Source of the DNA: a virus | Lineage: Duplodnaviria; Caudoviricetes | Reading direction: 5' to 3' (one strand) | Length of the DNA stretch: 64,000 nucleotides | Virus record (IMG/VR): IMGVR_UViG_3300031999_000006 | Location: 32,622 to 96,621 of that record | Shown here: in pieces, positions 1 through 64,000 of the stretch | How positions within the stretch are numbered: the first letter of the stretch is position 1 | Layout: every line of letters starts with the position of its first letter | The notes under the pieces: model-generated | Told to the model about the DNA's origin: nothing | The model's input: only the letters and a program-made list of their open reading frames with translations | Databases searched by the model: none | Translations under genes and position numbers: made by a program

Positions 1-1161
1 GGTTCCTCGAACCTCCACTACTCCAGTAGTCCAGAAGTTACCTCGTACAAGAATAACTTCCTGCCCTGTCTTTAGTATCTCATACGGAATGACTCCGACT
101 GGGCCTTTGCCCACTGCAGTCTCCAAAGCCTTCTGCAGTTGAAAGACGGATACTGTCGGGGTGACTCGAACTTTTGCTGATCCCGCCTTCTGAATGATCT
201 GGGCATTGAGATCACGACGGAGGGCAATCCACTCCTTCGCCTCAGGCGTTCCATGAGTCACCGTGATCATCTGCCGAGCCTTATACATCTGCTGGTACAG
301 GTCCTCAATATCCTTTGATAACTGCCCAACCATCGTCTCACCGCCTCGTGTCACCTGAGCCCACCGACCAGGCACTTCCATCGCCTTTGGTGTACCGGAG
401 CCTGGTGTGTATGGATTGAAACTCTGCCCAGTGGGTGCCGAGGCTTGCTTCGGGACGATCTCGAGTTCACACTTACAATTGAATAGACAAGGAGTATCAC
501 CCGCCCGGGGGGTGGTGGGCAACGTCTTCCATGTATAAACCTTCGAGGCCAGGACGGGGCAGAGATCGCAATGTTCCTCGACCGCCTCTGACATCACCCA
601 GTGAATCTCAACATTGTCACCTGCACCATTGACCATACCATTGAAGAATTGCGTCTTGCCCGAATCCGCATAGAACCCAGCTCGTTGCTGAAAAGAGAAT
701 CTCGGTTTAAAGTCTGGGTTCTTAATATCCATCAGAAACTTCCTGAGAAACTTTCCCTCGAAGTTCCTTGCCTTTTGAATGAACGATAGATCCCGCTTAG
801 TCAATCCAATGGCAGGATCATTATAGTAGGGATTGCCCATGGCGACAGCGCCTGCCTTAAACAAGGTCTGGTAATGCCCACTGGTTACCGACTTGAACTT
901 TGCGATGGCGCCAGCATAGTCCAACGATCCCCTCTGATAATCCGAGATCAGAGACATCATGTCAGTTTTGAAGGTTGCCATCGTCTGGGTGTAAAGTTCC
1001 ATACCCTTCTTCATCAGTTCCTTATTGGCAATTCCCAAATTGGCAAACATAGTTGTCTGCCCCCACATTAGCTGATCACGAGCAGTTGCACCACTGATCG
1101 CCTTATCCGACTCCTCGAGTCGATCTATGATATAGTTGATATTCTCTAGTGTGAGAAACAT
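1..1161 (-). CDS. Head morphogenesis protein (Mu gpF/SPP1 gp7-like), 3' end runs off the window
   Basis: Absent from the ORF track because it has no stop in the window. Hand translation from ATG at 1161 (MFLTLENINY...) stays open to base 1 and contains HCDLCP...LPTTPRAGDTPCLFNCKCE. It lies directly after the portal. Confidence 0.7.
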   Translation of the reverse strand, partial: MFLTLENINYIIDRLEESDKAISGATARDQLMWGQTTMFANLGIANKELMKKGMELYTQTMATFKTDMMSLISDYQRGSLDYAGAIAKFKSVTSGHYQTLFKAGAVAMGNPYYNDPAIGLTKRDLSFIQKARNFEGKFLRKFLMDIKNPDFKPRFSFQQRAGFYADSGKTQFFNGMVNGAGDNVEIHWVMSEAVEEHCDLCPVLASKVYTWKTLPTTPRAGDTPCLFNCKCELEIVPKQASAPTGQSFNPYTPGSGTPKAMEVPGRWAQVTRGGETMVGQLSKDIEDLYQQMYKARQMITVTHGTPEAKEWIALRRDLNAQIIQKAGSAKVRVTPTVSVFQLQKALETAVGKGPVGVIPYEILKTGQEVILVRGNFWTTGVVEVRGT

Positions 1162-1165
1162 CGGC

Positions 1166-2770
1166 CTAATCCTTCTTGATCAAAGCATCCTTACGATCAA
1201 TACCAACCTTCCTCTTTCCAGCAATAAGTGTATCTCGCATAGCACGTGCGGCGACGAGGTCCTTCAAGTCATGAAGCATGGCCCGAACCTCTGGATCCTT
1301 ACGAACTAAGGCGGCCAACTGAGGAGGAATCTGAACCGCTCCCATACCCATGTCACCATCACCGCCATCCCCACCATCACCATCCGTCATGGCGGCATAC
1401 TTCTGAATCTCATCATCATCGAATCCCAGGAGTTCCTTCATGATGTACAGGTTATTGACAACCCCAACATCAACCGCCAGGATCTTGGCGATGCTGGCCT
1501 TGATCGCCAGGATCTCCCACTTGATCATCTCATCCGTGGTCGCCAATTCTGGGAAGACTATCTCCCACTTGAATGAATCAGGATCTTTTCCTGAAAGGAT
1601 GAATATCAACTTGTAATACTGACGCAGTCCAGGAATGAGTGACTGCTGACGCCGCCGTACCTGGCGAGCAAACTGAACGTCAATCTGTCCCAGAGTTGCC
1701 TTCGCATTGACGCCCTCCTCCAGCGCAACATACGCCTTCGGTGTCGTAGTCGCCATGAGGAACTTACTCTGAAGATACTCAACGTCTCGGATGTTACCAA
1801 TGTTTGTATCCCCAGATAGTGGCTTCACGTCCGCCTTCGAACCATCACCCACCGGGATGCCTACGTCTTCATCAGGAAGTAACGGAGCATCCATCACCGT
1901 CGTCCGTCCTGTCGTTTTATCAGTAATGGAACGCTGAGTCCGGAGTCTGGTCATGAACTTCTCAACGAAGGTCAGGGCCTCATCAGGGCCCAACTTTCCT
2001 GTGTCCACGAAATATGCGAATCGTTGCCACGCACGGCTAAGTCGAGCCAACACCAACGCCTCATCAACCCAGATCAACTGACGACCGATCCTCAAGGCCG
2101 CGTTGGCAAACAACGAATAATCAACCCCGTAGATATCATTACCGATCTTAAAGTGAATGATCCTCCACCAATCAAAAGGAATCGGCAGGGTGGTTCCCGC
2201 AACTACCTGGGCATAAGGAAACTTCGGATCTTTCCAGGCGCCACGTTCATCAACAACGGCAATCATTTCTTTGGTCGGAAGCATCTTCAGTTTTTCCAAC
2301 CGTAACTCTTCACCAGGATCCTTGCCGATGACCACTTCACCAAAGACATCACCATCTCGGTTCAGGGCCCTGGCAATACTCCAGATCATGTCTTTGATCA
2401 AGGTACGATCTTCAGCATCCTCAACGATCTCCTCCAACTCATCAATATTGGATTCGTCTTCGTCAATCATGACATAGTAACTATCATCACCGCCCACTGT
2501 CCCAGAGACCACATTGTCGGCGTAGACATTGAGAGACGCGGCCGCTTCCGCCAGATTCTTATCCAGATAGTTATACTGGTCATACTTGTCCGAACGGGAA
2601 CCGGATATCCCCATCAAATCCGAATACTGATCTCGCCAGGTTCTTAACAAAGAGGAGAATCCAAGACTCACATCAGGTCGAAGTTCAGTCGAGAACTTAG
2701 AATCGGTAGGACCGAAAAAGAAACGGGCAAGCCCCTTCCTCACTGTGTCTACGAATTTATCTTCAGCCAT
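1166..2770 (-). CDS. Portal protein, T4 gp20-like
   Basis: LARLSRAWQRFAYFVDTGKLG and DVEYLQSKF resemble T4-type portal motifs; it follows the terminase. Likely start is MAEDKF at 2770. Confidence 0.85.
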   Translation of the reverse strand: MAEDKFVDTVRKGLARFFFGPTDSKFSTELRPDVSLGFSSLLRTWRDQYSDLMGISGSRSDKYDQYNYLDKNLAEAAASLNVYADNVVSGTVGGDDSYYVMIDEDESNIDELEEIVEDAEDRTLIKDMIWSIARALNRDGDVFGEVVIGKDPGEELRLEKLKMLPTKEMIAVVDERGAWKDPKFPYAQVVAGTTLPIPFDWWRIIHFKIGNDIYGVDYSLFANAALRIGRQLIWVDEALVLARLSRAWQRFAYFVDTGKLGPDEALTFVEKFMTRLRTQRSITDKTTGRTTVMDAPLLPDEDVGIPVGDGSKADVKPLSGDTNIGNIRDVEYLQSKFLMATTTPKAYVALEEGVNAKATLGQIDVQFARQVRRRQQSLIPGLRQYYKLIFILSGKDPDSFKWEIVFPELATTDEMIKWEILAIKASIAKILAVDVGVVNNLYIMKELLGFDDDEIQKYAAMTDGDGGDGGDGDMGMGAVQIPPQLAALVRKDPEVRAMLHDLKDLVAARAMRDTLIAGKRKVGIDRKDALIKKD

Positions 2771-3191
2771 TGTCTCTTCCTTCTGACATAATTGCGTTCT
2801 CCCCGAAGTACCGGACGAGATCGTCAATTGAATAAAACACTGGTATACCAAGCTCTTTTGCCAGGCCCAGTTCTCCCCTTACCCCCAAGGATGTGTCCCA
2901 TCCTGATAACAACAGAATCGCATCGGCAACTACCAACCACGACAGGTCACACGTTTGCATAGTTACTCCTGTGGGCAGGACGGTATCAGTCGGTCGTGCA
3001 ATCCAATACATGAAGTCTACGAAAGGACAGTACGGTGCGAATCCTTTAGCAATAAGTTCAGTCGCCGCAGTTATTCCCTGCCGAACATTATCCAGATATT
3101 CGGCCACCTGATTGTGTCCACCATTCTCTGAAGGAGATAGACGCCCAGTTGGTGTAATAGGTCCTGCTATAAAGACTCTTACTTTTCTCAT
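2763..3191 (-). CDS. Nucleoside 2-deoxyribosyltransferase-like (DUF1937/DUF4406-type) protein
   Basis: VFIAGPIT...DLSWLVVADAILLLSGWDTSLGVRGELGLAKELGIPVF. Confidence 0.7.
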   Translation of the reverse strand: MRKVRVFIAGPITPTGRLSPSENGGHNQVAEYLDNVRQGITAATELIAKGFAPYCPFVDFMYWIARPTDTVLPTGVTMQTCDLSWLVVADAILLLSGWDTSLGVRGELGLAKELGIPVFYSIDDLVRYFGENAIMSEGRDNG

Positions 3192-3466
3192 GGTTTCACT
3201 CCACACTTACGTAGTGCCTTTTTCAATGGTGTTCCAAATAGATCGAAGTGGGGTTGGTAATGCTTATGGTGCAACCACTCAGTTTTCAGACCGAGTTCCC
3301 GCATCACCTGACCCAACTGAGTCAACGAAAGTCCACCAATCATCAAGTGCATCGTTTCTTTGCCTTTGTATTGCACCACATTAGGATAGACAGCAATGTT
3401 TCCCATTCGTACCCAGGCTCGTGCCTCTCGGTACTTACCAAAGGGAAAGAATCGCCATTCCATCAT
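3188..3466 (-). CDS. DUF4031-like small protein
   Basis: HLMIG...LGLKTEWLH...PHFDL pattern. Confidence 0.5.
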   Translation of the reverse strand: MMEWRFFPFGKYREARAWVRMGNIAVYPNVVQYKGKETMHLMIGGLSLTQLGQVMRELGLKTEWLHHKHYQPHFDLFGTPLKKALRKCGVKP

Positions 3467-3769
3467 CTATCTCCTCTTCCTTCGTTTAACAGCAAATGTA
3501 AGGATGATCGTAACGAAGGGACTGAACGGCCCCAGGATCTTCCCCCACTCTACTAACTCCGTCTTTAACTTTTCATAGAATGTTGGCGGAGGAGGTGGGG
3601 TAGCTGGAGTGTAATGCTCAGGTGGAAGAACATACTCAGGAAGAGCCTTTGAGAGTTTATACATCTCAGCGAATTGTGGAGTTGCAGGTACCAGTGTTGG
3701 CTTCACCCAAAACCAGCCTACCAGGGCCAATGTCAAGATGATAAGAACCCAAACAATGATGTCGCGCAT
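3467..3769 (-). CDS. Membrane protein with two TM segments and a Pro-rich linker
   Basis: Hydrophobic N- and C-terminal stretches, basic tail KRRKRR. Confidence 0.55.
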   Translation of the reverse strand: MRDIIVWVLIILTLALVGWFWVKPTLVPATPQFAEMYKLSKALPEYVLPPEHYTPATPPPPPTFYEKLKTELVEWGKILGPFSPFVTIILTFAVKRRKRR

Positions 3770-3771
3770 CT

Positions 3772-5751
3772 CTATCTCCTTATGATCTTGCTTCCACCCA
3801 TGAAGTGTCGAAGATCCTCTTCCATATTTGCCCTTTCCACTTTCATGCGCTCCGCCTTTTCATTCCTCAACGGATTCTGATGACCACCTGGTTGTGGTAA
3901 CCGTGCCTCTTGCTCAGCATCCGAGAGGCTAGAGGAGTTCAGATAGCACTTCCAAACTGCTCCGGCCAATCCATCCGAAACATCCTTAGATCCATTGGCA
4001 GGGTGATCAACCTTATCTCCCTTTTTCTCCAGACGAGACAACTCGGTAATCAATCGTTCGTAATGATAGATAATGATTCGAGAGTCAAAGAAGCAATCCT
4101 TCAGATAGGCATACGGAGCAATGTCCCTATCTACCGATAGCTCCTCAGCACGGAATCCCTTTGAGTTCAATTCCTGAATTGCCTCAGTTGAGTTCCAGGA
4201 GTCATAGGTGACACACCCAAATACCATGCCATGGTTCCTCAAAAGATAAAGGATCTCACGAACCTTCTTGAACCTAATCTCACCACCATGGGGTGGATTG
4301 ATCCGAAGAGTCAAGTCTGTCTCAAACATCGGTTCCTCAACCTGTCGTCCAGCGCGCATCACGTTCTTCCATCCTGACAGGTGCACCACAACGAATCCTG
4401 TTGAGTCTCCTGACTTTGAGGAGTCAATGTGAGCATAGCGGAGTTTGTTAGGATGTCGAATAGGTCGCAACCGCTTTTCCTTTTCGTCCATCTTAAAAAG
4501 TTTATCTATGATCAAAGAGGATCCATCCTCCAGAGTTGTCTCCTCAATCGTCCAAGGATGGCTTAGCACACCAGTCGGATCACAGGCGGCCCAGATCACA
4601 TCAGTGTCTTGAAAGAAAGGCGAGATCGCTCTAGTGACCTCACCACCGAAGTCTCGAACGGCGCCTTCAATATCTCGAACGAAGTCATCCCACAGCTCCA
4701 CCGGTGGGGTGATGATCTTTCCTTCTATGTTGTCCAACTCCTTACTGATCACCTCTCCCGTTTTCTTATTATAGGAATCTAAAAGGCGGGAGCCTCGACG
4801 AGAGGAACCCACCTCCATGCGAAAAGATTTCGAACCATATACTTCACTACCTTGAACGTAATGCCCCTTCTTTGCTTCCCAAATTGACTTTCGGATGACC
4901 TTTACTGTCTTTCCCAGTTCCCCAGACGCCTCAGCCTCGGCAATGCGCCGTTCAATGAAGTCGTCCGGATACTGAGCAGACGATAGAAGGAAAAACTTCC
5001 CCAGAGGCAAGCCCCCAGCCGAAAACCGACCCTTCATTCTTCGTGAGATAACATCGTACAAACGTTGGGCAGGATCAAAAGCTTCACCATAGGTGCGCTT
5101 AGATTTTTCAATCACCCGGAAGAAGTTTAACTCGTCACCTATCCCAGCATAGATATCGTCGCCCAAGGCCGACAACGAATCTCCTGTACCAGGTTTGAAC
5201 ATGATCTGTGAGCCTGTTCTATTTTTCAAATCACTGGAATCTTGACTAGTACGCCAAATCAACGAATCCATTAATCTCATGTCACGTGGGAAGCGTTCCT
5301 TAAAATATGGTGACGCGTCAACCATGTTCTTGACACGAGTGAAAATAACTTCACGTGCCTTCTGAGCATTCACTGACATATTGATCAAGACAATTGGTGA
5401 AGTCGCTGACCCACCTAACCACCGATGGGGCGAGTTAAAGGATCCTATCTTATAGATCATGTAACACATCCCCAATGCGGCTATGAATGACTTACCAATA
5501 CTAGTTGCACCAGTGAGAATCACTTCAATATATGTCTTGTTGGGATTGAAGATATCAATTAGTTCCGGCCTATTGTCTGGATAGAGATCCTTCGCCACCT
5601 TGCCCATGAAGTAATCGTCCTCAAGGAATCGCTCAATATCTACCGGAGGACTCCCCTCTCGATAAATCGTTGCCATATCCAGCCCAATCGTTTCAATGGA
5701 CAAGGAGTTACGATTCACTGACTCAACTATCTTCAAGAGATCGAGTTCCAT
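3772..5751 (-). CDS. Terminase large subunit
   Basis: Walker A GATSIGKS, Walker B GIGDELN, nuclease motifs HIDSSKSGDSTG and DHPANGSKDVSDGLAGAV. Confidence 0.9.
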   Translation of the reverse strand: MELDLLKIVESVNRNSLSIETIGLDMATIYREGSPPVDIERFLEDDYFMGKVAKDLYPDNRPELIDIFNPNKTYIEVILTGATSIGKSFIAALGMCYMIYKIGSFNSPHRWLGGSATSPIVLINMSVNAQKAREVIFTRVKNMVDASPYFKERFPRDMRLMDSLIWRTSQDSSDLKNRTGSQIMFKPGTGDSLSALGDDIYAGIGDELNFFRVIEKSKRTYGEAFDPAQRLYDVISRRMKGRFSAGGLPLGKFFLLSSAQYPDDFIERRIAEAEASGELGKTVKVIRKSIWEAKKGHYVQGSEVYGSKSFRMEVGSSRRGSRLLDSYNKKTGEVISKELDNIEGKIITPPVELWDDFVRDIEGAVRDFGGEVTRAISPFFQDTDVIWAACDPTGVLSHPWTIEETTLEDGSSLIIDKLFKMDEKEKRLRPIRHPNKLRYAHIDSSKSGDSTGFVVVHLSGWKNVMRAGRQVEEPMFETDLTLRINPPHGGEIRFKKVREILYLLRNHGMVFGCVTYDSWNSTEAIQELNSKGFRAEELSVDRDIAPYAYLKDCFFDSRIIIYHYERLITELSRLEKKGDKVDHPANGSKDVSDGLAGAVWKCYLNSSSLSDAEQEARLPQPGGHQNPLRNEKAERMKVERANMEEDLRHFMGGSKIIRR

Positions 5752-6189
5752 CTACTTCTTTTCTTTCTGTATCTTCACTGAGATAGTCAGACGGATATAC
5801 CGCTCCCAGGTTCGACTTTGTTTACTACCTTCACCATGAAGAATCCAATCACGAGTGACTTCCGTAGCATCGCTAAAATCAATCTCAACCCCCTGCCGAA
5901 GGAACTGGTCGAACGCCAGATCGACCACCTTCCCTCTGATCTCATTGAAGAAGTGATTGTTGTAACGATTGAACTTAATAATCCCCCCCAGGTAATCCTG
6001 AACGACGAGTGCCGTCACTGCACACTGGCCGAGAGATGGATTACATTTATTCCACTGGTCAGCGCATTTCGGATAGGCAGTATCCTTACTCCACGAGTTC
6101 CTGATCTCATTGACGAATGCTGGAGGAACAATACATTCTTTGCCTTGACCTTCCTCAATGAATGAATAGTCTATTCGCTTTCTGTTCAT
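5752..6189 (-). CDS. YunG-like protein
   Basis: SWSKDTAYP..W...NPSLGQCAVTALVVQDYLGG...HFFN...DLAFDQF. Confidence 0.65.
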   Translation of the reverse strand: MNRKRIDYSFIEEGQGKECIVPPAFVNEIRNSWSKDTAYPKCADQWNKCNPSLGQCAVTALVVQDYLGGIIKFNRYNNHFFNEIRGKVVDLAFDQFLRQGVEIDFSDATEVTRDWILHGEGSKQSRTWERYIRLTISVKIQKEKK

Positions 6190-6668
6190 TACGCAACCGC
6201 CTTCGCTAACTCCTGGGCTTTCTGAATCTCCTGCACGAACCACACCAGCAGTTCCTGCTTCCGTTTATTGAACTCATCTAAGAGTTGCGTCTTAAAAGGT
6301 TCGGGCAGTTTTTCAAAACTCTGCTCAACAAACCCTTTTCGGATGTTCCGTTCCGATTCACCAAGGAGGGGAGCAACGGCATCAAGGAACTGCTCCGACT
6401 CAATGACCCACAAAGAGATCAGTCGGGCAACACCAAGTTCCTTATAGGTAGATGCGGCGAAAGTCCCCTTCGCAAGCTTCTCGGCTTGATCAACTATGAA
6501 CTTCTCATAGTTATCGTAAACACTATTGTATGCTTTGAGTCTTGACTGTGCACGAGCTACTGTACGATAAGTAACATCAACCACATCACCACGTAAAACT
6601 TGAACCGCGGCATGCTCGGCGGCGATTTCTGCTTGGACAACTGCTAAGGACTCTTCAGCTTCGGCCAT
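6189..6668 (-). CDS. Helical protein, candidate terminase small subunit
   Basis: First gene after the AT-rich gap at ~6700, two genes upstream of TerL, strong SD (AAGGAG). The function is inferred from position only. Confidence 0.35.
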   Translation of the reverse strand: MAEAEESLAVVQAEIAAEHAAVQVLRGDVVDVTYRTVARAQSRLKAYNSVYDNYEKFIVDQAEKLAKGTFAASTYKELGVARLISLWVIESEQFLDAVAPLLGESERNIRKGFVEQSFEKLPEPFKTQLLDEFNKRKQELLVWFVQEIQKAQELAKAVA

Positions 6669-6739
6669 GATTTCTCCTTCTCTACGCGTAACTGCTTACT
6701 TCATATTAATATATTATAAGTTTCTATTGGGATTACAAG

Positions 6740-7162
6740 TCACTTAGAACCTAAGGCATCCTTTACGTCCTTGAGAAGATTATCCAACTCGTGCCGATAA
6801 ACACGACGAGCCGATTTAGCAAGGAGAGTATCAGTGACTTTCTTCTCCTTATCCTTTTCGGCGTGAAAGATCTCTGAAACTTTTCTGGTTGAGATCCCAA
6901 AGTAATTAGCCAACCGAGTTCTTGTTACCGAATTATTCTTGGTAACCAGTGAATTACGAATCACTTTTGATCGGTACGTCTTCCAAATAGTATCCAACTT
7001 TGGAAACAACACAGTATCACCAGCAAAAGTGGTTACCAACTTGACAGAAACTTCCGGAGGAAATAACATTAGCAGATCCCCCAGGACCGAAGTAGGATAA
7101 GTTTCCGCCACTGATACCATGGCCTCAAGGAATATCTTTTCAGCTTTGGTCATCGACTCCAC
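6740..7162 (-). CDS. Mor/C-like transcription activator (HTH)
   Basis: LVTTFAGDTVLFPK...LANYFGISTRKVSEIF. Confidence 0.55.
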   Translation of the reverse strand: MESMTKAEKIFLEAMVSVAETYPTSVLGDLLMLFPPEVSVKLVTTFAGDTVLFPKLDTIWKTYRSKVIRNSLVTKNNSVTRTRLANYFGISTRKVSEIFHAEKDKEKKVTDTLLAKSARRVYRHELDNLLKDVKDALGSK

Positions 7163-7820
7163 TCTCTTCCAATACTTCCTGTAAAAGTTTCTTTACCCTA
7201 GCTAGTGCCTTTCGGTTATTCTTGTAATACGGGTGTGACGAGAGACGATCAAGAACCTTCAGGCACCATCCCTTCCTGGTTTCACTGATCTCTAGTTGCT
7301 TTGCAGGATCTAGGAACTCACCAATTACTTCCCCAGTTCCTCTTTGATCATCAGAATCTATCCTGATCATCCGATCTCGTTTCTGTCGGCCGATATAAAA
7401 AAGACATCTTACCGTAGAAGGTGCCAGCTCAGTTGCTTCGGAAATTTGGTCAAACGATAGCTCCTCATCTTCTTTTAATTTAATAATAAGCCTTTCTTTC
7501 TCGCTAAGAGCCATTGGTATTCCATTCTGCTTCGATACACCCGCAAGACTATAATAAATGTAAGGCCAGATTCTAGTATAAAGGAAGTTGGTGGGTGCCA
7601 CCAGGTGCCGTTTCAACTGATCAGGATTCCTCAAATTCTTCCACATCTTGAGGAGCACCTCTTGCGAGATATCCTCAAACCAAGGAGAGTAAGATGGATA
7701 CTTTGAAAGAATCACTGAAACTAATGGACGACAGGCACCTATCAGCTCCTCGAATATTTTAGGATCTTCCGTTGCGCAGTATTCAGTGAACAAGCGATCA
7801 ATCGTTTCTTTGTCGTACAC
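7140..7820 (-). CDS. Sigma-70/ECF-like RNA polymerase sigma factor
   Basis: Region 2-like FEELI..RPLV...EDISQEVLLKMW; region 4-like LSEKERLII...LSFDQISEATELAPSTVR. Confidence 0.65.
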   Translation of the reverse strand: MYDKETIDRLFTEYCATEDPKIFEELIGACRPLVSVILSKYPSYSPWFEDISQEVLLKMWKNLRNPDQLKRHLVAPTNFLYTRIWPYIYYSLAGVSKQNGIPMALSEKERLIIKLKEDEELSFDQISEATELAPSTVRCLFYIGRQKRDRMIRIDSDDQRGTGEVIGEFLDPAKQLEISETRKGWCLKVLDRLSSHPYYKNNRKALARVKKLLQEVLEESGVDDQS

Positions 7821-8748
7821 AGAGGGTCTCCAACAACAATTTCCCAGCGGCTAGATCATCAAACCCCGACTCTGCCTCCCCCACTGCTTTGGTCAAGTCC
7901 GCTACGGACGCCTCAGCAGGGTCTTTTGAATGTATGAAACAGATACGAATTTCGATATTCTCGTTACGTCTTGTCCTCAGCAACTTCGTTGCCAGGGTGA
8001 TAGCATCCACCCGGGCATCCTTGTCCAACATGACATAAAAGGCACTGGTTGGCAATCGCCACAATTTGGCCGTCTGATAGTTACTCAGCGACTTGCCCAA
8101 GATTGCCATAACATTGAACTCATCAGTACCCAGTTTCTTCCTAACTGCGATTGCATCGAAAACACCCTCGACCAAAAGCACCTTCTTTGTCGAGTATCCC
8201 TCATAACCAAAGATTGCCTCTCCGGCGGTCAGTATAGTTTCTCCACGATGAGGATAAAGATACTTTGGGTAGAGGGACTTGAATACTGCACGAGCGACGA
8301 AACAAACCAGCCGCCTTGACTCATAGATAGGAATGATCACCCGACCACCATACCTACCCGTATTCGTATATCGTATATCATACTTAGTAAAGTCACTCTC
8401 ATCAAGATCCCGTGCCTTCAAATACTCGACTGCTTTCCTTTCTGAAAACAAACCAGAAAGGCCGATAGGCTTGAAGTCAAACGGAATAGGCTGGTGCAGA
8501 AAAGCATCCGCCTTAGGAGCCCGGGATCTCATCTCCTCAATGATAGTTTCGTCAATACCAGAATCCCGAAGTAGTGCACGAAGTGCCCCACTAGCACCAC
8601 AACGAAAGCAGTGGTATACCTCTTTCTCGGGATTGAGAAAGCAATGACTATGGGTTGGATGATCACCATCTGGGCAGTAGGGACATGGAATGATAAACTC
8701 GTCAGAGTTTGCCCACTGCCCCTTCGGAAAGATTTGATCAAGCATCAC
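7798..8748 (-). CDS. DNA primase (Zn finger + Toprim)
   Basis: CPYC...HCFRCGASG, GRVIIPI, LVEGVFDAIA, MLDKDA. Confidence 0.9.
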   Translation of the reverse strand: MMLDQIFPKGQWANSDEFIIPCPYCPDGDHPTHSHCFLNPEKEVYHCFRCGASGALRALLRDSGIDETIIEEMRSRAPKADAFLHQPIPFDFKPIGLSGLFSERKAVEYLKARDLDESDFTKYDIRYTNTGRYGGRVIIPIYESRRLVCFVARAVFKSLYPKYLYPHRGETILTAGEAIFGYEGYSTKKVLLVEGVFDAIAVRKKLGTDEFNVMAILGKSLSNYQTAKLWRLPTSAFYVMLDKDARVDAITLATKLLRTRRNENIEIRICFIHSKDPAEASVADLTKAVGEAESGFDDLAAGKLLLETLCVRQRND

Positions 8749-9491
8749 TTCGCCTTGAATCTATCAGTAAGCATCTTCATGTAGTCGATCTCGACTGTTC
8801 GATTATTTGGACACCCCTCAGGATGCCAGGAGGACTCGCCTAATGCCATGTCAATAAGAATCCATCGACCATCTCGTGCCTTACAAAAGTCCACCGACCA
8901 AAACCCCTTCATCACATCCGCTACTCGGAGAGCATATCCCATAAGTAATACTATTTCACCAGTGGTCTCCTCATTCATTTTATCGGACAACTTGGACCAG
9001 TTCTTGACACTAGGATTATCAATAGCTTCTTTTATCCAATATGAATGATGACAAAGGACCTTCCCGTTTTCTATAAAATACCTTCGTTCCGGGTTAACCG
9101 GCATAGCTCCATAGAAGGCAGTATACTTGGAAGCCATAGGAATGTATTCTCGAAAAGCAAAAGCATTGACTGGACGACCCATCATATCACACCCCAAAGT
9201 TGCATCGGTAAGAGCCCAGATGTGTTGCTGAAGATCCTTCTCGACATAACTGTTCAGGAAACAAGTCTTTGACCACTCGTGTTTCCCTGACAATTGATCA
9301 GTCCGAATAAAGACGGGGAGACCAAGTATTGTAACCGCCTCCTTAAACTCATCCATCTGGGGATACTTTCCACCATCCTCAACTTCGTATGCCATCTTAG
9401 GATCCACCTTCACCATAATTGTCTTGGGCTGAGGAATAGAAAGGTCCTTGACTTTAGGCCACCAATAAAGCATGCTATTTTTATCTTCCAT
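8745..9491 (-). CDS. ATP-grasp protein (R2K/DUF4343-like)
   Basis: PVFIRTDQLSGKH, ERRYFIENGKV, WSVDF...WILIDM. Confidence 0.6.
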   Translation of the reverse strand: MEDKNSMLYWWPKVKDLSIPQPKTIMVKVDPKMAYEVEDGGKYPQMDEFKEAVTILGLPVFIRTDQLSGKHEWSKTCFLNSYVEKDLQQHIWALTDATLGCDMMGRPVNAFAFREYIPMASKYTAFYGAMPVNPERRYFIENGKVLCHHSYWIKEAIDNPSVKNWSKLSDKMNEETTGEIVLLMGYALRVADVMKGFWSVDFCKARDGRWILIDMALGESSWHPEGCPNNRTVEIDYMKMLTDRFKAK

Positions 9492-9492
9492 T

Positions 9493-9693
9493 CTACTCTC
9501 CAAGTATCAGGTTCAAGGCATCCCGGAGTAACCGATAGTATTTCTTCTTCCTCTCGTGTTCGATCTTAGGTTCCAAGAACCCTTCTGGCTTCATGATAGT
9601 GTACAAGCACTTGCCATCCTTAAGATCGTCCGTATTCTTAATATGGATCTCGTCGATCTGTCGAAGGTTGGAAAACACCCTGATAATCAACAT
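9493..9693 (-). CDS. Hypothetical protein
   Basis: Tightly coupled ORF MLIIRVF... Confidence 0.5.
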   Translation of the reverse strand: MLIIRVFSNLRQIDEIHIKNTDDLKDGKCLYTIMKPEGFLEPKIEHERKKKYYRLLRDALNLILGE

Positions 9694-9812
9694 TACTTTA
9701 TCAATCCTAAATGAATAAGTGCCCAGCACATTGTGAACCCACTGACGAGGCCGATTACAACGAAGACCACCACATCACCCGTCGTTACTTGAAACCGTGC
9801 TTGTTGGCTCAT
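9693..9812 (-). CDS. Small membrane protein (39 aa)
   Basis: Hand-translated MSQQARFQVTTGDVVVFVVIGLVSGFTMCWALIHLGLIK; start and stop overlap both neighbours. Confidence 0.5.
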   Translation of the reverse strand: MSQQARFQVTTGDVVVFVVIGLVSGFTMCWALIHLGLIK

Positions 9813-10444
9813 CTTACCCCCACGATCTTGTGAGATTGGAATGATACCCGCCAAAGTGGTCGCTCCTTAGCGGCCCTGACGCAGATCTCTATTGCACTCT
9901 TGATCCTCTCCATGAAGTCAGCTACTTGCTCAGGCATTCCAGTAACTTTCCGAAGGTCATACTCAGGAAGTATCGGTTGAAGATAAAAGAATCGGAATCT
10001 CTTCTTCTCATATACTTCCAAGTTCTGAGTGCCATCGTATAGAAGTTTCAACTCATCTCCTTCCGACTGAATAAATTCTTCCGACTTCGGAGAGACTGTT
10101 ATCCAATCAAGAGGCAGATGGAAAGGATGGATATAGTTGGTCCCATTTGTTTCCATAGCGACTTGATACTCATAGTGTCGTAGACACTGCACCAGGTGCT
10201 GAAGATCCTCGAAAGGTTGGATAGTTGGCTCACCTCCGGTCAGGATAACAAACTTGGACTTGAACTCTCGGACCTTGTCCATGATCTCCTTGATTGAAAG
10301 TTCCATTCCATCCTTCCAGGAATACTTGGTATCACAGAACGAGCAACTCAAGTTACACCCAGTGAATCTGATGAAGATTGCTACTCGTCCGGCATTGTTG
10401 CCTTCGCCCTGTACTGACTCAAAAATCTCATTAACCTTTAACAT
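9809..10444 (-). CDS. queE: 7-carboxy-7-deazaguanine synthase (radical SAM)
   Basis: EIFESVQGEG, FIRFTGCNLSCSFCDTKYSW, LTGGEP, ETNGT, TVSPK, SFQSHK. Confidence 0.92.
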   Translation of the reverse strand: MLKVNEIFESVQGEGNNAGRVAIFIRFTGCNLSCSFCDTKYSWKDGMELSIKEIMDKVREFKSKFVILTGGEPTIQPFEDLQHLVQCLRHYEYQVAMETNGTNYIHPFHLPLDWITVSPKSEEFIQSEGDELKLLYDGTQNLEVYEKKRFRFFYLQPILPEYDLRKVTGMPEQVADFMERIKSAIEICVRAAKERPLWRVSFQSHKIVGVR

Positions 10445-10841
10445 GGTGACCTCCAAACAAAGACTTACTGGGAAGAGGCGGACGCATTCTAAGTTCTCGA
10501 CCAAACTCATCCGGTGTGATCAATAGACGGGTCTTACCAGGAGCCAACCAGTCTGTCATACTCTTCACTTCCTCGGCAAAGTCTGGTTGGGAAACCAATC
10601 TCTTGACTATGTCCAGGATTGCCTCCGACGAGAGATTACAAACTCTTGTTAATGTTAAGTGGCAGAAGTTTATCTCCGTAGTTAACCGAAGATCTAAAGG
10701 AGGAGTCAATCGTTTGGTAGTTCCCAAAAGAAACTTTGTTGCCCGGGCAAGTTCCATATAGGACACCAGATGACCAACCACCTGATCAAAGGGATCTATC
10801 TTTTTCTTAATGGGAGTTTGAGGAATAGCAGACTTATTCAC
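10431..10841 (-). CDS. Hypothetical protein
   Basis: Coupled ORF in the operon. Confidence 0.5.
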   Translation of the reverse strand: MNKSAIPQTPIKKKIDPFDQVVGHLVSYMELARATKFLLGTTKRLTPPLDLRLTTEINFCHLTLTRVCNLSSEAILDIVKRLVSQPDFAEEVKSMTDWLAPGKTRLLITPDEFGRELRMRPPLPSKSLFGGHHVKG

Positions 10842-11035
10842 AACGTCTCCTTCCTAATCTTAGGATAGTCATGAATCTTCTTAATTCCTCTCTTCTTCAG
10901 TATATAGTATATTGACCCCTGCTTCAAGCCCACTCGTCCGCCGATCTGCCTCTGAGTGAATCCTCGCCGATAGAGGTCAACTATATGATCATTCCTCTCT
11001 TCCCGTTCTCTCGAAGGTAACCAGTGCATGATCAA
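10838..11035 (-). CDS. Small HTH DNA-binding protein
   Basis: RNDHIVDLYRRGFTQRQIGGRVGLKQGSIYYIL. Confidence 0.65.
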   Translation of the reverse strand: MIMHWLPSREREERNDHIVDLYRRGFTQRQIGGRVGLKQGSIYYILKKRGIKKIHDYPKIRKETL

Positions 11036-11256
11036 CCTCTCTTCAAACGATAGACATATTCAATAGTACCAGTGGTGTCGGCCCACTTCTTAGTTGCCGT
11101 CCGCATCCTCTCCACTATACCTTTCCTATCGAGTGCCCGAAGTTCATTCTTAGTCATGCCTGCATCACCATTGTGAATGAACTTCGTACCCATGATCTGA
11201 AAGGCCTGTTGAACTTTAAGGATCAGTTCGTTAGTCACTCTTACTTTGTGTGCCAT
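11032..11256 (-). CDS. Hypothetical, possibly winged-helix protein
   Basis: ELRALDRKGIVER...YVYRL. Confidence 0.4.
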   Translation of the reverse strand: MAHKVRVTNELILKVQQAFQIMGTKFIHNGDAGMTKNELRALDRKGIVERMRTATKKWADTTGTIEYVYRLKRG

Positions 11257-11620
11257 CGTGTTTCCTTTCCTCATAATGTGGCATATCATCAAGATCCGTT
11301 CTGCCTATGTCTTCAAAGTGCATAATTGCCATGAGGTTGAAGATTGCCTGCCCCAGGTGGTCCTCATCGGTCATGCCCATCTTGAACTGAGTGATGTGTC
11401 TTTGAGCAGAATCAATGAAACGAGAGAACGGCATCCCCTTCTCCCAGTTCCTGGCGGCATACTTAAGCTCACCCTTCTCCATGATACGAGCCAGGCGCTG
11501 TTCCATATAGGGAGAGATCAGAACATATTTTCCCTTGCCCGTCTTCACTTCCTCAATAGCCCCAGTGTTGTATGTCTTCCTTTCCCCTTCGTCCTTCATG
11601 CCAAACTTATCATCAGCCAC
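11231..11620 (-). CDS. dATP/dGTP diphosphohydrolase domain protein (DUF5664)
   Basis: GKGKYVLIS...GELKYAARNWEKGM...SAQRH...EDHLGQAIFN; GTG start inferred. Confidence 0.8.
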   Translation of the reverse strand: MADDKFGMKDEGERKTYNTGAIEEVKTGKGKYVLISPYMEQRLARIMEKGELKYAARNWEKGMPFSRFIDSAQRHITQFKMGMTDEDHLGQAIFNLMAIMHFEDIGRTDLDDMPHYEERKHDGTQSKSD

Positions 11621-12236
11621 TGGAATCCTCCTTCGGTATGAGGCTACGAATATATCTTGTTGATGATGATAGACGAAATACCCCCCAGTCGACCCATTCC
11701 AAAAAGTCCTTGAGGAGGAAGAGGAAAAGTGAGGACTCAATCTCTCCTGACTCACCACTATAGTGAGTCAAAGCATAGCACTCATGACGATAGACTCCGA
11801 ACAACTCTTTGAACTTGGCGAAGTCAGTTGATCTTAGAACCGCAACGTCCGCGGTTCGGAAGAGACGAAAGACGACCAGAGGCATCTTCCCCTCAGAAGC
11901 CTCCACTGCCTGACGTATCCATCCCCACAACTCACACTCGGCGGAGTAAAGTCCACAGAACAGGGGCTTGACTTTGGTATAGTTTTTACACTCAACTGCA
12001 AAAGGAAAACTATTATCCAACACCAACGCCTTCTCCTCTTCACGATCAAGGGGACTACCGGTAACAATATACTTTAGCGCCTTGAGATCACCCCGCACTT
12101 CGCCCTTTTTAGGGATGGGGTGGGAGTAAATTCTCTGAAACTCTCCTCCACCATCGGGATAGTAGGAGGCCGTTAGGATGTCACGTATTCGCCTTTCATA
12201 TGCACTACCCTTTGACTTACCACCACCTGCCCTCAT
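11613..12236 (-). CDS. Holliday junction resolvase (PD-(D/E)XK)
   Basis: KSKGSAYERRI...GDL...AVECKN...WIRQA. Confidence 0.75.
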   Translation of the reverse strand: MRAGGGKSKGSAYERRIRDILTASYYPDGGGEFQRIYSHPIPKKGEVRGDLKALKYIVTGSPLDREEEKALVLDNSFPFAVECKNYTKVKPLFCGLYSAECELWGWIRQAVEASEGKMPLVVFRLFRTADVAVLRSTDFAKFKELFGVYRHECYALTHYSGESGEIESSLFLFLLKDFLEWVDWGVFRLSSSTRYIRSLIPKEDSSG

Positions 12237-14173
12237 GACATGCCTCCTTCCTGTTGATTGACCAAAGTTGAGAATCCGTTTGACTTAGTTATGATCAATT
12301 CCTGAGAGAAGTAATCTCTAAACTCACTGAGATGGCTAATCACGTAGATCAGCTTTTCTCGAGACTCTTCCGCCAAAAGTCCAACCGCCCGCTCAATGCC
12401 CACTCGATCCAATGAGTCAAACACCTCATCTAAAACGATTAAGTTCGAGTTTGAGGCCCCGCGCTCATAGACCAGTGATTGAAGTGCCAACAGGATAGCA
12501 ACGTCAATCCTCCTCTTCTCACCACTCGAGCAGGCCGCGTAGTCAATCCGCTCACCGGCCTTGGTAATCCCCACATCGAACTTGTCCCGAGTATCCCCGC
12601 TTTTCAGAGTTGACTCGGTATCGAAGTCAATGGTGATCTCCTCATCCATCAAGGCATTCGCATAAAATGCTACTCGAGCATTTAACTGTGGGATAACTTC
12701 ATCAAGGAGAAGACTCTTGATCCCAGTATTTCCAAATCCCTCTTCCCAGAACCGGAGGAGTTGCTCTTCCATATTGAGTTCGCTCAACTGCCGATCAAGA
12801 TCATGAATCGTTTTCTCGTATGCAGAAATTCTCCCGCCTTCATAGTCTATACTTTTATGAAGTGCCTCTTCCTTTTCAGATAGGTTTTTCTGAAGATTGG
12901 AAATCTCTTGCTCGGTAATCCTAACTATGCCTTCAAGTTGCTTCGCCTCAAGGGCCTTTTCGGTATATGACTTCAATAGGGACGACAAGGTATCATCCAT
13001 TGAGGTCTTTGTTGCAACTATACTAGCGACTTCTTTGTCATACTTTGATCGAACTTCTTTCTCCTTCCCTTCAAACACGGAAACTTCAGAGGCCAACTCT
13101 ACCTGCTGAACTTTCAACTTGCCTATCTCTATGTCAAAGTGGGAGGTGACACCAGTCAATGAATCCGCAGTAATGTTCTGTCCACAGGTTGGGCATAAGG
13201 CCCCTGCCTTCATCCGCGAGGCATTAGACTTCTTGGTCTCCAAATCACGAATGGATCCCGAAGTTGATGCCAACAAAACTTTCTTCCCCATTCCAGAGTT
13301 CGTGATCTCACTAAGTGCAGATTGCTTTTCACGTTCTAGTTTCTGCACCATGGTAAAGATATTCTTGTTCTCAGCATCAAGGGCGGCATACTCTTTACGC
13401 CCCTCCTCCGCATCCTTTTGCTTTTCCTCCATCTTTGCCCTGGTATCACCAAGACCCGATCTCAACCAGCCGATGTGCTCTTCCGCCTCTGCCTTTTGAA
13501 GTTCCAACTGGGTTAACTCTTCCTCACGTTTAGCAAGAGTTTCACTAACCGCCTTCAACCCCTCTTCGGCGGCTTTGTGTTGAGTGTCATAGTCAGAGGA
13601 GGACTCCTTCAATTTCCTAAGATCCTCACGAACTTGCTTTTGTGCATCCTGATATTTCTGAAGCATGAGAATCTCGTCAAAGATTTGCTTCTTTTCAGAA
13701 TCCCTTGCCTCGGTGAACCTTTGGGCCTTCTCACCAAAGACAACTGCTGTTGAAAAGACCAACCAATTCATTCCCAGAATCGAGTCAATAATTACTTGAG
13801 TTTCCTTTGCCTCGGAGGATGTAAGTTCCTTGTCCCCCTTATAAAACAAAAGGGAGTGCTGGAGTTTCCTATCGTTTCGATACCGAGCAATCATGCAGGC
13901 CTCACCATGATCATCCTCAAAGATGATCTCGACCATGCAATCCTTTCCCACCGAACGATTAACTACATCCCCCTTGCCTACGTTGCGAAGCGTCTGTCCA
14001 TAAAGACCCCAACATAGGGCCTCAAAGACCGCTGATTTTCCCGCACCATTACTCGAACTGATTCTACCGTCCTCAATCTCACCACCAACGAATACCAGAC
14101 CATTGGGTGGGAAGGCAAGAGTGAACTCCTTAAAGCTCATGAAGTTTTTTGCTTGAAGTTGAAGGAATCTCAC
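12233..14173 (-). CDS. SbcC/Rad50-like (T4 gp46-like) recombination ATPase
   Basis: NGAGKS, Zn hook CPTCGQ, SSGEKRRID, LDEVFDSLD, ISH. Confidence 0.93.
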   Translation of the reverse strand: MRFLQLQAKNFMSFKEFTLAFPPNGLVFVGGEIEDGRISSSNGAGKSAVFEALCWGLYGQTLRNVGKGDVVNRSVGKDCMVEIIFEDDHGEACMIARYRNDRKLQHSLLFYKGDKELTSSEAKETQVIIDSILGMNWLVFSTAVVFGEKAQRFTEARDSEKKQIFDEILMLQKYQDAQKQVREDLRKLKESSSDYDTQHKAAEEGLKAVSETLAKREEELTQLELQKAEAEEHIGWLRSGLGDTRAKMEEKQKDAEEGRKEYAALDAENKNIFTMVQKLEREKQSALSEITNSGMGKKVLLASTSGSIRDLETKKSNASRMKAGALCPTCGQNITADSLTGVTSHFDIEIGKLKVQQVELASEVSVFEGKEKEVRSKYDKEVASIVATKTSMDDTLSSLLKSYTEKALEAKQLEGIVRITEQEISNLQKNLSEKEEALHKSIDYEGGRISAYEKTIHDLDRQLSELNMEEQLLRFWEEGFGNTGIKSLLLDEVIPQLNARVAFYANALMDEEITIDFDTESTLKSGDTRDKFDVGITKAGERIDYAACSSGEKRRIDVAILLALQSLVYERGASNSNLIVLDEVFDSLDRVGIERAVGLLAEESREKLIYVISHLSEFRDYFSQELIITKSNGFSTLVNQQEGGMS

Positions 14174-15189
14174 AGCAAGTACCTCCGCCCAGTTTCAATT
14201 AACAAATTCTCGTCAAGATCAGTGCCCCTTGACTTGACATATTTTGTAATCAAGTCCAAAGTTGAATCCGAAAAACTGATTGAAGTCCTTTTCTTCTTAT
14301 CCGACACCGCCTCAACCTTGACTCGTTTCCAATGGAATCGAGATAAATCAGGAATAGTTGACCCCTTGATGATAAACCGGAAAAAGTCGCGAGCGGCCTC
14401 CTCATCACTAATCGTGGGCAATTCGTCGCCGACCTCAACGATCGCCGTTCTAAAACGAGGAGAGACCGTATTAAGAAGTTGTTTGACCACCCCCTCATCC
14501 GTATCAAGGAATAGCCAGCCTTTTCCTTGATCCTGCTCCCCAAACGACAGCATCAGGGGTGAACCGATTGACCAGACAGTGGGTGACATTGACTTTTGAT
14601 CATGGAAGTGGCCCACGAAAGAGAACGGGAACCGATCGGCCAGTAACTCTGGATACAATCCCTTCTCAACCAGGAACTTTCCGTACATTGATCCTATCAT
14701 ATCTTGATGAAGGATAGCGATCGTTTTTGAAGTTCGGGGATGTGCCTTCAATTGATCATTGAGGGAGTCAATGTCTCGAGTAAAAGGAAAAATCTTGATA
14801 GTCCAGCCAAAGCATGTCACTTCATTATGAGTTCCGATAGTGGGTAGATGAATGTTTCCTGAAAACTCCGACAGTATTTCCAAAAGAATAGGATCACTTC
14901 CCCACCCACGATAGTCATGATTGCCCGGACAGATTACGATTGGGGCTATCTCCGAAAGTTCCTCCATCTTCTTCATGGTAAGTTTGATCACCTGAGAGTC
15001 CACAAAGTTTTTCAGATGAAAGATATCACCACCAAAAACAATCACGTCTACCTTAAGTTTCAGAGCATCCTCGGCAATCAGATCAAGGCATAGCAGATGC
15101 TCCAACAACCGGGAATTAACCCCCTCATTGATTGTCGAAAACTCTTGGTAATTGTGATCGTGAAGATCGGAGAAGATCAAGGTTCGCAT
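14170..15189 (-). CDS. SbcD/Mre11-like (T4 gp47-like) nuclease
   Basis: SDLH, GGDIFH, PGNHD, GHFH, GSP. Confidence 0.92.
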   Translation of the reverse strand: MRTLIFSDLHDHNYQEFSTINEGVNSRLLEHLLCLDLIAEDALKLKVDVIVFGGDIFHLKNFVDSQVIKLTMKKMEELSEIAPIVICPGNHDYRGWGSDPILLEILSEFSGNIHLPTIGTHNEVTCFGWTIKIFPFTRDIDSLNDQLKAHPRTSKTIAILHQDMIGSMYGKFLVEKGLYPELLADRFPFSFVGHFHDQKSMSPTVWSIGSPLMLSFGEQDQGKGWLFLDTDEGVVKQLLNTVSPRFRTAIVEVGDELPTISDEEAARDFFRFIIKGSTIPDLSRFHWKRVKVEAVSDKKKRTSISFSDSTLDLITKYVKSRGTDLDENLLIETGRRYLL

Positions 15190-15833
15190 ATAATTTGCCC
15201 CTCGTAGTCTAGGTCATCAAAGATCACAGGAAATCTATCTCGGAAGTTAAGAAGAATTTCCTGCATTAGCAATCGCATCTGGGGGTGAGCGTTCTTGGCA
15301 CATCTTTGACCAAATATCAATCTCCACTCCCGCAGGTTCGCAGTCATGACAATCTCGGTCTTTAGATCGTTGGGTAGGACACCTCGTGCCTTTTCAGCTC
15401 CCCAACCTAGTCGACGTAATGTGAAGTAGGCCACCTCGGCATTCTTCATAGCATGCTCCCAAGCTAACGATGCCTCACTATCAGTATCTTTACCAAAACT
15501 TAGCCACACAGGAAGGATTACGGTGATGGATCCTTCCTTACCATAGTCACACCATCTAGTCGACTCTTGTGAATACGAAGCGATTCGATGGCGTACCAAC
15601 TCATGGCTGACTCCCCGATTGGTAATGATTCTCACGGTGACTGAAACATGCTCGAGTACGGAAGTATGCCCAGCCTTAATTAACTTAGCAACGAAGAACC
15701 TAGCTGAGTCGTCCGTAATTCTATTCTCAGACTTATAGCAGGTACGACCAATTCTCTCCAACTGGTATAGTACCAGAGAGCCGGAGATTGGTACAGATTC
15801 CACAAACGAGAATGACTGCTTGATGATTCTCAT
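15177..15833 (-). CDS. thyX: FAD-dependent thymidylate synthase
   Basis: GHTSVLEH, RGVSHELVRHRIASYSQESTR, ARGVLP, NLREWR. Confidence 0.95.
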   Translation of the reverse strand: MRIIKQSFSFVESVPISGSLVLYQLERIGRTCYKSENRITDDSARFFVAKLIKAGHTSVLEHVSVTVRIITNRGVSHELVRHRIASYSQESTRWCDYGKEGSITVILPVWLSFGKDTDSEASLAWEHAMKNAEVAYFTLRRLGWGAEKARGVLPNDLKTEIVMTANLREWRLIFGQRCAKNAHPQMRLLMQEILLNFRDRFPVIFDDLDYEGQIICEP

Positions 15834-16747
15834 ACCTTACTCCTGTTCTGAAAAGCTAGAAAAGGTCCCATGAACCCCCCCACGTTCTCAAGTACACGAT
15901 CAAAGCCATACCGGTTGGCAATCTCGTAAATGTTTGTCAGGATATCCCCATCAGTTCCAGGAATGAATCCAGTGGCAATTTCCTCCTTAGTAATGGAACG
16001 AAACTCAATAAGATCAATCATCTTTTTATAGGTTTCGTATTGGTTGTCCAAAGCAGTAATTAAACCGGCATTCTTTTCAACCCATTCCTCGGGTGCACCG
16101 CCTTTCAAATACTCAATTAATTTCTTTGCTTTAGTGGGACCGATACCATAAACTCCAGGAAGATTATCACTTGGATCGCCAACCAGAGCTTTGTAATAGA
16201 GATAAAAGTCAATGGAGAATCCCAACTTGGCTTCGATCTCCTCCTTGGTATAGAGGATCTGCTTAATCGGTGAGTAGATAGCTACCTCAGGATAGTGAGC
16301 AACCAACTGAAACATATCCTCATCAGTTGAGATGATAAAGGCCTGCTCCTCCTCTCGGAGTGCAGGATTCAGCAAGCTGAAGATCACATCGTCAGCCTCG
16401 CGCCTTCGTACCCGGACTTGATCAATTCCCAACTTGGTAATACTATCCTTAAGTCGGTTCAACTGATCAAAGAAAATGTCTCGTTCCTTTTTCTCCGCCT
16501 CTGTCAATTCCTTATCCCGTTTCTTATACTCAGGATATATGGAAGTACGGGATTGATCATGCCCCCCATCCCATACCACCACCAGCCGATCAGGACTGAA
16601 AAGTTCAAGATAGTTCCGTAACATCATCAGACCTATCTTGATCACTTCGGTCCTTTGATCCTTATAAGATAGGGGGGACCGTCCATATGCCATCCAACCT
16701 AGATTGTTTCCATCAATCAGTAATAGTGAAGTAATCGTATCCATCAT
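15830..16747 (-). CDS. 5'-3' exonuclease / flap endonuclease
   Basis: LIDGNN, YPEYK, EADDVI, STDEDMFQL, LVGDPSDNLPGVYGIGP. Confidence 0.93.
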   Translation of the reverse strand: MMDTITSLLLIDGNNLGWMAYGRSPLSYKDQRTEVIKIGLMMLRNYLELFSPDRLVVVWDGGHDQSRTSIYPEYKKRDKELTEAEKKERDIFFDQLNRLKDSITKLGIDQVRVRRREADDVIFSLLNPALREEEQAFIISTDEDMFQLVAHYPEVAIYSPIKQILYTKEEIEAKLGFSIDFYLYYKALVGDPSDNLPGVYGIGPTKAKKLIEYLKGGAPEEWVEKNAGLITALDNQYETYKKMIDLIEFRSITKEEIATGFIPGTDGDILTNIYEIANRYGFDRVLENVGGFMGPFLAFQNRSKV

Positions 16748-16866
16748 GCCCTCCGAATCAGCTCAACAAATCTTTTCAGAAAGGCTCTAAGGCATCTTGG
16801 ACAGTAAACTCGGCCCTTTCGAAGCTTTGGTTTGCGAGTCTTTTTACCACACTCGTCGCAGATCAT
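16744..16866 (-). CDS. Small Zn-finger protein (40 aa)
   Basis: Hand-translated MICDECGKKTRKPKLRKGRVYCPRCLRAFLKRFVELIRRA; fills the gap with overlapping start and stop. Confidence 0.55.
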   Translation of the reverse strand: MICDECGKKTRKPKLRKGRVYCPRCLRAFLKRFVELIRRA

Positions 16867-17132
16867 TATTGACATAACTCCCCTACCTTCCTCAAGTCGG
16901 TTGAGGAAAAGACAGGCACTCCTTTGTATGACTCTCCGATCTCGGCATCGGTCACCGCAAACTCATCACCACTATGTGCCTTCATCCGAACTACATGAGT
17001 CCTGAGAAATGTGCTATCCCCCTCCACCACAAAACCTTTCGGCCGCTGACCTGATAGCTGATAGACAAGCTGACTGACCAAAGTACGATCACTACGACGT
17101 AGATACATCTTTAGGAGTATGCACTTATTCAT
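16866..17132 (-). CDS. Hypothetical protein
   Basis: Coupled ORF. Confidence 0.5.
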   Translation of the reverse strand: MNKCILLKMYLRRSDRTLVSQLVYQLSGQRPKGFVVEGDSTFLRTHVVRMKAHSGDEFAVTDAEIGESYKGVPVFSSTDLRKVGELCQ

Positions 17133-18082
17133 TTCTTGCCCACGAACTCTTCGTAATTCTTAGGAAAGTCCTCACTCCGAAACTTCTTAGTCTGTTCAGG
17201 AAACTTGTACCAGCCGGCAATGCTTTCCAACTCACCATGTCTGACCATGTAATCAAGCAATCCTGAGTAAGTGTCAATCGGTTTGTCTGTTAGCATCTCA
17301 AAGTTCACCACCCCGAAGGGCCGGCAAATCTTTGACTTCGCAACCTCTAAACGTCCTTTGTACCCGTCAAGTTCCTTGGTTGACTCATTCCTAATTGCCC
17401 CCGATAGGAAGCAGTGAAGGCGAAGGGAAGCAGTGAACTTGATCGCCTTACCGCCCACCGTCTCCGTTTTCTCTCCATACATAACCCCGATCTTGTCTCG
17501 GATCTGATTGATGAAGATCAGACAGATTTTACTTTGGTAAACCTTCGCCATGACTTGCTTGAGGCCGTCACCGATTACCTTTGCCCTTCGCATTGAGGCC
17601 TCACTACGACCAATCTCCTTCTCTAAGTCCTCAATTCCTGGAGTAGCGGCAACAGAATCCCAGATTATCGTAAGTAGCTGATCTGGGTCATCATCACGAA
17701 GCAGTTTCACACTTTCACCAATGACCTTGAAAACATCCTCAATAGTTTTTAACTGGGTATCAGGATCGGGATAGAAAAAGGTATCGTCCAACTTGACACC
17801 GGTCAGAGTTATCAACCCCTGATCAAGAGCGCGTTCGGTATCAATCAGGACGGCTCGACCACCTAGACGCTGAGTCTCAGCAATGACATGACAAGCGATC
17901 CTACTTTTCCCTGTACTGAAGTCACCATATATTTCGGACAGTTTCCCTGCAGGGATACCGCCTCCGATAACCCGATCAATAGCCAGGATACCAGTGGGCA
18001 CTCTGAACTTGACCAATTCACTAATACGATCGGCCAGATTGATAGTCCCCAGTTTATTGTGAAGATCACCTGTCTTAGTCAT
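17129..18082 (-). CDS. recA: RecA/UvsX recombinase
   Basis: EIYGDFSTGKS, IDTERA, WDSVAA, INQIRDKIGVMYG, GGKAIKF. Confidence 0.92.
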   Translation of the reverse strand: MTKTGDLHNKLGTINLADRISELVKFRVPTGILAIDRVIGGGIPAGKLSEIYGDFSTGKSRIACHVIAETQRLGGRAVLIDTERALDQGLITLTGVKLDDTFFYPDPDTQLKTIEDVFKVIGESVKLLRDDDPDQLLTIIWDSVAATPGIEDLEKEIGRSEASMRRAKVIGDGLKQVMAKVYQSKICLIFINQIRDKIGVMYGEKTETVGGKAIKFTASLRLHCFLSGAIRNESTKELDGYKGRLEVAKSKICRPFGVVNFEMLTDKPIDTYSGLLDYMVRHGELESIAGWYKFPEQTKKFRSEDFPKNYEEFVGKK

Positions 18083-18099
18083 TGTCTCACCTTTCACCT

Positions 18100-18167
18100 A
18101 AAAAAGAATCCGGACCGGAGGGAGGAAAGTTGGGCGCCACGATCGCTACCCCAGCCAGTCCGGATCC
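18100..18167 (-). terminator. Long-stem hairpin with U-tail after the SSB gene
   Basis: 13-bp stem (arms 18106-18118 and 18155-18167, two G-U pairs), 36-nt loop, followed by U6 on the mRNA. Confidence 0.5.
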
Positions 18168-18173
18168 TCACTG

Positions 18174-19334
18174 TTACTTTTTCCCTAACCGAGCCTTGGC
18201 GGCCTCGATCTTCTTCTTGATCTCGTCCAGCTTTTCCTGCGGCGGCGGGGTACTAGTCGCCTTCTCCGTAGGAGCCTTCGTGGTGGGCGGAACCGGTTTG
18301 GGGGCCGCTGGTTTAGGTTTGGGTGCCTCTTCCTTAGGCTTCTCAACCTTCGCCTTTTTCTCCGCCTCTTCCTTTGCCTGCTTAGTAGCAAGGGCCTTCC
18401 GTTCCTTAAGCTCCTTCATCTGGGCCTCAAGCTTAGCCATAGTGTCGTCCTCAGACTCAGCCGGGACCGCTTCCTCAGCCGCTTCCTCAGCCGCTTCCTC
18501 GACCACGTCCTCAGCCACTTCCTCAGCGCCCGCTTCGGCGGAAGTTTCTTCAGCGACCGGTGCCTCTTCGGCACTAGCCGCTTCGCGTTGCTTTCTCAGG
18601 TCGTCACGAAGAAGATCTCTCTCCTCCGCATTGCCAAAAGTCTTGATCGTCACCAAATCGAAGTCCGCTTCCGGATACAATGCCTTCACATCCAGGTCGA
18701 CGATCTGTTCTGCCCAGGCAGACATCTCTTCCTCCGTACCCAGCGGTGAGGGGTCGGTAGGATAAACATTGTACATAGACTGTGGTAGGGCCGTCTTGTC
18801 AAATACCAACATAAGATCCCGACCTGAAGTCTCGAGTTTACCGGACTTGTCGAACTTGTCGAACAAGTTGGACATCCTGCCCTTGGACGAGATGATCTGC
18901 ATGATCTTCTGGTAGACACCCTGTACCGGTGCCTCGTAGAGCTTCACTCCATCTTCCGGCTTTTCTCTGTCAATGACGTTGAAGACGCCGAACCTCTTGG
19001 GCCGGTACTTGTTGGCCTCCTCAGGTTGTTTGGCCTTGATCAAACGGAACATTTCTTCGCAGGCAGGACACTTTGTCCCGTAGGTCTCCCGGTTACAGAC
19101 GAACCGCTCGGTCTTGTCATCCTCGGCGTGCTTGATGAAGTGCACAGCCGCGTACAGGTGATAGGAAACCTTCGCTCCTGCCCGGGCGGGGAGGAGTCGG
19201 ATCTGGTTTCCATCGGGCCCACTCTTGGGTCTCCAGTGCTTCTCTGACCAGTCAAAGCCCTGAGCACGCTTTTTCTCCTGATCAACCACTCGTTGAGCCG
19301 ATTCAGTATCCGGCTCACCAAAAAGTTTTGCCAT
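18174..19334 (-). CDS. ssDNA-binding protein, T4 gp32-like, with acidic/Pro-Lys tail
   Basis: IRLLP...HF...FVC...CPAC...NVIDRE...GRDL core; low-complexity Glu/Ala C-terminus. Confidence 0.75.
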   Translation of the reverse strand: MAKLFGEPDTESAQRVVDQEKKRAQGFDWSEKHWRPKSGPDGNQIRLLPARAGAKVSYHLYAAVHFIKHAEDDKTERFVCNRETYGTKCPACEEMFRLIKAKQPEEANKYRPKRFGVFNVIDREKPEDGVKLYEAPVQGVYQKIMQIISSKGRMSNLFDKFDKSGKLETSGRDLMLVFDKTALPQSMYNVYPTDPSPLGTEEEMSAWAEQIVDLDVKALYPEADFDLVTIKTFGNAEERDLLRDDLRKQREAASAEEAPVAEETSAEAGAEEVAEDVVEEAAEEAAEEAVPAESEDDTMAKLEAQMKELKERKALATKQAKEEAEKKAKVEKPKEEAPKPKPAAPKPVPPTTKAPTEKATSTPPPQEKLDEIKKKIEAAKARLGKK

Positions 19335-19346
19335 TGGTTACCTCCT

Positions 19347-19814
19347 TTAAGGTTTGGCTAATTCTTGCTTCTTTATGTAAATAGACGGGTCTGCCTGCAC
19401 CCGCATATTTGAAGCCAACGAGATAAGGATGTCCTTCCGATGATAAAAGGACTCCTTAATCGCACCCAAGATACCAACGTTCTTCCGTGCCGTCGCAAAG
19501 TTCTCCTGGGCTCCCTGGAAGGTAGGATCCAAACGAATCCTGTTCTTAACCATGGTCTCAGTGACTTTGTCACCGGCCGACTCCTTCCGTATTCTCTCAT
19601 CCAGGATTGCCTCGGCCATCTCAAGTGTAGTCTTCGCCTCGGCCATCTCAGCCTGGGCGACTTCAGAGAGTACGGCATACCAAGCAAACAAACTTGGCTG
19701 GTCCTTCAGATCATCATTAATAGTCTCCTCACTGCACTTGAGTTCCTTCTGATAGTCGATGGTATATGTCTTCCCACCGACCACCATCTCAACGGGAAAG
19801 AATTCTTTATCCAT
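19347..19814 (-). CDS. UvsY-like recombination mediator
   Basis: Helical; KVTETMVKNRIRLDP...F..RKDILISLAS; adjacent to SSB and RecA. Confidence 0.6.
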   Translation of the reverse strand: MDKEFFPVEMVVGGKTYTIDYQKELKCSEETINDDLKDQPSLFAWYAVLSEVAQAEMAEAKTTLEMAEAILDERIRKESAGDKVTETMVKNRIRLDPTFQGAQENFATARKNVGILGAIKESFYHRKDILISLASNMRVQADPSIYIKKQELAKP

Positions 19815-19817
19815 GTT

Positions 19818-20162
19818 TTACTCCTGACACCGCCACACGGAAAAGGTTCCGTTGTGTAGATCCTCCATGACTTTATAGACATAATCCTCAACCTTGAACT
19901 CCTGGTTGCCCTGACCCGGTCGCCATACTCCTACATGGATAGGATGCCCACAGACATCTATATCTGGACGATCCAGACGGACAAGGTCAATAATGTCAAC
20001 CCCTGACTCCATTTTCACAAATGGATATGGTTTTAAACAAAGGAACTTAGGATCAATTTTCTCCCACGCATAGGCCTTAGGGAAGATGATCTTCAGACCT
20101 TTCTCCGAATCCGGACCAAGAAGATGTACCAACTGCCTAATCTGACTTGCACAAAGTCTCAT
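19818..20162 (-). CDS. Hypothetical protein
   Basis: ORF with SD between the polymerase and UvsY. Confidence 0.5.
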   Translation of the reverse strand: MRLCASQIRQLVHLLGPDSEKGLKIIFPKAYAWEKIDPKFLCLKPYPFVKMESGVDIIDLVRLDRPDIDVCGHPIHVGVWRPGQGNQEFKVEDYVYKVMEDLHNGTFSVWRCQE

Positions 20163-20171
20163 ACTGTCCTC

Positions 20172-22769
20172 CTATTCAATTCCCACCAAAGCTCCCCAGT
20201 TTGTCCCGATGGCCACGTCGACTTTGATTGGAACATTGACCCACGGATGGTCAAATCTCTCCATCTGATCATAGATCATCAGTAGCATCTCGGGAACTTC
20301 ATTCTCTGGGCAGTCAAAAAGAATCATGTCATGGACATTCATGACCATACACGACTCCATTCCCCTCTTCCGCATTAGCATCCACACACGACTCGCCGCA
20401 TCCAATACCAGATCACTAGCGGTACCTTGTATGGGTGCATTAACTCCTTCACGGAAAAGGGCTTCCCAACCAGCCTGGTCACGAACATTCTCCGTAGCAA
20501 AATATCGACGCCTTCCAAAAAAGGTTTCAACATAACCACGACTCCGAATCTGCTTCCGTATTGTATCAACATAACCTTTAATCCCAGTATACTTGGTATA
20601 GAAGGCCTCAATCTTTTTATCTGCTTCCCGCATTGATATCTTTAACTGCTTAGACAGACCATGTGCAGACTCACCATAGACAATTCCGAAGTTTACACTC
20701 TTTGCCTCAACCCTTTGCTTTGCTTTAGCCAACTCAGATAGATCATCATTGGGTCCGAAGATAGCCATCCGAGTCACCTCATGGATATCCTCACCACTCC
20801 TAAAGGCATCAATCAACGCCTGGTCATGCGAGTACATGGCTAGTACCCGAAGCTCCATTTGGGAATAGTCAACCTCGACAAACAATCCCCTCTTTGATCG
20901 AAACACCGGACGAATCTCTTTCGGTATGTTCTGGAAGTTTGGCTTTTGACACGATGGACGACCAGTTGCCGTTCTGGTTAACATATACTCACCCCTAACC
21001 ACACCATCGATGTTTAACTTTGTATAAGGAATGAGATAGGTACTAATAATTTTTGCTGTCGTACGATACTTCAATAAGTCAGTGACAAAGGGGTGCTTAC
21101 CCTTAATCGTCTCTAATGCCTCTTCATCCACTGACATCTTTTGTGTCTTTTTTGTTTTCTTTTCCGAGACAAGCTTCATCTCCTCCAAGATAGAACGAAG
21201 ATGGGAACCTGAATTAAAGTTTACATCCCTCTGAAGTTTCTCAGCAACCGTTCTCACCTCTTTATAGGAGGCCAACTTGTTGAATAGAGTACACGCCTCT
21301 TTGTTATACTCCTGATAGGTTTCCTCAAGTACCTTAAGGTCCAGAGTCACACCCTCCAACTCCATCTCAATGAGAGTATAAACCGCCTTCGTCAAGATTG
21401 TGATGAGGAACTCAAAGGCTGTGGGTGACAATCTTTTCTCATATATCATCGCCAACTCATCACCAACAAAAGTATCCATCGTATTGTAGTTGGCAATCTT
21501 TTCCAAACTTTCCTCAACTAAGTTACTAGCATCAATGTCCCACCCACCATGGTCCGTAAACTTCCACGCGCACTGATGAAGTCCCTGAGGACTATGCTTT
21601 CCTTCCAAAAGGAAAACCGCCAGTTGAGTATCAAGCCAGAGGTTTGTTGATCTAACCCCATAGATGGCCTGCATGAACTTAAGATCAAACTTTGCATTCT
21701 GGGCAACCATCTTAACTCGAGAGTCAATAAAAAGAGGACTAACTATCTTCGCTATTTCTTTGTGATAATCAAGATTGGGACTTTCACGATGGTTCATTGG
21801 TATCCACCAAGTCGGACCATTACGCAAAGTGAAGGACATAGACACAATTACAGCATCAGGAGCCAGTGGGTCAAAACCTGATGACTCAACGTCGAAGGTC
21901 ACAATTGCACCCTCATCTCTTTTGTTGGCCTCATCCAGAATTGACTTCACCATCGCTTCTGTCTTATCGCAATCATCAACTATATTATAAGGGATCTTGT
22001 GTTCCGAATCAAGAAATACTTTGATCTTGCGCATCTCCTCAAGATACATCGCATCGTGACGCTGTCTTTGATCACGCAGAATATATGAAGGATGATACAT
22101 CACATAGAACCGACGACCATCCTTGAGGAAACCATGGCCGTGAGCGGCACCCACATGCCAGCGCCCCAGAAGAGTATCGAGTGGTGTGTTGCCTAAGAGA
22201 ACGATCAACTTTCCGTGGAACCTCTGTAGGTCCTCCTCAAGATACCGGGAACAGCAAGCAATCTCCACTGCCTCAGGTGGACGATTAGAAGGCACCACCT
22301 CATAGGGACGATCCTTGACTGGAGGCCGGCATCGGACAGTATTCACAAAAGCACAGTCCTCCTCAACTAGTCCGGCAAGCCGTATGAACTTGCGAAGGCA
22401 TCGGCCGGCCGGTCCAACAAACGGAATACCCTTCTCAACTTCCTCCACACCAGGTGCCTCACCAACGAATAGAACGCTCGCCGTCCCAATGTTCTCAGAG
22501 GCCTTGACTTCATTCTTCTTGACTCCCTTGCCCAGTGGGCACCTCAAGCAAGAGTCGACTCCAGAAGAAGATGACCGAGATTTGGATGGTGGACGAACCG
22601 GACGAAGTGCCTCCTCAACAAGCATTTGTTTAATCTCTTCCAATGTATATAGTCTATACTCATAACGCCGATTACGTGATATCCTAAGACCAAACTCATC
22701 CGTAATCTCACGAGGAGACAGTTTCTCCAACTCAGGGAAGAAGACCATCGTATCGTTACGTTTTTTCAC
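20172..22769 (-). CDS. Family A DNA polymerase with N-terminal family-4 uracil-DNA glycosylase domain and 3'-5' exonuclease
   Basis: UDG: VGEAPG..E...PFVGPAG, NTVRCRPP, YHPSY. Exonuclease: FDVESSG, QNAKFD. Polymerase: TATGR, DYSQMELR, KSVNFGIVYG, NAPIQGTASD, VHD. Confidence 0.93.
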   Translation of the reverse strand: MKKRNDTMVFFPELEKLSPREITDEFGLRISRNRRYEYRLYTLEEIKQMLVEEALRPVRPPSKSRSSSSGVDSCLRCPLGKGVKKNEVKASENIGTASVLFVGEAPGVEEVEKGIPFVGPAGRCLRKFIRLAGLVEEDCAFVNTVRCRPPVKDRPYEVVPSNRPPEAVEIACCSRYLEEDLQRFHGKLIVLLGNTPLDTLLGRWHVGAAHGHGFLKDGRRFYVMYHPSYILRDQRQRHDAMYLEEMRKIKVFLDSEHKIPYNIVDDCDKTEAMVKSILDEANKRDEGAIVTFDVESSGFDPLAPDAVIVSMSFTLRNGPTWWIPMNHRESPNLDYHKEIAKIVSPLFIDSRVKMVAQNAKFDLKFMQAIYGVRSTNLWLDTQLAVFLLEGKHSPQGLHQCAWKFTDHGGWDIDASNLVEESLEKIANYNTMDTFVGDELAMIYEKRLSPTAFEFLITILTKAVYTLIEMELEGVTLDLKVLEETYQEYNKEACTLFNKLASYKEVRTVAEKLQRDVNFNSGSHLRSILEEMKLVSEKKTKKTQKMSVDEEALETIKGKHPFVTDLLKYRTTAKIISTYLIPYTKLNIDGVVRGEYMLTRTATGRPSCQKPNFQNIPKEIRPVFRSKRGLFVEVDYSQMELRVLAMYSHDQALIDAFRSGEDIHEVTRMAIFGPNDDLSELAKAKQRVEAKSVNFGIVYGESAHGLSKQLKISMREADKKIEAFYTKYTGIKGYVDTIRKQIRSRGYVETFFGRRRYFATENVRDQAGWEALFREGVNAPIQGTASDLVLDAASRVWMLMRKRGMESCMVMNVHDMILFDCPENEVPEMLLMIYDQMERFDHPWVNVPIKVDVAIGTNWGALVGIE

Positions 22770-23784
22770 TATCTAATCCCTCAAACATATTTGACGCTTC
22801 CAGCTGAAGATAGAGATCCCACACTGACGCCTTACCCGTCTTCTTCCTTTCCTGATTGACCCAGTCCTCGAACTTCGTCCATGACCGGAAACAGGCCTCA
22901 ACACGAAGCCAAAAGTTCTTCGACAACTCATCCATAGTCGATTCTATTCCAACCTTCTTAAGTTGGGAAACCAGATAGTTATCCTGAACGCTCGCGGCCA
23001 TGACCGCGCCTTGACGGGCTCGAATAGGAGAAACTGAAACAACCATGACTTTTTTCTTATCCTTCTTATCCTCATCGAACAAATAGATATGACCATAACC
23101 AGCCGACTTCGTGATTGTTGCGTCCACTGAATACCAAGGAAAGTCACCAAGTACATCTGGCATACAAAGGCCAAGCATATGAACCTTCCCACGATAATTA
23201 TACTCACGAAATCGCTCAAACAAATGACTGAACGCCTCTTTCTTCAGCGTTGAACCCTTAATCTTTCCTGACATACCACCCAACGCTATATACTGACAAC
23301 CAGCATCCACCATTCGCTTCAACCATTGATCATTCTCACCATAGTGAAAGATAGGAACAATAAAATCTAGGCCTTTCTTCTCAGTTAAGTAAATGTAATT
23401 ATTGAATGATTCTGCGGCGGCGCGTTCAACCTCAAGTCTCGCCGCCTCTCCACTAAGATCCCGGGACTTAGGAATAACATCAAGATTAAACGCATGAAGA
23501 GTTTGAAAGTTATCCTCATCACGAAACTTTTTAAGATAGTCAGCATAGAAGTCAATGTTAACTTCCTGCCCTAAAGTCATAACAGTAAACGCACCGGAGT
23601 CCACAAACAAGTCCATCTTCTTTGTATACTCCTTACCAAGCGTGGCTGTAAGCTTCTCAAGTGGGCCCTTATACGCAAAGCTTGACAAGACTCTCCTAAA
23701 TACCCCCGCCTTTGCATACTCCACCAGACGCCCCATACCTTCAGAGGTCATAACAAAGAAAACTTTGAAGGTTAGATCTCTCAT
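22756..23784 (-). CDS. dpdA: TGT-fold transglycosylase, DpdA-like (7-deazaguanine insertion into DNA)
   Basis: LFVDSGAFT, NLDVIP, PIFHYGE, IALGG, KVHMLG, YSVDAT; lies within the que gene cluster. Confidence 0.7.
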   Translation of the reverse strand: MRDLTFKVFFVMTSEGMGRLVEYAKAGVFRRVLSSFAYKGPLEKLTATLGKEYTKKMDLFVDSGAFTVMTLGQEVNIDFYADYLKKFRDEDNFQTLHAFNLDVIPKSRDLSGEAARLEVERAAAESFNNYIYLTEKKGLDFIVPIFHYGENDQWLKRMVDAGCQYIALGGMSGKIKGSTLKKEAFSHLFERFREYNYRGKVHMLGLCMPDVLGDFPWYSVDATITKSAGYGHIYLFDEDKKDKKKVMVVSVSPIRARQGAVMAASVQDNYLVSQLKKVGIESTMDELSKNFWLRVEACFRSWTKFEDWVNQERKKTGKASVWDLYLQLEASNMFEGLDSEKT

Positions 23785-24920
23785 CTTATTGATCCCACCT
23801 TCCAACCAATGTAATGTTCTTCACTCGTGCCTGGAGTATAAGCATAGATACACCGACCAGGAACAATAACAAATCTGGAATATCGCTCAATAGCGGTTAA
23901 CAAAAAGTCCGAATGTATTCTAACCTTTTCAAAGTCTGGGCATCCCCTAAGAGGAAGAGTAATGGTCATATTCTTTCCAGAGGACGCCTGAAGAAGGATG
24001 GGAATAATAGTAAGGATACCATCTTTAGCACTGATCTCAGCGTCTGAATACTCCATAGCATCCTTAAAAAGTAAGGCCACTCCAGATAAATCCGTTCCTA
24101 ACAGTTCCTTCGGAAAGTCAAACTTAATCTCTGCCTTATCTATCTCTTCATTGAGTGTATCCAAAAGATGATTATGCGCAGGCATAAGAAAAGAGACACC
24201 CGTTACAAATACCAGAAATCCTTCCTCCTTATTGACGTCAACACCAAAGTCAAATACCACAAAACCTTCAGAAGTTACCCCCAACCGTTCCAATTTATAC
24301 TTAGGTCGAATAAGTTGCTCAACTACCTCTGCCGACATAAAGAAATCTTGATCAATGCCCTTCAAAGGTTCATCTAGAGTATAACGAGTCACTCTATAAT
24401 TGTCAGAGGCGATCAACGCATTCTGATCCTTGACAAACCAGATCCCGCAGAATGCCGGCTGATAAGTATTCTTTGACATACAAAAAGATAATGACTTAAG
24501 TGCGGCAAGAAACTCTTGTCCAGGACACTCCTTAATTTGGCCAAGAAGACTTTCAGGTGTTACAATCCCCATTGACTCAACCAAATCGACTTCACCATGA
24601 AAGTGCCCAATACTAAAACCAAGAGTTTGATCAGTAATAGTAAAGATAATCTCCTTATCGAGATGCCCAGACAATAGTCCCCAAATCTTTTTTGTAGCAC
24701 CAACAGGGAGGCCAACAGTGTGATAGTTCTCCTTCAAGTCCAGCACCCTATCCTTACATGCCGCCCCTCCCCAAAGCTGGGACGCAATGACATAAGATTG
24801 GTGAAAAATAAACACACACGAGGTGGGAAGAATGTTGGTTGGAGAAGAGAAGTCAAAAAGAATATCCATAAGTTTCTTAAGTGTCTTCGCCTTCTTGCTT
24901 ATTGTAATTACTTCATCCAT
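23781..24920 (-). CDS. DNA sliding clamp (beta/DnaN-like), divergent
   Basis: ~380 aa; PTNILP near the N-terminus, FCMSK..QPAFCGIWF...LIASDNYRV resembling the DnaN ATDGHRL region. Confidence 0.6.
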   Translation of the reverse strand: MDEVITISKKAKTLKKLMDILFDFSSPTNILPTSCVFIFHQSYVIASQLWGGAACKDRVLDLKENYHTVGLPVGATKKIWGLLSGHLDKEIIFTITDQTLGFSIGHFHGEVDLVESMGIVTPESLLGQIKECPGQEFLAALKSLSFCMSKNTYQPAFCGIWFVKDQNALIASDNYRVTRYTLDEPLKGIDQDFFMSAEVVEQLIRPKYKLERLGVTSEGFVVFDFGVDVNKEEGFLVFVTGVSFLMPAHNHLLDTLNEEIDKAEIKFDFPKELLGTDLSGVALLFKDAMEYSDAEISAKDGILTIIPILLQASSGKNMTITLPLRGCPDFEKVRIHSDFLLTAIERYSRFVIVPGRCIYAYTPGTSEEHYIGWKVGSIR

Positions 24921-25630
24921 AGTTCATGCCTCCTTAAAACTACTTCAATTTCACGAGCACGCTCTATATCATACTCGCCTGCCTTAATTCTTTTGATGTA
25001 GCCCGGTATGCCCGACCACTCTTTGATATCTGCACGAAGGGCAAGACTCAATCCATTATTCTCAAAGGCTATCCATCGCCTGAAACAGGCGGCGCACTCT
25101 CCGCAAGGAACCTTTGTTGAGTCCGATCCAAAGCAAGAGAACGACTTATAGAGAACATCGACCGGACACTTTTCGTTGCCTTGATCAAGGTACCACTTGA
25201 TCATGCCTGACTTTGTCATACCTTGGAAAGGACTGTCCACCACGATCCTTCGCTCATTAAGGAAAGATAGCATCTCTGACGCCTTATCCAGGAACTCAGG
25301 CGAACGATCAGGAATGGACTGCTCACCTTTTTGGAAAACCAAGTAAATGTCATCCCCGTAAAGTGCACCAATCATGGCAAGGAAAAGATTACGCATTGGG
25401 ATATAGGCATCAGGTGCTTCCTGATCACCGAGGTACAATCGTTTCTCAATGATCAAGTCCATGCCCAATCTTTTCGCAAGACTCATGGAAGTGAAGTATT
25501 CCGATGCTCCGTAGCGGTGACCCAAGTGGACATGAACTGCCTTTGGCTTGCCCAAAACAAACCAGGCAATCAATGAGTCAAGCCCCCCGCTAAACATCAG
25601 AACAGGACGTCTGCTTTTTGCCATGATCAA
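24908..25630 (-). CDS. queC: QueC-family PP-loop ATPase (stand-alone)
   Basis: FSGGLDS, YIPMRNLFLA, PDRSPEF, MTKS, SCF...CGECAACFRR. Confidence 0.82.
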   Translation of the reverse strand: MIMAKSRRPVLMFSGGLDSLIAWFVLGKPKAVHVHLGHRYGASEYFTSMSLAKRLGMDLIIEKRLYLGDQEAPDAYIPMRNLFLAMIGALYGDDIYLVFQKGEQSIPDRSPEFLDKASEMLSFLNERRIVVDSPFQGMTKSGMIKWYLDQGNEKCPVDVLYKSFSCFGSDSTKVPCGECAACFRRWIAFENNGLSLALRADIKEWSGIPGYIKRIKAGEYDIERAREIEVVLRRHELWMK

Positions 25631-27252
25631 TTCCTTGGACCCATCAGAAGATCGGCCAACTTATCGTAGTCCTTTTTACTAGGCAGTTTAATTCGGCGAA
25701 CCAGATCGGCATAGTCAACCTTGCCTTTACTTCCTTTGGTAATCCTCTTTTCCATGACGGGCAGTCCCTCCAAGTCATAAAACTGTCTTGGATCTTCAAC
25801 ACCAGCCATCTCAGCCGCCCAGATGCTAAGAAGAGTTGAACCGCACTGCCGGCATAAGAAGATCTCTCCCTTTTCCGATACATAGGGCTGGTCACAACTT
25901 ACTGTCATCCCAAAGGGAAAGTCTAGCTCCTTACCAAGGATCCACTCCTCGGACTTCATAATCTGTTGCATGACCGAAACGTAAGTGATGCGATCACCGA
26001 CTAGTGTTGAGTATTTAGTCATCTCCAGGAAGGCACGAACGAAGTACTCTGAGTTGTCAGGATAGAAGCCCTCCTCGGTGAGGTTACTCATTCCGGTAAC
26101 GAGGTGAACTCGATCCGACTTGTTACTCAGGATCTGCTGTTCCGCCAACGAGGCAAGGATGGATAGGAAAATTGCGTTGCGATTGCTCACCCACGCAGTC
26201 GTTGTCTTGATGTAACTCTCCGTCCCTGTCTCGATAGGAATGGTCGGTCTAATCAATGACGAAGGATCCCCCTTGAAGATGTTCTGTAAATCAATGCCGA
26301 CCCACTCCGAGCCCATGTAATCAGCAAGACGCCTGGAGGCCAAACTCTCTGCCTCCCAGCCCCGCTGACCATAGTTGAAGTTCACCAGAGTCACTCGGTA
26401 TCCCAGGCGCCTCATGACAAACGCGGACAGGCCACTATCAATCCCGCCGGAAGAGGAGACCAGGACAGACTCGCTATTGATCTTCACTGATGGCTTCCAT
26501 ACCGGATGGTATCGGTTGGGTTGGAAGGTCATGATCCTTTCCATCCCACTATCAAGATCAATCTCCCGAATGGTGTTTCCATCCTGCCAATGATAATACC
26601 AATCCTCCCACACATTCATTCCGCAACGCGGGGAGTCGGTGATCTTCCTAGTTACTGATTCGATCACGTCAAGACATGAGTGAAGTATAACCCCCTTTCC
26701 TCTGATACAACAGATTGCCAAAGGTTTGAAGTCATTGACACAGAACAGACGATTAGCTTCTTGATCATAGAGAAGAAAAGCAAACCCACCCACCATCTCC
26801 CCCATAACTTTCTCCATATTATGACTCGTTTGATAGGACTTGAGAATAACTTCACTATCAATCTTTGTTTGATAGTTGGAGTATTTGTCCACCACGAAAT
26901 TTGCCACTGAACCATTATGGGAAAGAATCAGCGCCCCCTCCTTTGTATATACAATCGGCTGAAGATTCTTATCTGAACTTTCAACTTCAGTCTCTGGTTG
27001 GGCACGGAAGTTCGCAATGATCAAACTACCCTTTACCGGGGCAGGATCCATCAACCAATTCTTAACCGCCCACTTGTCAATAGAATAGGTCTTCGTGGAC
27101 TTAAAGGTCAGTATCTCTTTCTTCCGGACATCAGGAACCAGAGCGATACCAAAGCCATCCTGTCCTCTATTCTCCGCCGCAGAGAACAACGCATCGTACG
27201 TATCCCAATCAAAGACCCCATCCCGATTCCAAACGCCCACTATGCCACACAT
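25627..27252 (-). CDS. gat-queC: Gat-QueC fusion (class II glutamine amidotransferase + QueC), archaeosine-synthase type
   Basis: N-terminal MCGIVG, RGQDGFG, HNG, IDSE; C-terminal SSGGIDS, NYGQR, RNAIFLS, YPDN, SC...CRQCGS. Confidence 0.85.
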   Translation of the reverse strand: MCGIVGVWNRDGVFDWDTYDALFSAAENRGQDGFGIALVPDVRKKEILTFKSTKTYSIDKWAVKNWLMDPAPVKGSLIIANFRAQPETEVESSDKNLQPIVYTKEGALILSHNGSVANFVVDKYSNYQTKIDSEVILKSYQTSHNMEKVMGEMVGGFAFLLYDQEANRLFCVNDFKPLAICCIRGKGVILHSCLDVIESVTRKITDSPRCGMNVWEDWYYHWQDGNTIREIDLDSGMERIMTFQPNRYHPVWKPSVKINSESVLVSSSGGIDSGLSAFVMRRLGYRVTLVNFNYGQRGWEAESLASRRLADYMGSEWVGIDLQNIFKGDPSSLIRPTIPIETGTESYIKTTTAWVSNRNAIFLSILASLAEQQILSNKSDRVHLVTGMSNLTEEGFYPDNSEYFVRAFLEMTKYSTLVGDRITYVSVMQQIMKSEEWILGKELDFPFGMTVSCDQPYVSEKGEIFLCRQCGSTLLSIWAAEMAGVEDPRQFYDLEGLPVMEKRITKGSKGKVDYADLVRRIKLPSKKDYDKLADLLMGPRN

Positions 27253-27253
27253 C

Positions 27254-27448
27254 CTACTTCCCCTCTGGTATTAACTTTGACAAAGAGGCAACCAACGATT
27301 CGAATGCCCCCCGCATTGCTTTATCGGCTCCCCGTGCCTTTATAACATGAGCAACTGCATGATAAGTTCCCTTCCCATCTACATAATAAAAGCAGGGATA
27401 GTGTCGTTTTGTTTGGGGTGCCTGCTCAAGATAAATAAGTTGCACCAT
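27254..27448 (-). CDS. Hypothetical protein
   Basis: ORF with GGAGG SD. Confidence 0.45.
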   Translation of the reverse strand: MVQLIYLEQAPQTKRHYPCFYYVDGKGTYHAVAHVIKARGADKAMRGAFESLVASLSKLIPEGK

Positions 27449-27457
27449 TGTTTCCTC

Positions 27458-28162
27458 CTACAGAGACTTTCCTCCGTCTATGATCAAGTCTTGACCAGTG
27501 ATATAGTCACCTGCCTTTGAGCACAGGAAAGCGACCAACTCGGCAACCTCCTCAGGTTTGGCTTCTCTCTTCTTTGGAATTGACTGTACCAAATGCTCAG
27601 GTGTGGGTTGATTGATGTTCACAAGATTAGTAGGTGCAACAAAGCCTGGTGATACTGAGTTGATACAAAGAGTCGGGAATAATTTGGCAAGTGACTTAGT
27701 GAGCATAATCAAACCTGCCTTACTCACACAGTACTCGACTATGTCAATGTCCGCCTCCGCCCGACTGCCTGAGATTGAAGCGATGTTGATGATCCTTCCC
27801 CCCCCAGGCATCTTCTCAATAACTGCCTGGGACAGAAAGAACGGAGCCCGAAGATTCGTATCCAAGACCCGATTGTATTCACTTATCCCCACTACTCCGA
27901 ACTTGTGAAACGGCATCACTCCAGCATTGTTAACCAAGATGTCGATAGTTTGTCTACCCAACTCTCGACAGACATGCTCAAGATCAACACCAATGGAGAG
28001 GTCGGTCGCCACCTGGTCAAGGTTGCAAGGTGACGGTACCCTATCCTTAGGAATGAAGGAACGACCAACGTGTATGAACTTAGCATTTGGAAACTCGTCA
28101 TTGAGTCGAGTAAGGATTGCCAAGCCGATACCTTGACTAGCTCCGGTGATAATTATTCTCAT
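27458..28162 (-). CDS. Short-chain dehydrogenase/reductase
   Basis: TGASQGIG, NNAG, YCVSK, SPG, ITGQ..IDGG. Confidence 0.9.
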   Translation of the reverse strand: MRIIITGASQGIGLAILTRLNDEFPNAKFIHVGRSFIPKDRVPSPCNLDQVATDLSIGVDLEHVCRELGRQTIDILVNNAGVMPFHKFGVVGISEYNRVLDTNLRAPFFLSQAVIEKMPGGGRIINIASISGSRAEADIDIVEYCVSKAGLIMLTKSLAKLFPTLCINSVSPGFVAPTNLVNINQPTPEHLVQSIPKKREAKPEEVAELVAFLCSKAGDYITGQDLIIDGGKSL

Positions 28163-28174
28163 TTCTTTTTCTCC

Positions 28175-28876
28175 TCACTTCATAAACCAATCTCGGTCCT
28201 CTAAAAAGTTATTAATTGTTCCTCCCACAACGAAAGGAGCCAACAACATATCTTCTACAAAGTCTTGTACCTTCTCGAGTACAAAACCAACACGATAATG
28301 TCTCGGGGTAGTGGGCTCACAAAATCTTAACCTCTCCACCACCTCAAAACCAAACGAACGGGTATATCTACAAAAGGACAGCTCATCCACAGTCTGTGCC
28401 ATTGGGAGAATGGTACTAGAAACAGTATCAACTACAAGGTACCCACCAACCTTGAGTACTCGATTGCACTCAATAAGGGATTCAACCAGACTCCTGACAA
28501 AGCACAGAACACCCCAGACAATTACACAGTCAAAAAAGTTACTGGTAAAGGGGATGTTTTCACAAAATCCTTGCTCTACCGGTTTCCCTTTTGCACAAGC
28601 ATTCTGAAACTTTACTTCGTTCGGTTCCACTCCGTGTGTAATAAAAGGCAGTTGATCAAAAGTAAACCCCGAACCACAGCCAACATCCAAAACAAAACGA
28701 CCAGTCCAACCATTTGGAAAGCGTTGGCATACGTCATTCAACTCCCGCAAGAGGACTGGGGAACCACTGACAACCCCCTTGTACAGTTCGTTATTCTGTA
28801 TCTGATCATCGAATGCATCTCGATTGATCAAACTATCCAAGCGGGCCAAAAGTTCAAGATTGTAACTTTTTATCAT
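28175..28876 (-). CDS. Class I SAM-dependent methyltransferase
   Basis: VLDVGCGSG, GVEP, IPF..NFFD, RVLKVGG. Confidence 0.88.
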   Translation of the reverse strand: MIKSYNLELLARLDSLINRDAFDDQIQNNELYKGVVSGSPVLLRELNDVCQRFPNGWTGRFVLDVGCGSGFTFDQLPFITHGVEPNEVKFQNACAKGKPVEQGFCENIPFTSNFFDCVIVWGVLCFVRSLVESLIECNRVLKVGGYLVVDTVSSTILPMAQTVDELSFCRYTRSFGFEVVERLRFCEPTTPRHYRVGFVLEKVQDFVEDMLLAPFVVGGTINNFLEDRDWFMK

Positions 28877-29891
28877 ACTGTTCTCCTTTATAATATTTCG
28901 AGTCATGGAACTGAAAGACACCCATCCCAAATTCTTTTTGGTCGGTCTCGTAAAAGTGATCTGCCTGCCACCAGTAACTCCAGAAGCATCCCGGGCAATC
29001 TTGTCGATCTTGATCATTTGCGATTACAAAGTTGGAAAGGTTTTTCCTCACATCAAAAATCGAGAACTTAGGAGAGTGAGTGCCCCGCCGATAACCACAA
29101 CATCGCATCCGCCCATCAGCATCCACCGAATAGATCAGAGGCATCTTACAATGCCATGACATATCCATTCCATGCTTGATTGCATCGTCAAAGTATTCAG
29201 GTGGGTTTTGAACTTGGACGGTTCCTTTAATCACCTCTTCCTTGATCTTGAAGATGGAGTCCTCAAACCAAGACCTATCACTTTCCCGAAATACCAGATC
29301 AGGAATCTCCTCTGCCTTCGGGAAGAAATCGAAGCCACCGTCCTTATCCCAGTGAAGGAAGTTGATCGCCACCCAGATATCCTTGTCAGTCATCTGCTTT
29401 ACTGTAGCAAGTGCGTGTGCTAGTGTCTGACGAGATACCGTAAGTGTCCCATGCCTATCAGGGACTCCCAGAACCTTCGCCTCCTGAAGCGCAGAATAGG
29501 CACGACGTGACTTAATCTCCATGTCTCCCAATTTGACTTCTCGAGAGAAGTCCAGAATATCACATCCGCAACTCAGATTCTTGAGACCAGCCCGTACCAA
29601 GTCATACTTCAGTCGATCAAAAAGGCCAGGCGAGCAACTGCTGTACATAGCGTACGGCATCCTATCACCCAACCAACGAATGAAGTCAACAATACCTTGA
29701 ACCGCTAGAGGTTCGTTGCCTAGGATCAAGTGGAAAGAAACACCCAACTCCTCCAACTCCTCGAATGCCCTCTTCCACTGTGTGGTATCCATTTCCGATT
29801 CAGTCAACTTAGAATCCCGCAGACGGCAGTAGTCACACCGCATCGGACAGAACCGAGTCAGATAAACACAGGAGAATAGATACTTGTTCAT
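28854..29891 (-). CDS. Radical SAM protein with C-terminal Cys-containing (twitch/SPASM-like) region
   Basis: CPMRCDYC, GNEP, WHC...VDADGRMRCCG...CPGC. Confidence 0.85.
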   Translation of the reverse strand: MNKYLFSCVYLTRFCPMRCDYCRLRDSKLTESEMDTTQWKRAFEELEELGVSFHLILGNEPLAVQGIVDFIRWLGDRMPYAMYSSCSPGLFDRLKYDLVRAGLKNLSCGCDILDFSREVKLGDMEIKSRRAYSALQEAKVLGVPDRHGTLTVSRQTLAHALATVKQMTDKDIWVAINFLHWDKDGGFDFFPKAEEIPDLVFRESDRSWFEDSIFKIKEEVIKGTVQVQNPPEYFDDAIKHGMDMSWHCKMPLIYSVDADGRMRCCGYRRGTHSPKFSIFDVRKNLSNFVIANDQDRQDCPGCFWSYWWQADHFYETDQKEFGMGVFQFHDSKYYKGEQYDKKLQS

Positions 29892-30844
29892 TTCGATCCC
29901 AATCTTCCAAGGAACTCTGACTTGACCGCCGCCTCACGGAAGGATCCTCCAAGATAGTTGGTAAGCATCTTCACATTTTCCTTCTCAACTCCCCGAATCA
30001 TCATGCACAAATGTACACCCTCCACCACTACTCCTACTCCAAGTGGAGAAACTATTTTCTCAAACTCACGACCAATCTGCATGGTCATCCGTTCTTGAAT
30101 CTGAAGGCGACGAGAAAAGCAGTCCACCAGACGAGCGATCTTTGATACTCCAACGATTCGCTTATCCGGAATATAAGCAAAGTGTACCACGCCATAGAAG
30201 GGAAGCATGTGATGCTCACACATTGAGTAAAAGTGAATATCCCTTAGCATGATCATCTCATCGTATGACTCAGTTGAGAAAGCAGTACCTAGAATGGCTT
30301 CAGGATCCTGCCGGTACCCACTGGTCAACTCATTCCACATCTTGTCAATCCGCCGAGGAGTGTCACGAAGACCTTCTCGCATCGGATCCTCTCCGATTGA
30401 TCGTAACAGAGTAATGGTTGCCTGCTTTCGTCCGCCGGCCTCATCAGAATCTGTCTCCCACGGAAACTGATACCAGACATCCTTGGCCTTGTCCTCAGGT
30501 GTCTTGACGAATAAGGCATACGCCTTGAGATTCAACTTCCTTTTGGCGGCCTCGTCTTGGATGAACTGCAACGTAGCCCCTGAGTCCCAGATATCATCAA
30601 TGACCAGGATCGCTTCGTCCTTGAACTCATCCATCCACTTGGTAGTGAAAGGATCAACGACCTTGAAGTCAAACCTCTTACCGGTAATTGATGATAGGAG
30701 CGACTGAACCCTAATAGCGGGATAGATGCCTCCACGAGACACCCCCACGATCACGTCCGGAGGATACGGAACTTGCGTGTGCACCAGATCCTTCACCATC
30801 TCCCACACTTGATCAAAAGTCAGAAGTATCTTCTCCATGATCAA
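29888..30844 (-). CDS. folE: Phosphoribosyltransferase-GTP cyclohydrolase I fusion
   Basis: PRTase: VGVSRGG, VIDDIWDSGAT, FPWE. FolE: REGLRDTPRR, SMCEHHMLPF, GVSKIAR, QIQER, HLCMMIRGV. Confidence 0.9.
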   Translation of the reverse strand: MIMEKILLTFDQVWEMVKDLVHTQVPYPPDVIVGVSRGGIYPAIRVQSLLSSITGKRFDFKVVDPFTTKWMDEFKDEAILVIDDIWDSGATLQFIQDEAAKRKLNLKAYALFVKTPEDKAKDVWYQFPWETDSDEAGGRKQATITLLRSIGEDPMREGLRDTPRRIDKMWNELTSGYRQDPEAILGTAFSTESYDEMIMLRDIHFYSMCEHHMLPFYGVVHFAYIPDKRIVGVSKIARLVDCFSRRLQIQERMTMQIGREFEKIVSPLGVGVVVEGVHLCMMIRGVEKENVKMLTNYLGGSFREAAVKSEFLGRLGSK

Positions 30845-32208
30845 TCCTCCATACCCGGCTCAACTATCAGACACTTTCCTTTGTTTACCTTTAGTGGAAT
30901 ACACCACTTGTCCGCCACCTCCCGACCGCCGGCCGAATAGATCCGGCAATCCTGATATCCATTGGTTGGCTCCGCCTTCGCCTCATCCTCTGACTGATTA
31001 AATGTCAGGATAATATCGGCATCCCGCATTGGTTCAATGGAGTCCCCAGAGTCCACCATTCCGATTACTTCCTTCTCTCCACCTCTGATTAATGTGCCAC
31101 GGTTGGCCTGGTGAACCAACCAGATCGCAACATCATACTCTTGTGCGACTGCCAATAGCTCCTTTGTAATCTGTCCCAGTTTTGCATACTTACCGCCGTC
31201 ACGATCAATAAGTTTTCCTGCGACTTCCATCAATCCCAGGTAGTCAAGCAATAGAACATCTATCCGAAGATTCTTCACGTTCCGAAGTTTTTGAAGATGG
31301 GCCTCGATGGTAGCGGCTGTGCACTTAAGAGGAGGAAAGTTCTTTATCACCAGTACTCCACACTGCATAGTTGCTAGCATTTCTCCGATCCTCGTTCGGA
31401 TCGCATCCTCGTTATCCTTTAGATTGTCTTTCACCACTCCTGAAAAGTGGGCGTCATATAAAACCATTGTTCGTCTAGCACTACTTTCCATTCCAATGTG
31501 CAAAACGTTTTTCCCCCTCAACAATGCCCCCCTAGCAAAATTCACCAGAGTAATTGTCTTACCCCGTTTCGTTGGGCCCATAATGATACCCAACTCCCCC
31601 TGCGCCAAACCACCACCTAAATGCCTATCAAGTGTTGGTATCCCTGTTGGAATAGCAACCTCACCTCGACACCAGCCGCTTTTTCTATCTGCCAATCGTT
31701 GCTCCAGTTCCTCAAAGTAGAATGACCCCATCTCATGCGTTGACTCTCCAACCGAAACGGCATCCTTGATCTCCTTAAGGATGCCCGGGTAGTCCCTTTT
31801 CTTTTGCAGTAAATTAATACTTTTCAGAATTGCTATCTTGACCAGTTGGTATTGTGCCCATGCTACCACTTGGTCACGAATGTAATGATAGTCCGTAACC
31901 TGGGCGCCCTCGAGCATAAGTTTGCTATACTGTTCCGTGTACACCTCACGAGGAAGAGGGCGCTTGGACATATCTAGATGAACATCCAGCTCCTGAGTTA
32001 ACTCCTCAAACTCAATACACCGGCCATACTTATCATGGAACTTTAGCATGATCCGAACCAGATCAGACAGAACAGGATTCTCAAAGTACTCTGGCTTCAC
32101 TATTTCTTTTACCATGAGAAATGACTCATGATCAAAAAACATCATGGCAACAATACGATGCTGTATTTCTTCCGTAAAGTCTTTTGTATATGTTTCTGGA
32201 TTAGACAT
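30841..32208 (-). CDS. Replicative helicase (DnaB/T4 gp41-like)
   Basis: PTGIPTLD, GPTKRGKT, LDYLGLM, HQANR, DAD. Confidence 0.88.
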   Translation of the reverse strand: MSNPETYTKDFTEEIQHRIVAMMFFDHESFLMVKEIVKPEYFENPVLSDLVRIMLKFHDKYGRCIEFEELTQELDVHLDMSKRPLPREVYTEQYSKLMLEGAQVTDYHYIRDQVVAWAQYQLVKIAILKSINLLQKKRDYPGILKEIKDAVSVGESTHEMGSFYFEELEQRLADRKSGWCRGEVAIPTGIPTLDRHLGGGLAQGELGIIMGPTKRGKTITLVNFARGALLRGKNVLHIGMESSARRTMVLYDAHFSGVVKDNLKDNEDAIRTRIGEMLATMQCGVLVIKNFPPLKCTAATIEAHLQKLRNVKNLRIDVLLLDYLGLMEVAGKLIDRDGGKYAKLGQITKELLAVAQEYDVAIWLVHQANRGTLIRGGEKEVIGMVDSGDSIEPMRDADIILTFNQSEDEAKAEPTNGYQDCRIYSAGGREVADKWCIPLKVNKGKCLIVEPGMED

Positions 32209-32950
32209 ACTTTCCTACCTCACTACTTTCAACTGCCTTGGACAACTCATCCCGAACTCTCTGTAGTTCGTATGACTCTTCTTTTGTCAAGGTTTCCCAT
32301 GTCTCCGAAATATACTTGGTTAAGAAAATTGACCACCCCTCAACCTGTCTAAGTAAAGGAGAGGTGGCCACGTAAAAGCGAGTCACCATTCCTGATCTGG
32401 CCATTACCTCCAGAACCTCCAGTACCTCCTTCGGTTCCGGCAGTCGACCCAGTCGTTCCTGTTTCTTGGTCAGGACAGAAAGGAACGCATACCCCGAGTT
32501 GAGTATCGAGATCGTCAGATCCTTTTTGGGCAGACTGTAGAAAGCGCGCTCACGATCTGACTCGAGTTTGTATTGTGCCTTGATCCTTTCCTTATATCTC
32601 AGGAAGCGATCAATGGCTTTGTCTGTGAGCATCATGTCAAAGGTGACAGGAATCTTTTGTGCGGAGAAATAAGGTACGAGTATTTCGAACTGAGCCTTCA
32701 AGAATATCTCGATCTCAGTCTCTAACGCGACTACCAGCAGAATCAAACGCCGGATTTTCTCCTCAGCCTTAGCCCGGGCCGTGGGCGAGTTAATCATAGC
32801 ACCTTTGTAAAACCAACTCGGTCGCTTCTGGTAGTAGTGACAGTAAGCGGCGAACGTGTTGGCGATGTGACGGAATGTCTCGTGAGTCAAAAGCATCTCG
32901 ACTGCGTCAGCACCTGTTAACTCAACTGAGGCAAACTTCTTCTTATTCAC
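32201..32950 (-). CDS. Hypothetical protein, possible helicase loader/initiator
   Basis: Coupled directly upstream of the helicase; the function is a positional guess. Confidence 0.45.
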   Translation of the reverse strand: MNKKKFASVELTGADAVEMLLTHETFRHIANTFAAYCHYYQKRPSWFYKGAMINSPTARAKAEEKIRRLILLVVALETEIEIFLKAQFEILVPYFSAQKIPVTFDMMLTDKAIDRFLRYKERIKAQYKLESDRERAFYSLPKKDLTISILNSGYAFLSVLTKKQERLGRLPEPKEVLEVLEVMARSGMVTRFYVATSPLLRQVEGWSIFLTKYISETWETLTKEESYELQRVRDELSKAVESSEVGKYV

Positions 32951-32965
32951 TGATCAATCCTGTCT

Positions 32966-33101
32966 CGCGGCTCTGCCGCGTGCGGACGCCTCGTCCGCTT
33001 CTATCACATAGTGCTAAAGCACTATGTTCTAGTGTAAAAATTACTAAAGATAATACTGATAAACAATTGGAGCCTATTGGTCGTATATAGGCCTTATTAT
33101 A
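32966..33101. promoter_or_regulatory. Intergenic cluster of inverted repeats
   Basis: cgcggc/gccgcg (32966-80), gcggacg/cgtccgc (32982-98), acatagtgct-aa-agcactatgt (33006-27), gcctat/ataggc (33072-92), minus-strand TATAAT at 33096-33101. Confidence 0.5.
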
Positions 33102-33125
33102 ATTAAGCACGACTAATCTTCACAG

Positions 33126-33341
33126 TCACAATGGAAACAATCTGGCAAACGCCCTCTTGGCATCAGGTGAGATGAGGTCAAGACAGTCAAGAACTTTTAC
33201 ACGATCGTTAGCATTGAAGTAGTAACACTCATGAAGAAAAGCAACGAGGTTGTCCTTTATAACCTTCGTTGGTAAAGGTTCATCTTTTGCAATCCCCAAG
33301 CGGGTTTCCACCAGTTGACTTGGTGTTGTTACCTTACTCAT
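33126..33341 (-). CDS. Hypothetical protein
   Basis: ORF with AAGGAG SD. Confidence 0.5.
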   Translation of the reverse strand: MSKVTTPSQLVETRLGIAKDEPLPTKVIKDNLVAFLHECYYFNANDRVKVLDCLDLISPDAKRAFARLFPL

Positions 33342-33367
33342 CAGTTTTCTCCTTGTTCAAGATTTTA

Positions 33368-33787
33368 CTACAGCCCGCAGTAACGAGCCGAGGCGTGATC
33401 AGATTCCCACACAGTGACTGACGACAGAATAAAAGTGAAAAGCGAGCAGTCCAACTTTTCCCTGATCTTGTCAAAGATTACCTTAGCCAGATTTTCGCAG
33501 GTAGGTTCGCCATCAATGAGGAACAACTTGTGGTCCTCAAGGGCCATCCACAACTCACGATCTCTTGAGTTTAGGATAGTAGCATGATCAAAGAAATGCA
33601 TGACCAAGTTGATCGCCGAGAGTTTCAGAATGGCAAAATCCACAACCATTCCTGTCTTAGGATCTGGGTTACCAGCTACTCCGATTGAGACCCTCCAAGT
33701 ATGCCCATGAAGATTCCTGCACTTGCCTTCATGGTGCATCAATCGGTGGGCCGCATCGAACTTTGCTTCGTAGAAGAGTTCAAGCAT
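33368..33787 (-). CDS. queD: 6-carboxytetrahydropterin synthase
   Basis: FDAAHRL..HEGKCRNLHGHTW, GMVVDF, FDH, PTCENLA, VWES. Confidence 0.93.
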   Translation of the reverse strand: MLELFYEAKFDAAHRLMHHEGKCRNLHGHTWRVSIGVAGNPDPKTGMVVDFAILKLSAINLVMHFFDHATILNSRDRELWMALEDHKLFLIDGEPTCENLAKVIFDKIREKLDCSLFTFILSSVTVWESDHASARYCGL

Positions 33788-34143
33788 TATACTGCCCCCG
33801 CCTTAGCGGTTTCATCATGGTTGATCATTTTCTGAACGCTCTTGTTTTTAAACTCCCCAGGAAGAAGTCGGACAAGGACATAACTAACCAACCATGAGGG
33901 CAACTTTAGTTTTCGAGCAGTGGCAATCTGGGACTGAGTTTCCGCATAGCTAGCACCAATGCTAATAGCATGCTCGTTGAAAAACTCTAGTCGGTTGATC
34001 CTCTTTTTTACTGGTACTGGGGAAACTGGGTTTGCTTTCTTGAACCTTGCAACGGACTCGGCTTCCTTCGCTTCCCTTTTCAGGAGCGATTTGGACTTGC
34101 CGACCTTCTCGGCGGTCGCCTTGATACTGTTTTTCTTAGCCAT
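33787..34143 (-). CDS. Basic hypothetical protein
   Basis: Lys-rich ORF with GGAGGAG SD. Confidence 0.5.
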   Translation of the reverse strand: MAKKNSIKATAEKVGKSKSLLKREAKEAESVARFKKANPVSPVPVKKRINRLEFFNEHAISIGASYAETQSQIATARKLKLPSWLVSYVLVRLLPGEFKNKSVQKMINHDETAKAGAV

Positions 34144-34156
34144 GATTTACTCCTCC

Positions 34157-34726
34157 TCATCTGTGAACGAGATTAAAATTATCAGGTCGTTGACTCATTA
34201 TATCAGCAACCTCAACAAATGACAAGGGAAAAAAATTATTCGCATCAACTCCGATGTCGAACGATTTGCCTTGGCCGGCAAGACGCCCGTGACTATGGCC
34301 ATACAAGTGCCATGAGTTATAATGACTCGCCGACCAAACTCGCATGCTGTAATGGCACATAATGATTCTTACTTTTTCATTCTGACCTCCTATCGGAAAA
34401 CTTTTCTCCAGGATGGGCGGATGTATGATCAACCGTTCCTGCCAATCCCGGTTTGACTGTCCTGGGTTTCGTTTCAAGAACTGAAGCAGTCGCTCATCAT
34501 GCCCGCCTGGGATTAGATGGATCTCACCAACTAGTTGAGGAATGATCACACCAAACCCCTCCCACACGAAGTCGCCGATAACATAGATCACATCGCCTGG
34601 TCGAACTCTGGAATTCCAGTTCATGATCATAGTCGAGTTCATCTCCTCAACATTTTGGAAGGGACGAGAACAGTGTCGGATAATGTTCCCGTGGTTGAAG
34701 TGTGGGTCGGCGGTAAAGAAGTTCAT
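34157..34726 (-). CDS. Calcineurin-like metallophosphoesterase
   Basis: ADPHFNH, IGDF, GGHD, CHY, GHSH, DIGVD. Confidence 0.88.
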   Translation of the reverse strand: MNFFTADPHFNHGNIIRHCSRPFQNVEEMNSTMIMNWNSRVRPGDVIYVIGDFVWEGFGVIIPQLVGEIHLIPGGHDERLLQFLKRNPGQSNRDWQERLIIHPPILEKSFPIGGQNEKVRIIMCHYSMRVWSASHYNSWHLYGHSHGRLAGQGKSFDIGVDANNFFPLSFVEVADIMSQRPDNFNLVHR

Positions 34727-35616
34727 TGCTTGTTGGCCGCCTCGCGAGCAATCATCTCCTTAAATCTAAGATAGTCCTGGTACTCAGGTTCGTTCTTGTA
34801 GGTTGGGCCATCACCAGACGAGCTTTTTTTGTGGGTTGGTAAAAGCATGTCCTCATACTTTTTAAGTATGGAACGATTTTCAAGAATACCGATCGCATAA
34901 AGAAGGCCCACCGAGGCCGTGACTTCCATGTCATAGTATATAGTCACTCCGTTCTTGGTATAATAGCGACGCCCACTCTTTGCTCGATCAACCGTTCCTG
35001 ATGTGACCCCGGCTAAGAAAGCAACCTTTTTAGTTTCGTTGCCTATATCTGCCTTTTTTCTCTTTCGACCGAACAGTATCTGAAACATTTTTGCCGAGGC
35101 ACTTCCTTCACGGAAGGGCATAAGGTACTTTGCCACTTCCTCCCTTGCTCGATCACTAAGAACCTTTCGTAAAGCTGGACGTAGCTGGAATCGGTGAACC
35201 AGCTTTTGATCAACCGGCGTTAGATTGTCCATTTTTTGGACCTCCTCTTTTAATTGATCAATCGGGCACTCATTCATGCCCGGTCTCTCTTTTGGACTAT
35301 AATACTTTCCGTTAATACTAATACCGCATCCCCACTGATCACAAAAGATATGATCAAAGTCCTTTTGTGAGATCAGTTCCGCACCTCCCTGAATGGCATC
35401 ATAGAGGGTTTGTTTCCACACTCGAAGTGTGGGGGTACCCGAATAACGATCGGACCCACCCGCAAACGAGATGGGGATACCTACTTCGCGTGCGAAACGT
35501 TCAAGTAGGTTGGTGGTGGAGGCAACAAGTATTCGAGCTTTTGTTCCGGGGGCTTCTACCAACCAGACGCGGTCAAGGACCTTTCCTATCAATTTCTTTG
35601 CTGATTCATAACTCAT
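34723..35616 (-). CDS. Hypothetical protein
   Basis: 297-aa ORF coupled to both neighbours. Confidence 0.6.
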   Translation of the reverse strand: MSYESAKKLIGKVLDRVWLVEAPGTKARILVASTTNLLERFAREVGIPISFAGGSDRYSGTPTLRVWKQTLYDAIQGGAELISQKDFDHIFCDQWGCGISINGKYYSPKERPGMNECPIDQLKEEVQKMDNLTPVDQKLVHRFQLRPALRKVLSDRAREEVAKYLMPFREGSASAKMFQILFGRKRKKADIGNETKKVAFLAGVTSGTVDRAKSGRRYYTKNGVTIYYDMEVTASVGLLYAIGILENRSILKKYEDMLLPTHKKSSSGDGPTYKNEPEYQDYLRFKEMIAREAANKQ

Positions 35617-37022
35617 GGTGTCTCCTTTATGAACCCCTCTGACTCATAGACTGAGCGGCGTTCCTTCGAATGCTTATTCAAGTACTCCGAACTGTCGTTA
35701 AAGTCAAAGACTTGAAGAGTTGAACCGTCCTTCTTCTTTCTCAAACCACGTCCTACCCTTTGTATTGTTTTGACTTCACTTAATCCACCAGAGGCTATGA
35801 TCAAGACATTCACTTCGGGGAGATCAATCCCTTCATCATAAATTGTACTGGCAATTAAAATGAAGTTTCCATTCTCATTAAACTCTTCTTTTCGCTCCTT
35901 ACGATCGTCACGTCCACTTTGTCCACTCAAGAATACGGTAGGAATACTCCTCTGCTCGTTAAGCAGACGAGTTAGGGTCTTTCCATGATCAATATACCTA
36001 ATCAGTAGTAGAACTCGTTTATTCTCTCGGAAAGCCTTTTCGGCAATATCTACGACCATCTTGTTCCGAGACTCTGACTTCACAATCCCATTCTGGTATA
36101 TCTCTTGCCAGTTACTACCTTCAACCACTTCAGGATTATCAATCATAGTGATCTGAATCTTGCTTAGATATCCATCGTCAACTAGGTCCATTGTCCGTTT
36201 AGTATAGATCGGTTCACCGAAAAGAGCTAACATCTTCATGTTTGAAAGTTCGTCTCGGCGAAGGACAGTTCCGGACAATCCGAATCGGAACCTTGCCGAC
36301 AAGGTTTTCTGACCGATGCTGTACCACGTACTCGCGCTGGCGTGGTGCACTTCGTCCTGGAAGACTACTTCGGCCCGCTCCAGTAATTGTTTTATCTCAG
36401 TTCGCTTGTCTTGTTCCTTCGACTTGAGGCGGGCATGGCAAGATTGAATGGTCGCAACAACGCATCGTTTTTCTATATCGTATTCACCATCCCCGATCTT
36501 GCCGATAGGAATATCAAGACGGTTGGTGAATCGTTCGGCGGTCTGATGTAAGAGGTCCTGCGTGTGTACCAAAAAGAGTGTGGGCCGATTAAGGAGTTTA
36601 ATGATACCTGCGGCTACTTCGGTCTTGCCTGACCCGGTGGGCAGTTCAAGAACGCCCCGCCTTTTTCGGATTGCTTCCTCAATCGCGGTAATCTGATACT
36701 CCCGGAGGGTAATACCATTCAGTAGATCGGGGGAAACTGGAGCTAACATGCCATCGGAATACTTGATCGGCATGCGAGGATCAATGAGTTCATAGTCCAG
36801 ACCCTTCTCTTTGAGGAACTCCTCCACGATGAAAAGAAGCCCAGTGGGAAAGTGGACTGTCGGAGTTAGTTTGAGGAAGTGTGTCTTACCATCCCAAATA
36901 TGCATCTTGAACTGTGGGCTGAACCAGTAGTTAGGATGAGCGACGGCCAGCCGCTGTTCCAGTTCGGTGGGATAGTCATTGAGTTCGGAGAACACATTTC
37001 CTAGAGTGATCTTATAAGTCAC
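35613..37022 (-). CDS. UvsW-like SF2 helicase
   Basis: LREYQ, PTGSGKT, DEVH, GLSGT, EGIDLP, QRVGRGLR. Confidence 0.9.
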   Translation of the reverse strand: MTYKITLGNVFSELNDYPTELEQRLAVAHPNYWFSPQFKMHIWDGKTHFLKLTPTVHFPTGLLFIVEEFLKEKGLDYELIDPRMPIKYSDGMLAPVSPDLLNGITLREYQITAIEEAIRKRRGVLELPTGSGKTEVAAGIIKLLNRPTLFLVHTQDLLHQTAERFTNRLDIPIGKIGDGEYDIEKRCVVATIQSCHARLKSKEQDKRTEIKQLLERAEVVFQDEVHHASASTWYSIGQKTLSARFRFGLSGTVLRRDELSNMKMLALFGEPIYTKRTMDLVDDGYLSKIQITMIDNPEVVEGSNWQEIYQNGIVKSESRNKMVVDIAEKAFRENKRVLLLIRYIDHGKTLTRLLNEQRSIPTVFLSGQSGRDDRKERKEEFNENGNFILIASTIYDEGIDLPEVNVLIIASGGLSEVKTIQRVGRGLRKKKDGSTLQVFDFNDSSEYLNKHSKERRSVYESEGFIKETP

Positions 37023-37041
37023 ACCGTACTCCAGAGAAAAG

Positions 37042-37146
37042 AGGAGAGGAGGTACAAGTCACCGAAAGTGAGGAGGCAACGATAAGTTGAGTCAATCGCG
37101 AATTAGCGACGATTCGAAAATCGGCGAGCATTGTACCTCCTCTCCT
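37042..37146 (-). ncRNA. Candidate structured leader RNA (16-bp closing stem with four internal hairpins)
   Basis: Perfect inverted repeat aggagaggaggtacaa (37042-57) / ttgtacctcctctcct (37131-46) enclosing four short hairpins; just downstream of a promoter. Confidence 0.5.
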
Positions 37147-37158
37147 TAATGAGTTTTA

Positions 37159-37187
37159 ATTATAAAGGAATCCAAAACAAAAATCAA
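37159..37187 (-). promoter_or_regulatory. sigma70-like promoter TTGATT-17-TATAAT for the replication operon
   Basis: -35 at 37182-87, -10 at 37159-64. Confidence 0.6.
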
Positions 37188-37405
37188 GCATTTTTTTTCG
37201 GCCGCTGAAAGGCATGGCAGACGAATACTATCAAGCCGGATGCCCCGTGAACTTTGCAGGAACTTGCACAAGCCTTGCACAAAGGCAGGAGTGGTTGAGT
37301 CTGGTTTCGATTCTTAACATCCTCAAGCAACTCATAGCGGTAACCGTGCAGTATTCCAGCCACCCCGACTAATTGATCAACTGGAATCTTTGGAAGCACG
37401 GTCAC
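37184..37405 (-). CDS. Small Cys-containing hypothetical protein
   Basis: CKACASSC...VC; GTG start coupled to the upstream stop. Confidence 0.45.
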   Translation of the reverse strand: MTVLPKIPVDQLVGVAGILHGYRYELLEDVKNRNQTQPLLPLCKACASSCKVHGASGLIVFVCHAFQRPKKNA

Positions 37406-37794
37406 TCCTCATACTTGAAGGTCGCGAAGGTACCACCGGTGGCTTTGAATTGGCGGATCTGACTATCCACCTCCCACCCCTTGACTGTCATGGCATAAAC
37501 GGGATTGAGTCCCGTACCATGTAGCTTGATCAAGCCAGCCTTCTCGAGATCGTCCAAGCAATCCCAATCGTCATGCCCCTTAGCGGCGATCTTTCCTTCA
37601 GCAAGACGGGTGGGATAGGGAAATACGTCAAGGAAATTCTGAGTTCCCCGGTGACTGTGTTGAGGATGGGTCTTGATATTGACCCGAAGATGCTCCTTGT
37701 TCAAGGTGCCTTCATTGTCCACGCACCGGCAACCGAGATAGGCCAGGAGTGACCAGTGATCCTTGCCGAACTTGCTGATCGGTATGGTTTTCAT
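37402..37794 (-). CDS. Phage hypothetical protein
   Basis: FGKDHWSLLAY...YPTRL...GHDDWDCLDDL. Confidence 0.6.
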   Translation of the reverse strand: MKTIPISKFGKDHWSLLAYLGCRCVDNEGTLNKEHLRVNIKTHPQHSHRGTQNFLDVFPYPTRLAEGKIAAKGHDDWDCLDDLEKAGLIKLHGTGLNPVYAMTVKGWEVDSQIRQFKATGGTFATFKYEE

Positions 37795-39077
37795 CTGAGC
37801 CCAGCTCCTTCCTTCCTTGCTCTGGTTCGGGACCAGATGTTCTTGGGGTGGAACATGAAGCGCGCATCCATGACCGGATCATACTTCTCAAGGATCTTGT
37901 GGATGGTGTCGCAGTCCGGCTTGAAGCCATCCGCACCCTTCCTGATCAAGCAGTGAAGGTAGGAAGGGGTCAGGTTGACTTTGACCACTACCTTCTTGAT
38001 GTTGTCTGCCTTGAACTTGAGACCCTCCCGATAGATCCGATACATGGTCAGATCCCAGGCGGCCCGAGCAAACTTCTTCTTCCAGGTTCTCATGCTTCCT
38101 CCTCGTCTTCCTTTTTATCGATCAGCATCCGCAACTCTCTAAGATTCTTTTGCCACTTGTCCATGATCTCAGGAGTCGCATCCTTACTGGTGACTATATT
38201 CTTAGTGGATAGAACATAGGCATCCAGCAGTCGGGTAGCTCGGTCAGAGGAATGGAATCTGAGGAACTCTTCCATATCCTCATAGGTGAATGCCCAACTG
38301 ATCAGTGGGCGGTTTGGCCCATTGATCAATACTGGATTTAGTGGGGTGACATTCCCTATCTTAACTTGATTAGCGGCACTGGTTCGTGAAGTAGCTTCCG
38401 TAAATCCCACTAGTTCCCCCACCAGATGGAACACGAAGAAAAGATGCTTATCGTTTTTCATTCGGGCACCTCTTCCAACTCGATGCCTAGAACGACTTCG
38501 CCTAGGGACGGCTGACCGGGCATGCTGATGTGCCCGTAGTAGGCCTGGGTCCCAAGTGCGGCCGGTCCTTGCTCACGCCCCAGCCGAAAGGCCGCAAGAC
38601 AGCAGGCCGGATTCCCGACCATGTCCAGCCATGACTTACCGAAGACGGCCTTGTCGGTGTCCTCGATAATGATCATGGGGTTGGGCGTCCCATACTTCTC
38701 CTTGAAGTACTCCGACTCGCCCTTGATCCGATACTTCTTCCGGGGAACGATGCTCATAGTGCCTCCTTTTGATGACGAAGCATCTTCTCGGCTTGTCTGT
38801 AGGTCTCTCCAGTATAGTTCATCCTCTTGATCACTTGGTCGTGAAGTTCAAGACGCTTCTGGAGCTTTGGTACGAGTATCTCGGGGGACGTGGCTATATC
38901 CTTCTTGGATAGGAACTCTAATCCCTGCGGATTGTTATCTCCCCAAAGGAACACAACACCCCTTGCTCGATCCTTGGAAATGAGAACTGCGTGATGTAGG
39001 GGCTTACCAGATTCTGTCACTTCCAAGGGTACCGGATAGATTTTCTCCAACCGATTCCTTAGTGCTTTCCAGACCAT
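37791..39077 (-). CDS. Four coupled hypothetical genes (37791-38093, 38090-38461, 38458-38757, 38754-39077)
   Basis: ATGA-type overlaps and SD motifs. Confidence 0.6.
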
Positions 39078-39079
39078 TG

Positions 39080-39583
39080 TTACCTCCTCTTAGATTGCAA
39101 CTCTTCTAATGCTATTCCCAAATTGATCACTGCGTCTTGCCAGTCGGGCCGACGGCCTTGATCAAACTTGGCCATGACACACTTGGCAGTTCGGATCGCT
39201 CGTTTCTCATGAGGTCGGTTCCTCCAGTTACGTTGATAGTCACCGAACCGCTTGTGCTCCTTGAAGTCTCTGATGTGTTTGAACTCATGAGACGAGGTAG
39301 AAAAGAAACTGCGTGCTGTAAACAATGGATCCCAGTCATAGGGAAGATAGAGTGTCACGAACCCTTGACATGATAGGTACTTATGGGGTTTTGTTTCGTC
39401 CCACTTTTTGCCCATCACATTCTCACGAACCATTGAGTAATCATTGGCAAGGCCGTGAACGTGTGCTCCCCACTTGATTAGGATGGCCACTTTGGTAGGC
39501 ACTGATCCCACGGCCGTCTTAGCGGCTCGGAGGACAGGCAATAGGATCTTGGTGGGAATCCTGGTCGCGTTATGGACGATCAC
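39080..39583 (-). CDS. Zincin-like (HExxH) protein
   Basis: SHEFKHIRD...PHEKRA. Confidence 0.5.
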   Translation of the reverse strand: MIVHNATRIPTKILLPVLRAAKTAVGSVPTKVAILIKWGAHVHGLANDYSMVRENVMGKKWDETKPHKYLSCQGFVTLYLPYDWDPLFTARSFFSTSSHEFKHIRDFKEHKRFGDYQRNWRNRPHEKRAIRTAKCVMAKFDQGRRPDWQDAVINLGIALEELQSKRR

Positions 39584-40044
39584 TTTTTCTTCTCCAGTTT
39601 GCAGGCCACGCAGTAGGTATCGTCTGCCATCATGTTCTCTCGGACCATTCGGTGACACGATTCACAAAAGCAGAGGGGGGAGTAATTACGAAGTGCTCCG
39701 TAGTGGAAGTTGTCGGTGTCCGGTTTAACTATGATTGATGATCCGCCTGTACTTCTCAGTAGAATCCGATGCTCCCGATTCTCTCTAGCCAGTTCCCTTT
39801 TGATCTTGTTGGTGACTGTCTTGAGTTTCCTGGCGAATCGGATCCCAAACTGCTTTGACCTAGGATGCTTGATCACCTCACTCAGCTTGAATCGCTGGTT
39901 GGTGAGTGTCACTGTCTTGGCCTCCTCGTCCACAGTGACTTCAATGATGAGATCCTTGCCGAAGGTTGCTACCCATCGGCCGTCCTTAGCTTGAAACCGA
40001 TACTCACTGAGAACGGCTTCAAACTCATCGGTGACGACTTTCAT
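39580..40044 (-). CDS. Early protein with C-terminal Zn ribbon
   Basis: CESC...CVAC; first gene after the promoter at 40079-40107. Confidence 0.55.
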   Translation of the reverse strand: MKVVTDEFEAVLSEYRFQAKDGRWVATFGKDLIIEVTVDEEAKTVTLTNQRFKLSEVIKHPRSKQFGIRFARKLKTVTNKIKRELARENREHRILLRSTGGSSIIVKPDTDNFHYGALRNYSPLCFCESCHRMVRENMMADDTYCVACKLEKKK

Positions 40045-40078
40045 CTTTGCCTCCTATCGTCATCTCATTCTCATCATT

Positions 40079-40107
40079 ATTATATAGCATCGTTTTCTAA
40101 GTGTCAA
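40079..40107 (-). promoter_or_regulatory. Early sigma70 promoter
   Basis: TTGACA-cttagaaaacgatgcta(17)-TATAAT. Confidence 0.85.
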
Positions 40108-40197
40108 TACCCCTCTCCCAGAAATGAGGTTTTCACATTGCTAACCTGCAGTTAATATACGAGAAACAATTTGCATAAATCGCCTTTTCGATGAATC

Positions 40198-41619
40198 TCA
40201 TATTCCCTCAAAACGCCTCGGAAAGTCGATGGAATCCAAGGCACGAATGATCTTTGGGAGTTCATTCAATATCCATTCTGTTGCTCGATCAAGCCCCTCA
40301 AAGTTAACTGGTTTTTCCTGTCGATCCTTTTTGATCATCAGTAAGACATTCTGCAAACGAGTAACAGCATAAAGCACTTGTTGTCGTCTTGATGGTGCCT
40401 TCTTTCGATTTTCAGAAAAAGTTATTTCCTTTTCTTTGAGTCTTATGGATAGATGGTCAAATGATAGCATGAGGAGATTGTCATACTCATGCTCCAGAAC
40501 CTGATGAATCCACTTTACATTCTGATAACGAGGATCATCGACAGGAAACTTTTTGGTCATCTCGTTCCGCCACTCCTTCATTTCTTGACGAAGTTTATCT
40601 ATCCAACTAAAGGCACTGGTTGTGGCGAACTCAACTGTCTCAGTTACTTCCTGAACTCCCCATTTTCTTTTACGTCCCATGATCGTCTCTCCTTTTTCTG
40701 AAGTTCCTTTATTGACTCAGCCAAAGACTCCTCAGATGAAGTGAGGCCAAGATTGAATAGATCACTAGGGACTGGATACCTTCGATAGGCATCCTTGTAT
40801 AGGATCAGTACTGCAACTGCTATCTTTTTCCTGTCCTCCTCAGTAAGGGTTTCACGAAGTCCGACTCCACACCCCGCCGCCCACTTAGCGGCATAGGTGA
40901 TCAAAGTTCGGAGTGCCCAGGTCTTGGTAAGTTTCATTCCTTTTCCTGAAGTTCTCGAAATCTCTTCTTACTGATTGGACGGAACCAGCGGAGACCTTTG
41001 GTAGTCTGTACAGCAACATACCCCCTTAGTCCGATGATAAATCTGAAAAAGATACCAATCTTTTTCCAGCGAGAGAGGCGGAGTAACCGCATGGGGATTT
41101 CTTCAACCCAATCCTTTTTCTTTCCGTCAGTGATCTCATAAAGCATACTGCCTCCTACCACGATTAGCTCTTGGACAGTTTGTACTTGGTCATCAGTTCT
41201 TGAAGTGCCTTCTGTACCGCCTTCGCTGAGGCTTCCTTAACTGCCTTCTCTAGATCCTTGATAGTGAAAGTTGGTACTTCCTTCTTTACAAATCCTTTGG
41301 GATTGTCCCTATGGAACTCGGCTTCTTTTAAGAAACGAGACAATGATTCCTCAGGAACTCTTCCTGGTCCGAAGGTAGTAAGTACGGTGACACAAACAGA
41401 ACCTGTGGGTTTGTATCTTCGATAGATCGTCGAGTAAATGTCACCATCTCTCTTCGAGGAGCCCAGGACTTTTTCTGCGAACTCAAGAACTCGCGCCTTA
41501 CGTCCTGGTCCATAGTCCTCGAATCCGCAAGCCTCACACACTGCGGCAGTTAGAAGATTGCACACCGTATTAATCATAGGAGACCACCGGTGTATCTTCT
41601 TTCTCTTAGTTGTGTTCAT
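40198..41619 (-). CDS. Four hypothetical genes (40198-40680, 40644-40937, 40934-41161, 41164-41619)
   Basis: Closely packed ORFs, no recognisable motifs. Confidence 0.55.
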
Positions 41620-41630
41620 AGAACACCTCC

Positions 41631-42602
41631 TTATAAAGATTGTTTAACCTGCGCCGCTACCCAGCGGTAGGTTGGAACCAAGCCATCGTGGAGTGAGTAC
41701 AGAGGATGCCAGTTAAGCATCTCCTCGATTAGTTCGTTATCTGAATTTCGACCCATCACTCCCAGTGGGCCAGGAATACTCTTGAGATTGATACCGGACT
41801 TGTCGGCTATCTCCATGATCATCCCGGCAAGTTGGCCTATCGTGACCATCTCCTCCGAGCCGATGTTGACGGGACCGATAAAGTCGGAGTTCATGAGTAA
41901 GCGTGTGGCATCAATGCAGTCATCAATGTACAGGAAGGATCGAGTCTGCTTGCCCGAGCCCCACATCTCGATAGTCCCGAGGTTTGGGGTCATGGCGACC
42001 TTCCTGCAGAACGCCGCTGGGGCCTTCTCCCGCCCGCCCCGCCATGTTCCCTCGGGTCCGAATATATTATGGTAGCGAGCGATCCGAACCTCCATCTTAT
42101 GGTTTCTGTGGTAGGCCAGATAGAGGCGCTCGGAGAAAAGTTTCTCGAATCCATAATCACTGTCAGGTGCCGCAGGATAGGCCGACTCTTCGTTGCACTT
42201 CGGATTGTCCGGATCTATCTGGTTATACTCGGGATAGATGCAGGCGGACGAGGAAAAGAAAATCTTCCCGATACCGGCCCGCCTCGCGATCTCGAGCATG
42301 TTCAAATTGATTAGGGCGTTGTTGTGCAGGATATCTGCGTCGTTCGCCCCGGTGAAGACGAAACCGGCCCCACCCATGTCAGCGGCCAACTGGTACACCT
42401 CATCGAACTCAGTATATTTCGTGACCCTCTCGCAGATCGCTGGACTGCGAAGATCGCCGACCACGAAGTGATCGGCCTTCGTCGGAGAGAACTCCGGATG
42501 CTTCAGATCAACTCCTCGCACCGAGTATCCCTCTTCCTTTAGACGCTTGACTAGATGACTACCGATGAAACCACCGGCTCCACAAACTAAAGCTTTTTTC
42601 AT
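41631..42602 (-). CDS. NAD-dependent epimerase, GDP-mannose 3,5-epimerase-like
   Basis: GAGGFIGSH, LAADMGGAGF, SSACIYP, YGFEK, REKAPAAFCRK, QTRSF, GVMGRNSDN. Confidence 0.88.
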   Translation of the reverse strand: MKKALVCGAGGFIGSHLVKRLKEEGYSVRGVDLKHPEFSPTKADHFVVGDLRSPAICERVTKYTEFDEVYQLAADMGGAGFVFTGANDADILHNNALINLNMLEIARRAGIGKIFFSSSACIYPEYNQIDPDNPKCNEESAYPAAPDSDYGFEKLFSERLYLAYHRNHKMEVRIARYHNIFGPEGTWRGGREKAPAAFCRKVAMTPNLGTIEMWGSGKQTRSFLYIDDCIDATRLLMNSDFIGPVNIGSEEMVTIGQLAGMIMEIADKSGINLKSIPGPLGVMGRNSDNELIEEMLNWHPLYSLHDGLVPTYRWVAAQVKQSL

Positions 42603-43159
42603 ATTCTTTTCTCCCTAACTCGAATATAAATTGCGGTGAGTTTGAATCCATCCCGCTTCATTACGTCTATATAATTGCATCGACCAAAGTAGCCAGTCTC
42701 TTCGGCGGCATACCACCACGAATGAGTGGAGTCTGGAGCAATAACAAGGATCCTATTATAAGGATTACGAACCGCCCACATCCTCTTCCGACGGTACTTG
42801 GTAGCCATTTATTCCTTATCCTTTTTCGTGATGGTCAGGGCATACATGCCCTTTTGGGCGATACGAACAAGTTCGATTTTCTTTTCGAGTCTTTCCCTGG
42901 CTACGCGCACGGTCTCTCGGACGGCCTTCCTTGGGTCTCTGAAAGATTTATCGCAATACCATCCTGGGTTCCCAACTCCAGGAATTTCGCTAAGCATGCA
43001 GTAAAATTTTCCCTCACTCTCATGGACGGAGAGTTCTCCTTTTCCGTACCTGGCCTCAAACCACCAGCCGAGATTTTCCCAGACTCGATAACCCCAACCG
43101 GGGCCAAGAATCTTGACGAGTTTTTTGCCTGCCACTAGGGCCTCGTTTTGTGTTTTCAT
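42599..43159 (-). CDS. Two hypothetical genes (42599-42808, 42809-43159)
   Basis: Coupled ORFs. Confidence 0.5.
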
Positions 43160-43461
43160 GTTTTCTCCTTTACCTGATGAAGATTGTGGACTGTCGCGAT
43201 CATGTAGGCCACCCCAAGTAGAAGGTTAACCCACGCATAGGGTTTTGTATAGAGTGCTACTCCTAGAACACCTAGAAGAATGAACTTCAGGATGATAGCG
43301 GGAAGTACTCCTAGAACGTCCATGAGTCCACGAACGATAGGATTCTTTTCCCCCTGGATTCCAAAACGTTTCGCACAAATGTAGGTACTGACTGAGTCGC
43401 CTAAACTACCGAGTAGAAAGATGAGTAAGCAGATTAACTTAATAAGTCCAGTCATGATCAA
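43156..43461 (-). CDS. Small membrane protein (DUF5658-like)
   Basis: D..STY......GEKNPIVR with three hydrophobic segments. Confidence 0.55.
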   Translation of the reverse strand: MIMTGLIKLICLLIFLLGSLGDSVSTYICAKRFGIQGEKNPIVRGLMDVLGVLPAIILKFILLGVLGVALYTKPYAWVNLLLGVAYMIATVHNLHQVKEKT

Positions 43462-43909
43462 TCGCCTCCTTCAACATATCCGCATTCTCGTGAATGTTGC
43501 CTATGACTTCATAGGTGTAGATCGTTTCCTGATCAAGGTTTAGATCAAGATCGGTTAGCCCCTCACGAGTCTCCTTTTCCTTGGTAACGTATCGCATGAA
43601 GAAAGCTCGGAGAAGAAACTCACCATGCTTCTTCACCACCACCCCCCGGTGCATCTCATGGTCACACCAGAGGCCGTGGGGTCGGACCTTTTCAATGATG
43701 TCCCCTTCATAGACCTCAGTCCCGTTCTTGTCTAGGAAGATCAACTGCTCACTACGCTCCTGTGCCTCCTCCATCTTCAAAGGCTCACCACCATGCGAGG
43801 CAACACTTGCGAAGGACAGGAAGGGTGAGTCTAAAGGACAGTAGACAAATCCCCAGTAACTGAACCGTCCTGCGGCGAAGAGACGATACTTGATTCTTTT
43901 CTTATCCAT
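43439..43909 (-). CDS. YopX-family protein
   Basis: DKNGTEVYEGDII...EVIGNIHEN. Confidence 0.8.
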   Translation of the reverse strand: MDKKRIKYRLFAAGRFSYWGFVYCPLDSPFLSFASVASHGGEPLKMEEAQERSEQLIFLDKNGTEVYEGDIIEKVRPHGLWCDHEMHRGVVVKKHGEFLLRAFFMRYVTKEKETREGLTDLDLNLDQETIYTYEVIGNIHENADMLKEAIDHDWTY

Positions 43910-44615
43910 TCTTGATCTCCTTCTCTCCTTCAATCTCATGACCGAGTTCGCGGAGTCTTCTTTTCAGAACACCATAACCATCAGCGAATGCCAGAATTTC
44001 CCGAATGGTTTTTTTAACCCACTCCCTCGTCACGACCTTGGGCCGGAGCGCGGCCTTGATGACGGCATATGCAGACAGCAATCTTTCCCGTCCCGCGTCG
44101 ATTGGCCCGCCATCATCTGTACCGAATATAACCGGGTCAAAGTCAGCGCCGAAGAAATGCCCATCTAACGTCTTCGTCGCCTCCTCGACCTCTTTGGGAA
44201 GTGGGGCTGGTGGGGTAGATAAAGCGGCCTTGATTACGGCAATACCAGCGTCCAAATCGGCCAGTCTTGTATTCAATTCATTGGGGTGTTCGCGCCACCA
44301 TTTTGTATCTGAATAGATATTTCGACGACTCTGTAACTCCATGATGGATACGGATAGATTCACTGGCTCCATCACCGCCTCGATGAGCGGTGCTTGCTTG
44401 GCGAGTTCGGCCTTGAGTTTATCCACTATCATTGACAACATTAAGTGACTTCCCCGAAGCCTTTGGTAGTCGTCGAGGATGGCGAGGGCGTCGGCCCTAA
44501 ATGAGTCATCAACCTTCCAACTAACTGACGCATCACATGACCCGGCTCGCCCAAGCCACTCCTTCAACTTCTCGATCCTCTCACTTGTCACTTTGCTAGG
44601 AATCTGTTTACTCAT
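43902..44615 (-). CDS. Mosaic hypothetical protein
   Basis: Internal repeat AVIKAAL (twice). Confidence 0.5.
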   Translation of the reverse strand: MSKQIPSKVTSERIEKLKEWLGRAGSCDASVSWKVDDSFRADALAILDDYQRLRGSHLMLSMIVDKLKAELAKQAPLIEAVMEPVNLSVSIMELQSRRNIYSDTKWWREHPNELNTRLADLDAGIAVIKAALSTPPAPLPKEVEEATKTLDGHFFGADFDPVIFGTDDGGPIDAGRERLLSAYAVIKAALRPKVVTREWVKKTIREILAFADGYGVLKRRLRELGHEIEGEKEIKNG

Positions 44616-44625
44616 CCTGTCCTCC

Positions 44626-45273
44626 TTAGTACCAGCTCCGGCTTCGATCCTGGCGCCGCTGGTAGGCGAAGTCATCTTCACGCCAGGCACCGATCCAGGA
44701 CGCTGGATTGTCTTTGCGAAGTAAGGGCCGGTAACTCCGCTTCAGCCGCCCGACCTCATAGGCATTGTCACTGCAGACATTCGCCCAGATGTCGAAGTAG
44801 ATGAAGTCGAAGCGCCGTGCCCGATCAATGGCTTTCTTGTCGAAGATGTCCCCCTTGATTATCGTCACCTTAGAGGTGAGTGGGAGATGAGTAGCTACTA
44901 GATCAATAACGTCCTGTTCTTTCTCTAGCACCAGTATGCTATTGACCTCTGACTTATCCTGTAGTTGAAGAATGAAGATACCCAGACCAAGGCCACCAAT
45001 CAGGCAGTCCCCGGTCGCATACCTCACTGGAGAGGCTTGAGTACGTAGTTCCATGGGCGTATCTGACATGACACACTCGTAGCCCTTCCAAACCAGGCGG
45101 CAGTAGTTTCCTGGCTCGAGATCACAAACCTCTCCCCAACCACCGGGTCGCATGGCTCCCATTATCTTCGCATGCTCAACCTCCTCCTTGGTCATGGTGA
45201 AGTGATTGATCACCCAGTCACCCTTCGTCCCCGTAGGAATAATCTTGCTCATAGCACCGGTGAACCTATCCAT
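44626..45273 (-). CDS. Class I methyltransferase-like (spermidine-synthase-like fold)
   Basis: VMSDTPME, LIGGLGLG, VLEKEQDVI, GDIF, FDFIYFDIW. Confidence 0.7.
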   Translation of the reverse strand: MDRFTGAMSKIIPTGTKGDWVINHFTMTKEEVEHAKIMGAMRPGGWGEVCDLEPGNYCRLVWKGYECVMSDTPMELRTQASPVRYATGDCLIGGLGLGIFILQLQDKSEVNSILVLEKEQDVIDLVATHLPLTSKVTIIKGDIFDKKAIDRARRFDFIYFDIWANVCSDNAYEVGRLKRSYRPLLRKDNPASWIGAWREDDFAYQRRQDRSRSWY

Positions 45274-45463
45274 GGTGACTCCTCTCGAGTGTGATCTTGT
45301 AAAACTTCTCCTTGATCGAATCCTTCATCTCGTCGAGGAGATGACCCAGTCGGATATCTTCCTTGTCAATGGGATCTTCCGTTCCCATCTTGATCAATTC
45401 ATATCTAGCCTGCTGGGCGATGGTAAGGACCGAAGCAAAAATCTTGATGCCTTCGTCACTCAC
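45266..45463 (-). CDS. Hypothetical protein
   Basis: Coupled ORF. Confidence 0.45.
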   Translation of the reverse strand: MSDEGIKIFASVLTIAQQARYELIKMGTEDPIDKEDIRLGHLLDEMKDSIKEKFYKITLERSHHG

Positions 45464-46304
45464 TTTCTTCCTCCTCTTTCTTTTTAGTGAACCGTCTAAG
45501 GATCTTGTCGGCGGTCTTGAAAACAGCGAACGCAGAGTTCGCCAACTTTTCCTTGTTACCGTTCCAACTCATGATGTAATGGACTGCATCCTCTGACTCA
45601 ATGCCGAAGCAGGAGCCCACCACATACGCAGTCGCCTCCGCCTCGAGTTCGGCTATGTCATGTGGGATCTTGGATGCCTTAGCCTTATCCGTGTGCTCAA
45701 GGAGGATATGTGCCAACTCATGCAGGTAGGTGAAGATCATCTGAACCGGATTCGCTCGCCTAGCGACCTCGATCGTGTTCTCGTATGCACGACCATCTTC
45801 TCGCCTCTCGACGATCGTCATAGGGAACTCAGGAAACTTGGAGGCGATCTCTTGAAGTGTAAGTGACTCACCAACAAACTTGGCTTTGTTCGCCCCGATG
45901 TCCAGAGGTTCACCATCCGTTTGGGAAACATCAAAGGTTGCCACCGGGAAGTATCCGACGATACGAGTATCCTCTTCCATCGTGGTCTGACCAGTGATGG
46001 GATTGCGAGTCTTGAACTCTCCCGTTTTAATATAGGGGCCTAAGATCCAAATCGCATGCTCACCTTTTCGGACGTAACGTTTATGAGTGCGCCATGTCTT
46101 AAAACCAGCACACAAAGTTGCGCTAGGTTTCTGCATCCAAATAAGAATGATATTATTCCACGAGTACCGATGGAATCCCGCCTGCCACCGCTGGGATAGT
46201 TCCTTAATCTTTTTAGGATTGAGGATCAATTGTGAGGAGAGTTCTGTTAACTTCTCCTGAAGTTTTTCTTTCCTCTCCTTGCTATCCATCTCTGAAAAAT
46301 TCAT
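45456..46304 (-). CDS. ArdC-like ssDNA-binding/antirestriction protein
   Basis: FHRYSWNNIILI..QKP.AT..AGFKTW...VRKGE, FDVSQTDG, HELAH, ELEAEATA. Confidence 0.8.
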   Translation of the reverse strand: MNFSEMDSKERKEKLQEKLTELSSQLILNPKKIKELSQRWQAGFHRYSWNNIILIWMQKPSATLCAGFKTWRTHKRYVRKGEHAIWILGPYIKTGEFKTRNPITGQTTMEEDTRIVGYFPVATFDVSQTDGEPLDIGANKAKFVGESLTLQEIASKFPEFPMTIVERREDGRAYENTIEVARRANPVQMIFTYLHELAHILLEHTDKAKASKIPHDIAELEAEATAYVVGSCFGIESEDAVHYIMSWNGNKEKLANSAFAVFKTADKILRRFTKKKEEEESE

Positions 46305-46744
46305 GACTGATTCCTATTGATGATCAAGCATCTTTTACCAAGGCGACGAGCCATACGAATGGTCGACCAGGTGCCTGATCTCAACTGCTCCTTATCAGTA
46401 AGAGGAGTTGCGATCAATAGATCACAAGCCTTAACTATATCTTCATTACGAATCAGGTAGGGCTTGCGTCCCGCCGACACAAAGGGGCCTGATAAGTTGG
46501 CCTCATGCTTTCGGTTCTCAGGCCAGTGCACCACGATCCTATAACCAAGGGTCCTGGCCATCTGGTGTGCCTCAGCATCGGCACCTACACACCCACCATG
46601 GTGAAACTCTGGAGTAGCACCCACCGCAGTGAACCCAGTGGTGATCTCAAAGTCCGCTCGTGCATATGCCCTGAGTTCACTAAAAAGTAGGATTCGTTGC
46701 CAGGCACTCAAGCCTTGGCGAGTTCCAGTGAAACCAATGATCAT
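46301..46744 (-). CDS. SLOG (YspA/DprA-like) Rossmann protein
   Basis: IGFTGTR, HGGCVGAD, RNEDIV, SGTWSTIRMA. Confidence 0.7.
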   Translation of the reverse strand: MIIGFTGTRQGLSAWQRILLFSELRAYARADFEITTGFTAVGATPEFHHGGCVGADAEAHQMARTLGYRIVVHWPENRKHEANLSGPFVSAGRKPYLIRNEDIVKACDLLIATPLTDKEQLRSGTWSTIRMARRLGKRCLIINRNQS

Positions 46745-48364
46745 GACGCCTTCCTTAAAGTGACCTTCGCTTCGGCAAAGGCCTGCTTAATGATCTCAAC
46801 ATCCTCCCTCTTCTTCAGACCGAAAGCCAGACCAAGATGAAGAGACGACCCAGAGGCTCCGGGAGTTAAGAACAGGAACTTGTAATACTCGAGTTGGGTA
46901 ACCTCGGAAGGCAAAGTTATTGTAAACCTTGCCCCGTGCACTTCGTCAAAGTCGTCTCCGACCTTTGCCGTCGGATACTGCTTGACGAATGCCTCCTTGA
47001 GCTCGGCATTATAGATGAGGTCGTTGATGGGTTCCATGATTGTTATCCTTTCGCTTTGCTGATCAGATCGGCAAAGTCCCTTTGCTGATCAACGAGTTCC
47101 TTGCACTGGGAAAAGTCCAGGCATCCTTGGCACTGCGGATCACGGAACTGCGGGCCCTCACCACACGGGAACTCCATCTTGAAGACCTTAGCACCGAGCA
47201 TCTCGACTGCCTTGATGAGTTCATTCATGGTTAGTCCCTCGGATCGGTGACGTCGCCGCTCAGATACCGCTCGTATTCCACGGCCTCGTCCCGGTTGCGG
47301 TCCCGCACCAACCGAAGGCACACGAAGATACCATACTTGAACTCTGCCCGGTTGCGCGAGTACACGCGAACTACCTCGACCATCGGATCGAGTTTGATGA
47401 TTGATCGTGCCTCCTGCGGATTAAATCCCTCAGGTTGTTTTAACTCCCACGTCTTGTCGTTCCAGGTATTCGACTCGACGAGGACGTCAGGCGGGCTTGC
47501 CAAAAAGGTCGCTAGGTTCTCCTTCTGTTCCTTTAGCCAGGATTCCATCCTTACGATGGCCGGTGGGATGGCATCACACGACACCTCATAGGGAAGGTGC
47601 CGGGCGCCTATGCAGGAACTGGTTTGCCAGCCCCCGCCTGGGCGCCGATAGCCATGGTGCGCGATGAGGCCCAACTTTGAGAGGATGGGCCGAGCGCAGA
47701 TTTGGCAGGTAGTCATTTGATCAACCAACGGCGTTGCGGCGACGAAGGTCCTGCATCCTGCTACGACGGCATTCGGCCTCTTCGGCCATGAACTCGTCCG
47801 CCTGCCGCTCGCTCATGTCATAGGGCTCCTCAGGTTCGGACGCTATCGGCTCAGGTACCTGGCTCATGCCTTCGACCATCTCGATCTTCGCCCAGGCGCT
47901 GATCGCCTCGAGGATCTGCCCGTTCGGTGTCAGGACTTTAGGATTGATCATGACCGCCTCCCACTGTCGTGAAGTTCGCCAACTTCCACGTCCATGATTG
48001 CCAGATCGCCGCAGGTGCTGAATAGTCCGCTGACTTCCTCAGTAACCTCTTTGATGAAGGCGGCTTCATCGTCCACGCCTCGGACGGCGATGGTGAGGCT
48101 CACGTGGCAGTCCAGGAACTTACTGGTCTTCTTGGGCTTGCTGATGGGGGCCGGGTTCCCAACCTCCAGCCTGAAACGATTGCCCGACTCGTCCTGAACT
48201 TCGACTTCTGTGATCTTGACTTCGCCCGGCATGGGTTCCGACTTGAGGGCGTAATCAATGACCTTGAAGCCAAAGGCCGCCAGGTTCTCTTGAGCCTTCA
48301 CGACCGCCTCGGCCATCTGAGCGATCGCTCTCTGCCCTTCACTCTGATTCTTCTGCTTGATCAT
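46741..48364 (-). CDS. Five small early genes (46741-47037, 47043-47228, 47231-47728, 47721-47951, 47948-48364)
   Basis: Coupled ORFs downstream of the promoter at 48402-48430. Confidence 0.55.
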
Positions 48365-48401
48365 CTTTGCCTCCTTATGATCAATTTTCATTCTCATCTT
48401 T

Positions 48402-48430
48402 ATTATATAGTATAGGTTTCTGAGTGTCAA
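48402..48430 (-). promoter_or_regulatory. Early sigma70 promoter
   Basis: TTGACA-ctcagaaacctatacta(17)-TATAAT. Confidence 0.85.
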
Positions 48431-48586
48431 GCGTTATTTTCGTTTTCTGGGAATTATTTTTCCTAACGAATTATATGGGTAGATGCCACATCCTCTGATA
48501 CGGTAGCAAGAGTCTCTACGCCCATTTGCGAGGCGATTGTATGGGGGCCCAGTAAATGGGATGGGGACCTAGTATGGGAGGCTCTA

Positions 48587-50781
48587 CTAACGAACATCAA
48601 AGTATTCCATCATCGTTTGTAACAAATGATCATAGTCGCCGGACTTGGCCTTGTTCATCATCTGGTCGATCTTCTCCTGGGGCCAACCGGCCTGCCTAGC
48701 AACTCGTTGAGCCTTGCCTAGGATGGCAAAGGCGTTGCCGTCCTCACCGATGATCTTCAGAATTGGTCCAGTAATCATGGTTCCTCCTCGGGGTTGATCT
48801 CAAGGTCAGACTCGTCTAGACACTCCTCATAGAGCAGGCACGCGGGACCGCAGTTGTCCATTTCCTCATCAGTTGCATCAGGGTTCTGACATTCGGAAGT
48901 ATCCATCGGGCAGTTGCCTGATCCGAACGGAGTGGGGACCCAATCGGTGCAGGTCTTCTCAAACTTGCAGGGACTCATCTTTTCCCTTTGGTCTCGGCCG
49001 GCCCCTTCCGTTCAGGATAGGCCCTCTTATACTCTGCCTTTGAGACGTAGATGGCCTCACCCCGGGCAACTCGGTTTCGTGCCTCTTGATCAGGGACACG
49101 AAGCACCCTGATTGCTCGAAAGCCTGCTACTTCTTGAGTCATGATGGTTTTCACTTTGTCTCCTTTATCTTTATACATTCGCCTAAGTCGAAGCAGTATT
49201 CTGGAGTCGTAGGAACGACTGTTCCGTAATCAAGATCGACTCGTTTCACTTCTAGAAGTTTAGGCAATCCATTACGCTCGGCGATGTATAGGTCGCCTGG
49301 CTTCAGATCGCCTTCGTCTTTCTTGAAGAACATACCACCTAACTCAACCACCTCACCACGACGAAGTTTGGTAAGTGTTGGATATTCTCGTATCATGGTT
49401 CCGGTTCCTCTACTGGTTCAGGAAAAGGTTCCTCCTGCTCCTGTGACTCATAGTAGGCATCCTCCTGCGCCTTATCAAGCATGGCCTGATGGTGACGCCC
49501 CTCTTCACGCCGTTCCTCTTCTCGTTCCTCACGTCGGTGCTCTTCTTCGCGCCGTTCGTCCTCTCGACCCTCGAAGTAGGCACGGTCCTGCTCCTGGTCC
49601 CTGTACCTATCGTAGTCATAGTTGGAATGATGGAACCGCTCATCCCGATGGCCCTCCTCATGGGCTCGTTCGGAGTCATAGTCCCAGTAGTAGTGATAGG
49701 ACATTACACCGCTCCGAATGGTTTGGTCGCCTCGAATACTTTTTTGTCGAGGCTCTTATAAAATTCAGGAAACTCTTTTGCCATTTTCTCACAAAACTTG
49801 AGGTCTTCTGGCCTTAGATATTCCCCCCGCTTGCCTTGACAACGGATGTCGAAAAGACGGTCAGCATCCAACGGATTGGGCTTGATCACTTTTTGGATTC
49901 CTTATCCTTGAACGACTTGTATCCCTGAGCCTGGGCAACCAAGTTCTGGTTCGGTCTGGCGATGACCCGGGCGGAGAGTTCAATGTCATTGAACGCATAG
50001 CCGAGGTCCTTCGACAGCATTTCGAGAGCCCGTTCGTTGGTTAGATCAAACCCATCCTCTACCCAGGTCTCTGAAACTCCTAGTTCAACCACCCAAGTAA
50101 ACTTTCTCTTTCCGTCCCTACCCTTGGTAATCTTTGTCTCGTCCATAATCGTCTCCTTATGAAACTCGTATAAGATGGGTCGTACCGGAGAAGGCCACCC
50201 TCTCTCCTACGTTCATCTTATCATAGACACCAGTATGATCCCAGAGTCGACTGGAGCCCATTAGCATATTGATCGGACACTTGGGATCACAAGGAAGGAA
50301 AAACTTGTCTATGATGTCATAGGTGAAGTTGTGGATCTGATGGAATCGTTTCATCTATTCTCCAGTTCCTTTCGGTTGAGGGAGAAAACTATTGACATGC
50401 CGTACCGATGCATAGGGGAGTTCTTTGAATAGACACGGACCTCTTCTACGCCTGCCTGATGATTGTATTGGTACCACGCCTCGGCCTTGGCGCTCGAGAG
50501 TGTGGAAAAGCAGAAATGAAACTTCCCTCTACTTTCTCCAGTATACCGAATTGTGACTTTGTAACCGACCAGATATTGAGTTACCATTATGCCTCCTTCT
50601 TCTTCAGTTCCGAGACGAGGACGGTATCCACCATCACCCCATTGGAACGTGGTCGTGAAAGGGCAACAACACAAAGGGAGCCCGGTAAGGGAAGATCGTG
50701 ATCATTAATAATCCGATAGACGGTGCCCGCCTCTCCGCCAGGTAGGAGAACTTTATCTCCTATCTTGAGTTCGTTACTCAT
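48587..50781 (-). CDS. Run of ten small early genes (61-103 aa)
   Basis: 48587-48778 (GEDGNAFAILG motif), 48775-48978, 48975-49178, 49151-49396, 49393-49704, 49704-49889, 49886-50146, 50157-50354, 50351-50587, 50587-50781; overlapping starts and stops. Confidence 0.6.
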
Positions 50782-50801
50782 TGGTATCTCCTCATGCTCA
50801 T

Positions 50802-50831
50802 ATTATATAGGATTACTTTTCTCAGTGTCAA
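50802..50831 (-). promoter_or_regulatory. Early sigma70 promoter
   Basis: TTGACA-ctgagaaaagtaatccta(18)-TATAAT. Confidence 0.75.
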
Positions 50832-51057
50832 GGATGGTGGTATCCTCTGGAAGCCAGTAGAATTTTCTATATCCAGGCCTATTAGTAGGAATGTCAACTC
50901 GATAATAAAGGACACCAGCCAGATCGGTGACCGCCATTATGATTCCGGTTCCATGCTTGTTGACTTCATAGTTCGACTTGGTAAAGTATCTGGGGGCAAG
51001 ATGGAATGCTCTTTTCCCGATGTTTGCTAAAAGCTCCGACTTATTGATCATCTTCAC
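50803..51057 (-). CDS. Hypothetical protein
   Basis: Coupled ORF; its 3' end overlaps the promoter. Confidence 0.45.
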   Translation of the reverse strand: MKMINKSELLANIGKRAFHLAPRYFTKSNYEVNKHGTGIIMAVTDLAGVLYYRVDIPTNRPGYRKFYWLPEDTTILDTEKSNPI

Positions 51058-52385
51058 TCTCCCTGATAGGGTTGCTCATGCTGGAGTCCCTCAAAGGTCA
51101 GTCGGGTTATGGAAGTTTCTTTCCAACTATGCCACTCCTTGTGCTCCTTCACCGTGGCCTTTTTGATCAGGACCGCTTCTCCGATCTCGACCTTTTTGTA
51201 ATTGGTCTGATAACCTTCCTTCGTATAGACCTTAATCTCGTGATTGAGAACCGTCCCGGTGAACCAAGTGAAAACGAAGTTATCCTTTTTAAACTTATAA
51301 AGGCGAGAGGGGCCCCACGGACTGTCGAAGGGACCATAGACGCCAATGAGTTCAACTTCGCCGATAGGTAATCTTTTCCCAACTTCTCCAAAGTATTCAC
51401 TAAAGATATAATCTGCAACTTTCCTAGCTTGATCTGTAGCTCTACGATAGGCGGCAACCATTGAGCAAGCAAAGCCGAACCGACGGAAAGTAGTAACTCC
51501 AGCTTTCGCAATGATGCTCAGATTGTAAAGGTAATCATCTCCAGTTACTTCGTTCTGAGGAAGGTTGCTAGCCCATTTAATAATTTGATCAGTCTCGGCC
51601 ATCATCTCCTTCGTGTAGATAAGTTTCTCATCATGCCCAGTGGGATCGGGCGCAAAGTAATCTCCCACCCTATCCGCAGTAGCACGTCCCGATCCTGTTT
51701 CTGCCTTTGATCGGGATAACCATCCGTAGGCCGCAATGGCCGCGATAGTGTGGGCCAGGACCTGGGAGAGTTCAAAGTACTCTTCCTCATAATGTCCACC
51801 GCCCCAACTATACTCCTCAGCATCGTCCGCCATGCGGAAGACCGCTAGGAAGTACTCGGCATACGAGGCGGCATGCTCAGGATTCTCATGCCCCAAGAAA
51901 TCACGAAGGCACTGACGACCGACCTGTTTGTGTACGCCTTCATCATTCCGGACAATGAAGGTATCCCGGCGCCAGAGTTTTTTGTGACAGTGATCGCAAG
52001 TATAACGATCGGCATCCCGGAACTCAATCGGAATCTCATAACCAGGCAGGGTCTTGACTGCGGTACCGATGGTTTCGTCATGCTCCAACTTGGCGACGAA
52101 GGTCCACCCGGACAACTTGGGCGTATCACCCCAAACCTTAATAGTGCGCCACTTGATCAGGCGCTTGTCTTCCTTGATCTCATCGCCGCCCTGATCATAG
52201 GCACCCTTAATAATGATGGGCGGAGCCTGCTTGATCGCCTCACTGATAACTTCGTAGCCGACCTCTCCGCAGTTCAACTTTTTAGAGCGCTTCAGGATCT
52301 TGAGGAATCGTTCCTCAAAGAGGCGCCAATTACAATCCGGGATCTCGAAGATTCGTTCCTCTTTGATCGGCTGGTCGTTCATCAC
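51054..52385 (-). CDS. Phage protein with Zn-binding motif and possible C-terminal OB-like domain
   Basis: CDHC...RR...QVGRQCLRDFLG; C-terminal ATVKEHKEW...TSITR. Confidence 0.6.
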   Translation of the reverse strand: MMNDQPIKEERIFEIPDCNWRLFEERFLKILKRSKKLNCGEVGYEVISEAIKQAPPIIIKGAYDQGGDEIKEDKRLIKWRTIKVWGDTPKLSGWTFVAKLEHDETIGTAVKTLPGYEIPIEFRDADRYTCDHCHKKLWRRDTFIVRNDEGVHKQVGRQCLRDFLGHENPEHAASYAEYFLAVFRMADDAEEYSWGGGHYEEEYFELSQVLAHTIAAIAAYGWLSRSKAETGSGRATADRVGDYFAPDPTGHDEKLIYTKEMMAETDQIIKWASNLPQNEVTGDDYLYNLSIIAKAGVTTFRRFGFACSMVAAYRRATDQARKVADYIFSEYFGEVGKRLPIGEVELIGVYGPFDSPWGPSRLYKFKKDNFVFTWFTGTVLNHEIKVYTKEGYQTNYKKVEIGEAVLIKKATVKEHKEWHSWKETSITRLTFEGLQHEQPYQGE

Positions 52386-52942
52386 TTAATCCCCTTGGCT
52401 CCGTGCTTCTCAACCAGGTCATTATAGCGCATGAGCCACCGGGCAGATATCTGATAGTACCTCTCTGCCTTCGCCTTCAGACCCTTCTCACTGGCCTCGT
52501 TGGCCCTGCACAACCATTGGGCGGAGAACTGATAGGCGCGTTCGGCCTTGGCATCAATGAGGGGGGAGGAAGCTGGTGCCAATTGTTCATCGGCAGAGGC
52601 GGAATTCTCCGCCCCGGGTGCCAGCCCCTCACGACCCCTGCTCTCAGGACCAATCAATCCAGTTAGGCGCGAGGATTCGAGCGCCGACTGATCCTGAGAG
52701 GAGGAGCCATGATTGACTCTTACTTCCCGCTCCTCAACAACGACCACCGGGTCACCATCGGCTCGGCGGGTCTGAAGGCGAACGACCAGGAGTGCAGGAC
52801 CAAAGGCGCTGGTTTTGAAAACGCGCTCAACTACTGCTAGTTCGTTGGTTTCAATGATGACCACATGGTCGCCATGATTGATCTTGTTGATCAAGTTATC
52901 TCCGATAGTCCGCGATGGATCGTAAGTCACGAAATTATCCAT
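52382..52942 (-). CDS. Hypothetical protein
   Basis: Coupled ORF. Confidence 0.5.
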   Translation of the reverse strand: MDNFVTYDPSRTIGDNLINKINHGDHVVIIETNELAVVERVFKTSAFGPALLVVRLQTRRADGDPVVVVEEREVRVNHGSSSQDQSALESSRLTGLIGPESRGREGLAPGAENSASADEQLAPASSPLIDAKAERAYQFSAQWLCRANEASEKGLKAKAERYYQISARWLMRYNDLVEKHGAKGIK

Positions 52943-52944
52943 GG

Positions 52945-53421
52945 TCAGACTCCCTTCGCAAGCGCAAACGATTCGGCGAAGAACTCCTCAACGTTCTTCT
53001 CACTATACTTCGTGGGGAAGGAAACCAACCCCTTCTTGGCCTGATCAAAAAGTTCCTCAACGTCCTTACGTTCACTCTGCGTCAACCGAAGGAACCAAAC
53101 TGCATGACCAATCTCATGAAGGATGTTATACTCGGTCACCACCACACCAGGAGTTGCACGAAGGAGGATCCGACCACCATCACTCTCACACATCCCCAAA
53201 GCACTCTTCGGCCGATATCCGGAGAGTTCAGTTGCCCACTCATCTTCTGAAGTAATGATCCGAATTTCCCAGATGCACCGCCGATCCCACCCACTCAATT
53301 TATTGATACTTTGCCGGATGGTTTGTTCCGAAACTGAATCGGCTCCAATGATCAAAGGATGCTTTGCAAATCCAAAAAGGAAAAGGCTTAGGCTCAGGAC
53401 CTGAAGGATTTCTTTTACCAT
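52945..53421 (-). CDS. Zinc metallopeptidase, lethal-factor/PPEP-like zincin with N-terminal signal-like segment
   Basis: ILHEIGHAV...YSEKNVEEFFAESFA; hydrophobic N-terminus VLSLSLFLFGFA. Confidence 0.7.
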   Translation of the reverse strand: MVKEILQVLSLSLFLFGFAKHPLIIGADSVSEQTIRQSINKLSGWDRRCIWEIRIITSEDEWATELSGYRPKSALGMCESDGGRILLRATPGVVVTEYNILHEIGHAVWFLRLTQSERKDVEELFDQAKKGLVSFPTKYSEKNVEEFFAESFALAKGV

Positions 53422-53452
53422 CTTTGCCTTTCTCATTTTCATCCTCACTATT

Positions 53453-53481
53453 ATTATATATGATGGTTTTCTAAGTGTCAA
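53453..53481 (-). promoter_or_regulatory. Early sigma70 promoter
   Basis: TTGACA-cttagaaaaccatcata(17)-TATAAT. Confidence 0.85.
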
Positions 53482-53574
53482 GCATTACTTTCCTAAAATG
53501 GGTACTATAAACTATTGATAAGAAAGAGAATAGAAAATATTTTCAATTTCCTTTGATCATGTCCCCAGAGTCCC

Positions 53575-53880
53575 CTAAAAAATAGGTAGTTCAGGGGAGT
53601 TACCCATGGGCTCAGGATACCGTACCTTTGGTCGCCTGATCACCTCTCGCCTCAGATTTTCTCGGATAACATCAAGGAACCCATCGAGTTCGGACTTGAC
53701 CTTTCGTAGTGAATGAATAGCCTCCTCATAGACAGTGCCGATGCCCACAAACTTACCATAGGAGGGACCGAACTTTGTAGTTAAATCCTGGTTCCTTTTT
53801 CGGCACTCCTCAAGTACGGCATTGATAAACTTGACCTGACTAAGTGCGCTTCGTTCCGCCTCTTCGATTGAGCAATTCAT
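53575..53880 (-). CDS. Hypothetical protein
   Basis: Last ORF of the late operon. Confidence 0.5.
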   Translation of the reverse strand: MNCSIEEAERSALSQVKFINAVLEECRKRNQDLTTKFGPSYGKFVGIGTVYEEAIHSLRKVKSELDGFLDVIRENLRREVIRRPKVRYPEPMGNSPELPIF

Positions 53881-53881
53881 A

Positions 53882-54184
53882 TTAGTTCCCTCCGAATAGT
53901 TTTAACTTCAACAACGCCGAAACAAGAAATAGAAGTATGGCTGATGCGAACCCACCCACTGCTCCATACATACCATTCTTGACCTTCTGTACTGCTTTTT
54001 GGATAGCAATTTCTTGTTGTATATCTTCAACCGCTTGCTTTACTTCACAAATACATTCGTGATTGCTTTTTAGTGAACCAATAATAGCGGTAATGTTTTC
54101 ATTCGCTACCCTTAGTGCTTCCTCAGCTCGTCCTTTAAATTCAGCGACTTCCCGCAGGTAACGTTCAAATTCTTCTGGTGCCAT
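53882..54184 (-). CDS. Coiled-coil protein with C-terminal TM, holin-like
   Basis: MAPEEF... coiled coil followed by GAVGGFASAILLFLVSALL. Confidence 0.5.
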   Translation of the reverse strand: MAPEEFERYLREVAEFKGRAEEALRVANENITAIIGSLKSNHECICEVKQAVEDIQQEIAIQKAVQKVKNGMYGAVGGFASAILLFLVSALLKLKLFGGN

Positions 54185-54419
54185 GTTTAACTCTCCTTTT
54201 TCTACATCCAAGAAAGGTTCCAGCTCCAGTTCCCAACGCATACGCGAGGAAGAGGGAATCTGATCCGAATGTAAGATTGAATACTTTCATAGTTCCATAC
54301 GTAATGACCATGGCCAAGATAGAGGCCAACCAGACCGAGTGACGTGATAGGGCTAGATAGTACTTTGCGATCAAAAAGTCCTGAACGACTCCGATCAAGA
54401 AGTACAGGCCAAGGATCAT
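54165..54419 (-). CDS. Small three-TM membrane protein (holin-like/DUF5698-like)
   Basis: Three hydrophobic segments, AYALGTGAGTFLG, basic tail. Confidence 0.5.
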   Translation of the reverse strand: MILGLYFLIGVVQDFLIAKYYLALSRHSVWLASILAMVITYGTMKVFNLTFGSDSLFLAYALGTGAGTFLGCRKRRVKHGTRRI

Positions 54420-54452
54420 CTGACCCTCCTTCAACATTTGTTTTCTGTACCA

Positions 54453-55703
54453 TTAGTCCCTCAAGTCCCAATACCAGTTTGTCGCAATTTGAAGATCGTC
54501 GAAATCAAGGTTAATACGAGCCGCCGTGCCCGTGGTATTACAATAAAAGGATACCTGAGTCCACAACTCACTCATGGTTCGACATGCCTTTGGAGCACCC
54601 ATCTGAACTCCATCAATGAAAACGAGTGCGTAGGGATTGGCCGCTCCTCCGACAATGAACAAGTCAACTTCGTACCACTGATTATTGTTTATGGGATTCA
54701 CTAACGAGATGATAGCCGTCCCAGTCCAAAAGGCCAAACTACCACCACTCACACTATTAAAATAAACCTGAGCGCAATCGGCATTGGATAATGTCCCAAT
54801 CTGAAATCCCTTTGTTCCCACCGTTTTATCTGACGTTCTCATTTTACAGTGGAAACGAGTCCCAAACGCGAGGCCCCAGGGCCATGCCGCACCAGTCAAT
54901 ATCCAACACCGTGAAGTCCCCTCTGTAACTGTATCACCATCGAGCTGTCCCATCTTATCCGCACCAGCATTAACGACAACCTTCGCCGTGGTATCCCCAA
55001 TTAAACTAGCATCCCATGCCGCAAAGTTAGTATAGGAACCTTGTCCAAGAATATTGGCAGTATTAAGCCCGTCGAATAGCTCACTAATAAGAGTACGCAT
55101 TCCTGGTTTAAGCCAGGTCCCAGCCCCACTCAAGAAGCTCTCGGTATCTCCGTCTCGCTTCGGAGCAAGGCCATGGAGTGTCGGCGAAACATCAAGGTCT
55201 GTGTTATCGTCCGGAGCGGCTAAATCGTCCAGCTTGATCGCATCAGCACCCCCACCACTTTCGTGTTGTGCCTTATGTAACGCGTCGGCAAACGCTGAGG
55301 CATGCTCTCCATCAACCTTGTCTGAATCACCTACCTGAGAGATAATGTCTCCACCGCCATGCTGATGGGAGACAGGAGCAAAGTCAGCAGCATGGTCTCC
55401 ATCGACCGTATCAGCATCCCCCGCCTCAGTGGCATAGTCAGACGCATCCACCACACCATCGTCGTTGGTATCGTAGATGGCCTTCATCATGTCGCCTGCA
55501 CCAGCGGCGGCAAACTCAAGACCATCTACAGTCGCCTTTACCACAACAACCTTTCCACCTTCCCCAACATAACTATTTGGAACATCCGTCAGGTCAGTAA
55601 AGGCAGATGCGCCACCCCCTATTGCCTTTATTCTTTTTAGATAGTTCTGTAGAATGCGATCAAGCTCCGCCTCAGTAATGAACCGCTCTCTGCTTCCAGG
55701 CAT
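54453..55703 (-). CDS. Tail fibre/receptor-binding protein
   Basis: FTDLTDVPNSY, GDMMKAIYDTNDDGVVD, repeated D(T/K)VDGxHA, FLSGAGTW fibre motifs; beta-rich lectin-like C-terminus. Confidence 0.7.
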   Translation of the reverse strand: MPGSRERFITEAELDRILQNYLKRIKAIGGGASAFTDLTDVPNSYVGEGGKVVVVKATVDGLEFAAAGAGDMMKAIYDTNDDGVVDASDYATEAGDADTVDGDHAADFAPVSHQHGGGDIISQVGDSDKVDGEHASAFADALHKAQHESGGGADAIKLDDLAAPDDNTDLDVSPTLHGLAPKRDGDTESFLSGAGTWLKPGMRTLISELFDGLNTANILGQGSYTNFAAWDASLIGDTTAKVVVNAGADKMGQLDGDTVTEGTSRCWILTGAAWPWGLAFGTRFHCKMRTSDKTVGTKGFQIGTLSNADCAQVYFNSVSGGSLAFWTGTAIISLVNPINNNQWYEVDLFIVGGAANPYALVFIDGVQMGAPKACRTMSELWTQVSFYCNTTGTAARINLDFDDLQIATNWYWDLRD

Positions 55704-55705
55704 TG

Positions 55706-57046
55706 TTATCTCTCGCTAGGTTGATCTTCACACGTACCAGGTTTCTTATATTTCTTTCCCCAAAGTTCACCTGTACGAGCAAGTGTGACCAAGGATATCT
55801 CCGCCCACATTCTCTGAAACTTACAATGGTTGGTGAGAATCATCTTACGATCACCCGTGCACTGAAAGTTCATCGCATTACATCCACCCCGACAACGCCA
55901 ACGAGCAACACAATCGTCACACTTGAACCCCGAGGTGGGATCAGGATACATATACTCTCTCTTGAGATCCTGAACCTCAGCCAGTTTATGCTCATCAAAC
56001 CCTTTCCAAATATCACCTATCGCCAGTGATGGATCCGAGAACGAGGCGTATCGTTGGCAGGCAAACAACTTCCCTTCGGAATCAACGCCTACCACTCCTC
56101 GTGCAATTCCGCAAACGTGGCCGGTTTGTTCTTGGGCTCCGAGGAATCCAAGTCCATCCTCAATAAACTTCATCCAGATAGGCAGACCCGCCCGCCTTCG
56201 TTCTACATAAATCTCGGCAAGATTCTCATACATTAACCGGGCCTCTTGAAGGCTCTCATCTGTCCAATCCGCCTCGTAAGCCACCTCAGTAGCCACAATA
56301 TACAACCCCTTGCTATGAAACCAGCGAAGGTCAGCCAACCAGTCTGCTACCGTATCAGGGGTAATGGTCGGACGTATTTCCGGAGTTGGATAATACTCCA
56401 GGATCAAATCCAACGGAATAAGATGATGGGAGTTTCCCCCACCAACTGTCTTCCTATGATGATCATGAGTCTCGGGACGACCATCAATACTGAAGAGAGG
56501 AACCATCTCCCACTTCTTCATGAACTCCAAACGCTCCCGATTGAGAAGGGTTGCGTTGGTGGTCATGCCCCAACGAACTTTCCGTCCATACAACTTATTG
56601 TAATAGTCAGAGAACTCCTCTACAAATTGAGTGAGACTGTCCCACTCAACCGTTGGCTCTCCTCCGAAGAATTGAATACTGATGTCATGAGCGCCCAACC
56701 GTTTGTCTTCCTCCTCGGTGAGAAAGACTTTCAGCCGATCAAGCATTTCCTTAGTTGCGGAGATCGGTTTCTTCGTTGCGTAACAATAGGTACAACGAAG
56801 GTTACATTCGTTCGTTAGAAAAACGAAATAGTTTGCTTCGTTCTGCCCACTAGTACCTTTGTCTTTTTGATCAGCATAGCACTTTTGGCAGTGGTAACAA
56901 TCGGCACAGTCAATGGAATCATCCTTCACGAACCACTCCTCAGGAATCTTCCCATCGGCTTGAGCCTGAAGAAACATTTCTGCGTTCACATGTTTTGCTA
57001 CCCCTTTCTCGCAATGGTAACAGTTAAGACATGCTTTATCATTCAT
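55706..57046 (-). CDS. Radical SAM/SPASM maturase with Cys-rich N-terminal extension
   Basis: CNLRCTYC, FFGGEP, TTNATLL, SIDG; SPASM CGIARG..VDSEGKLFAC...CDDC..RWRCRGGC...HC. Confidence 0.92.
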   Translation of the reverse strand: MNDKACLNCYHCEKGVAKHVNAEMFLQAQADGKIPEEWFVKDDSIDCADCYHCQKCYADQKDKGTSGQNEANYFVFLTNECNLRCTYCYATKKPISATKEMLDRLKVFLTEEEDKRLGAHDISIQFFGGEPTVEWDSLTQFVEEFSDYYNKLYGRKVRWGMTTNATLLNRERLEFMKKWEMVPLFSIDGRPETHDHHRKTVGGGNSHHLIPLDLILEYYPTPEIRPTITPDTVADWLADLRWFHSKGLYIVATEVAYEADWTDESLQEARLMYENLAEIYVERRRAGLPIWMKFIEDGLGFLGAQEQTGHVCGIARGVVGVDSEGKLFACQRYASFSDPSLAIGDIWKGFDEHKLAEVQDLKREYMYPDPTSGFKCDDCVARWRCRGGCNAMNFQCTGDRKMILTNHCKFQRMWAEISLVTLARTGELWGKKYKKPGTCEDQPSER

Positions 57047-57055
57047 AGTTTACTC

Positions 57056-57379
57056 CTATTGGTGCGTAACACATAACTGACAATTATTACAAATCTGACA
57101 AGTGGGACACTCCCCTGAATAACACGCCGACTGGCATGTATTACAAATCTGACACGTCGAACACTGAGCCGTATAACAACTTTGACACGAATCGCATAAC
57201 TGACAAGTGGGACACTGCCCTGTATAGCAGGCGGCTTGACAGGTATTACAAAGTTCACAAGTACCACACTGTCCTGTATAGCAGGCGGCTTGACATGCCA
57301 CACAAACCTGACAACTTCCGCATACGGCGGCAAAACATGCCTGACAGGCATCACAACTCTGACATGTTGGGCAAGCCAT
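57056..57379 (-). CDS. Cys-rich repeat peptide (107 aa, 30 Cys), candidate radical SAM substrate
   Basis: Six 17-18-aa units CxxC(Q/E)xCxxCQx(x)CxxxQ/E/V; GGAGGA SD; ATG overlaps the upstream stop (TAATG). Confidence 0.85.
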   Translation of the reverse strand: MACPTCQSCDACQACFAAVCGSCQVCVACQAACYTGQCGTCELCNTCQAACYTGQCPTCQLCDSCQSCYTAQCSTCQICNTCQSACYSGECPTCQICNNCQLCVTHQ

Positions 57380-59949
57380 TATGGTAAAATTCCTCCGTAG
57401 CATTTTTGACAGCTATCACATTTTTGACAGCTATCACAATGCATACAAGTAGTACACTCACCAGTGACACACTGTTGACAAGTTACACAAATTCCACACT
57501 GACCACCTTGACAAGCATCACATGACTGACATGTGTTACAAATCTGACAAGTGGTACATTGTCCCGAGACACACGCCTGGCAGTAATAGCAGGTTTGACA
57601 AGTCGCACATTGACCAGAGACACAAAGTTGGCAGGCATAACAACTTGTACAAGCACCAGACTGCACCGTATTACAAACTTGGCAGTGATAACACACCTCA
57701 CAAAACCCACCGCCCGACGATTGTAAATCTTCCCAAGCAATGACTCCAACCTTTCCTGACTGCATGGACTTTTTAAGGTCTAGCAATCTGTACGGTTCGG
57801 AAGCCAGAACGGAGTAAACTGTCCCATCGGAAAGCAATCGTGTCTTTGTGATGATCACCTTACTCCCGGGGAAAGAAGAAAACATTTTAGAGGGAAGTAT
57901 ACCAGTAACCTTTTTCAAAGGATCTTGTAAAACGCCGACGTAATAAGCCCCCAACTCCTCGGCATCGGCCTGCAATCGAAGTGAGGTGGTTAAGGGAAGT
58001 GTTAGCTCGTTTCCATGCTTCCACTCAGTCTTTGCCGAAACAATCTCAACACTAGAGTAATGATTCTCACTAGGTAGAAGACCATAATTAATCTGGATTG
58101 TTTTGTAGACACCTTCAGTATCAAACTCCAAACCAAAGTCCTCAATCTCCTCATCAACAACTACTGGAGTATTACTATCCGTTCCTTCATAATATCGAAA
58201 CGCGCCTAGTTGCCCGTTAAGTAAAGGGGACAAGTGGAAGAGGGCGGACACCTGAAGAGTACGAACGCTCTCTAGTGCGGGGGATGACGTACTTAGATAA
58301 AGATGATGCTTTTGTGAACGTCCGGATTGTAGATCAAGAAAGGACTTTAACTCAATGTAACTGAACTCAACTCCAGCATAGGTGGTCAAGAGATCGAATA
58401 AGATATCGGCAACGTTCTCGGAGTAGGCGCCATCAAGTATTCCGCACTTCCGGCCCTTAACATGGGCCACAACAAAGGCCTGACCAGGGTCGGCCACGAG
58501 AGAGAACTCACCATTGGCAAGGTCAACTGAGTAGTCAGCCGGGGTGGCCAGTAGTTGACCATTCTTCCAAACATTCACGATCGCCTCAAGTTCGTGGCAG
58601 GCCAACTTGAATGTGTAGGGATCTTTCCCACCGACTATTCCAGAGGAGGCATTAATACAAGTGGCAACCACTTCCTCAAACTCACCATAGATAATCGGTA
58701 TAGGAGTACCTTCAGCACCATCCTCAAGTTCGGAATAGTTATCTACCTCATAGGTTGTTAGAGGAACGTTCTTATATGTGAACGCCTTATGGTCAATTAC
58801 GTCAACTGAAACTATAAGATCACTAGCCTTTGGATATCTAGCCAAACCATGGAAGACATCTTCATATTGATCATAAGTGAAGTCCTTGGCACCGAATCGT
58901 ATTACCACATCCTTTAGATTCCAATAATACTTCTGCACCTGCTCATACCACCAACCATCGTTCAAGAATTGAAGTGAACCAAACTCCATCGTCATCGCGC
59001 TCTCGTGAAAGGGAGAAACCGACTGGTGAAGTTCAGGCATTCCTGCGGTAGTGATATAAGGAAGATAAGGATTCTGTTCCCGTTCAATGATCAAGCTTGC
59101 CTTGTCGAAGTAACAGGATGCTGAAGCAGACGAGTCACTCTTAAAGGTTATAATGTAATCTATGTACGAGGCATTGGCAACAAAGGTCAAAGTGTGGGTG
59201 GTCCACTCTGTCTGGTTACTGAGTGCAATCTGATCTGGTGAAGCACCCCAAGATCCATCACTGGCCAAGTAGACATTATCTGCTGAATCTTTGATCTCAA
59301 TAGCTGAAGTTGCCGAACCGGTATGCTTGTATCGAACGATCACCTTACAAGTTGCATCAGGAACCAATCGGATATGTTGGTGTACTGAGGCCTCATTGTT
59401 CCCAGCATCAATGTCCAACCGAACGCAAAAAGCACCATCGTCAGCCTCAGTCTGCTCCCGATTGACAGTAGAGGTACCAGCTTCACCTTTCGTCCAGTTC
59501 ACTGGTGTAGTCGCGTCACTCCAACGCTCATAGCTACCATCAATCAGCGCGGAACCTATTCTGGGAAGGACGATTAAAGCATCACCATACTGAGTGTTGG
59601 CGAAGTATCTCCAGAAGTAGGCCAAGACAACATAGTCATATAATGGAGGTGCTGTCTGGGTTCCAGGATCATCAGTATCAGTCGTATGCAGATAAAGTTT
59701 TTGGTTAGCCAAGTCATAATAAAAATACTCGGCGTTGTCGTCTGCCTCCTGAAGGGAGTAGGCTTCGGTATACTCAACTCCGTCTTGGGTTACTCGAGAG
59801 ACCACACCGTCTGTATATGAAGACCACCAAAGATTTGTATAGACACCATCCTGCTCCCAAGCCAAGGACTCAACTTCGTGACACGGTTCGATCTCAGCGA
59901 GAAAGACCTTCCACGAATCAGTCTTGGCAATCAATTGCTGGAAGTTCAC
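57379..59949 (-). CDS. Tail tip/hub-like protein with carbohydrate-binding-like insert and C-terminal 30-Cys repeat
   Basis: Follows TMP and the distal-tail-like gene; GTPIPIIYG motif; insert beginning LIDGSYERW; last 107 aa are CxxC repeats. Confidence 0.75.
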   Translation of the reverse strand: MNFQQLIAKTDSWKVFLAEIEPCHEVESLAWEQDGVYTNLWWSSYTDGVVSRVTQDGVEYTEAYSLQEADDNAEYFYYDLANQKLYLHTTDTDDPGTQTAPPLYDYVVLAYFWRYFANTQYGDALIVLPRIGSALIDGSYERWSDATTPVNWTKGEAGTSTVNREQTEADDGAFCVRLDIDAGNNEASVHQHIRLVPDATCKVIVRYKHTGSATSAIEIKDSADNVYLASDGSWGASPDQIALSNQTEWTTHTLTFVANASYIDYIITFKSDSSASASCYFDKASLIIEREQNPYLPYITTAGMPELHQSVSPFHESAMTMEFGSLQFLNDGWWYEQVQKYYWNLKDVVIRFGAKDFTYDQYEDVFHGLARYPKASDLIVSVDVIDHKAFTYKNVPLTTYEVDNYSELEDGAEGTPIPIIYGEFEEVVATCINASSGIVGGKDPYTFKLACHELEAIVNVWKNGQLLATPADYSVDLANGEFSLVADPGQAFVVAHVKGRKCGILDGAYSENVADILFDLLTTYAGVEFSYIELKSFLDLQSGRSQKHHLYLSTSSPALESVRTLQVSALFHLSPLLNGQLGAFRYYEGTDSNTPVVVDEEIEDFGLEFDTEGVYKTIQINYGLLPSENHYSSVEIVSAKTEWKHGNELTLPLTTSLRLQADAEELGAYYVGVLQDPLKKVTGILPSKMFSSFPGSKVIITKTRLLSDGTVYSVLASEPYRLLDLKKSMQSGKVGVIAWEDLQSSGGGFCEVCYHCQVCNTVQSGACTSCYACQLCVSGQCATCQTCYYCQACVSGQCTTCQICNTCQSCDACQGGQCGICVTCQQCVTGECTTCMHCDSCQKCDSCQKCYGGILP

Positions 59950-60713
59950 TATCTTAACTCCTCAATGGAACACACCGCATTGAAGTATGCCTCTCCGAAG
60001 ACATGATCAATCGTAGGTTTGGATGAAAACCGGACATACCAGGTCGTGGTGGAAGGGAGATCCCGGTCTCTGGTGAAAAAGAATTCTCGTCCGATACCAC
60101 GATCTAGAAACATCGCATCAAAGTTATCAGCATCAACAGCGGGTAGATTTTCAAACTTCATATCCATAGTGCGGTAGCGAGTTTTCTGATTAGTAACAAT
60201 CTGCCCACCAGAAGAAAACATCACATCTGACGGATCCTCGGTCGACTTTTTATAATCAATGGACATATTGATTGACGGACTGAGGTAGGGACCAAGGAAG
60301 ATCCGTCCGATCTCCAGATAAGCCGCCACCGGTGCAGTGTCAACAATCAATACTCGCCAGTATTGATAGGGAGTTTGAGGTGCCAACCAAAAGTAGGCCA
60401 TGAGTTCCGCAACTGGTACCTCAACATCAATGTACAAATTCCCGAAAGCAGGATCATCATCGGCTTGAATACTAACCACCGCCGAAGGTGAGAAATTATG
60501 CTTTTTTATAGCGAAGGCTTGTATCGCTGGAGGAGAGGCACCAAAGTCGGCTACAATGGACTCCGTCAATGTCCCGGTATTGTTGATGCTTCGCCAGGTT
60601 CTTGTATGCCACCGGTGCTGGGTATTGATCGCTGGGAAGAGGGGGTTCTCCGTACTAGGAGTCAGCGTGGCGAGATCCCACTTGTTACTATACATAAATG
60701 TGCAGTTGGTCAT
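59949..60713 (-). CDS. Distal/minor tail protein
   Basis: Directly after TMP; YQYWRVLI...YLEIGRIFLG. Confidence 0.65.
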   Translation of the reverse strand: MTNCTFMYSNKWDLATLTPSTENPLFPAINTQHRWHTRTWRSINNTGTLTESIVADFGASPPAIQAFAIKKHNFSPSAVVSIQADDDPAFGNLYIDVEVPVAELMAYFWLAPQTPYQYWRVLIVDTAPVAAYLEIGRIFLGPYLSPSINMSIDYKKSTEDPSDVMFSSGGQIVTNQKTRYRTMDMKFENLPAVDADNFDAMFLDRGIGREFFFTRDRDLPSTTTWYVRFSSKPTIDHVFGEAYFNAVCSIEELR

Positions 60714-63700
60714 TATCCTCTCCCTCTAACCGCCCGAGGCCGTACCAAGATTCGTTCATCAGCACTGGCCTTTTGAACCCACTCAATCACTAACGACTGA
60801 AGATGCTTGAAAGGAATGATCACCGGTTCAAAGGTCACATTCTTTTCAATCACGGTAACTTGGGATCCATCACTCTCTACCTTGCCCGGTCTTCCGATCC
60901 TCACCGCCTCGGTCACTCCAGGTTCAACATAGAATGTTCTTGGTCCTGTTACCGTACCTTCAAACCCATGCTGGGCTCTTGTGGTCTGCCGCCCTCCCGC
61001 CTCTTGACTATCTCGCGTCTCTTCACCAATTTTTATGAGGCGGTCAGCACGACCAATAAGATCACTAAACCCTTCCGCAAGTATCGTATTAATATCCTTG
61101 CCTCTCTCTTTCCAAGTACCGGCCAACTTTGCTTGGGCAATCAGCATCTCCGTACCAGCATCAAGTTTTAGTCCATATTGTTCAGCATAATAGGCCAGAT
61201 CAGATAAGGTCGGAGAGACCATCGCCATCGCTTGTTTAGGATCAAGTCCGGCCGAGATCAGTTTATCATAATATCCAGTAGCCTGTGTAGAAAGATCCGC
61301 CAGTGATTCGGCAGTTAGGAAGCCGGTATCACCAAGTGCCTTAAGTAGTTGTCTTGTTCCTTCAAGACCCTCAAACAATCCCTCGTTCGCTTTTTGTATA
61401 TCAACCAATTTGAAAAGATCCTCAATCGCGGCTCCACCAGTGAGACCCAACTCCGTGTACTTGTCACGAAGGGCAACAAGGGAGTCCCCCATCAGAGCAA
61501 AGGTTTCAGACATACTTTTGCCTTGCTGAATAAACGAACTGAACATCGCCACAGTCAGGCGACCAACTCTCTCCAACTCTGGAGCAAGTCCAGAAGCCAG
61601 AGAAGTTTTCAGATCGTCATACTTTTTGCGCAACTCCTCCAACTGGGCCTTTTTCTGGAGGTACTCACGCTGGGCGGCCCGCTCAGAGATCTTAGACATG
61701 GACAACTTATCAACTTCTTCGCCCAAAGTCTTTATCTCATCACGATAGGTGATCAACTGCTTATAACCTGAACCGCCGACCGACTCAACCATAGACTTCA
61801 AGCCGCCCGCACCTTTCTCAAGGGCTCCAAAGACATAGTCATCCACTTCAGCAATACTTACTCCGATCTTCCTGAGATACTGCATGAAAGAGACCAATGC
61901 CTTAGATCCCTCCTTATCGAACTTTTGTGCCCAGGTGATCAAGGCGTTGAAAGCTGAACCTATTGCATCCATCCCCTTCTGTACATCAACTGTTCCGCTT
62001 GCCATATCCCGAAGTGCCTGAGTCATCTTCGTAACATAACCCTGAAGGTTCTTCATTGAGATTCCGGCGTCGTTCATCACATCAGTCAATGTCATGATCG
62101 TAGCGGTTTGTTTGTTATACTGCTTGGTTAGATCAATAATCTTTTTCGCTGTGGCCTCAGTAATGTCTCCCAAACTCTTATACGACTTGGTCACGGAGTC
62201 AACTTGCTTCTTCAGTTCCTCGGCGGCCTTTTGTTCGGCAGTTTTCTTTTTCTTGAACAACCCACCAAAGAGTCCACCAACAAGCGATCCGATCACATTA
62301 CCAACACCAGGGAGGATGGAACCGAGAGCACCACCTAACGCGGCTCCGATGCCTCCGTAAGTATTCGCTCCACCTCCACCAATCAATCCACCCAAGGCGG
62401 CGCCCAACGCACCGGCCAGTTCACCACTCAATTCCTTAAAGGCTTTCTTCAAATTCTTGAAGTCCATCTTTCCTTTACCACCCATCTCATTAAACTGTCT
62501 GGTCAAACTGGAAGCTATCTGTCCGGCAACAGAGGCGGCCGCTGTCACTAGTGGTTTCAACTTTTCGCCAGCAGTGTCACCAAAGACCTGCAAGGCAGTG
62601 CCTAAAGCTGAGAAACCTTTGATCATATCACTACTCATTCCCTTTGCGGCTTCTGCGGCCTTGTCAATGATCTTCTGATACTCCTTAGGAACCGTCAAAC
62701 CCAACTGATGATAAAGATCGGCGATCATGGTCACCGCCGTAACTTCATCCTGGTGAGTGATGTCGGCAGTTGCCTTTAGTGAACGATAGGCTTCCTCAAC
62801 TTCAACGAGTTTGTATTTATACTGAGTTGCCCTTTGTATTCCAAGTAGAGCGGCCTTCTCGTCCATAAATCCTGAAAAGTATCGAGGAGGAGGAGTGGGA
62901 TACTGAACCGCAGGACCCATCATCTGTTCCTCAGTCATAAGTCCTGGGGCCTCAAGATTCCATTTCTTTGGCGAAGGAAGCGGAGTTTCGGCCACCTTGG
63001 TCATATTGTTTAGCGTGGCAGTAAGAGTAGGATCTAATTTCTTCAACGCCTCATTGATCGCATCAATTCCTGCTTGATAGTTTGCCCAAGTGATGTTGCC
63101 GGCTTCCATTTCCTTTTTCAGATCCCAGAAGTCCTTTGTAATCTTGATGACTTCGACGGAGACTTCCGTCTTGGTCAGTATGCCGAGATTCAGGAGAGCT
63201 TGACTATTCTTTCCTAATACAGCGCCCAGTTCCCTTAGTTCTTTCTTCATACGATCGTAGTCAATCTTGGTCATCTGGTCGCCGAAGTCCGCAAGACCCT
63301 GCTTTAGTGTGTCATAACGATCCTGAACTTCTGTCTTCAGAGTGTAACCATAACCCTTCAGCATCTCACGCAAACCAGCTAGGCGATTGGTTTCGGCTTC
63401 TGCCGCAGTTGCCGCCGCCTGGGAAGACTCACTTAAGGCCTTCTTCTCTTCCACCTTTGCCTTGATCAATTTCTCAGTCCCGTTGTTAACTGCCTCTAGT
63501 GCCGCACTATATGAACCGTACTTGATCTTTAGTTGAATAGCACTCTCACCAGTATCCCGGAGTGCGGCTTTTAGATCAGTCATGGCTTTTAGTTGCTTCG
63601 TATTCTCGGCTCCGGCTCCCCAGTCACCGATCTCGAGAATCTTTTTCTTCAGACCGGTCACATCACTAAGCCATTCACCAATCTTCCAACCTGCGGCGAA

Positions 63701-64000
63701 GGCGGCTAACGCGGCGACTGCTGTGCCCAAGGCGGCAGTGATGCCACTCATCGCTCCGGCAAGGCGGGGCATGGTAGTGAGTCCAGTTTCTATCCCGGCC
63801 ATCAATAGTCTTCCGAAAGAGACCGCCTTGGAGGCAACAGTAAAGGCCAACCAGACCTTAAACAACAGAACCAACTCATCCTTGAACTTGACTATGAACT
63901 TGATCGCATCACCAATTGCCTTACCGATGCTAAGTCCAGTGGTAATTACACTCTGAGTCAATGCGTCAATTCGCTTCTTCATCTCCTCAGCAGACCCAGC
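60713..64000 (-). CDS. Tape measure protein (5' end outside the window)
   Basis: >1090 aa Ala/Gly/Lys-rich helical protein with GAALGG..G stretches; frame is open to base 64000. Confidence 0.85.
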   Translation of the reverse strand, partial: AGSAEEMKKRIDALTQSVITTGLSIGKAIGDAIKFIVKFKDELVLLFKVWLAFTVASKAVSFGRLLMAGIETGLTTMPRLAGAMSGITAALGTAVAALAAFAAGWKIGEWLSDVTGLKKKILEIGDWGAGAENTKQLKAMTDLKAALRDTGESAIQLKIKYGSYSAALEAVNNGTEKLIKAKVEEKKALSESSQAAATAAEAETNRLAGLREMLKGYGYTLKTEVQDRYDTLKQGLADFGDQMTKIDYDRMKKELRELGAVLGKNSQALLNLGILTKTEVSVEVIKITKDFWDLKKEMEAGNITWANYQAGIDAINEALKKLDPTLTATLNNMTKVAETPLPSPKKWNLEAPGLMTEEQMMGPAVQYPTPPPRYFSGFMDEKAALLGIQRATQYKYKLVEVEEAYRSLKATADITHQDEVTAVTMIADLYHQLGLTVPKEYQKIIDKAAEAAKGMSSDMIKGFSALGTALQVFGDTAGEKLKPLVTAAASVAGQIASSLTRQFNEMGGKGKMDFKNLKKAFKELSGELAGALGAALGGLIGGGGANTYGGIGAALGGALGSILPGVGNVIGSLVGGLFGGLFKKKKTAEQKAAEELKKQVDSVTKSYKSLGDITEATAKKIIDLTKQYNKQTATIMTLTDVMNDAGISMKNLQGYVTKMTQALRDMASGTVDVQKGMDAIGSAFNALITWAQKFDKEGSKALVSFMQYLRKIGVSIAEVDDYVFGALEKGAGGLKSMVESVGGSGYKQLITYRDEIKTLGEEVDKLSMSKISERAAQREYLQKKAQLEELRKKYDDLKTSLASGLAPELERVGRLTVAMFSSFIQQGKSMSETFALMGDSLVALRDKYTELGLTGGAAIEDLFKLVDIQKANEGLFEGLEGTRQLLKALGDTGFLTAESLADLSTQATGYYDKLISAGLDPKQAMAMVSPTLSDLAYYAEQYGLKLDAGTEMLIAQAKLAGTWKERGKDINTILAEGFSDLIGRADRLIKIGEETRDSQEAGGRQTTRAQHGFEGTVTGPRTFYVEPGVTEAVRIGRPGKVESDGSQVTVIEKNVTFEPVIIPFKHLQSLVIEWVQKASADERILVRPRAVRGRG

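Follow-up and report, generated by a model that had tools for sequence, protein, structure and literature searches.

Paired cysteine arrays beside a radical SAM/SPASM enzyme in a phage tail operon suggest a RiPP-like modification of the tail tip

Introduction

Several radical SAM/SPASM enzymes offer points of comparison for the locus described here. QhpD makes Cys-to-Asp/Glu thioethers within a protein subunit, not in a released peptide, and the target of SCIFF maturases is a short six-Cys peptide. One such maturase, CteB, is the protein of PDB entries 5WGG and 5WHY, as identified in PMC13692751. For PapB, the enzyme of the PapB/PapA (freyrasin) system, one report describes the joining of Cys to an Asp or Glu lying C-terminal of it, at i+1 to i+7, and gives crosslinking for acidic acceptors only (PMC12373016), while according to another the enzyme can act without a leader (PMC12715619). 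Experimental precedent for a SPASM enzyme paired with a large repeated-Cys protein comes from Methanococcus voltae, where CrpC puts ranthionine crosslinks on CrpA, which has a 17-residue repeat in 10 copies with a C-x-x-Q/D motif (Dieter et al., 2026; PMC13692751).

Here, we analysed a window of 64,000 nucleotides, the whole stretch of DNA to which all coordinates refer, from a 96.6-kb uncultured tailed phage. An initial annotation had pointed to three linked genes sharing a Cys-every-third-residue motif, and these were recovered on the minus strand. CrpC/CrpA, by comparison, is cellular and archaeal, an RRE is predicted in CrpC, and the Cys of CrpA are spaced differently and follow a 47-residue leader-like N-terminus; the words 'phage' and 'tail' are absent from the main text of that paper (PMC13692751). 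A search of the phage literature found no comparable system. In contrast to PapB/PapA, the present genes are phage-encoded within a tail operon, the putative substrates are leaderless, and the enzyme has N-terminal CxxCxxC motifs in place of a predicted RRE. Moreover, the place of PapA is taken by two putative substrates, a tail-tip protein of 856 aa and a smaller protein of 107 aa, each with 30 Cys at period 3, on which PapA-type motifs would overlap. QhpD/QhpC differ in belonging to cellular enzyme maturation, where crosslinks are few and a repeat array is absent. Classical RiPPs are defined by a leader and an RRE; having neither, the present system is best called 'RiPP-like'.

Results and discussion

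The tail operon and the tail-tip hub

The minus-strand gene order is tape measure, 254-aa protein, 856-aa hub, 107-aa peptide, radical SAM enzyme and fibre, and the tail tip is of the non-contractile type. The hub and the flanking tail genes are as follows.

60713..63982, minus strand: tape measure protein, 1089 aa (PHROG phrog_167 'tail length tape measure protein', E 5e-11)
59949..60713, minus strand: 254-aa protein in the distal-tail (Dit) position (phrog_8610, function unknown, E 2.9e-21)
57379..59949, minus strand: tail-tip hub protein, 856 aa, in the fold class of lambda gpJ and T5 pb3; a CBM-like insert spans roughly residues 140-300
57400..57702, minus strand: Cys-every-third array at the hub C-terminus (residues 750-850), 101 aa with 30 Cys in blocks of 4, 4, 5, 6, 4 and 7
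54453..55703, minus strand: tail-fibre-like protein, 416 aa, directly 3' of the radical SAM gene (PHROG phrog_11660 'tail protein', E 1.8e-6)

The cassette had been placed between a distal-tail gene and a tail fibre. PHROG matches bear out a fibre-like protein downstream, which also matches phrog_18179 'virion structural protein' (E 6.6e-6), and a tape measure upstream, but the 254-aa gene is a distal tail gene by position only; a sequence search of solved structures returned no relative for its product, which shares 58% identity with that of the gene at the equivalent position in locus L001. The tape measure gives 24.3 bits against Pfam TMP_3, under the cutoff of 41, and the virus record ends 18 nt from its start. 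In L001-L005 and L007, too, a homologue of it precedes the hub gene.

By its predicted fold, the 856-aa hub is a tail-tip protein. The AlphaFold2 (AF2) model, with a pLDDT of about 90 over residues 1-745, matched with Foldseek probability 1.00 the tail-tip chains of DT57C, T5, lambda, T1 and Sf11 as well as the GTA hub. E-values were 2e-15 to 1e-13 over about 780 columns for the DT57C baseplate (8hqz_A) and the T5 tail tip (7zqp_b, 7zhj_b and 9ioz), and 1e-13 to 1e-11 for the lambda tail-tip chains (8xcg, 8iyk and 8k35). We take these chains to be the hubs named gpJ in lambda and pb3 in T5, the PDB entries being titled only 'tail tip' or 'baseplate'. Along with the fold, the hub has in common with these relatives a gene that follows the tape measure. 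In contrast, its C-terminus is no folded fibre or receptor-binding part but the Cys array, for which AF2 gave a pLDDT below 35 and no structure. The claimed hub ending of 30 Cys in about 107 aa is indeed present, against 7 Cys in the first 732 residues, and its Cys are spaced by 3 inside blocks and by 5-8 across block gaps. No GenBank phage record held a sequence similar to the hub, and a Cys-every-third array was present in 16 of the best 150 hub-family representatives.

The free array and its pairing with the hub array

The second array is encoded by a gene of its own.

57056..57379, minus strand: free leaderless Cys-array protein, 107 aa, 30 Cys in six five-Cys units (array of 101 aa)

Its longest open reading frame, of 115 aa, has an in-frame ATG start at 57403. 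For the 107-aa form the start codon is the ATG at 57379, which shares bases with the TAA stop of the hub (TAATG) and lies 11 nt past a GGAGGA; orthologues begin M-[A/S]-C in agreement with this start, and so the 107-aa peptide with 30 Cys stands as first called. All of its Cys are invariant in an alignment of 4 orthologues. It matches no family in Pfam, NCBIfam or PHROG, the sole Pfam hint being a zinc-finger model under its cutoff (E 0.032).

The two arrays of a genome have closely similar sizes (hub versus free array, aa/Cys): 101/30 vs 101/30 in both the window and L244, 98/29 vs 107/31 in L001, 288/83 vs 285/81 in L002, 233/63 vs 230/62 in L005, 240/64 vs 239/66 in L006, 246/74 vs 266/81 in L256, and 278/80 vs 269/76 in L257. 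In fact, the lengths correlate with r = 0.99 over the first 7 loci. Non-Cys identity is 0.15-0.50 between the two arrays of one genome versus 0.39-0.59 between orthologues, which indicates that the hub and free arrays are old paralogues held at equal length. The chances that the two arrays co-assemble are about even, and a modified array is probably present in virions.

Alternatively, the free array could stay outside the virion, as an assembly chaperone or template (a leader in trans) or as a modified peptide that is released to serve some separate function. Its gene is indeed separate and has a start and a Shine-Dalgarno sequence to itself, genes for tail-fibre chaperones often lie just 3' of that of the client, and hubs with His-type tails do without a free array (0/3). 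Yet the peptide has neither leader nor signal peptide, the cassette encodes neither a protease nor an exporter, and the free array keeps pace with the hub array in length over a range of 101 to about 290 residues, which would be needless for a released product; a template would predict matched lengths equally well. Overall, we regard a non-virion free array as unlikely.

Here, we also noticed a regularity in the residues between the Cys. For 69-73% of Cys, the residue at i+4 is Asp, Glu, Asn or Gln (background 32-36%), though the strict period of 3 makes this partly one signal with enrichment at i+1; for the first Cys of each block, these residues occupy i+4 in 76-78% and i+1 in only 16-30%. 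In the window arrays, unlike PapA with its Asp/Glu, the i+4 residue is mostly Gln, and Asp and Glu together make up only 5 of 101 residues in the hub array and 4 of 101 in the peptide array.

The radical SAM/SPASM enzyme

Immediately 3' of the free array lies the enzyme gene.

55706..57046, minus strand: radical SAM/SPASM enzyme, 446 aa, related to PapB and CteB
56837..57046, minus strand: its N-terminal extension (roughly residues 1-70), in which two CxxCxxC motifs resemble the putative substrates

The enzyme scores 42 bits against Pfam Radical_SAM (cutoff 29.5). Invariant in it are the CxxxCxxC cysteines (C81, C85 and C88) and seven further Cys (C312-x12-G325-x4-C330, C376-x2-C379-x5-C385-x3-C389 and C408), the arrangement from C312 to C408 being what we take to be the SPASM signature. 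The full SPASM domain of the initial annotation is thus upheld by this invariant pattern and by alignment to 5WGG and PapB, but not by the Pfam SPASM model, which gave no match even at E=10.

Among the NCBIfam models, PapB (NF047865) scored highest (193.2 bits, cutoff 340), with the enzyme aligned to positions 7-327 of 330; like it, PapB is a radical SAM enzyme with auxiliary clusters. Then came the SCIFF maturase (TIGR03974, 124.9 bits, cutoff 425), nif11 (123.4 bits) and QhpD (TIGR03906, 122.3 bits, cutoff 453), the last a radical SAM/SPASM family. The enzyme thus falls under the cutoff of every named family, including the PapB, SCIFF and CXXX-repeat equivalogs, so that family membership gives no basis for assigning its chemistry. 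By both sequence and fold, the nearest solved structure is CteB: 5wgg aligned with 92 bits (query 75-419 to chain 101-446), with the Cys pattern of the SPASM region matched to the end of the chain, whereas about 100 N-terminal residues of the structure lack a counterpart in the phage enzyme. The AF2 model is confident over the core (68-430), for which the best Foldseek match was 5why_B (E 2.5e-21, TM 0.64-0.68), followed by the anSME 4k37 (E 1e-18). No RRE-like fold was predicted in the model.

The N-terminal extension, which stands where 5WGG/5WHY have these roughly 100 additional residues, carries 7 Cys in two CxxCxxC(xxC) motifs and has a pLDDT below 50 at residues 1-16 and 41-67. Such motifs occur in 70 of 75 proteins of the clade versus 1 of 45 outgroup proteins, and their copies climb with array size, from 2 for 30 Cys to 3 for 63, 4 for 64 and 5 for 74-83.

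It is quite likely that the arrays are the substrates of the enzyme, and the odds that the product is a thioether appear evenly balanced. Other chemistry on the same substrates would be a sactionine (sulfur to C-alpha), a formylglycine as made by anSME, inter-chain links joining the hub array to the free array, or carbon-carbon bonds. Such outcomes would suit an enzyme that belongs to no family by score, has an anSME as its second structural match with 73.5 bits for TIGR03942, and has as its best structure an entry titled 'thioether bond formation in sactipeptides'; the scarcity of acidic acceptors in the window arrays points the same way, and equal array lengths would fit inter-chain links. 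Against this, PapB and SCIFF are ranthipeptide/thioether maturases by NCBIfam name, QhpD is a thioether former, the polar i+4 grammar resembles the Cys...Asp/Glu motifs of PapA, and the anSME target motif is absent from the arrays. A different chemistry thus seems improbable to us.

Association of arrays and enzyme

Homologous enzymes devoid of a Cys-repeat neighbour, which would have spoken against the initial annotation, were not seen: in a survey of neighbours that covered nine clade loci (L001-L007, L084 and L085) and, of the outgroup loci, L008 alone, a Cys array lies directly upstream of the enzyme in 9/9 clade loci. The cassette persists at hub identities of 26-30%, and the order of tape measure, hub with array, free array and enzyme is retained at about 27% identity between hub cores. 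Moreover, a hub-seeded scan of viral contigs found a free array and a clade enzyme within 1 kb downstream of 10/10 assessable Cys-array hubs and of the hub in the window. Hubs with a His-x-Asp tail are accompanied by a different radical SAM enzyme in 3/3 cases, and hubs lacking an array by a radical SAM enzyme in 0/23 assessable cases. Arrays and radical SAM enzymes therefore occur together in 14/14 assessable cases, versus 0/23 for hubs without arrays (Fisher p = 1.6e-10, kinship ignored), counts that overstate independence because contigs of one lineage are related, the Cys arrays representing about 5 independent lineages. Enzyme class also tracks residue chemistry, being PapB/CteB-like with Cys and DynA/anSME/cyclophane-like with His/Tyr-x-Asp. 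Fold, nearest families, conservation and co-occurrence hence support the hedged inference of the initial annotation, here a PapB/SCIFF-like enzyme that would act on tail-tip Cys arrays.

This association bears on two readings in which the arrays are left unmodified. In one, they are metal or Fe-S scaffolds, either metallothionein-like or a cluster chain, and the enzyme acts elsewhere or uses its N-terminal Cys for extra clusters. Cys makes up 30% of the arrays, and its CxxCxxC spacing is typical of ligands for metals or Fe-S clusters, which also counts against a thioether; the His/Asp-rich tails of the sister hubs are likewise rich in metal ligands, lambda gpL, a tail-tip protein, reportedly binds an Fe-S cluster (Tam et al., 2013, as cited in PMC13255074), and the sub-cutoff zinc-finger hint for the peptide leans the same way. 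However, metal binding leaves unexplained both the pairing with a peptide-maturase-type enzyme and the conserved i+4 residues, gives no account of the switch of enzyme class with array chemistry, and meets arrays devoid of ferredoxin-like CP endings or loops; we consider it rather improbable. In the other, the arrays become disulfide-rich domains after release, as extracellular Cys-rich repeats often do, and the enzyme modifies the downstream fibre or a small molecule. Its gene does lie directly 5' of the fibre gene, but fibre homologues follow it only partially, in L002 and L084 among the 9 loci, whereas arrays are always present, and the array-like motifs of the enzyme scale in number with array size. 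This reading we hold to be very remote.

Proposed mechanism

Judged from sequence and models, stapling of the hub and free arrays by thioethers into a central tail needle is, taken as a whole, slightly favoured. The co-transcribed enzyme would bind the hub array and the equal-length free array in the infected cell; since the arrays are leaderless and the enzyme is devoid of an RRE, we propose that it docks via its own N-terminal CxxCxxC motifs. The 5'-deoxyadenosyl radical chemistry would then couple Cys sulfurs to neighbouring side-chain carbons in ranthionine-type thioethers, the likeliest acceptor being the Asp, Glu, Asn or Gln four residues past most Cys. The hub arrays, three of them if the hub is trimeric like its structural relatives, may pair lengthwise with free arrays, and the paired arrays would make up a central needle or fibre of the distal tip that is held by covalent staples, resists redox change and proteases, and meets the host envelope. 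If this holds true, the phage would chemically staple part of its own infection apparatus.

Organisation of the tail-tip locus

The window covers bases 32622-96621 of a linear virus record of 96.6 kb, rated complete by CheckV, and nearly all of its genes are carried on the minus strand. The genes around the tail tip are the following.

60713-63982, minus strand: tape measure protein of 1089 aa (PHROG phrog_167, E 5e-11; Pfam TMP_3 under its cutoff)
59949-60713, minus strand: protein of 254 aa and unknown family, assigned as distal tail by position only
57379-59949, minus strand: hub, the 856-aa tail-tip protein (fold match to tail-tip chains)
ATG at 57379, minus strand: free cysteine-array ORF of 107 aa, between the hub and the radical SAM gene
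55706-57046, minus strand: radical SAM enzyme (rSAM), between the free array and the fibre-like gene
54453-55703, minus strand: fibre-like protein, downstream of the rSAM

Here, the hub gene comes after those of the tape measure and the distal-tail-position protein, as for hubs of the gpJ/pb3 type, with the middle gene placed by position only. The initial annotation had described a cysteine-rich tail-tip end, a cysteine-rich peptide, and a radical SAM enzyme as a RiPP-like tail cassette, and the ORFs, cysteine counts, and start sites bear out these three components and their positions. The ATG of the free array overlaps the TAA stop codon of the hub gene and has GGAGGA 11 nt before it, while the rSAM start codon is preceded by its own AGGAG. 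A single hub-peptide gene expressed through recoding was rejected, as an ATG and a Shine-Dalgarno sequence belong to the peptide itself and as the spacing to the hub stop varies between loci.

Elsewhere in the record, the tape measure start lies 18 nt from the record end (63982-64000), and thus the record must be a permuted one. Genes that precede the tape measure are found at the record start (record 1-7407), most of them with no PHROG match, and the major head protein is located at record 16903-18132 (phrog_138, E 1e-43). The fibre-like protein carries two D-x-D-x-V-D-G-x-H-A-x-x-F-A repeats. Because such repeats also occur beside array-less hubs (comparison loci L264 and L301), we regard them as ordinary shaft repeats rather than rSAM targets. 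Just past the tail genes, at 52945-53481 and 53882-54437, a 178-aa ORF that has an N-terminal hydrophobic segment and a HEIGH (HExxH-type) motif is adjoined by a pair of short ORFs of 119 and 90 aa, which overlap each other and contain hydrophobic stretches; none of these has a PHROG match, and together they may form a lysis or metallopeptidase cassette.

Structural likeness of the hub to known tail tips

The hub contains 7 cysteines in its first 732 residues, as against 30 in its 101-residue terminal array. In an AF2 model built from an alignment of 25 homologues, residues 1-745 are predicted with a pLDDT of ~90, while the array is unmodelled (pLDDT <35). A Foldseek search with this model revealed a likeness to the tail-tip/baseplate chains of DT57C and T5 (E 2e-15 to 1e-13) and to lambda chains (E 1e-13 to 1e-11), in each case over ~780 columns with a probability of 1.00, with further matches to T1, Sf11, the GTA particle, and others. 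The TM scores against solved tail-tip chains are low (0.24-0.40), since the domains are arranged differently. As modelled, then, the 856-aa protein shares the gpJ/pb3 fold and is a tail-tip hub of this type. By sequence alone, no relative of the hub was found among solved structures, and no match was found among 50,697 GenBank phage records. In relatives of solved structure, it is the hub that seals the tail tube, with its C-terminal part directed distally, which would place the cysteine array at the very tip. Moreover, a jelly-roll insert at hub residues ~140-300 (59050-59530) matches CBM4, 16, 22, and 61 (Foldseek E ~1e-7), and the same region gives an NCBIfam match under cutoff to 'GTA_spike_fiber' (a 'head spike fiber' domain). 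Such an insert may decorate the tail tip and bind glycans there.

Hub and free arrays are matched in length

The free array protein starts M-A-C, with its array running from residue 3 and comprising 30 cysteines within 101 residues. When the hub and free arrays of the same genome were compared, their lengths were found to be nearly equal over a threefold range.

Lengths and cysteine counts (aa/Cys) of the hub and free arrays in the window and in comparison loci
Locus; hub array; free array
Window; 101/30; 101/30
L244; 101/30; 101/30
L001; 98/29; 107/31
L002; 288/83; 285/81
L005; 233/63; 230/62
L006; 240/64; 239/66
L256; 246/74; 266/81
L257; 278/80; 269/76
L004; 296/80; 252/70, start uncertain (stop-to-stop frame 83 Cys)

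In L002 and L006, the pattern of cysteine blocks also agrees between the two arrays. Recent duplication or gene conversion could produce such equal lengths, but is ruled out by the arrays of one genome being less alike (non-Cys identity of 0.15-0.50) than orthologues are (0.39-0.49 among hub arrays and 0.51-0.59 among free arrays). The two arrays are thus, going by these identities, old paralogues whose lengths have stayed equal, and this points to a lengthwise pairing. The free array may instead act as a chaperone or template. A homologous protein search gave no relatives of the free peptide, and a protein atlas gave no usable match.

With respect to composition, 367 of the 578 CxxC steps have Q, D, E, or N directly after the cysteine, and 350 have T, S, or V at the position after that; K, R, H, W, F, and P hardly occur. 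D/E/N/Q occupy the fourth position C-terminal to the cysteine (i+4) for 69-73% of all cysteines, versus 32-36% of non-Cys positions overall, and for the first cysteine of a block they reach 76-78% at i+4 with only 16-30% at i+1. In the window's own arrays, D/E/N/Q follow at i+4 of 71-75% of cysteines. By analogy, this arrangement is what one would see if the cysteine were a donor and its acceptor lay on the C-terminal side, as is described for the ranthipeptide maturase PapB, where acidic acceptors are reportedly needed (PMC12373016). In contrast, glutamine dominates in the window arrays, and Asp and Glu together account for only 5/101 and 4/101 residues, which speaks against carrying PapB chemistry over directly. 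A different radical chemistry may act upon the same candidate substrates.

The radical SAM enzyme

Among 66 NCBIfam matches to the rSAM, the best family is the PapB ranthipeptide maturase (NF047865; 193.2 bits, E 6.8e-57), though the score is under the cutoff of 340 bits. Lower scores were obtained for the SCIFF maturase (TIGR03974; 124.9 bits, under the cutoff of 425), the nif11 maturase (123.4 bits), QhpD (122.3 bits), the CXXX-repeat maturase (TIGR04115; 76.8 bits, under the cutoff of 350), and anSME (73.5 bits), and the CrpC family (TIGR04463) is not among the best 25 of the 66. The CXXX-repeat system also differs in its targets, which have a cysteine at every fourth residue, unlike the spacing of three in the arrays here. 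The closest solved structure is 5WGG/5WHY, both by sequence (92 bits for query residues 75-419, which include the C-terminal cysteine motifs) and by fold (E 2.5e-21, TM 0.64-0.68), with anSME next by fold. On the family scores and this best match, the rSAM is placed within the thioether-forming neighbourhood of SPASM maturases, as a member of no named family.

The radical SAM CxxxCxxC motif (C81, C85, and C88) is invariant. The 'full SPASM domain' of the initial annotation is borne out by a seven-cysteine pattern of the SPASM type (C312, C330, C376, C379, C385, C389, and C408), which does not vary among 24 homologues in an alignment and which can be aligned with a SPASM enzyme of solved structure, though the Pfam SPASM model has no match to the rSAM. 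Both cysteine patterns are common to the PapB family, from which the enzyme is set apart by its score, its missing RRE-like fold (the leader-binding domain of RiPP enzymes), and candidate substrates that have no leader. The AF2 model shows no RRE domain. Residues 1-67 are mostly predicted with a pLDDT <50 and form one short helix, and the first ~70 residues stand where 5WGG has 100 further N-terminal residues. This N-terminus has two CxxCxxC motifs that resemble the ends of the hub arrays. Across seven loci (L004 being left out, as its enzyme could not be parsed), the number of such copies in the enzyme follows array size, with 2 at 29-30 Cys, 3 at 63, 4 at 64, and 5 at 74-83.

A virus-only clade with a conserved cassette

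About 75 protein clusters, all unnamed and metagenomic, are 34-97% identical to the rSAM at full length, and below this clade identity falls to ~30% (cellular PapB-like proteins). The N-terminal CxxCxxC is found in 70 of 75 clade proteins versus 1 of the next 45; of the five exceptions, three are fragments truncated at the N-terminus and two are 415-aa proteins. A scan of 185,579 species, with one genome for each, gave no clade member, its best match being 29-30% identical and without the N-terminal region; the same scan identified no prophage or host. As judged from these comparisons, the clade is a distinct and virus-only one. The best match in a GenBank phage is with 28.5% identity over 78% of the query (Phage Phass-1, L307, OQ749652.1, 7001-8062). 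That gene sits among hypothetical genes with no evident tail context, in a phage of the 'code 15' clade with suppressor tRNAs.

All seven clade loci from IMG/VR (L001-L007, with L002/L003 and L006/L007 being near-identical pairs) have a hub-type protein with a Cys-every-third end and a separate array protein directly upstream of the rSAM. The large proteins at clade loci are hub homologues (27-60% identity by BLASTP), and tape-measure homologues precede them. A metagenome scan added only two more loci, both short (L084 and L085), each with array ORFs upstream.

Association of repeat-tailed hubs with radical SAM genes

We also searched viral contigs from the hub rather than from the enzyme, using profiles of the hub core and of His-tailed, CxxxC-tailed, and array-less hubs, together with three rSAM detectors (a clade HMM, phmmer searches seeded by two further rSAM proteins, and a screen for motifs). 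Duplicate contigs were removed before counting.

Radical SAM genes downstream of hubs in viral contigs
Hub type; contigs; not assessable; assessable; rSAM downstream
Cys-every-third hubs; 14; 4; 10; 10
His-rich-tail hubs; 3; 0; 3; 3
Array-less hubs; 46; 23; 23; 0

The four cysteine-array contigs set aside either end inside the array (two) or have only 172 nt downstream (two), while the 23 array-less ones set aside have a truncated hub or too short a downstream sequence; the 23 assessable array-less hubs each have at least 2.4 kb downstream. In all 10 assessable cysteine-array contigs, a free array ORF and then a clade rSAM follow within ~1 kb, although the L244 contig reaches only the first 72 enzyme residues. 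As all 10 were recovered by hub-seeded scans, their rSAM is not a search artefact. With the window included, an rSAM accompanies 14 of 14 array hubs versus 0 of 23 array-less hubs (Fisher p = 1.6e-10, a value that overstates independence because contigs of one lineage are related). The cysteine arrays represent about five independent lineages. His-rich ORFs beside array-less hubs (L264 and L301) were considered as counterexamples and dismissed as ordinary fibre repeats.

For the arrays, the most economical reading, going by gene context and sequence, is that they would be substrates of the adjacent rSAM. The main rival is that they bind metal or Fe-S clusters, for which lambda gpL reportedly provides a tail-tip precedent, but such binding leaves the association with the rSAM unexplained.

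Hubs with other repeat tails

The hub-core profile, when run against 1.84 billion proteins, gave 2623 representatives at E <= 1e-3 and 327 at E <= 1e-30. Among the C-termini of the best 150, we found 16 of the Cys-every-third kind, 43 His-rich (and 2 borderline) ones with H-x-D-type repeats, and 4 of a Cys-every-fourth kind, with the rest being array-less or having other domains. The last four (representatives P0175, P0250, P0276, and P0277) have C-[E/Q]-x-x-C arrays, and these are a third repeat type on the hub scaffold. A viral scan seeded with CxxxC hubs gave no CxxxC-array hub with usable context. Three loci of the same hub family have His/Tyr-x-Asp tails instead of cysteine arrays.

L251, 8626-14260: His/Tyr-x-Asp-tailed hub locus
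L255, 7986-11372: His/Tyr-x-Asp-tailed hub locus
L259, 8358-12209: His/Tyr-x-Asp-tailed hub locus

At these loci, a different rSAM is located 4-426 nt downstream of the hub, its closest relatives being DynA, anSME, and cyclophane-forming maturases, all under cutoffs. Each of the three enzymes has at its C-terminus short H-G-D-type repeats echoing the hub tail. L251 additionally has a B12-binding rSAM; when the L251 rSAM served as the query of a viral scan, the only match was to itself. Taken together, the Cys- and His-type pairings show, for two different chemistries, a hub tail accompanied by a peptide-modifying rSAM of a corresponding class, with the enzyme bearing copies of the putative substrate repeat.

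Discussion

As a possible mechanism, the Cys-type rSAM would introduce numerous thioether bridges into a needle at the centre of the tail, formed by the hub and free arrays, and it would dock via its own repeat motifs rather than via a leader and an RRE. The fuller model that we propose is tentative, and we consider it somewhat more likely to need revision than to hold as a whole. In this model, the gpJ/pb3-like hub family carries interchangeable C-terminal repeat 'warheads' (CxxC, CxxxC, and His/Tyr-x-Asp), each matured by its own rSAM class, while substrate-repeat copies fused to the enzyme (at its N-terminus in the Cys type and at its C-terminus in the His type, their number scaling with array length) would serve for recognition without a leader or RRE. 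In the Cys type, the hub arrays and a free array of the same length would be stapled, perhaps also to one another, and the resulting covalent needle would touch or pierce the envelope of the host.

In classical RiPP systems, a leader or follower accompanies the core, recognition proceeds via an RRE, and release is proteolytic, whereas the candidate substrates here are the C-terminal part of a structural protein, the 856-aa hub, and a leaderless protein, and no protease or exporter gene is found in the window cassette. Related activities are described in two reports, one in which a large protein with Cys repeats receives ranthionine links from a SPASM rSAM (CrpC; PMC13692751) and another in which PapB acts without a leader (PMC12715619). 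The main text of the CrpC paper mentions neither 'phage' nor 'tail' (PMC13692751), and in full-text literature searches we came across no account of phage tail or virion proteins being modified by radical SAM enzymes. The class of chemistry is a known one; what would be new is the virion substrate, recognition with neither leader nor RRE, the paired arrays, and the enzyme-borne repeats. We know of no denser Cys-donor arrays than these (30% Cys, up to ~90 Cys per chain).

If the model is true, RiPP-type chemistry would extend from small secreted peptides to a viral structural protein, to recognition without a leader or RRE, and to such dense Cys-donor arrays. The system is compact, with only three genes, and its enzymes could serve for the stapling of repeat proteins; moreover, the length-matched arrays and enzyme-borne substrate mimics make for specific structural predictions. 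Phage virions are thought to consist almost wholly of unmodified, self-assembling proteins, and an enzyme that crosslinks their host-contacting part by radical chemistry would represent a new construction principle. Radical SAM crosslinking would then be a general route by which phages build and diversify their tail tips.

What the first reader, a model, noticed from the sequence alone, without database searches (positions are those of the whole stretch)
57379..57702. Substrate-like Cys array fused to the C-terminus of a structural tail protein
Seen: after a SSGGGF linker the 856-aa tail protein switches to blocks of 4, 4, 5, 6, 4 and 7 Cys (CxxCxxC...) separated by SGA/SGQ/GGQ/TGE turns. The first ~750 aa have ordinary Cys content. 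Inference: the folded tail protein could serve as the 'leader' or scaffold, and the array would sit at the distal, host-facing tip. An alternative is a multi-metal (Zn or Fe-S) rod, since CxxCxxC is a cluster-binding spacing.
Basis: partly seen in the sequence, partly recalled or inferred. Interest (0 to 1): 0.75.

Follow-up and report, generated by a model that had tools for sequence, protein, structure and literature searches.

The report
Radical-SAM-linked cysteine array on phage tail tip
An uncultured phage ends its tail-tip hub protein in a 107-residue run of evenly spaced cysteines that always travels with a separate look-alike peptide of the same length and a radical SAM cross-linking enzyme, so the phage probably staples the tip of its own tail chemically, which no experiment has yet tested.

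Summary
Residues 750-856 of the 856-aa ORF hold 30 Cys in 107 aa, against 7 in the first 749. 24 of 29 Cys spacings are 3, in blocks of 4,4,5,6,4,7.

The carrier protein follows the tape-measure and distal-tail genes. Its model matches siphophage tail-tip hub proteins (T5, lambda, T1).

In all 14 distinct Cys-type loci with downstream DNA, the array is followed by a leaderless free Cys peptide and then a PapB/CteB-like radical SAM/SPASM enzyme. Fused array and free peptide match in length over 96-296 aa (r=0.99, median difference 4 aa). The enzyme's N-terminus carries the same Cys modules.

Distant hub homologues carry His-x-Asp/Asn arrays at the same position. In 15 of 15 loci these are followed by a different, cyclophane-synthase/anSME-like radical SAM enzyme.

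Between near-identical phages the array is 82% identical and the body 99%.

Best reading: an enzyme-cross-linked, hypervariable tail-tip rod that pairs with the free peptide. A purely metal-binding rod is not excluded.

Nothing is shown biochemically. Seven literature searches found no description. This scan has noted similar phage radical SAM/array systems on other DNA.

The parts
60713..63982 (-). Tape measure protein (1089 aa)
   Evidence: phrog_167 'tail length tape measure protein', E 5e-11. Pfam TMP_3, E 2.9e-5, below its cut-off.
59949..60713 (-). 254-aa protein in the distal-tail (Dit) slot
   Evidence: phrog_8610 (unknown function), E 2.9e-21. Placement between the tape measure and the hub is read from gene order. 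The Dit role is inferred from position only.
57379..59949 (-). P0001, 856-aa baseplate hub / tail-tip protein (Tal, gpJ/pb3-like), with a CBM-like insertion and the C-terminal Cys array
   Evidence: AF2 model: mean pLDDT 80.6, pTM 0.79. Foldseek against PDB: T5 tail tip 7zqp_b, E 1.2e-16, TM 0.41/0.48; also DT57C, lambda, T1, GTA, JBD30 and Chi tail tips. phrog_8917, E 5e-16.
59041..59526 (-). Carbohydrate-binding-module-like insertion (about residues 142-303)
   Evidence: NF048003 'phage head spike fiber domain', E 8.5e-6, below cut-off. Foldseek CBM16/CBM4 hits with TMt 0.66-0.81. PF02018 is recorded for two homologues.
57382..57702 (-). The Cys array: residues 750-856, 30 Cys, six blocks. 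The hexad is C-[Q/E]-x-C-[D/N/Y/V..]-x.
   Evidence: AF2 pLDDT is 26-37 here, so no confident fold.
57056..57379 (-). Free, leaderless Cys peptide: 107 aa, 30 Cys, six 17-18-residue units of 5 Cys. Its ATG overlaps the hub's stop codon (TAATG).
   Evidence: The start M-[A/S/G]-C is conserved in 9 homologues. It is 51% identical to the fused array.
55706..57046 (-). P0003, radical SAM/SPASM enzyme (446 aa), PapB/CteB-like
   Evidence: Pfam Radical_SAM, E 1.5e-10. NCBIfam PapB, 193 bits, E 6.8e-57 (cut-off 340), then the SCIFF, nif11 and QhpD maturases. PDB CteB 5wgg, E 2.4e-25. AF2 pLDDT 83.1; Foldseek CteB 5why_B, E 1.4e-21, TMq 0.67. C81-x3-C85-x2-C88 and seven SPASM Cys are invariant in 21 sequences.
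56846..57046 (-). N-terminal about 67 residues of the enzyme. Two CxxCxxC modules (C6/9/12 and C47/50/53/56) flank one helix, in the place where an RRE would sit.
   Evidence: CteB aligns only from residue 75. pLDDT is 31-70.
54453..55703 (-). P0004, 416-aa fibre-like protein immediately after the enzyme
   Evidence: phrog_11660 'tail protein', E 1.8e-6, and phrog_18179 'virion structural protein', E 6.6e-6; both match the N-terminal residues 25-79 only.

Best explanation
P0001 is the trimeric baseplate hub (tail-tip) protein of a siphovirus-like phage. Its last 107 residues are a repeat array of hexads, C-[Q/E]-x-C-[D/N/Y/V]-x, in six blocks, and they extend from the hub as the distal tip.

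This array is modified after translation by the radical SAM/SPASM enzyme encoded two genes downstream. A separately translated, leaderless peptive of the same length and Cys count is modified with it. The most likely chemistry is the formation of many thioether (ranthionine-type) links from Cys sulfur to side-chain carbons, for which the conserved Q/E(/M) positions are the best acceptor candidates.

The enzyme has no leader-binding RRE. It probably docks through its own N-terminal copies of the Cys module.

The fused array and the free peptide pair side by side along their whole length, giving a covalently stapled rod. The non-Cys surface of the fused array is exchanged rapidly between related phages, as expected of a host-contacting part.

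Shown: the anatomy, the fold class of the hub and of the enzyme, strict co-occurrence, the length match, and the hypervariability. Inferred: that the enzyme acts on the array, the kind of bond, the pairing, the trimeric tip location, and the function.
For: 1. Co-occurrence.
- Starting from the hub protein, 10 of 10 Cys-type loci with downstream DNA have hub-array, then free Cys peptide, then P0003-like enzyme: the window, L001-L005 and L019-L022. The enzyme is cut by the contig end in L002 and L022.
- A more distant hub, L036, has the same order.
- Starting from the enzyme, 6 of 6 new loci have tape measure, a protein of about 375 aa, hub with array, free peptide and enzyme: L040, L041, L043-L046.
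- This makes 14 distinct loci.
- One hub homologue without an array, L031, has no radical SAM hit.

2. Length match across the 14 loci.
- The Cys-to-Cys span of the fused array against that of the free peptide gives r=0.986, with a median difference of 4 aa over a range of 96-296 aa.
- Block number is equal in 9 of 14 loci and within one in 12 of 14.
- Shuffling the partners reaches the observed median in 14 of 100,000 trials.
- The window itself has 101/101 aa, 30/30 Cys and 6/6 blocks. Yet the two sequences are only 51% identical and share no DNA word longer than 19 nt. Selection, not recent copying, therefore keeps them equal.

3. The enzyme.
- Its top five NCBIfam hits are the PapB, SCIFF, nif11, QhpD and ScfB-related maturases.
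- Its nearest solved structure is CteB, by sequence and by fold.
- CxxCxxC modules precede the catalytic core in 70 of 75 clusters of its subfamily, against 1 of 44 of the next-nearest PapB-like relatives.
- The number of N-terminal Cys rises with array size (rho 0.74, n=12).

4. Sister clade.
- Hub homologues at 27-36% identity carry His arrays at the same position. Every His sits in H-x-[D/N] in 10 of the 13 loci counted, for example 57 of 57, 30 of 30 and 22 of 22. L009 has 14 of 17. In L007 and L030 my script took nearly the whole protein as the array, so their counts of 22 of 40 and 21 of 37 are not of the array alone.
- 15 of 15 are followed at once by a different radical SAM/SPASM enzyme, whose best hits are anSME, DynA and the cyclophane synthases YhhB and AmcB.
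- Array chemistry and enzyme family therefore switch together.

5. Acceptor-like conservation.
- Alternate x1 columns are almost purely Q/E: 135 of 142 residues in arrays and 106 of 108 in peptides, with M as the commonest exception.
- Two consecutive Q/E occur in only 9 of 433 and 11 of 403 cases.
- What is conserved is the side-chain skeleton, not the charge.

6. Precedents.
- CrpC installs ranthionine links in CrpA, a protein with a 17-residue Cys motif repeated 10 times, including a Met-containing motif (PMC13692751, sections 8, 12 and 14).
- PapB links Cys to Asp/Glu in Cys-X3-Asp/Glu motifs and tolerates n=0-6 (PMC9413430, abstract).

7. Tip location and host contact.
- Gene order and fold place the protein at the tail tip.
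- P0001 against P0005: body 694/699 identical, array 88/107.
- L001 against L019: body 740/743, array 97/108, free peptide 113/115, enzyme 445/445.
Against: - No experiment exists. There is no mass, metal or structural datum.
- P0003 scores below the PapB family cut-off (193 against 340 bits), so its chemistry is not assigned by the curated model. anSME, a different chemistry, is the second structural neighbour.
- The array gives no confident fold (pLDDT 26-37).
- Every Cys has another Cys at -3 and +3. Dense overlapping Cys-X3-acceptor rings may be sterically impossible, so only some Cys may be used.
- About a third of x1 positions are not D/E/N/Q.
- Block patterns differ between the fused array (4,4,5,6,4,7) and the free peptide (5x6), which does not fit simple in-register pairing.
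- The length match rests on few independent expansions. Within the long class alone r=0.67, p=0.10, n=7. L036 departs from it (296 against 252 aa) and shows a 74-nt identical stretch, so gene conversion contributes there.
- CxxC-rich sequences bind Zn or Fe-S readily. From memory, siphophage tail tips are known to hold an Fe-S cluster (lambda gpL).
- Co-occurrence was tested only on loci from two collections. 47 of the 58 loci from the enzyme-first scan were not examined; these have at most 30% identity and no match to the N-terminus.
Confidence: 0.55

Rival explanations
1. The array is a metal-thiolate or Fe-S rod. It binds Zn, Fe or Fe-S clusters, possibly together with the free peptide, without covalent change. 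The radical SAM enzyme acts only on the free peptide or on another target.
For: - CxxC/CxxCxxC spacing is typical of metal sites, and 30+30 Cys could give about 15 tetrathiolate sites.
- The free peptide has CxxCxxCxxxC stretches: 3 in the window, and 40 spacings of 4 over ten loci counted (two of them near-identical).
- Sister proteins carry His/Asp arrays, residues that also bind metals.
- From memory: lambda gpL holds a [4Fe-4S] cluster, and T4 and P2 fibre or spike tips hold Fe on HxH motifs.
Against: - A metal rod does not need a dedicated radical SAM/SPASM enzyme. One is present in 14 of 14 Cys-type and 15 of 15 His-type loci, and its family switches with the array chemistry.
- Q/E and D/N interchange freely, which is odd for metal ligands, because amides are poor ones.
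- Pfam finds no Fer4 or other metal-domain match in P0001 or P0002.
- The fused array of the window has no spacing of 4 and no Cys-Pro ferredoxin signature.
Confidence: 0.2
2. The enzyme does modify the arrays, but with chemistry other than thioether formation. Candidates are Cys to formylglycine (as anSME does), sactionine (S-C-alpha) links, epimerisation, or C-C links.
For: anSME is the second-best structural neighbour (4k37_A, E 1.2e-18, TMt 0.78). P0003 is below every curated family cut-off, so its subfamily could have its own reaction.
Against: The strongest sequence and fold matches are PapB and CteB, both thioether formers. The substrate's dominant feature is Cys beside conserved Q/E(/M) positions, which fits donor-acceptor pairs.
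Confidence: 0.13
3. The array is a disulfide-rich rod that oxidises after lysis. The array and the free peptide zip together through Cys-Cys bonds, and the enzyme is accessory or unrelated.
For: Cys totals of the fused array and the free peptide are nearly equal: 30/30, 44/42, 83/81, 63/62, 64/66 and 68/69. This is what one-to-one Cys pairing would need.
Against: It does not explain the obligatory enzyme, the enzyme's own Cys modules, the conserved Q/E columns or the His-type sister system.
Confidence: 0.08
4. The array is a non-functional, low-complexity tail or an annotation artefact.
For: AF2 gives no confident structure.
Against: The frame runs on from an 856-aa conserved protein. The Cys columns are invariant or nearly so (at least 11 of 13) in 13 homologues, and the array is present in 15 of 18 relatives. 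Synonymous TGT/TGC changes occur at conserved Cys between L001 and L019.
Confidence: 0.01

Closest known systems
CrpA/CrpB/CrpC of Methanococcus voltae (PMC13692751, 2026): a SPASM radical SAM enzyme that installs ranthionine links in a Cys-rich protein
   Same: The substrate is a protein, not a short peptide. It has a C-terminal Cys repeat array of about 17-residue units, and a second related protein is encoded beside it. The enzyme is CteB/PapB-like with three clusters. AlphaFold gives low confidence for the array.
   Different: CrpC has an RRE, and CrpA and CrpB share a leader-like N-terminus; here there is no RRE and no leader. The host is an archaeon and the suggested function is metal-related, whereas here the carrier is a virion tail-tip hub. 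The Cys density (every third residue) and the hexad differ. Membership of CrpC's family (TIGR04463) was not seen among the 25 families shown of 66.
Ranthipeptide systems: PapB/freyrasin and CteB/SCIFF
   Same: They are the best sequence and fold relatives of P0003. They have several Cys donor-acceptor motifs per substrate, and the Cys-X3-Asp/Glu spacing (PMC9413430, abstract) fits C(i) to x1(i+4) in the hexad.
   Different: P0003 is below the family cut-offs (193 against 340, 125 against 425). The substrates here are 100-300-residue arrays, leaderless or fused to an 750-aa folded protein. The acceptor candidates are mostly Gln/Glu/Asn/Asp in overlapping register. The enzyme's N-terminus is a Cys-module domain, not an RRE.
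Siphophage baseplate hub / central fibre proteins (T5 pb3, lambda gpJ, T1). The chain names are from memory; the entries are.
   Same: Same gene position after the tape measure and the distal tail protein, and the same overall hub fold (E 1e-16 to 1e-10). The C-terminus continues into the tail-tip fibre.
   Different: Known hubs continue into FNIII or beta-helical fibres and a receptor-binding domain. None is known, from memory or from the searches, to end in a Cys-triplet array or to have a dedicated radical SAM enzyme.
Three-residue cyclophane ('triceptide') radical SAM systems such as HaaB and HtkB (PMC11499958, abstract). These are relevant to the His-type sister clade.
   Same: His-x-[D/N] triplets resemble the aromatic-X-X3 motif. 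The sister enzymes hit the cyclophane synthases YhhB, AmcB, XyeB and DynA.
   Different: All scores are far below the family cut-offs. The substrate is the C-terminus of a tail hub. The link is untested. The 'rSAM module' (rSAM + DUF483) noted in the Thermus phages Cumys and phiMa was tentatively tied there to DNA modification (bioRxiv 10.1101/2024.08.14.607894, passage).

Membership tests
PapB-family radical SAM/SPASM ranthipeptide maturase (NF047865) | Whole-protein score at or above the curated cut-off | tested here: not met
   193.2 bits against a cut-off of 340. It is the best of 66 families.
PapB-family radical SAM/SPASM ranthipeptide maturase (NF047865) | CxxxCxxC radical SAM cluster motif and a seven-Cys SPASM domain | tested here: met
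   C81/C85/C88 and C312, G325-x4-C330, C376-x2-C379-x5-C385-x3-C389 and C408 are invariant in 21 sequences. The fold matches CteB.
PapB-family radical SAM/SPASM ranthipeptide maturase (NF047865) | N-terminal RRE (PqqD-like) domain that binds a leader peptide | tested here: not met
   CteB aligns only from residue 75. The AF2 N-terminus has one helix and pLDDT 31-70. No Pfam domain lies before residue 76. The substrates start M-A-C and have no leader.
PapB-family radical SAM/SPASM ranthipeptide maturase (NF047865) | Substrate with Cys-X3-Asp/Glu motifs, and a thioether product | tested here: inconclusive
   D/E/N/Q occupies 65-67% of x1 positions, which equals Cys+4. The product is not testable with these tools.
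Baseplate hub / tail-associated (Tal, gpJ/pb3-like) protein | Gene directly after the tape measure and the distal tail protein | tested here: met
   The same order is seen in L040-L046.
Baseplate hub / tail-associated (Tal, gpJ/pb3-like) protein | Hub fold shared with solved tail tips | tested here: met
   7zqp_b, E 1.2e-16, TM 0.41/0.48; 8hqz_A; 8xcg_J; 9l9p_S; 6tba_8A. The model has pLDDT 80.6.
Baseplate hub / tail-associated (Tal, gpJ/pb3-like) protein | Trimer present in the virion | not testable with these tools
   No virion or proteome data. The phage is uncultured: there is no match in 50,697 phage records.
Ferredoxin-type Fe-S array (CxxCxxCxxxCP) | Fer4-type motif or domain | tested here: not met
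   No Pfam or NCBIfam hit for P0002 or for the array. The fused array has no spacing of 4. The free peptide has CxxCxxCxxxC followed by Tyr, not Pro.
CrpC-type orphan radical SAM family (TIGR04463, named in PMC13692751) | Match to the family model | tested here: inconclusive
   It is not among the 25 families shown of the 66 that matched. The remaining 41 were not displayed.
Diversity-generating retroelement target | A near-identical template repeat and a reverse transcriptase | tested here: not met
   The array and the free-peptide gene share no DNA word longer than 19 nt in the window. The differences between L001 and L019 include many synonymous and multi-base codon changes, so they are recombination tracts, not adenine mutagenesis. 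A reverse transcriptase was not searched for.

The most novel reading that the evidence does not exclude
Phages build the very tip of their tail from a two-chain rod, the hub's C-terminal array plus a free peptide of matched length. A phage-encoded radical SAM enzyme staples this rod covalently with dozens of RiPP-type cross-links. The same hub scaffold has swapped the whole chemistry at least once, between a Cys/thioether kit and a His-x-Asp/cyclophane kit. The hypervariable, enzyme-hardened array is the host-contacting determinant. This would be a new class of post-translationally cross-linked virion structure, and a new way for an enzyme to recognise its substrate, by co-folding with its own copies of the repeat.
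Probability: 0.35. Interest if true: 0.9.

Novelty: new variant of a known kind. Interest (0 to 1): 0.8.

Why it matters
Radical SAM cross-linking is known from small peptide antibiotics and, since 2026, from one archaeal Cys-rich protein. If this reading is right, the same chemistry is a standard building step of a virus particle, at the part that meets the host.

It would also explain the purpose of the 'orphan' radical SAM genes in phage tail modules. One preprint took such a module for a DNA-modification system.

It gives a leaderless, RRE-free mode of substrate recognition.

It offers a natural, length-tunable, hypervariable and covalently hardened scaffold. The enzyme subfamily has at least 75 sequence clusters in metagenomes.

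The hypothesis can be tested directly with three genes in E. coli.

Tried and rejected
- Complex prediction, array (residues 735-856, alignment A3) with the free peptide (A2): the verdict was 'no answer', score 0.00. It counts neither for nor against binding.
- AF2 gave no usable fold for the array or for the enzyme's N-terminus.
- The protein-atlas search with the free peptide gave no usable hit.
- tblastn of P0001 and of a His-type hub against 50,697 phage records found no match. P0003 found only relatives at 23-28% identity.
- The search for related loci in genome contigs found no relative. A single-protein query in viral contigs found none; the alignment query then worked.
- A programmed frameshift that fuses the free peptide to the hub was rejected. 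The peptide's frame is open for only 0-8 codons upstream in homologues, and in L036 and L040 there is an intergenic gap.
- A DGR was rejected.
- Slippage-generated low complexity was rejected.
- Literature: seven searches found no paper that links a radical SAM enzyme to a phage tail protein array. The library lacks most subscription journals.
- Rows dropped:
  - L006, L012, L023 and L034: the hub is cut before or at the array.
  - L013-L018: these match the CBM domain only.
  - L019, L041 and L046: near-duplicates of L001, L040 and L044 in the pair table.
  - L037-L039 and L042: the same contigs as L005, L003, L004 and L036.
  - L047-L093: at most 30% identity to P0003; not examined.
- The ORF lists for the His-type loci used a 90-aa minimum, so a short free His peptide could have been missed.


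Full report
OBSERVATION

The minus-strand ORF 57379..59949 encodes an 856-aa protein, P0001. After SSGGGF (residues 744-749) come 107 residues with 30 Cys, coded by 57382-57702. The first 749 residues hold 7 Cys. Of the 29 Cys-to-Cys spacings, 24 are exactly 3, in blocks of 4, 4, 5, 6, 4 and 7. No shuffle out of 100,000 comes near this; the maximum was 14.

Tandem Repeats Finder sees only one 18-nt duplication, so the period is kept at the protein level. In the 96,621-bp genome, a single contig in which the window spans 32622-96621, only this ORF and the next one are this Cys-dense.

THE CARRIER PROTEIN

Upstream lie a tape measure protein (phrog_167, E 5e-11) and a 254-aa protein in the distal-tail slot. 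An AlphaFold2 model of P0001 built on 18 homologues is confident for residues 12-744 (mean pLDDT 80.6, pTM 0.79) but not for the array (pLDDT 26-37).

Foldseek against the PDB returns tail-tip chains of T5 (7zqp_b, E 1.2e-16), DT57C, lambda, T1, the Rhodobacter gene transfer agent, JBD30 and Chi. It returns CBM16/CBM4 modules for an inserted domain at about residues 142-303. From memory, these chains are the baseplate hub proteins pb3 and gpJ and their kin, which are trimers that close the tail tip and continue into the central fibre. P0001 is therefore the hub, and its C-terminal array should project from the tip. The location is inferred from homology and has not been seen directly.

THE NEIGHBOURS

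The hub's TAA stop overlaps the ATG of a 107-aa ORF (TAATG). This ORF is nothing but six 17-18-residue units of five Cys, 30 Cys in all, and it has no leader. Nine bases further on starts P0003, a 446-aa radical SAM/SPASM enzyme.
- Its best NCBIfam matches are PapB (193 bits, E 6.8e-57, cut-off 340), the SCIFF maturase, the nif11 maturase and QhpD.
- Its best solved relative is CteB, by sequence (E 2.4e-25) and by fold (E 1.4e-21, TMq 0.67; anSME comes next).
- The CxxxCxxC motif and seven SPASM Cys are invariant in 21 subfamily members.
- CteB aligns only from residue 75. The first 67 residues hold two CxxCxxC modules around one helix and give no RRE-like fold.

A fibre-like protein follows.

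COMPARATIVE TEST, HUB FIRST

All 10 Cys-type loci with downstream DNA show hub-array, free Cys peptide and P0003-like enzyme in that order. So does a much more distant hub, L036. The one array-less homologue with context, L031, has no radical SAM gene.

COMPARATIVE TEST, ENZYME FIRST

P0003 has a sharply bounded subfamily of 75 clusters (at least 34% identity over the full length). After that the scores fall to PapB-like proteins at about 30% identity that lack the N-terminus. CxxCxxC modules precede the catalytic core in 70 of the 75 clusters, but in only 1 of the next 44.

Six new viral loci found with the enzyme alignment (L040, L041, L043-L046) all read tape measure, a protein of about 375 aa, hub with Cys array, free Cys peptide, enzyme. 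A further 47 loci with at most 30% identity were not examined.

A profile-free scan of 1.84 billion representative proteins with the free peptide gave 14 hits. Ten are hub proteins with arrays. One is a 237-aa protein with another N-terminal domain. Three are of doubtful relation. The motif is therefore essentially confined to this setting.

LENGTH MATCH

Across the 14 distinct loci, the span of the fused array and that of the free peptide agree closely: r=0.986, and the median difference is 4 aa over 96-296 aa. Examples are 101/101, 147/143, 288/285, 233/230, 240/239 and 242/246.
- Block counts are equal in 9 of 14 loci and within one in 12 of 14.
- Shuffled partners match as well in only 14 of 100,000 trials.
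- The enzyme's N-terminal Cys count also rises with array size (rho 0.74, n=12).

In the window the two arrays are only 51% identical and share no DNA word longer than 19 nt. Free peptides are 57-70% identical to each other across phages. They are old paralogues held to the same length, which argues for side-by-side pairing.

Caveats:
- The expansions are few and related. Within the long class alone r=0.67 (p=0.10, n=7).
- L036 departs from the match (296 against 252 aa) and has a 74-nt identical stretch that points to gene conversion.
- The block patterns of the two chains differ.

SISTER CLADE

Fifteen loci encode hub homologues (27-36% identical) whose C-terminus is a His array. In 10 of the 13 loci counted, every His sits in an H-x-[D/N] triplet, for example 57 of 57, 30 of 30 and 22 of 22. 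L009 has 14 of 17. In L007 and L030 my script took nearly the whole protein as the array, so their counts of 22 of 40 and 21 of 37 are not of the array alone.

All 15 are followed at once by a different radical SAM/SPASM enzyme. Its best hits are anSME, DynA and the cyclophane synthases YhhB, AmcB and XyeB. Next comes a weakly DUF483-like protein.

This is the 'rSAM module' that a preprint on Thermus phages noted and tentatively tied to DNA modification. Array chemistry and enzyme family thus switch together on one scaffold. That is hard to explain unless the array is the enzyme's substrate.

WHAT THE ARRAY LOOKS LIKE AS A SUBSTRATE

The real unit is a hexad, C-[Q/E]-x-C-[D/N/Y/V/S/T]-x. Two consecutive Q/E positions occur in only 9 of 433 cases in fused arrays and 11 of 403 in free peptides. 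The Q/E columns are almost pure: 135 of 142 residues in arrays and 106 of 108 in peptides, with Met as the commonest exception. What is conserved is therefore an unbranched side chain with a gamma-methylene, not a charge.

Each Cys has such a position at +1 and at +4. The +4 position is the Cys-X3-Asp/Glu spacing of PapB (abstract). CrpC, which modifies a Cys-repeat protein, uses motifs ending in Asp, Met or aliphatic residues (sections 8, 12 and 14).

I therefore favour many thioether links. Which Cys are used, and whether the links run within a chain or between chains, is open.

HYPERVARIABILITY

Between two near-identical phages the hub body is 694/699 identical and the array 88/107. In a second pair the figures are body 740/743, array 97/108, free peptide 113/115 and enzyme 445/445. 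At the DNA level the array differences include many synonymous and multi-base codon changes. The array is therefore swapped by recombination, as host-range modules are.

RIVALS

A metal or Fe-S rod remains possible, and could coexist with cross-links. It does not explain the obligatory enzyme, the matched switch of enzyme family, or the free interchange of acids and amides. Other radical SAM chemistries, and a rod held by disulfides only, rank lower.

KNOWN AND NEW

The closest described system is CrpA/CrpC. The enzyme is closest to PapB and CteB but fails their cut-offs and lacks an RRE. The carrier is a member of the hub fold class.

Seven literature searches found no account of a phage tail protein that carries such an array with its own maturase. 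Supplements were closed. Earlier notes of this scan describe similar phage radical SAM/array systems on other DNA. They agree with this report but are not independent evidence.

I file the finding as a new variant of a known kind, RiPP-like protein cross-linking. The bolder reading, a stapled two-chain tail tip, stands at about 35%.

VERDICT

Interest is 0.8.

Noticed in passing
L007-L011, L024-L030, L032, L033, L035 (e.g. L008:7983-11988, L024:1948-6721): Hub homologues end in His-x-Asp/Asn arrays of up to 57 triplets. Each is followed at once by a distinct radical SAM/SPASM enzyme and a weakly DUF483-like protein. No free His peptide was seen among ORFs of 90 aa or more.
   Followed up: partly
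L004:11155-13479: The radical SAM gene of this relative is interrupted inside its CxxxCxxC cluster motif by an insertion of about 330 aa. The insertion has a Hint start and a LAGLIDADG domain (PF14528, E 3.3e-16), so it is an intein in the catalytic motif.
   Followed up: partly
L001:2988-7238 vs L019:881-5131: There are 75 differences in 4251 nt, and 38 of them fall in the roughly 270 nt of the array. Smaller clusters lie at 143-173, 1986-2036 and 3230-3281, which indicates mosaic recombination tracts.
   Followed up: partly
L036:5293-9081: The fused array and the free-peptide gene share a 74-nt identical stretch, which suggests recent gene conversion between the two paralogues. This is also the locus with the worst length match (296 against 252 aa).
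   Followed up: partly
P0031 (237 aa) and P0029 (403 aa): P0031 carries the same Cys array behind a different, Ig-like-looking N-terminal domain. P0029 has 18-residue units of five Cys at spacing 3 behind a lipoprotein-like N-terminus. These may be other carriers of the motif.
   Followed up: no
L004:5568-10679: The hub protein of this relative is 1704 aa. It has an extra N-terminal part of about 800 aa with weak right-handed beta-helix matches (PF13229, E 9e-4).
   Followed up: no
window 57377-57381: The hub's stop codon and the free peptide's start codon overlap as TAATG, with GGAGGA 12 nt upstream inside the hub's last codons. This suggests translational coupling of the two array genes.
   Followed up: partly
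window 52945-53481 (minus strand): A 178-aa ORF downstream of the fibre gene has a sub-threshold Pfam match to the ATLF family (E 5e-5, 23.5 bits against a cut-off of 27.4). It may be a small metallopeptidase-like domain.
   Followed up: no
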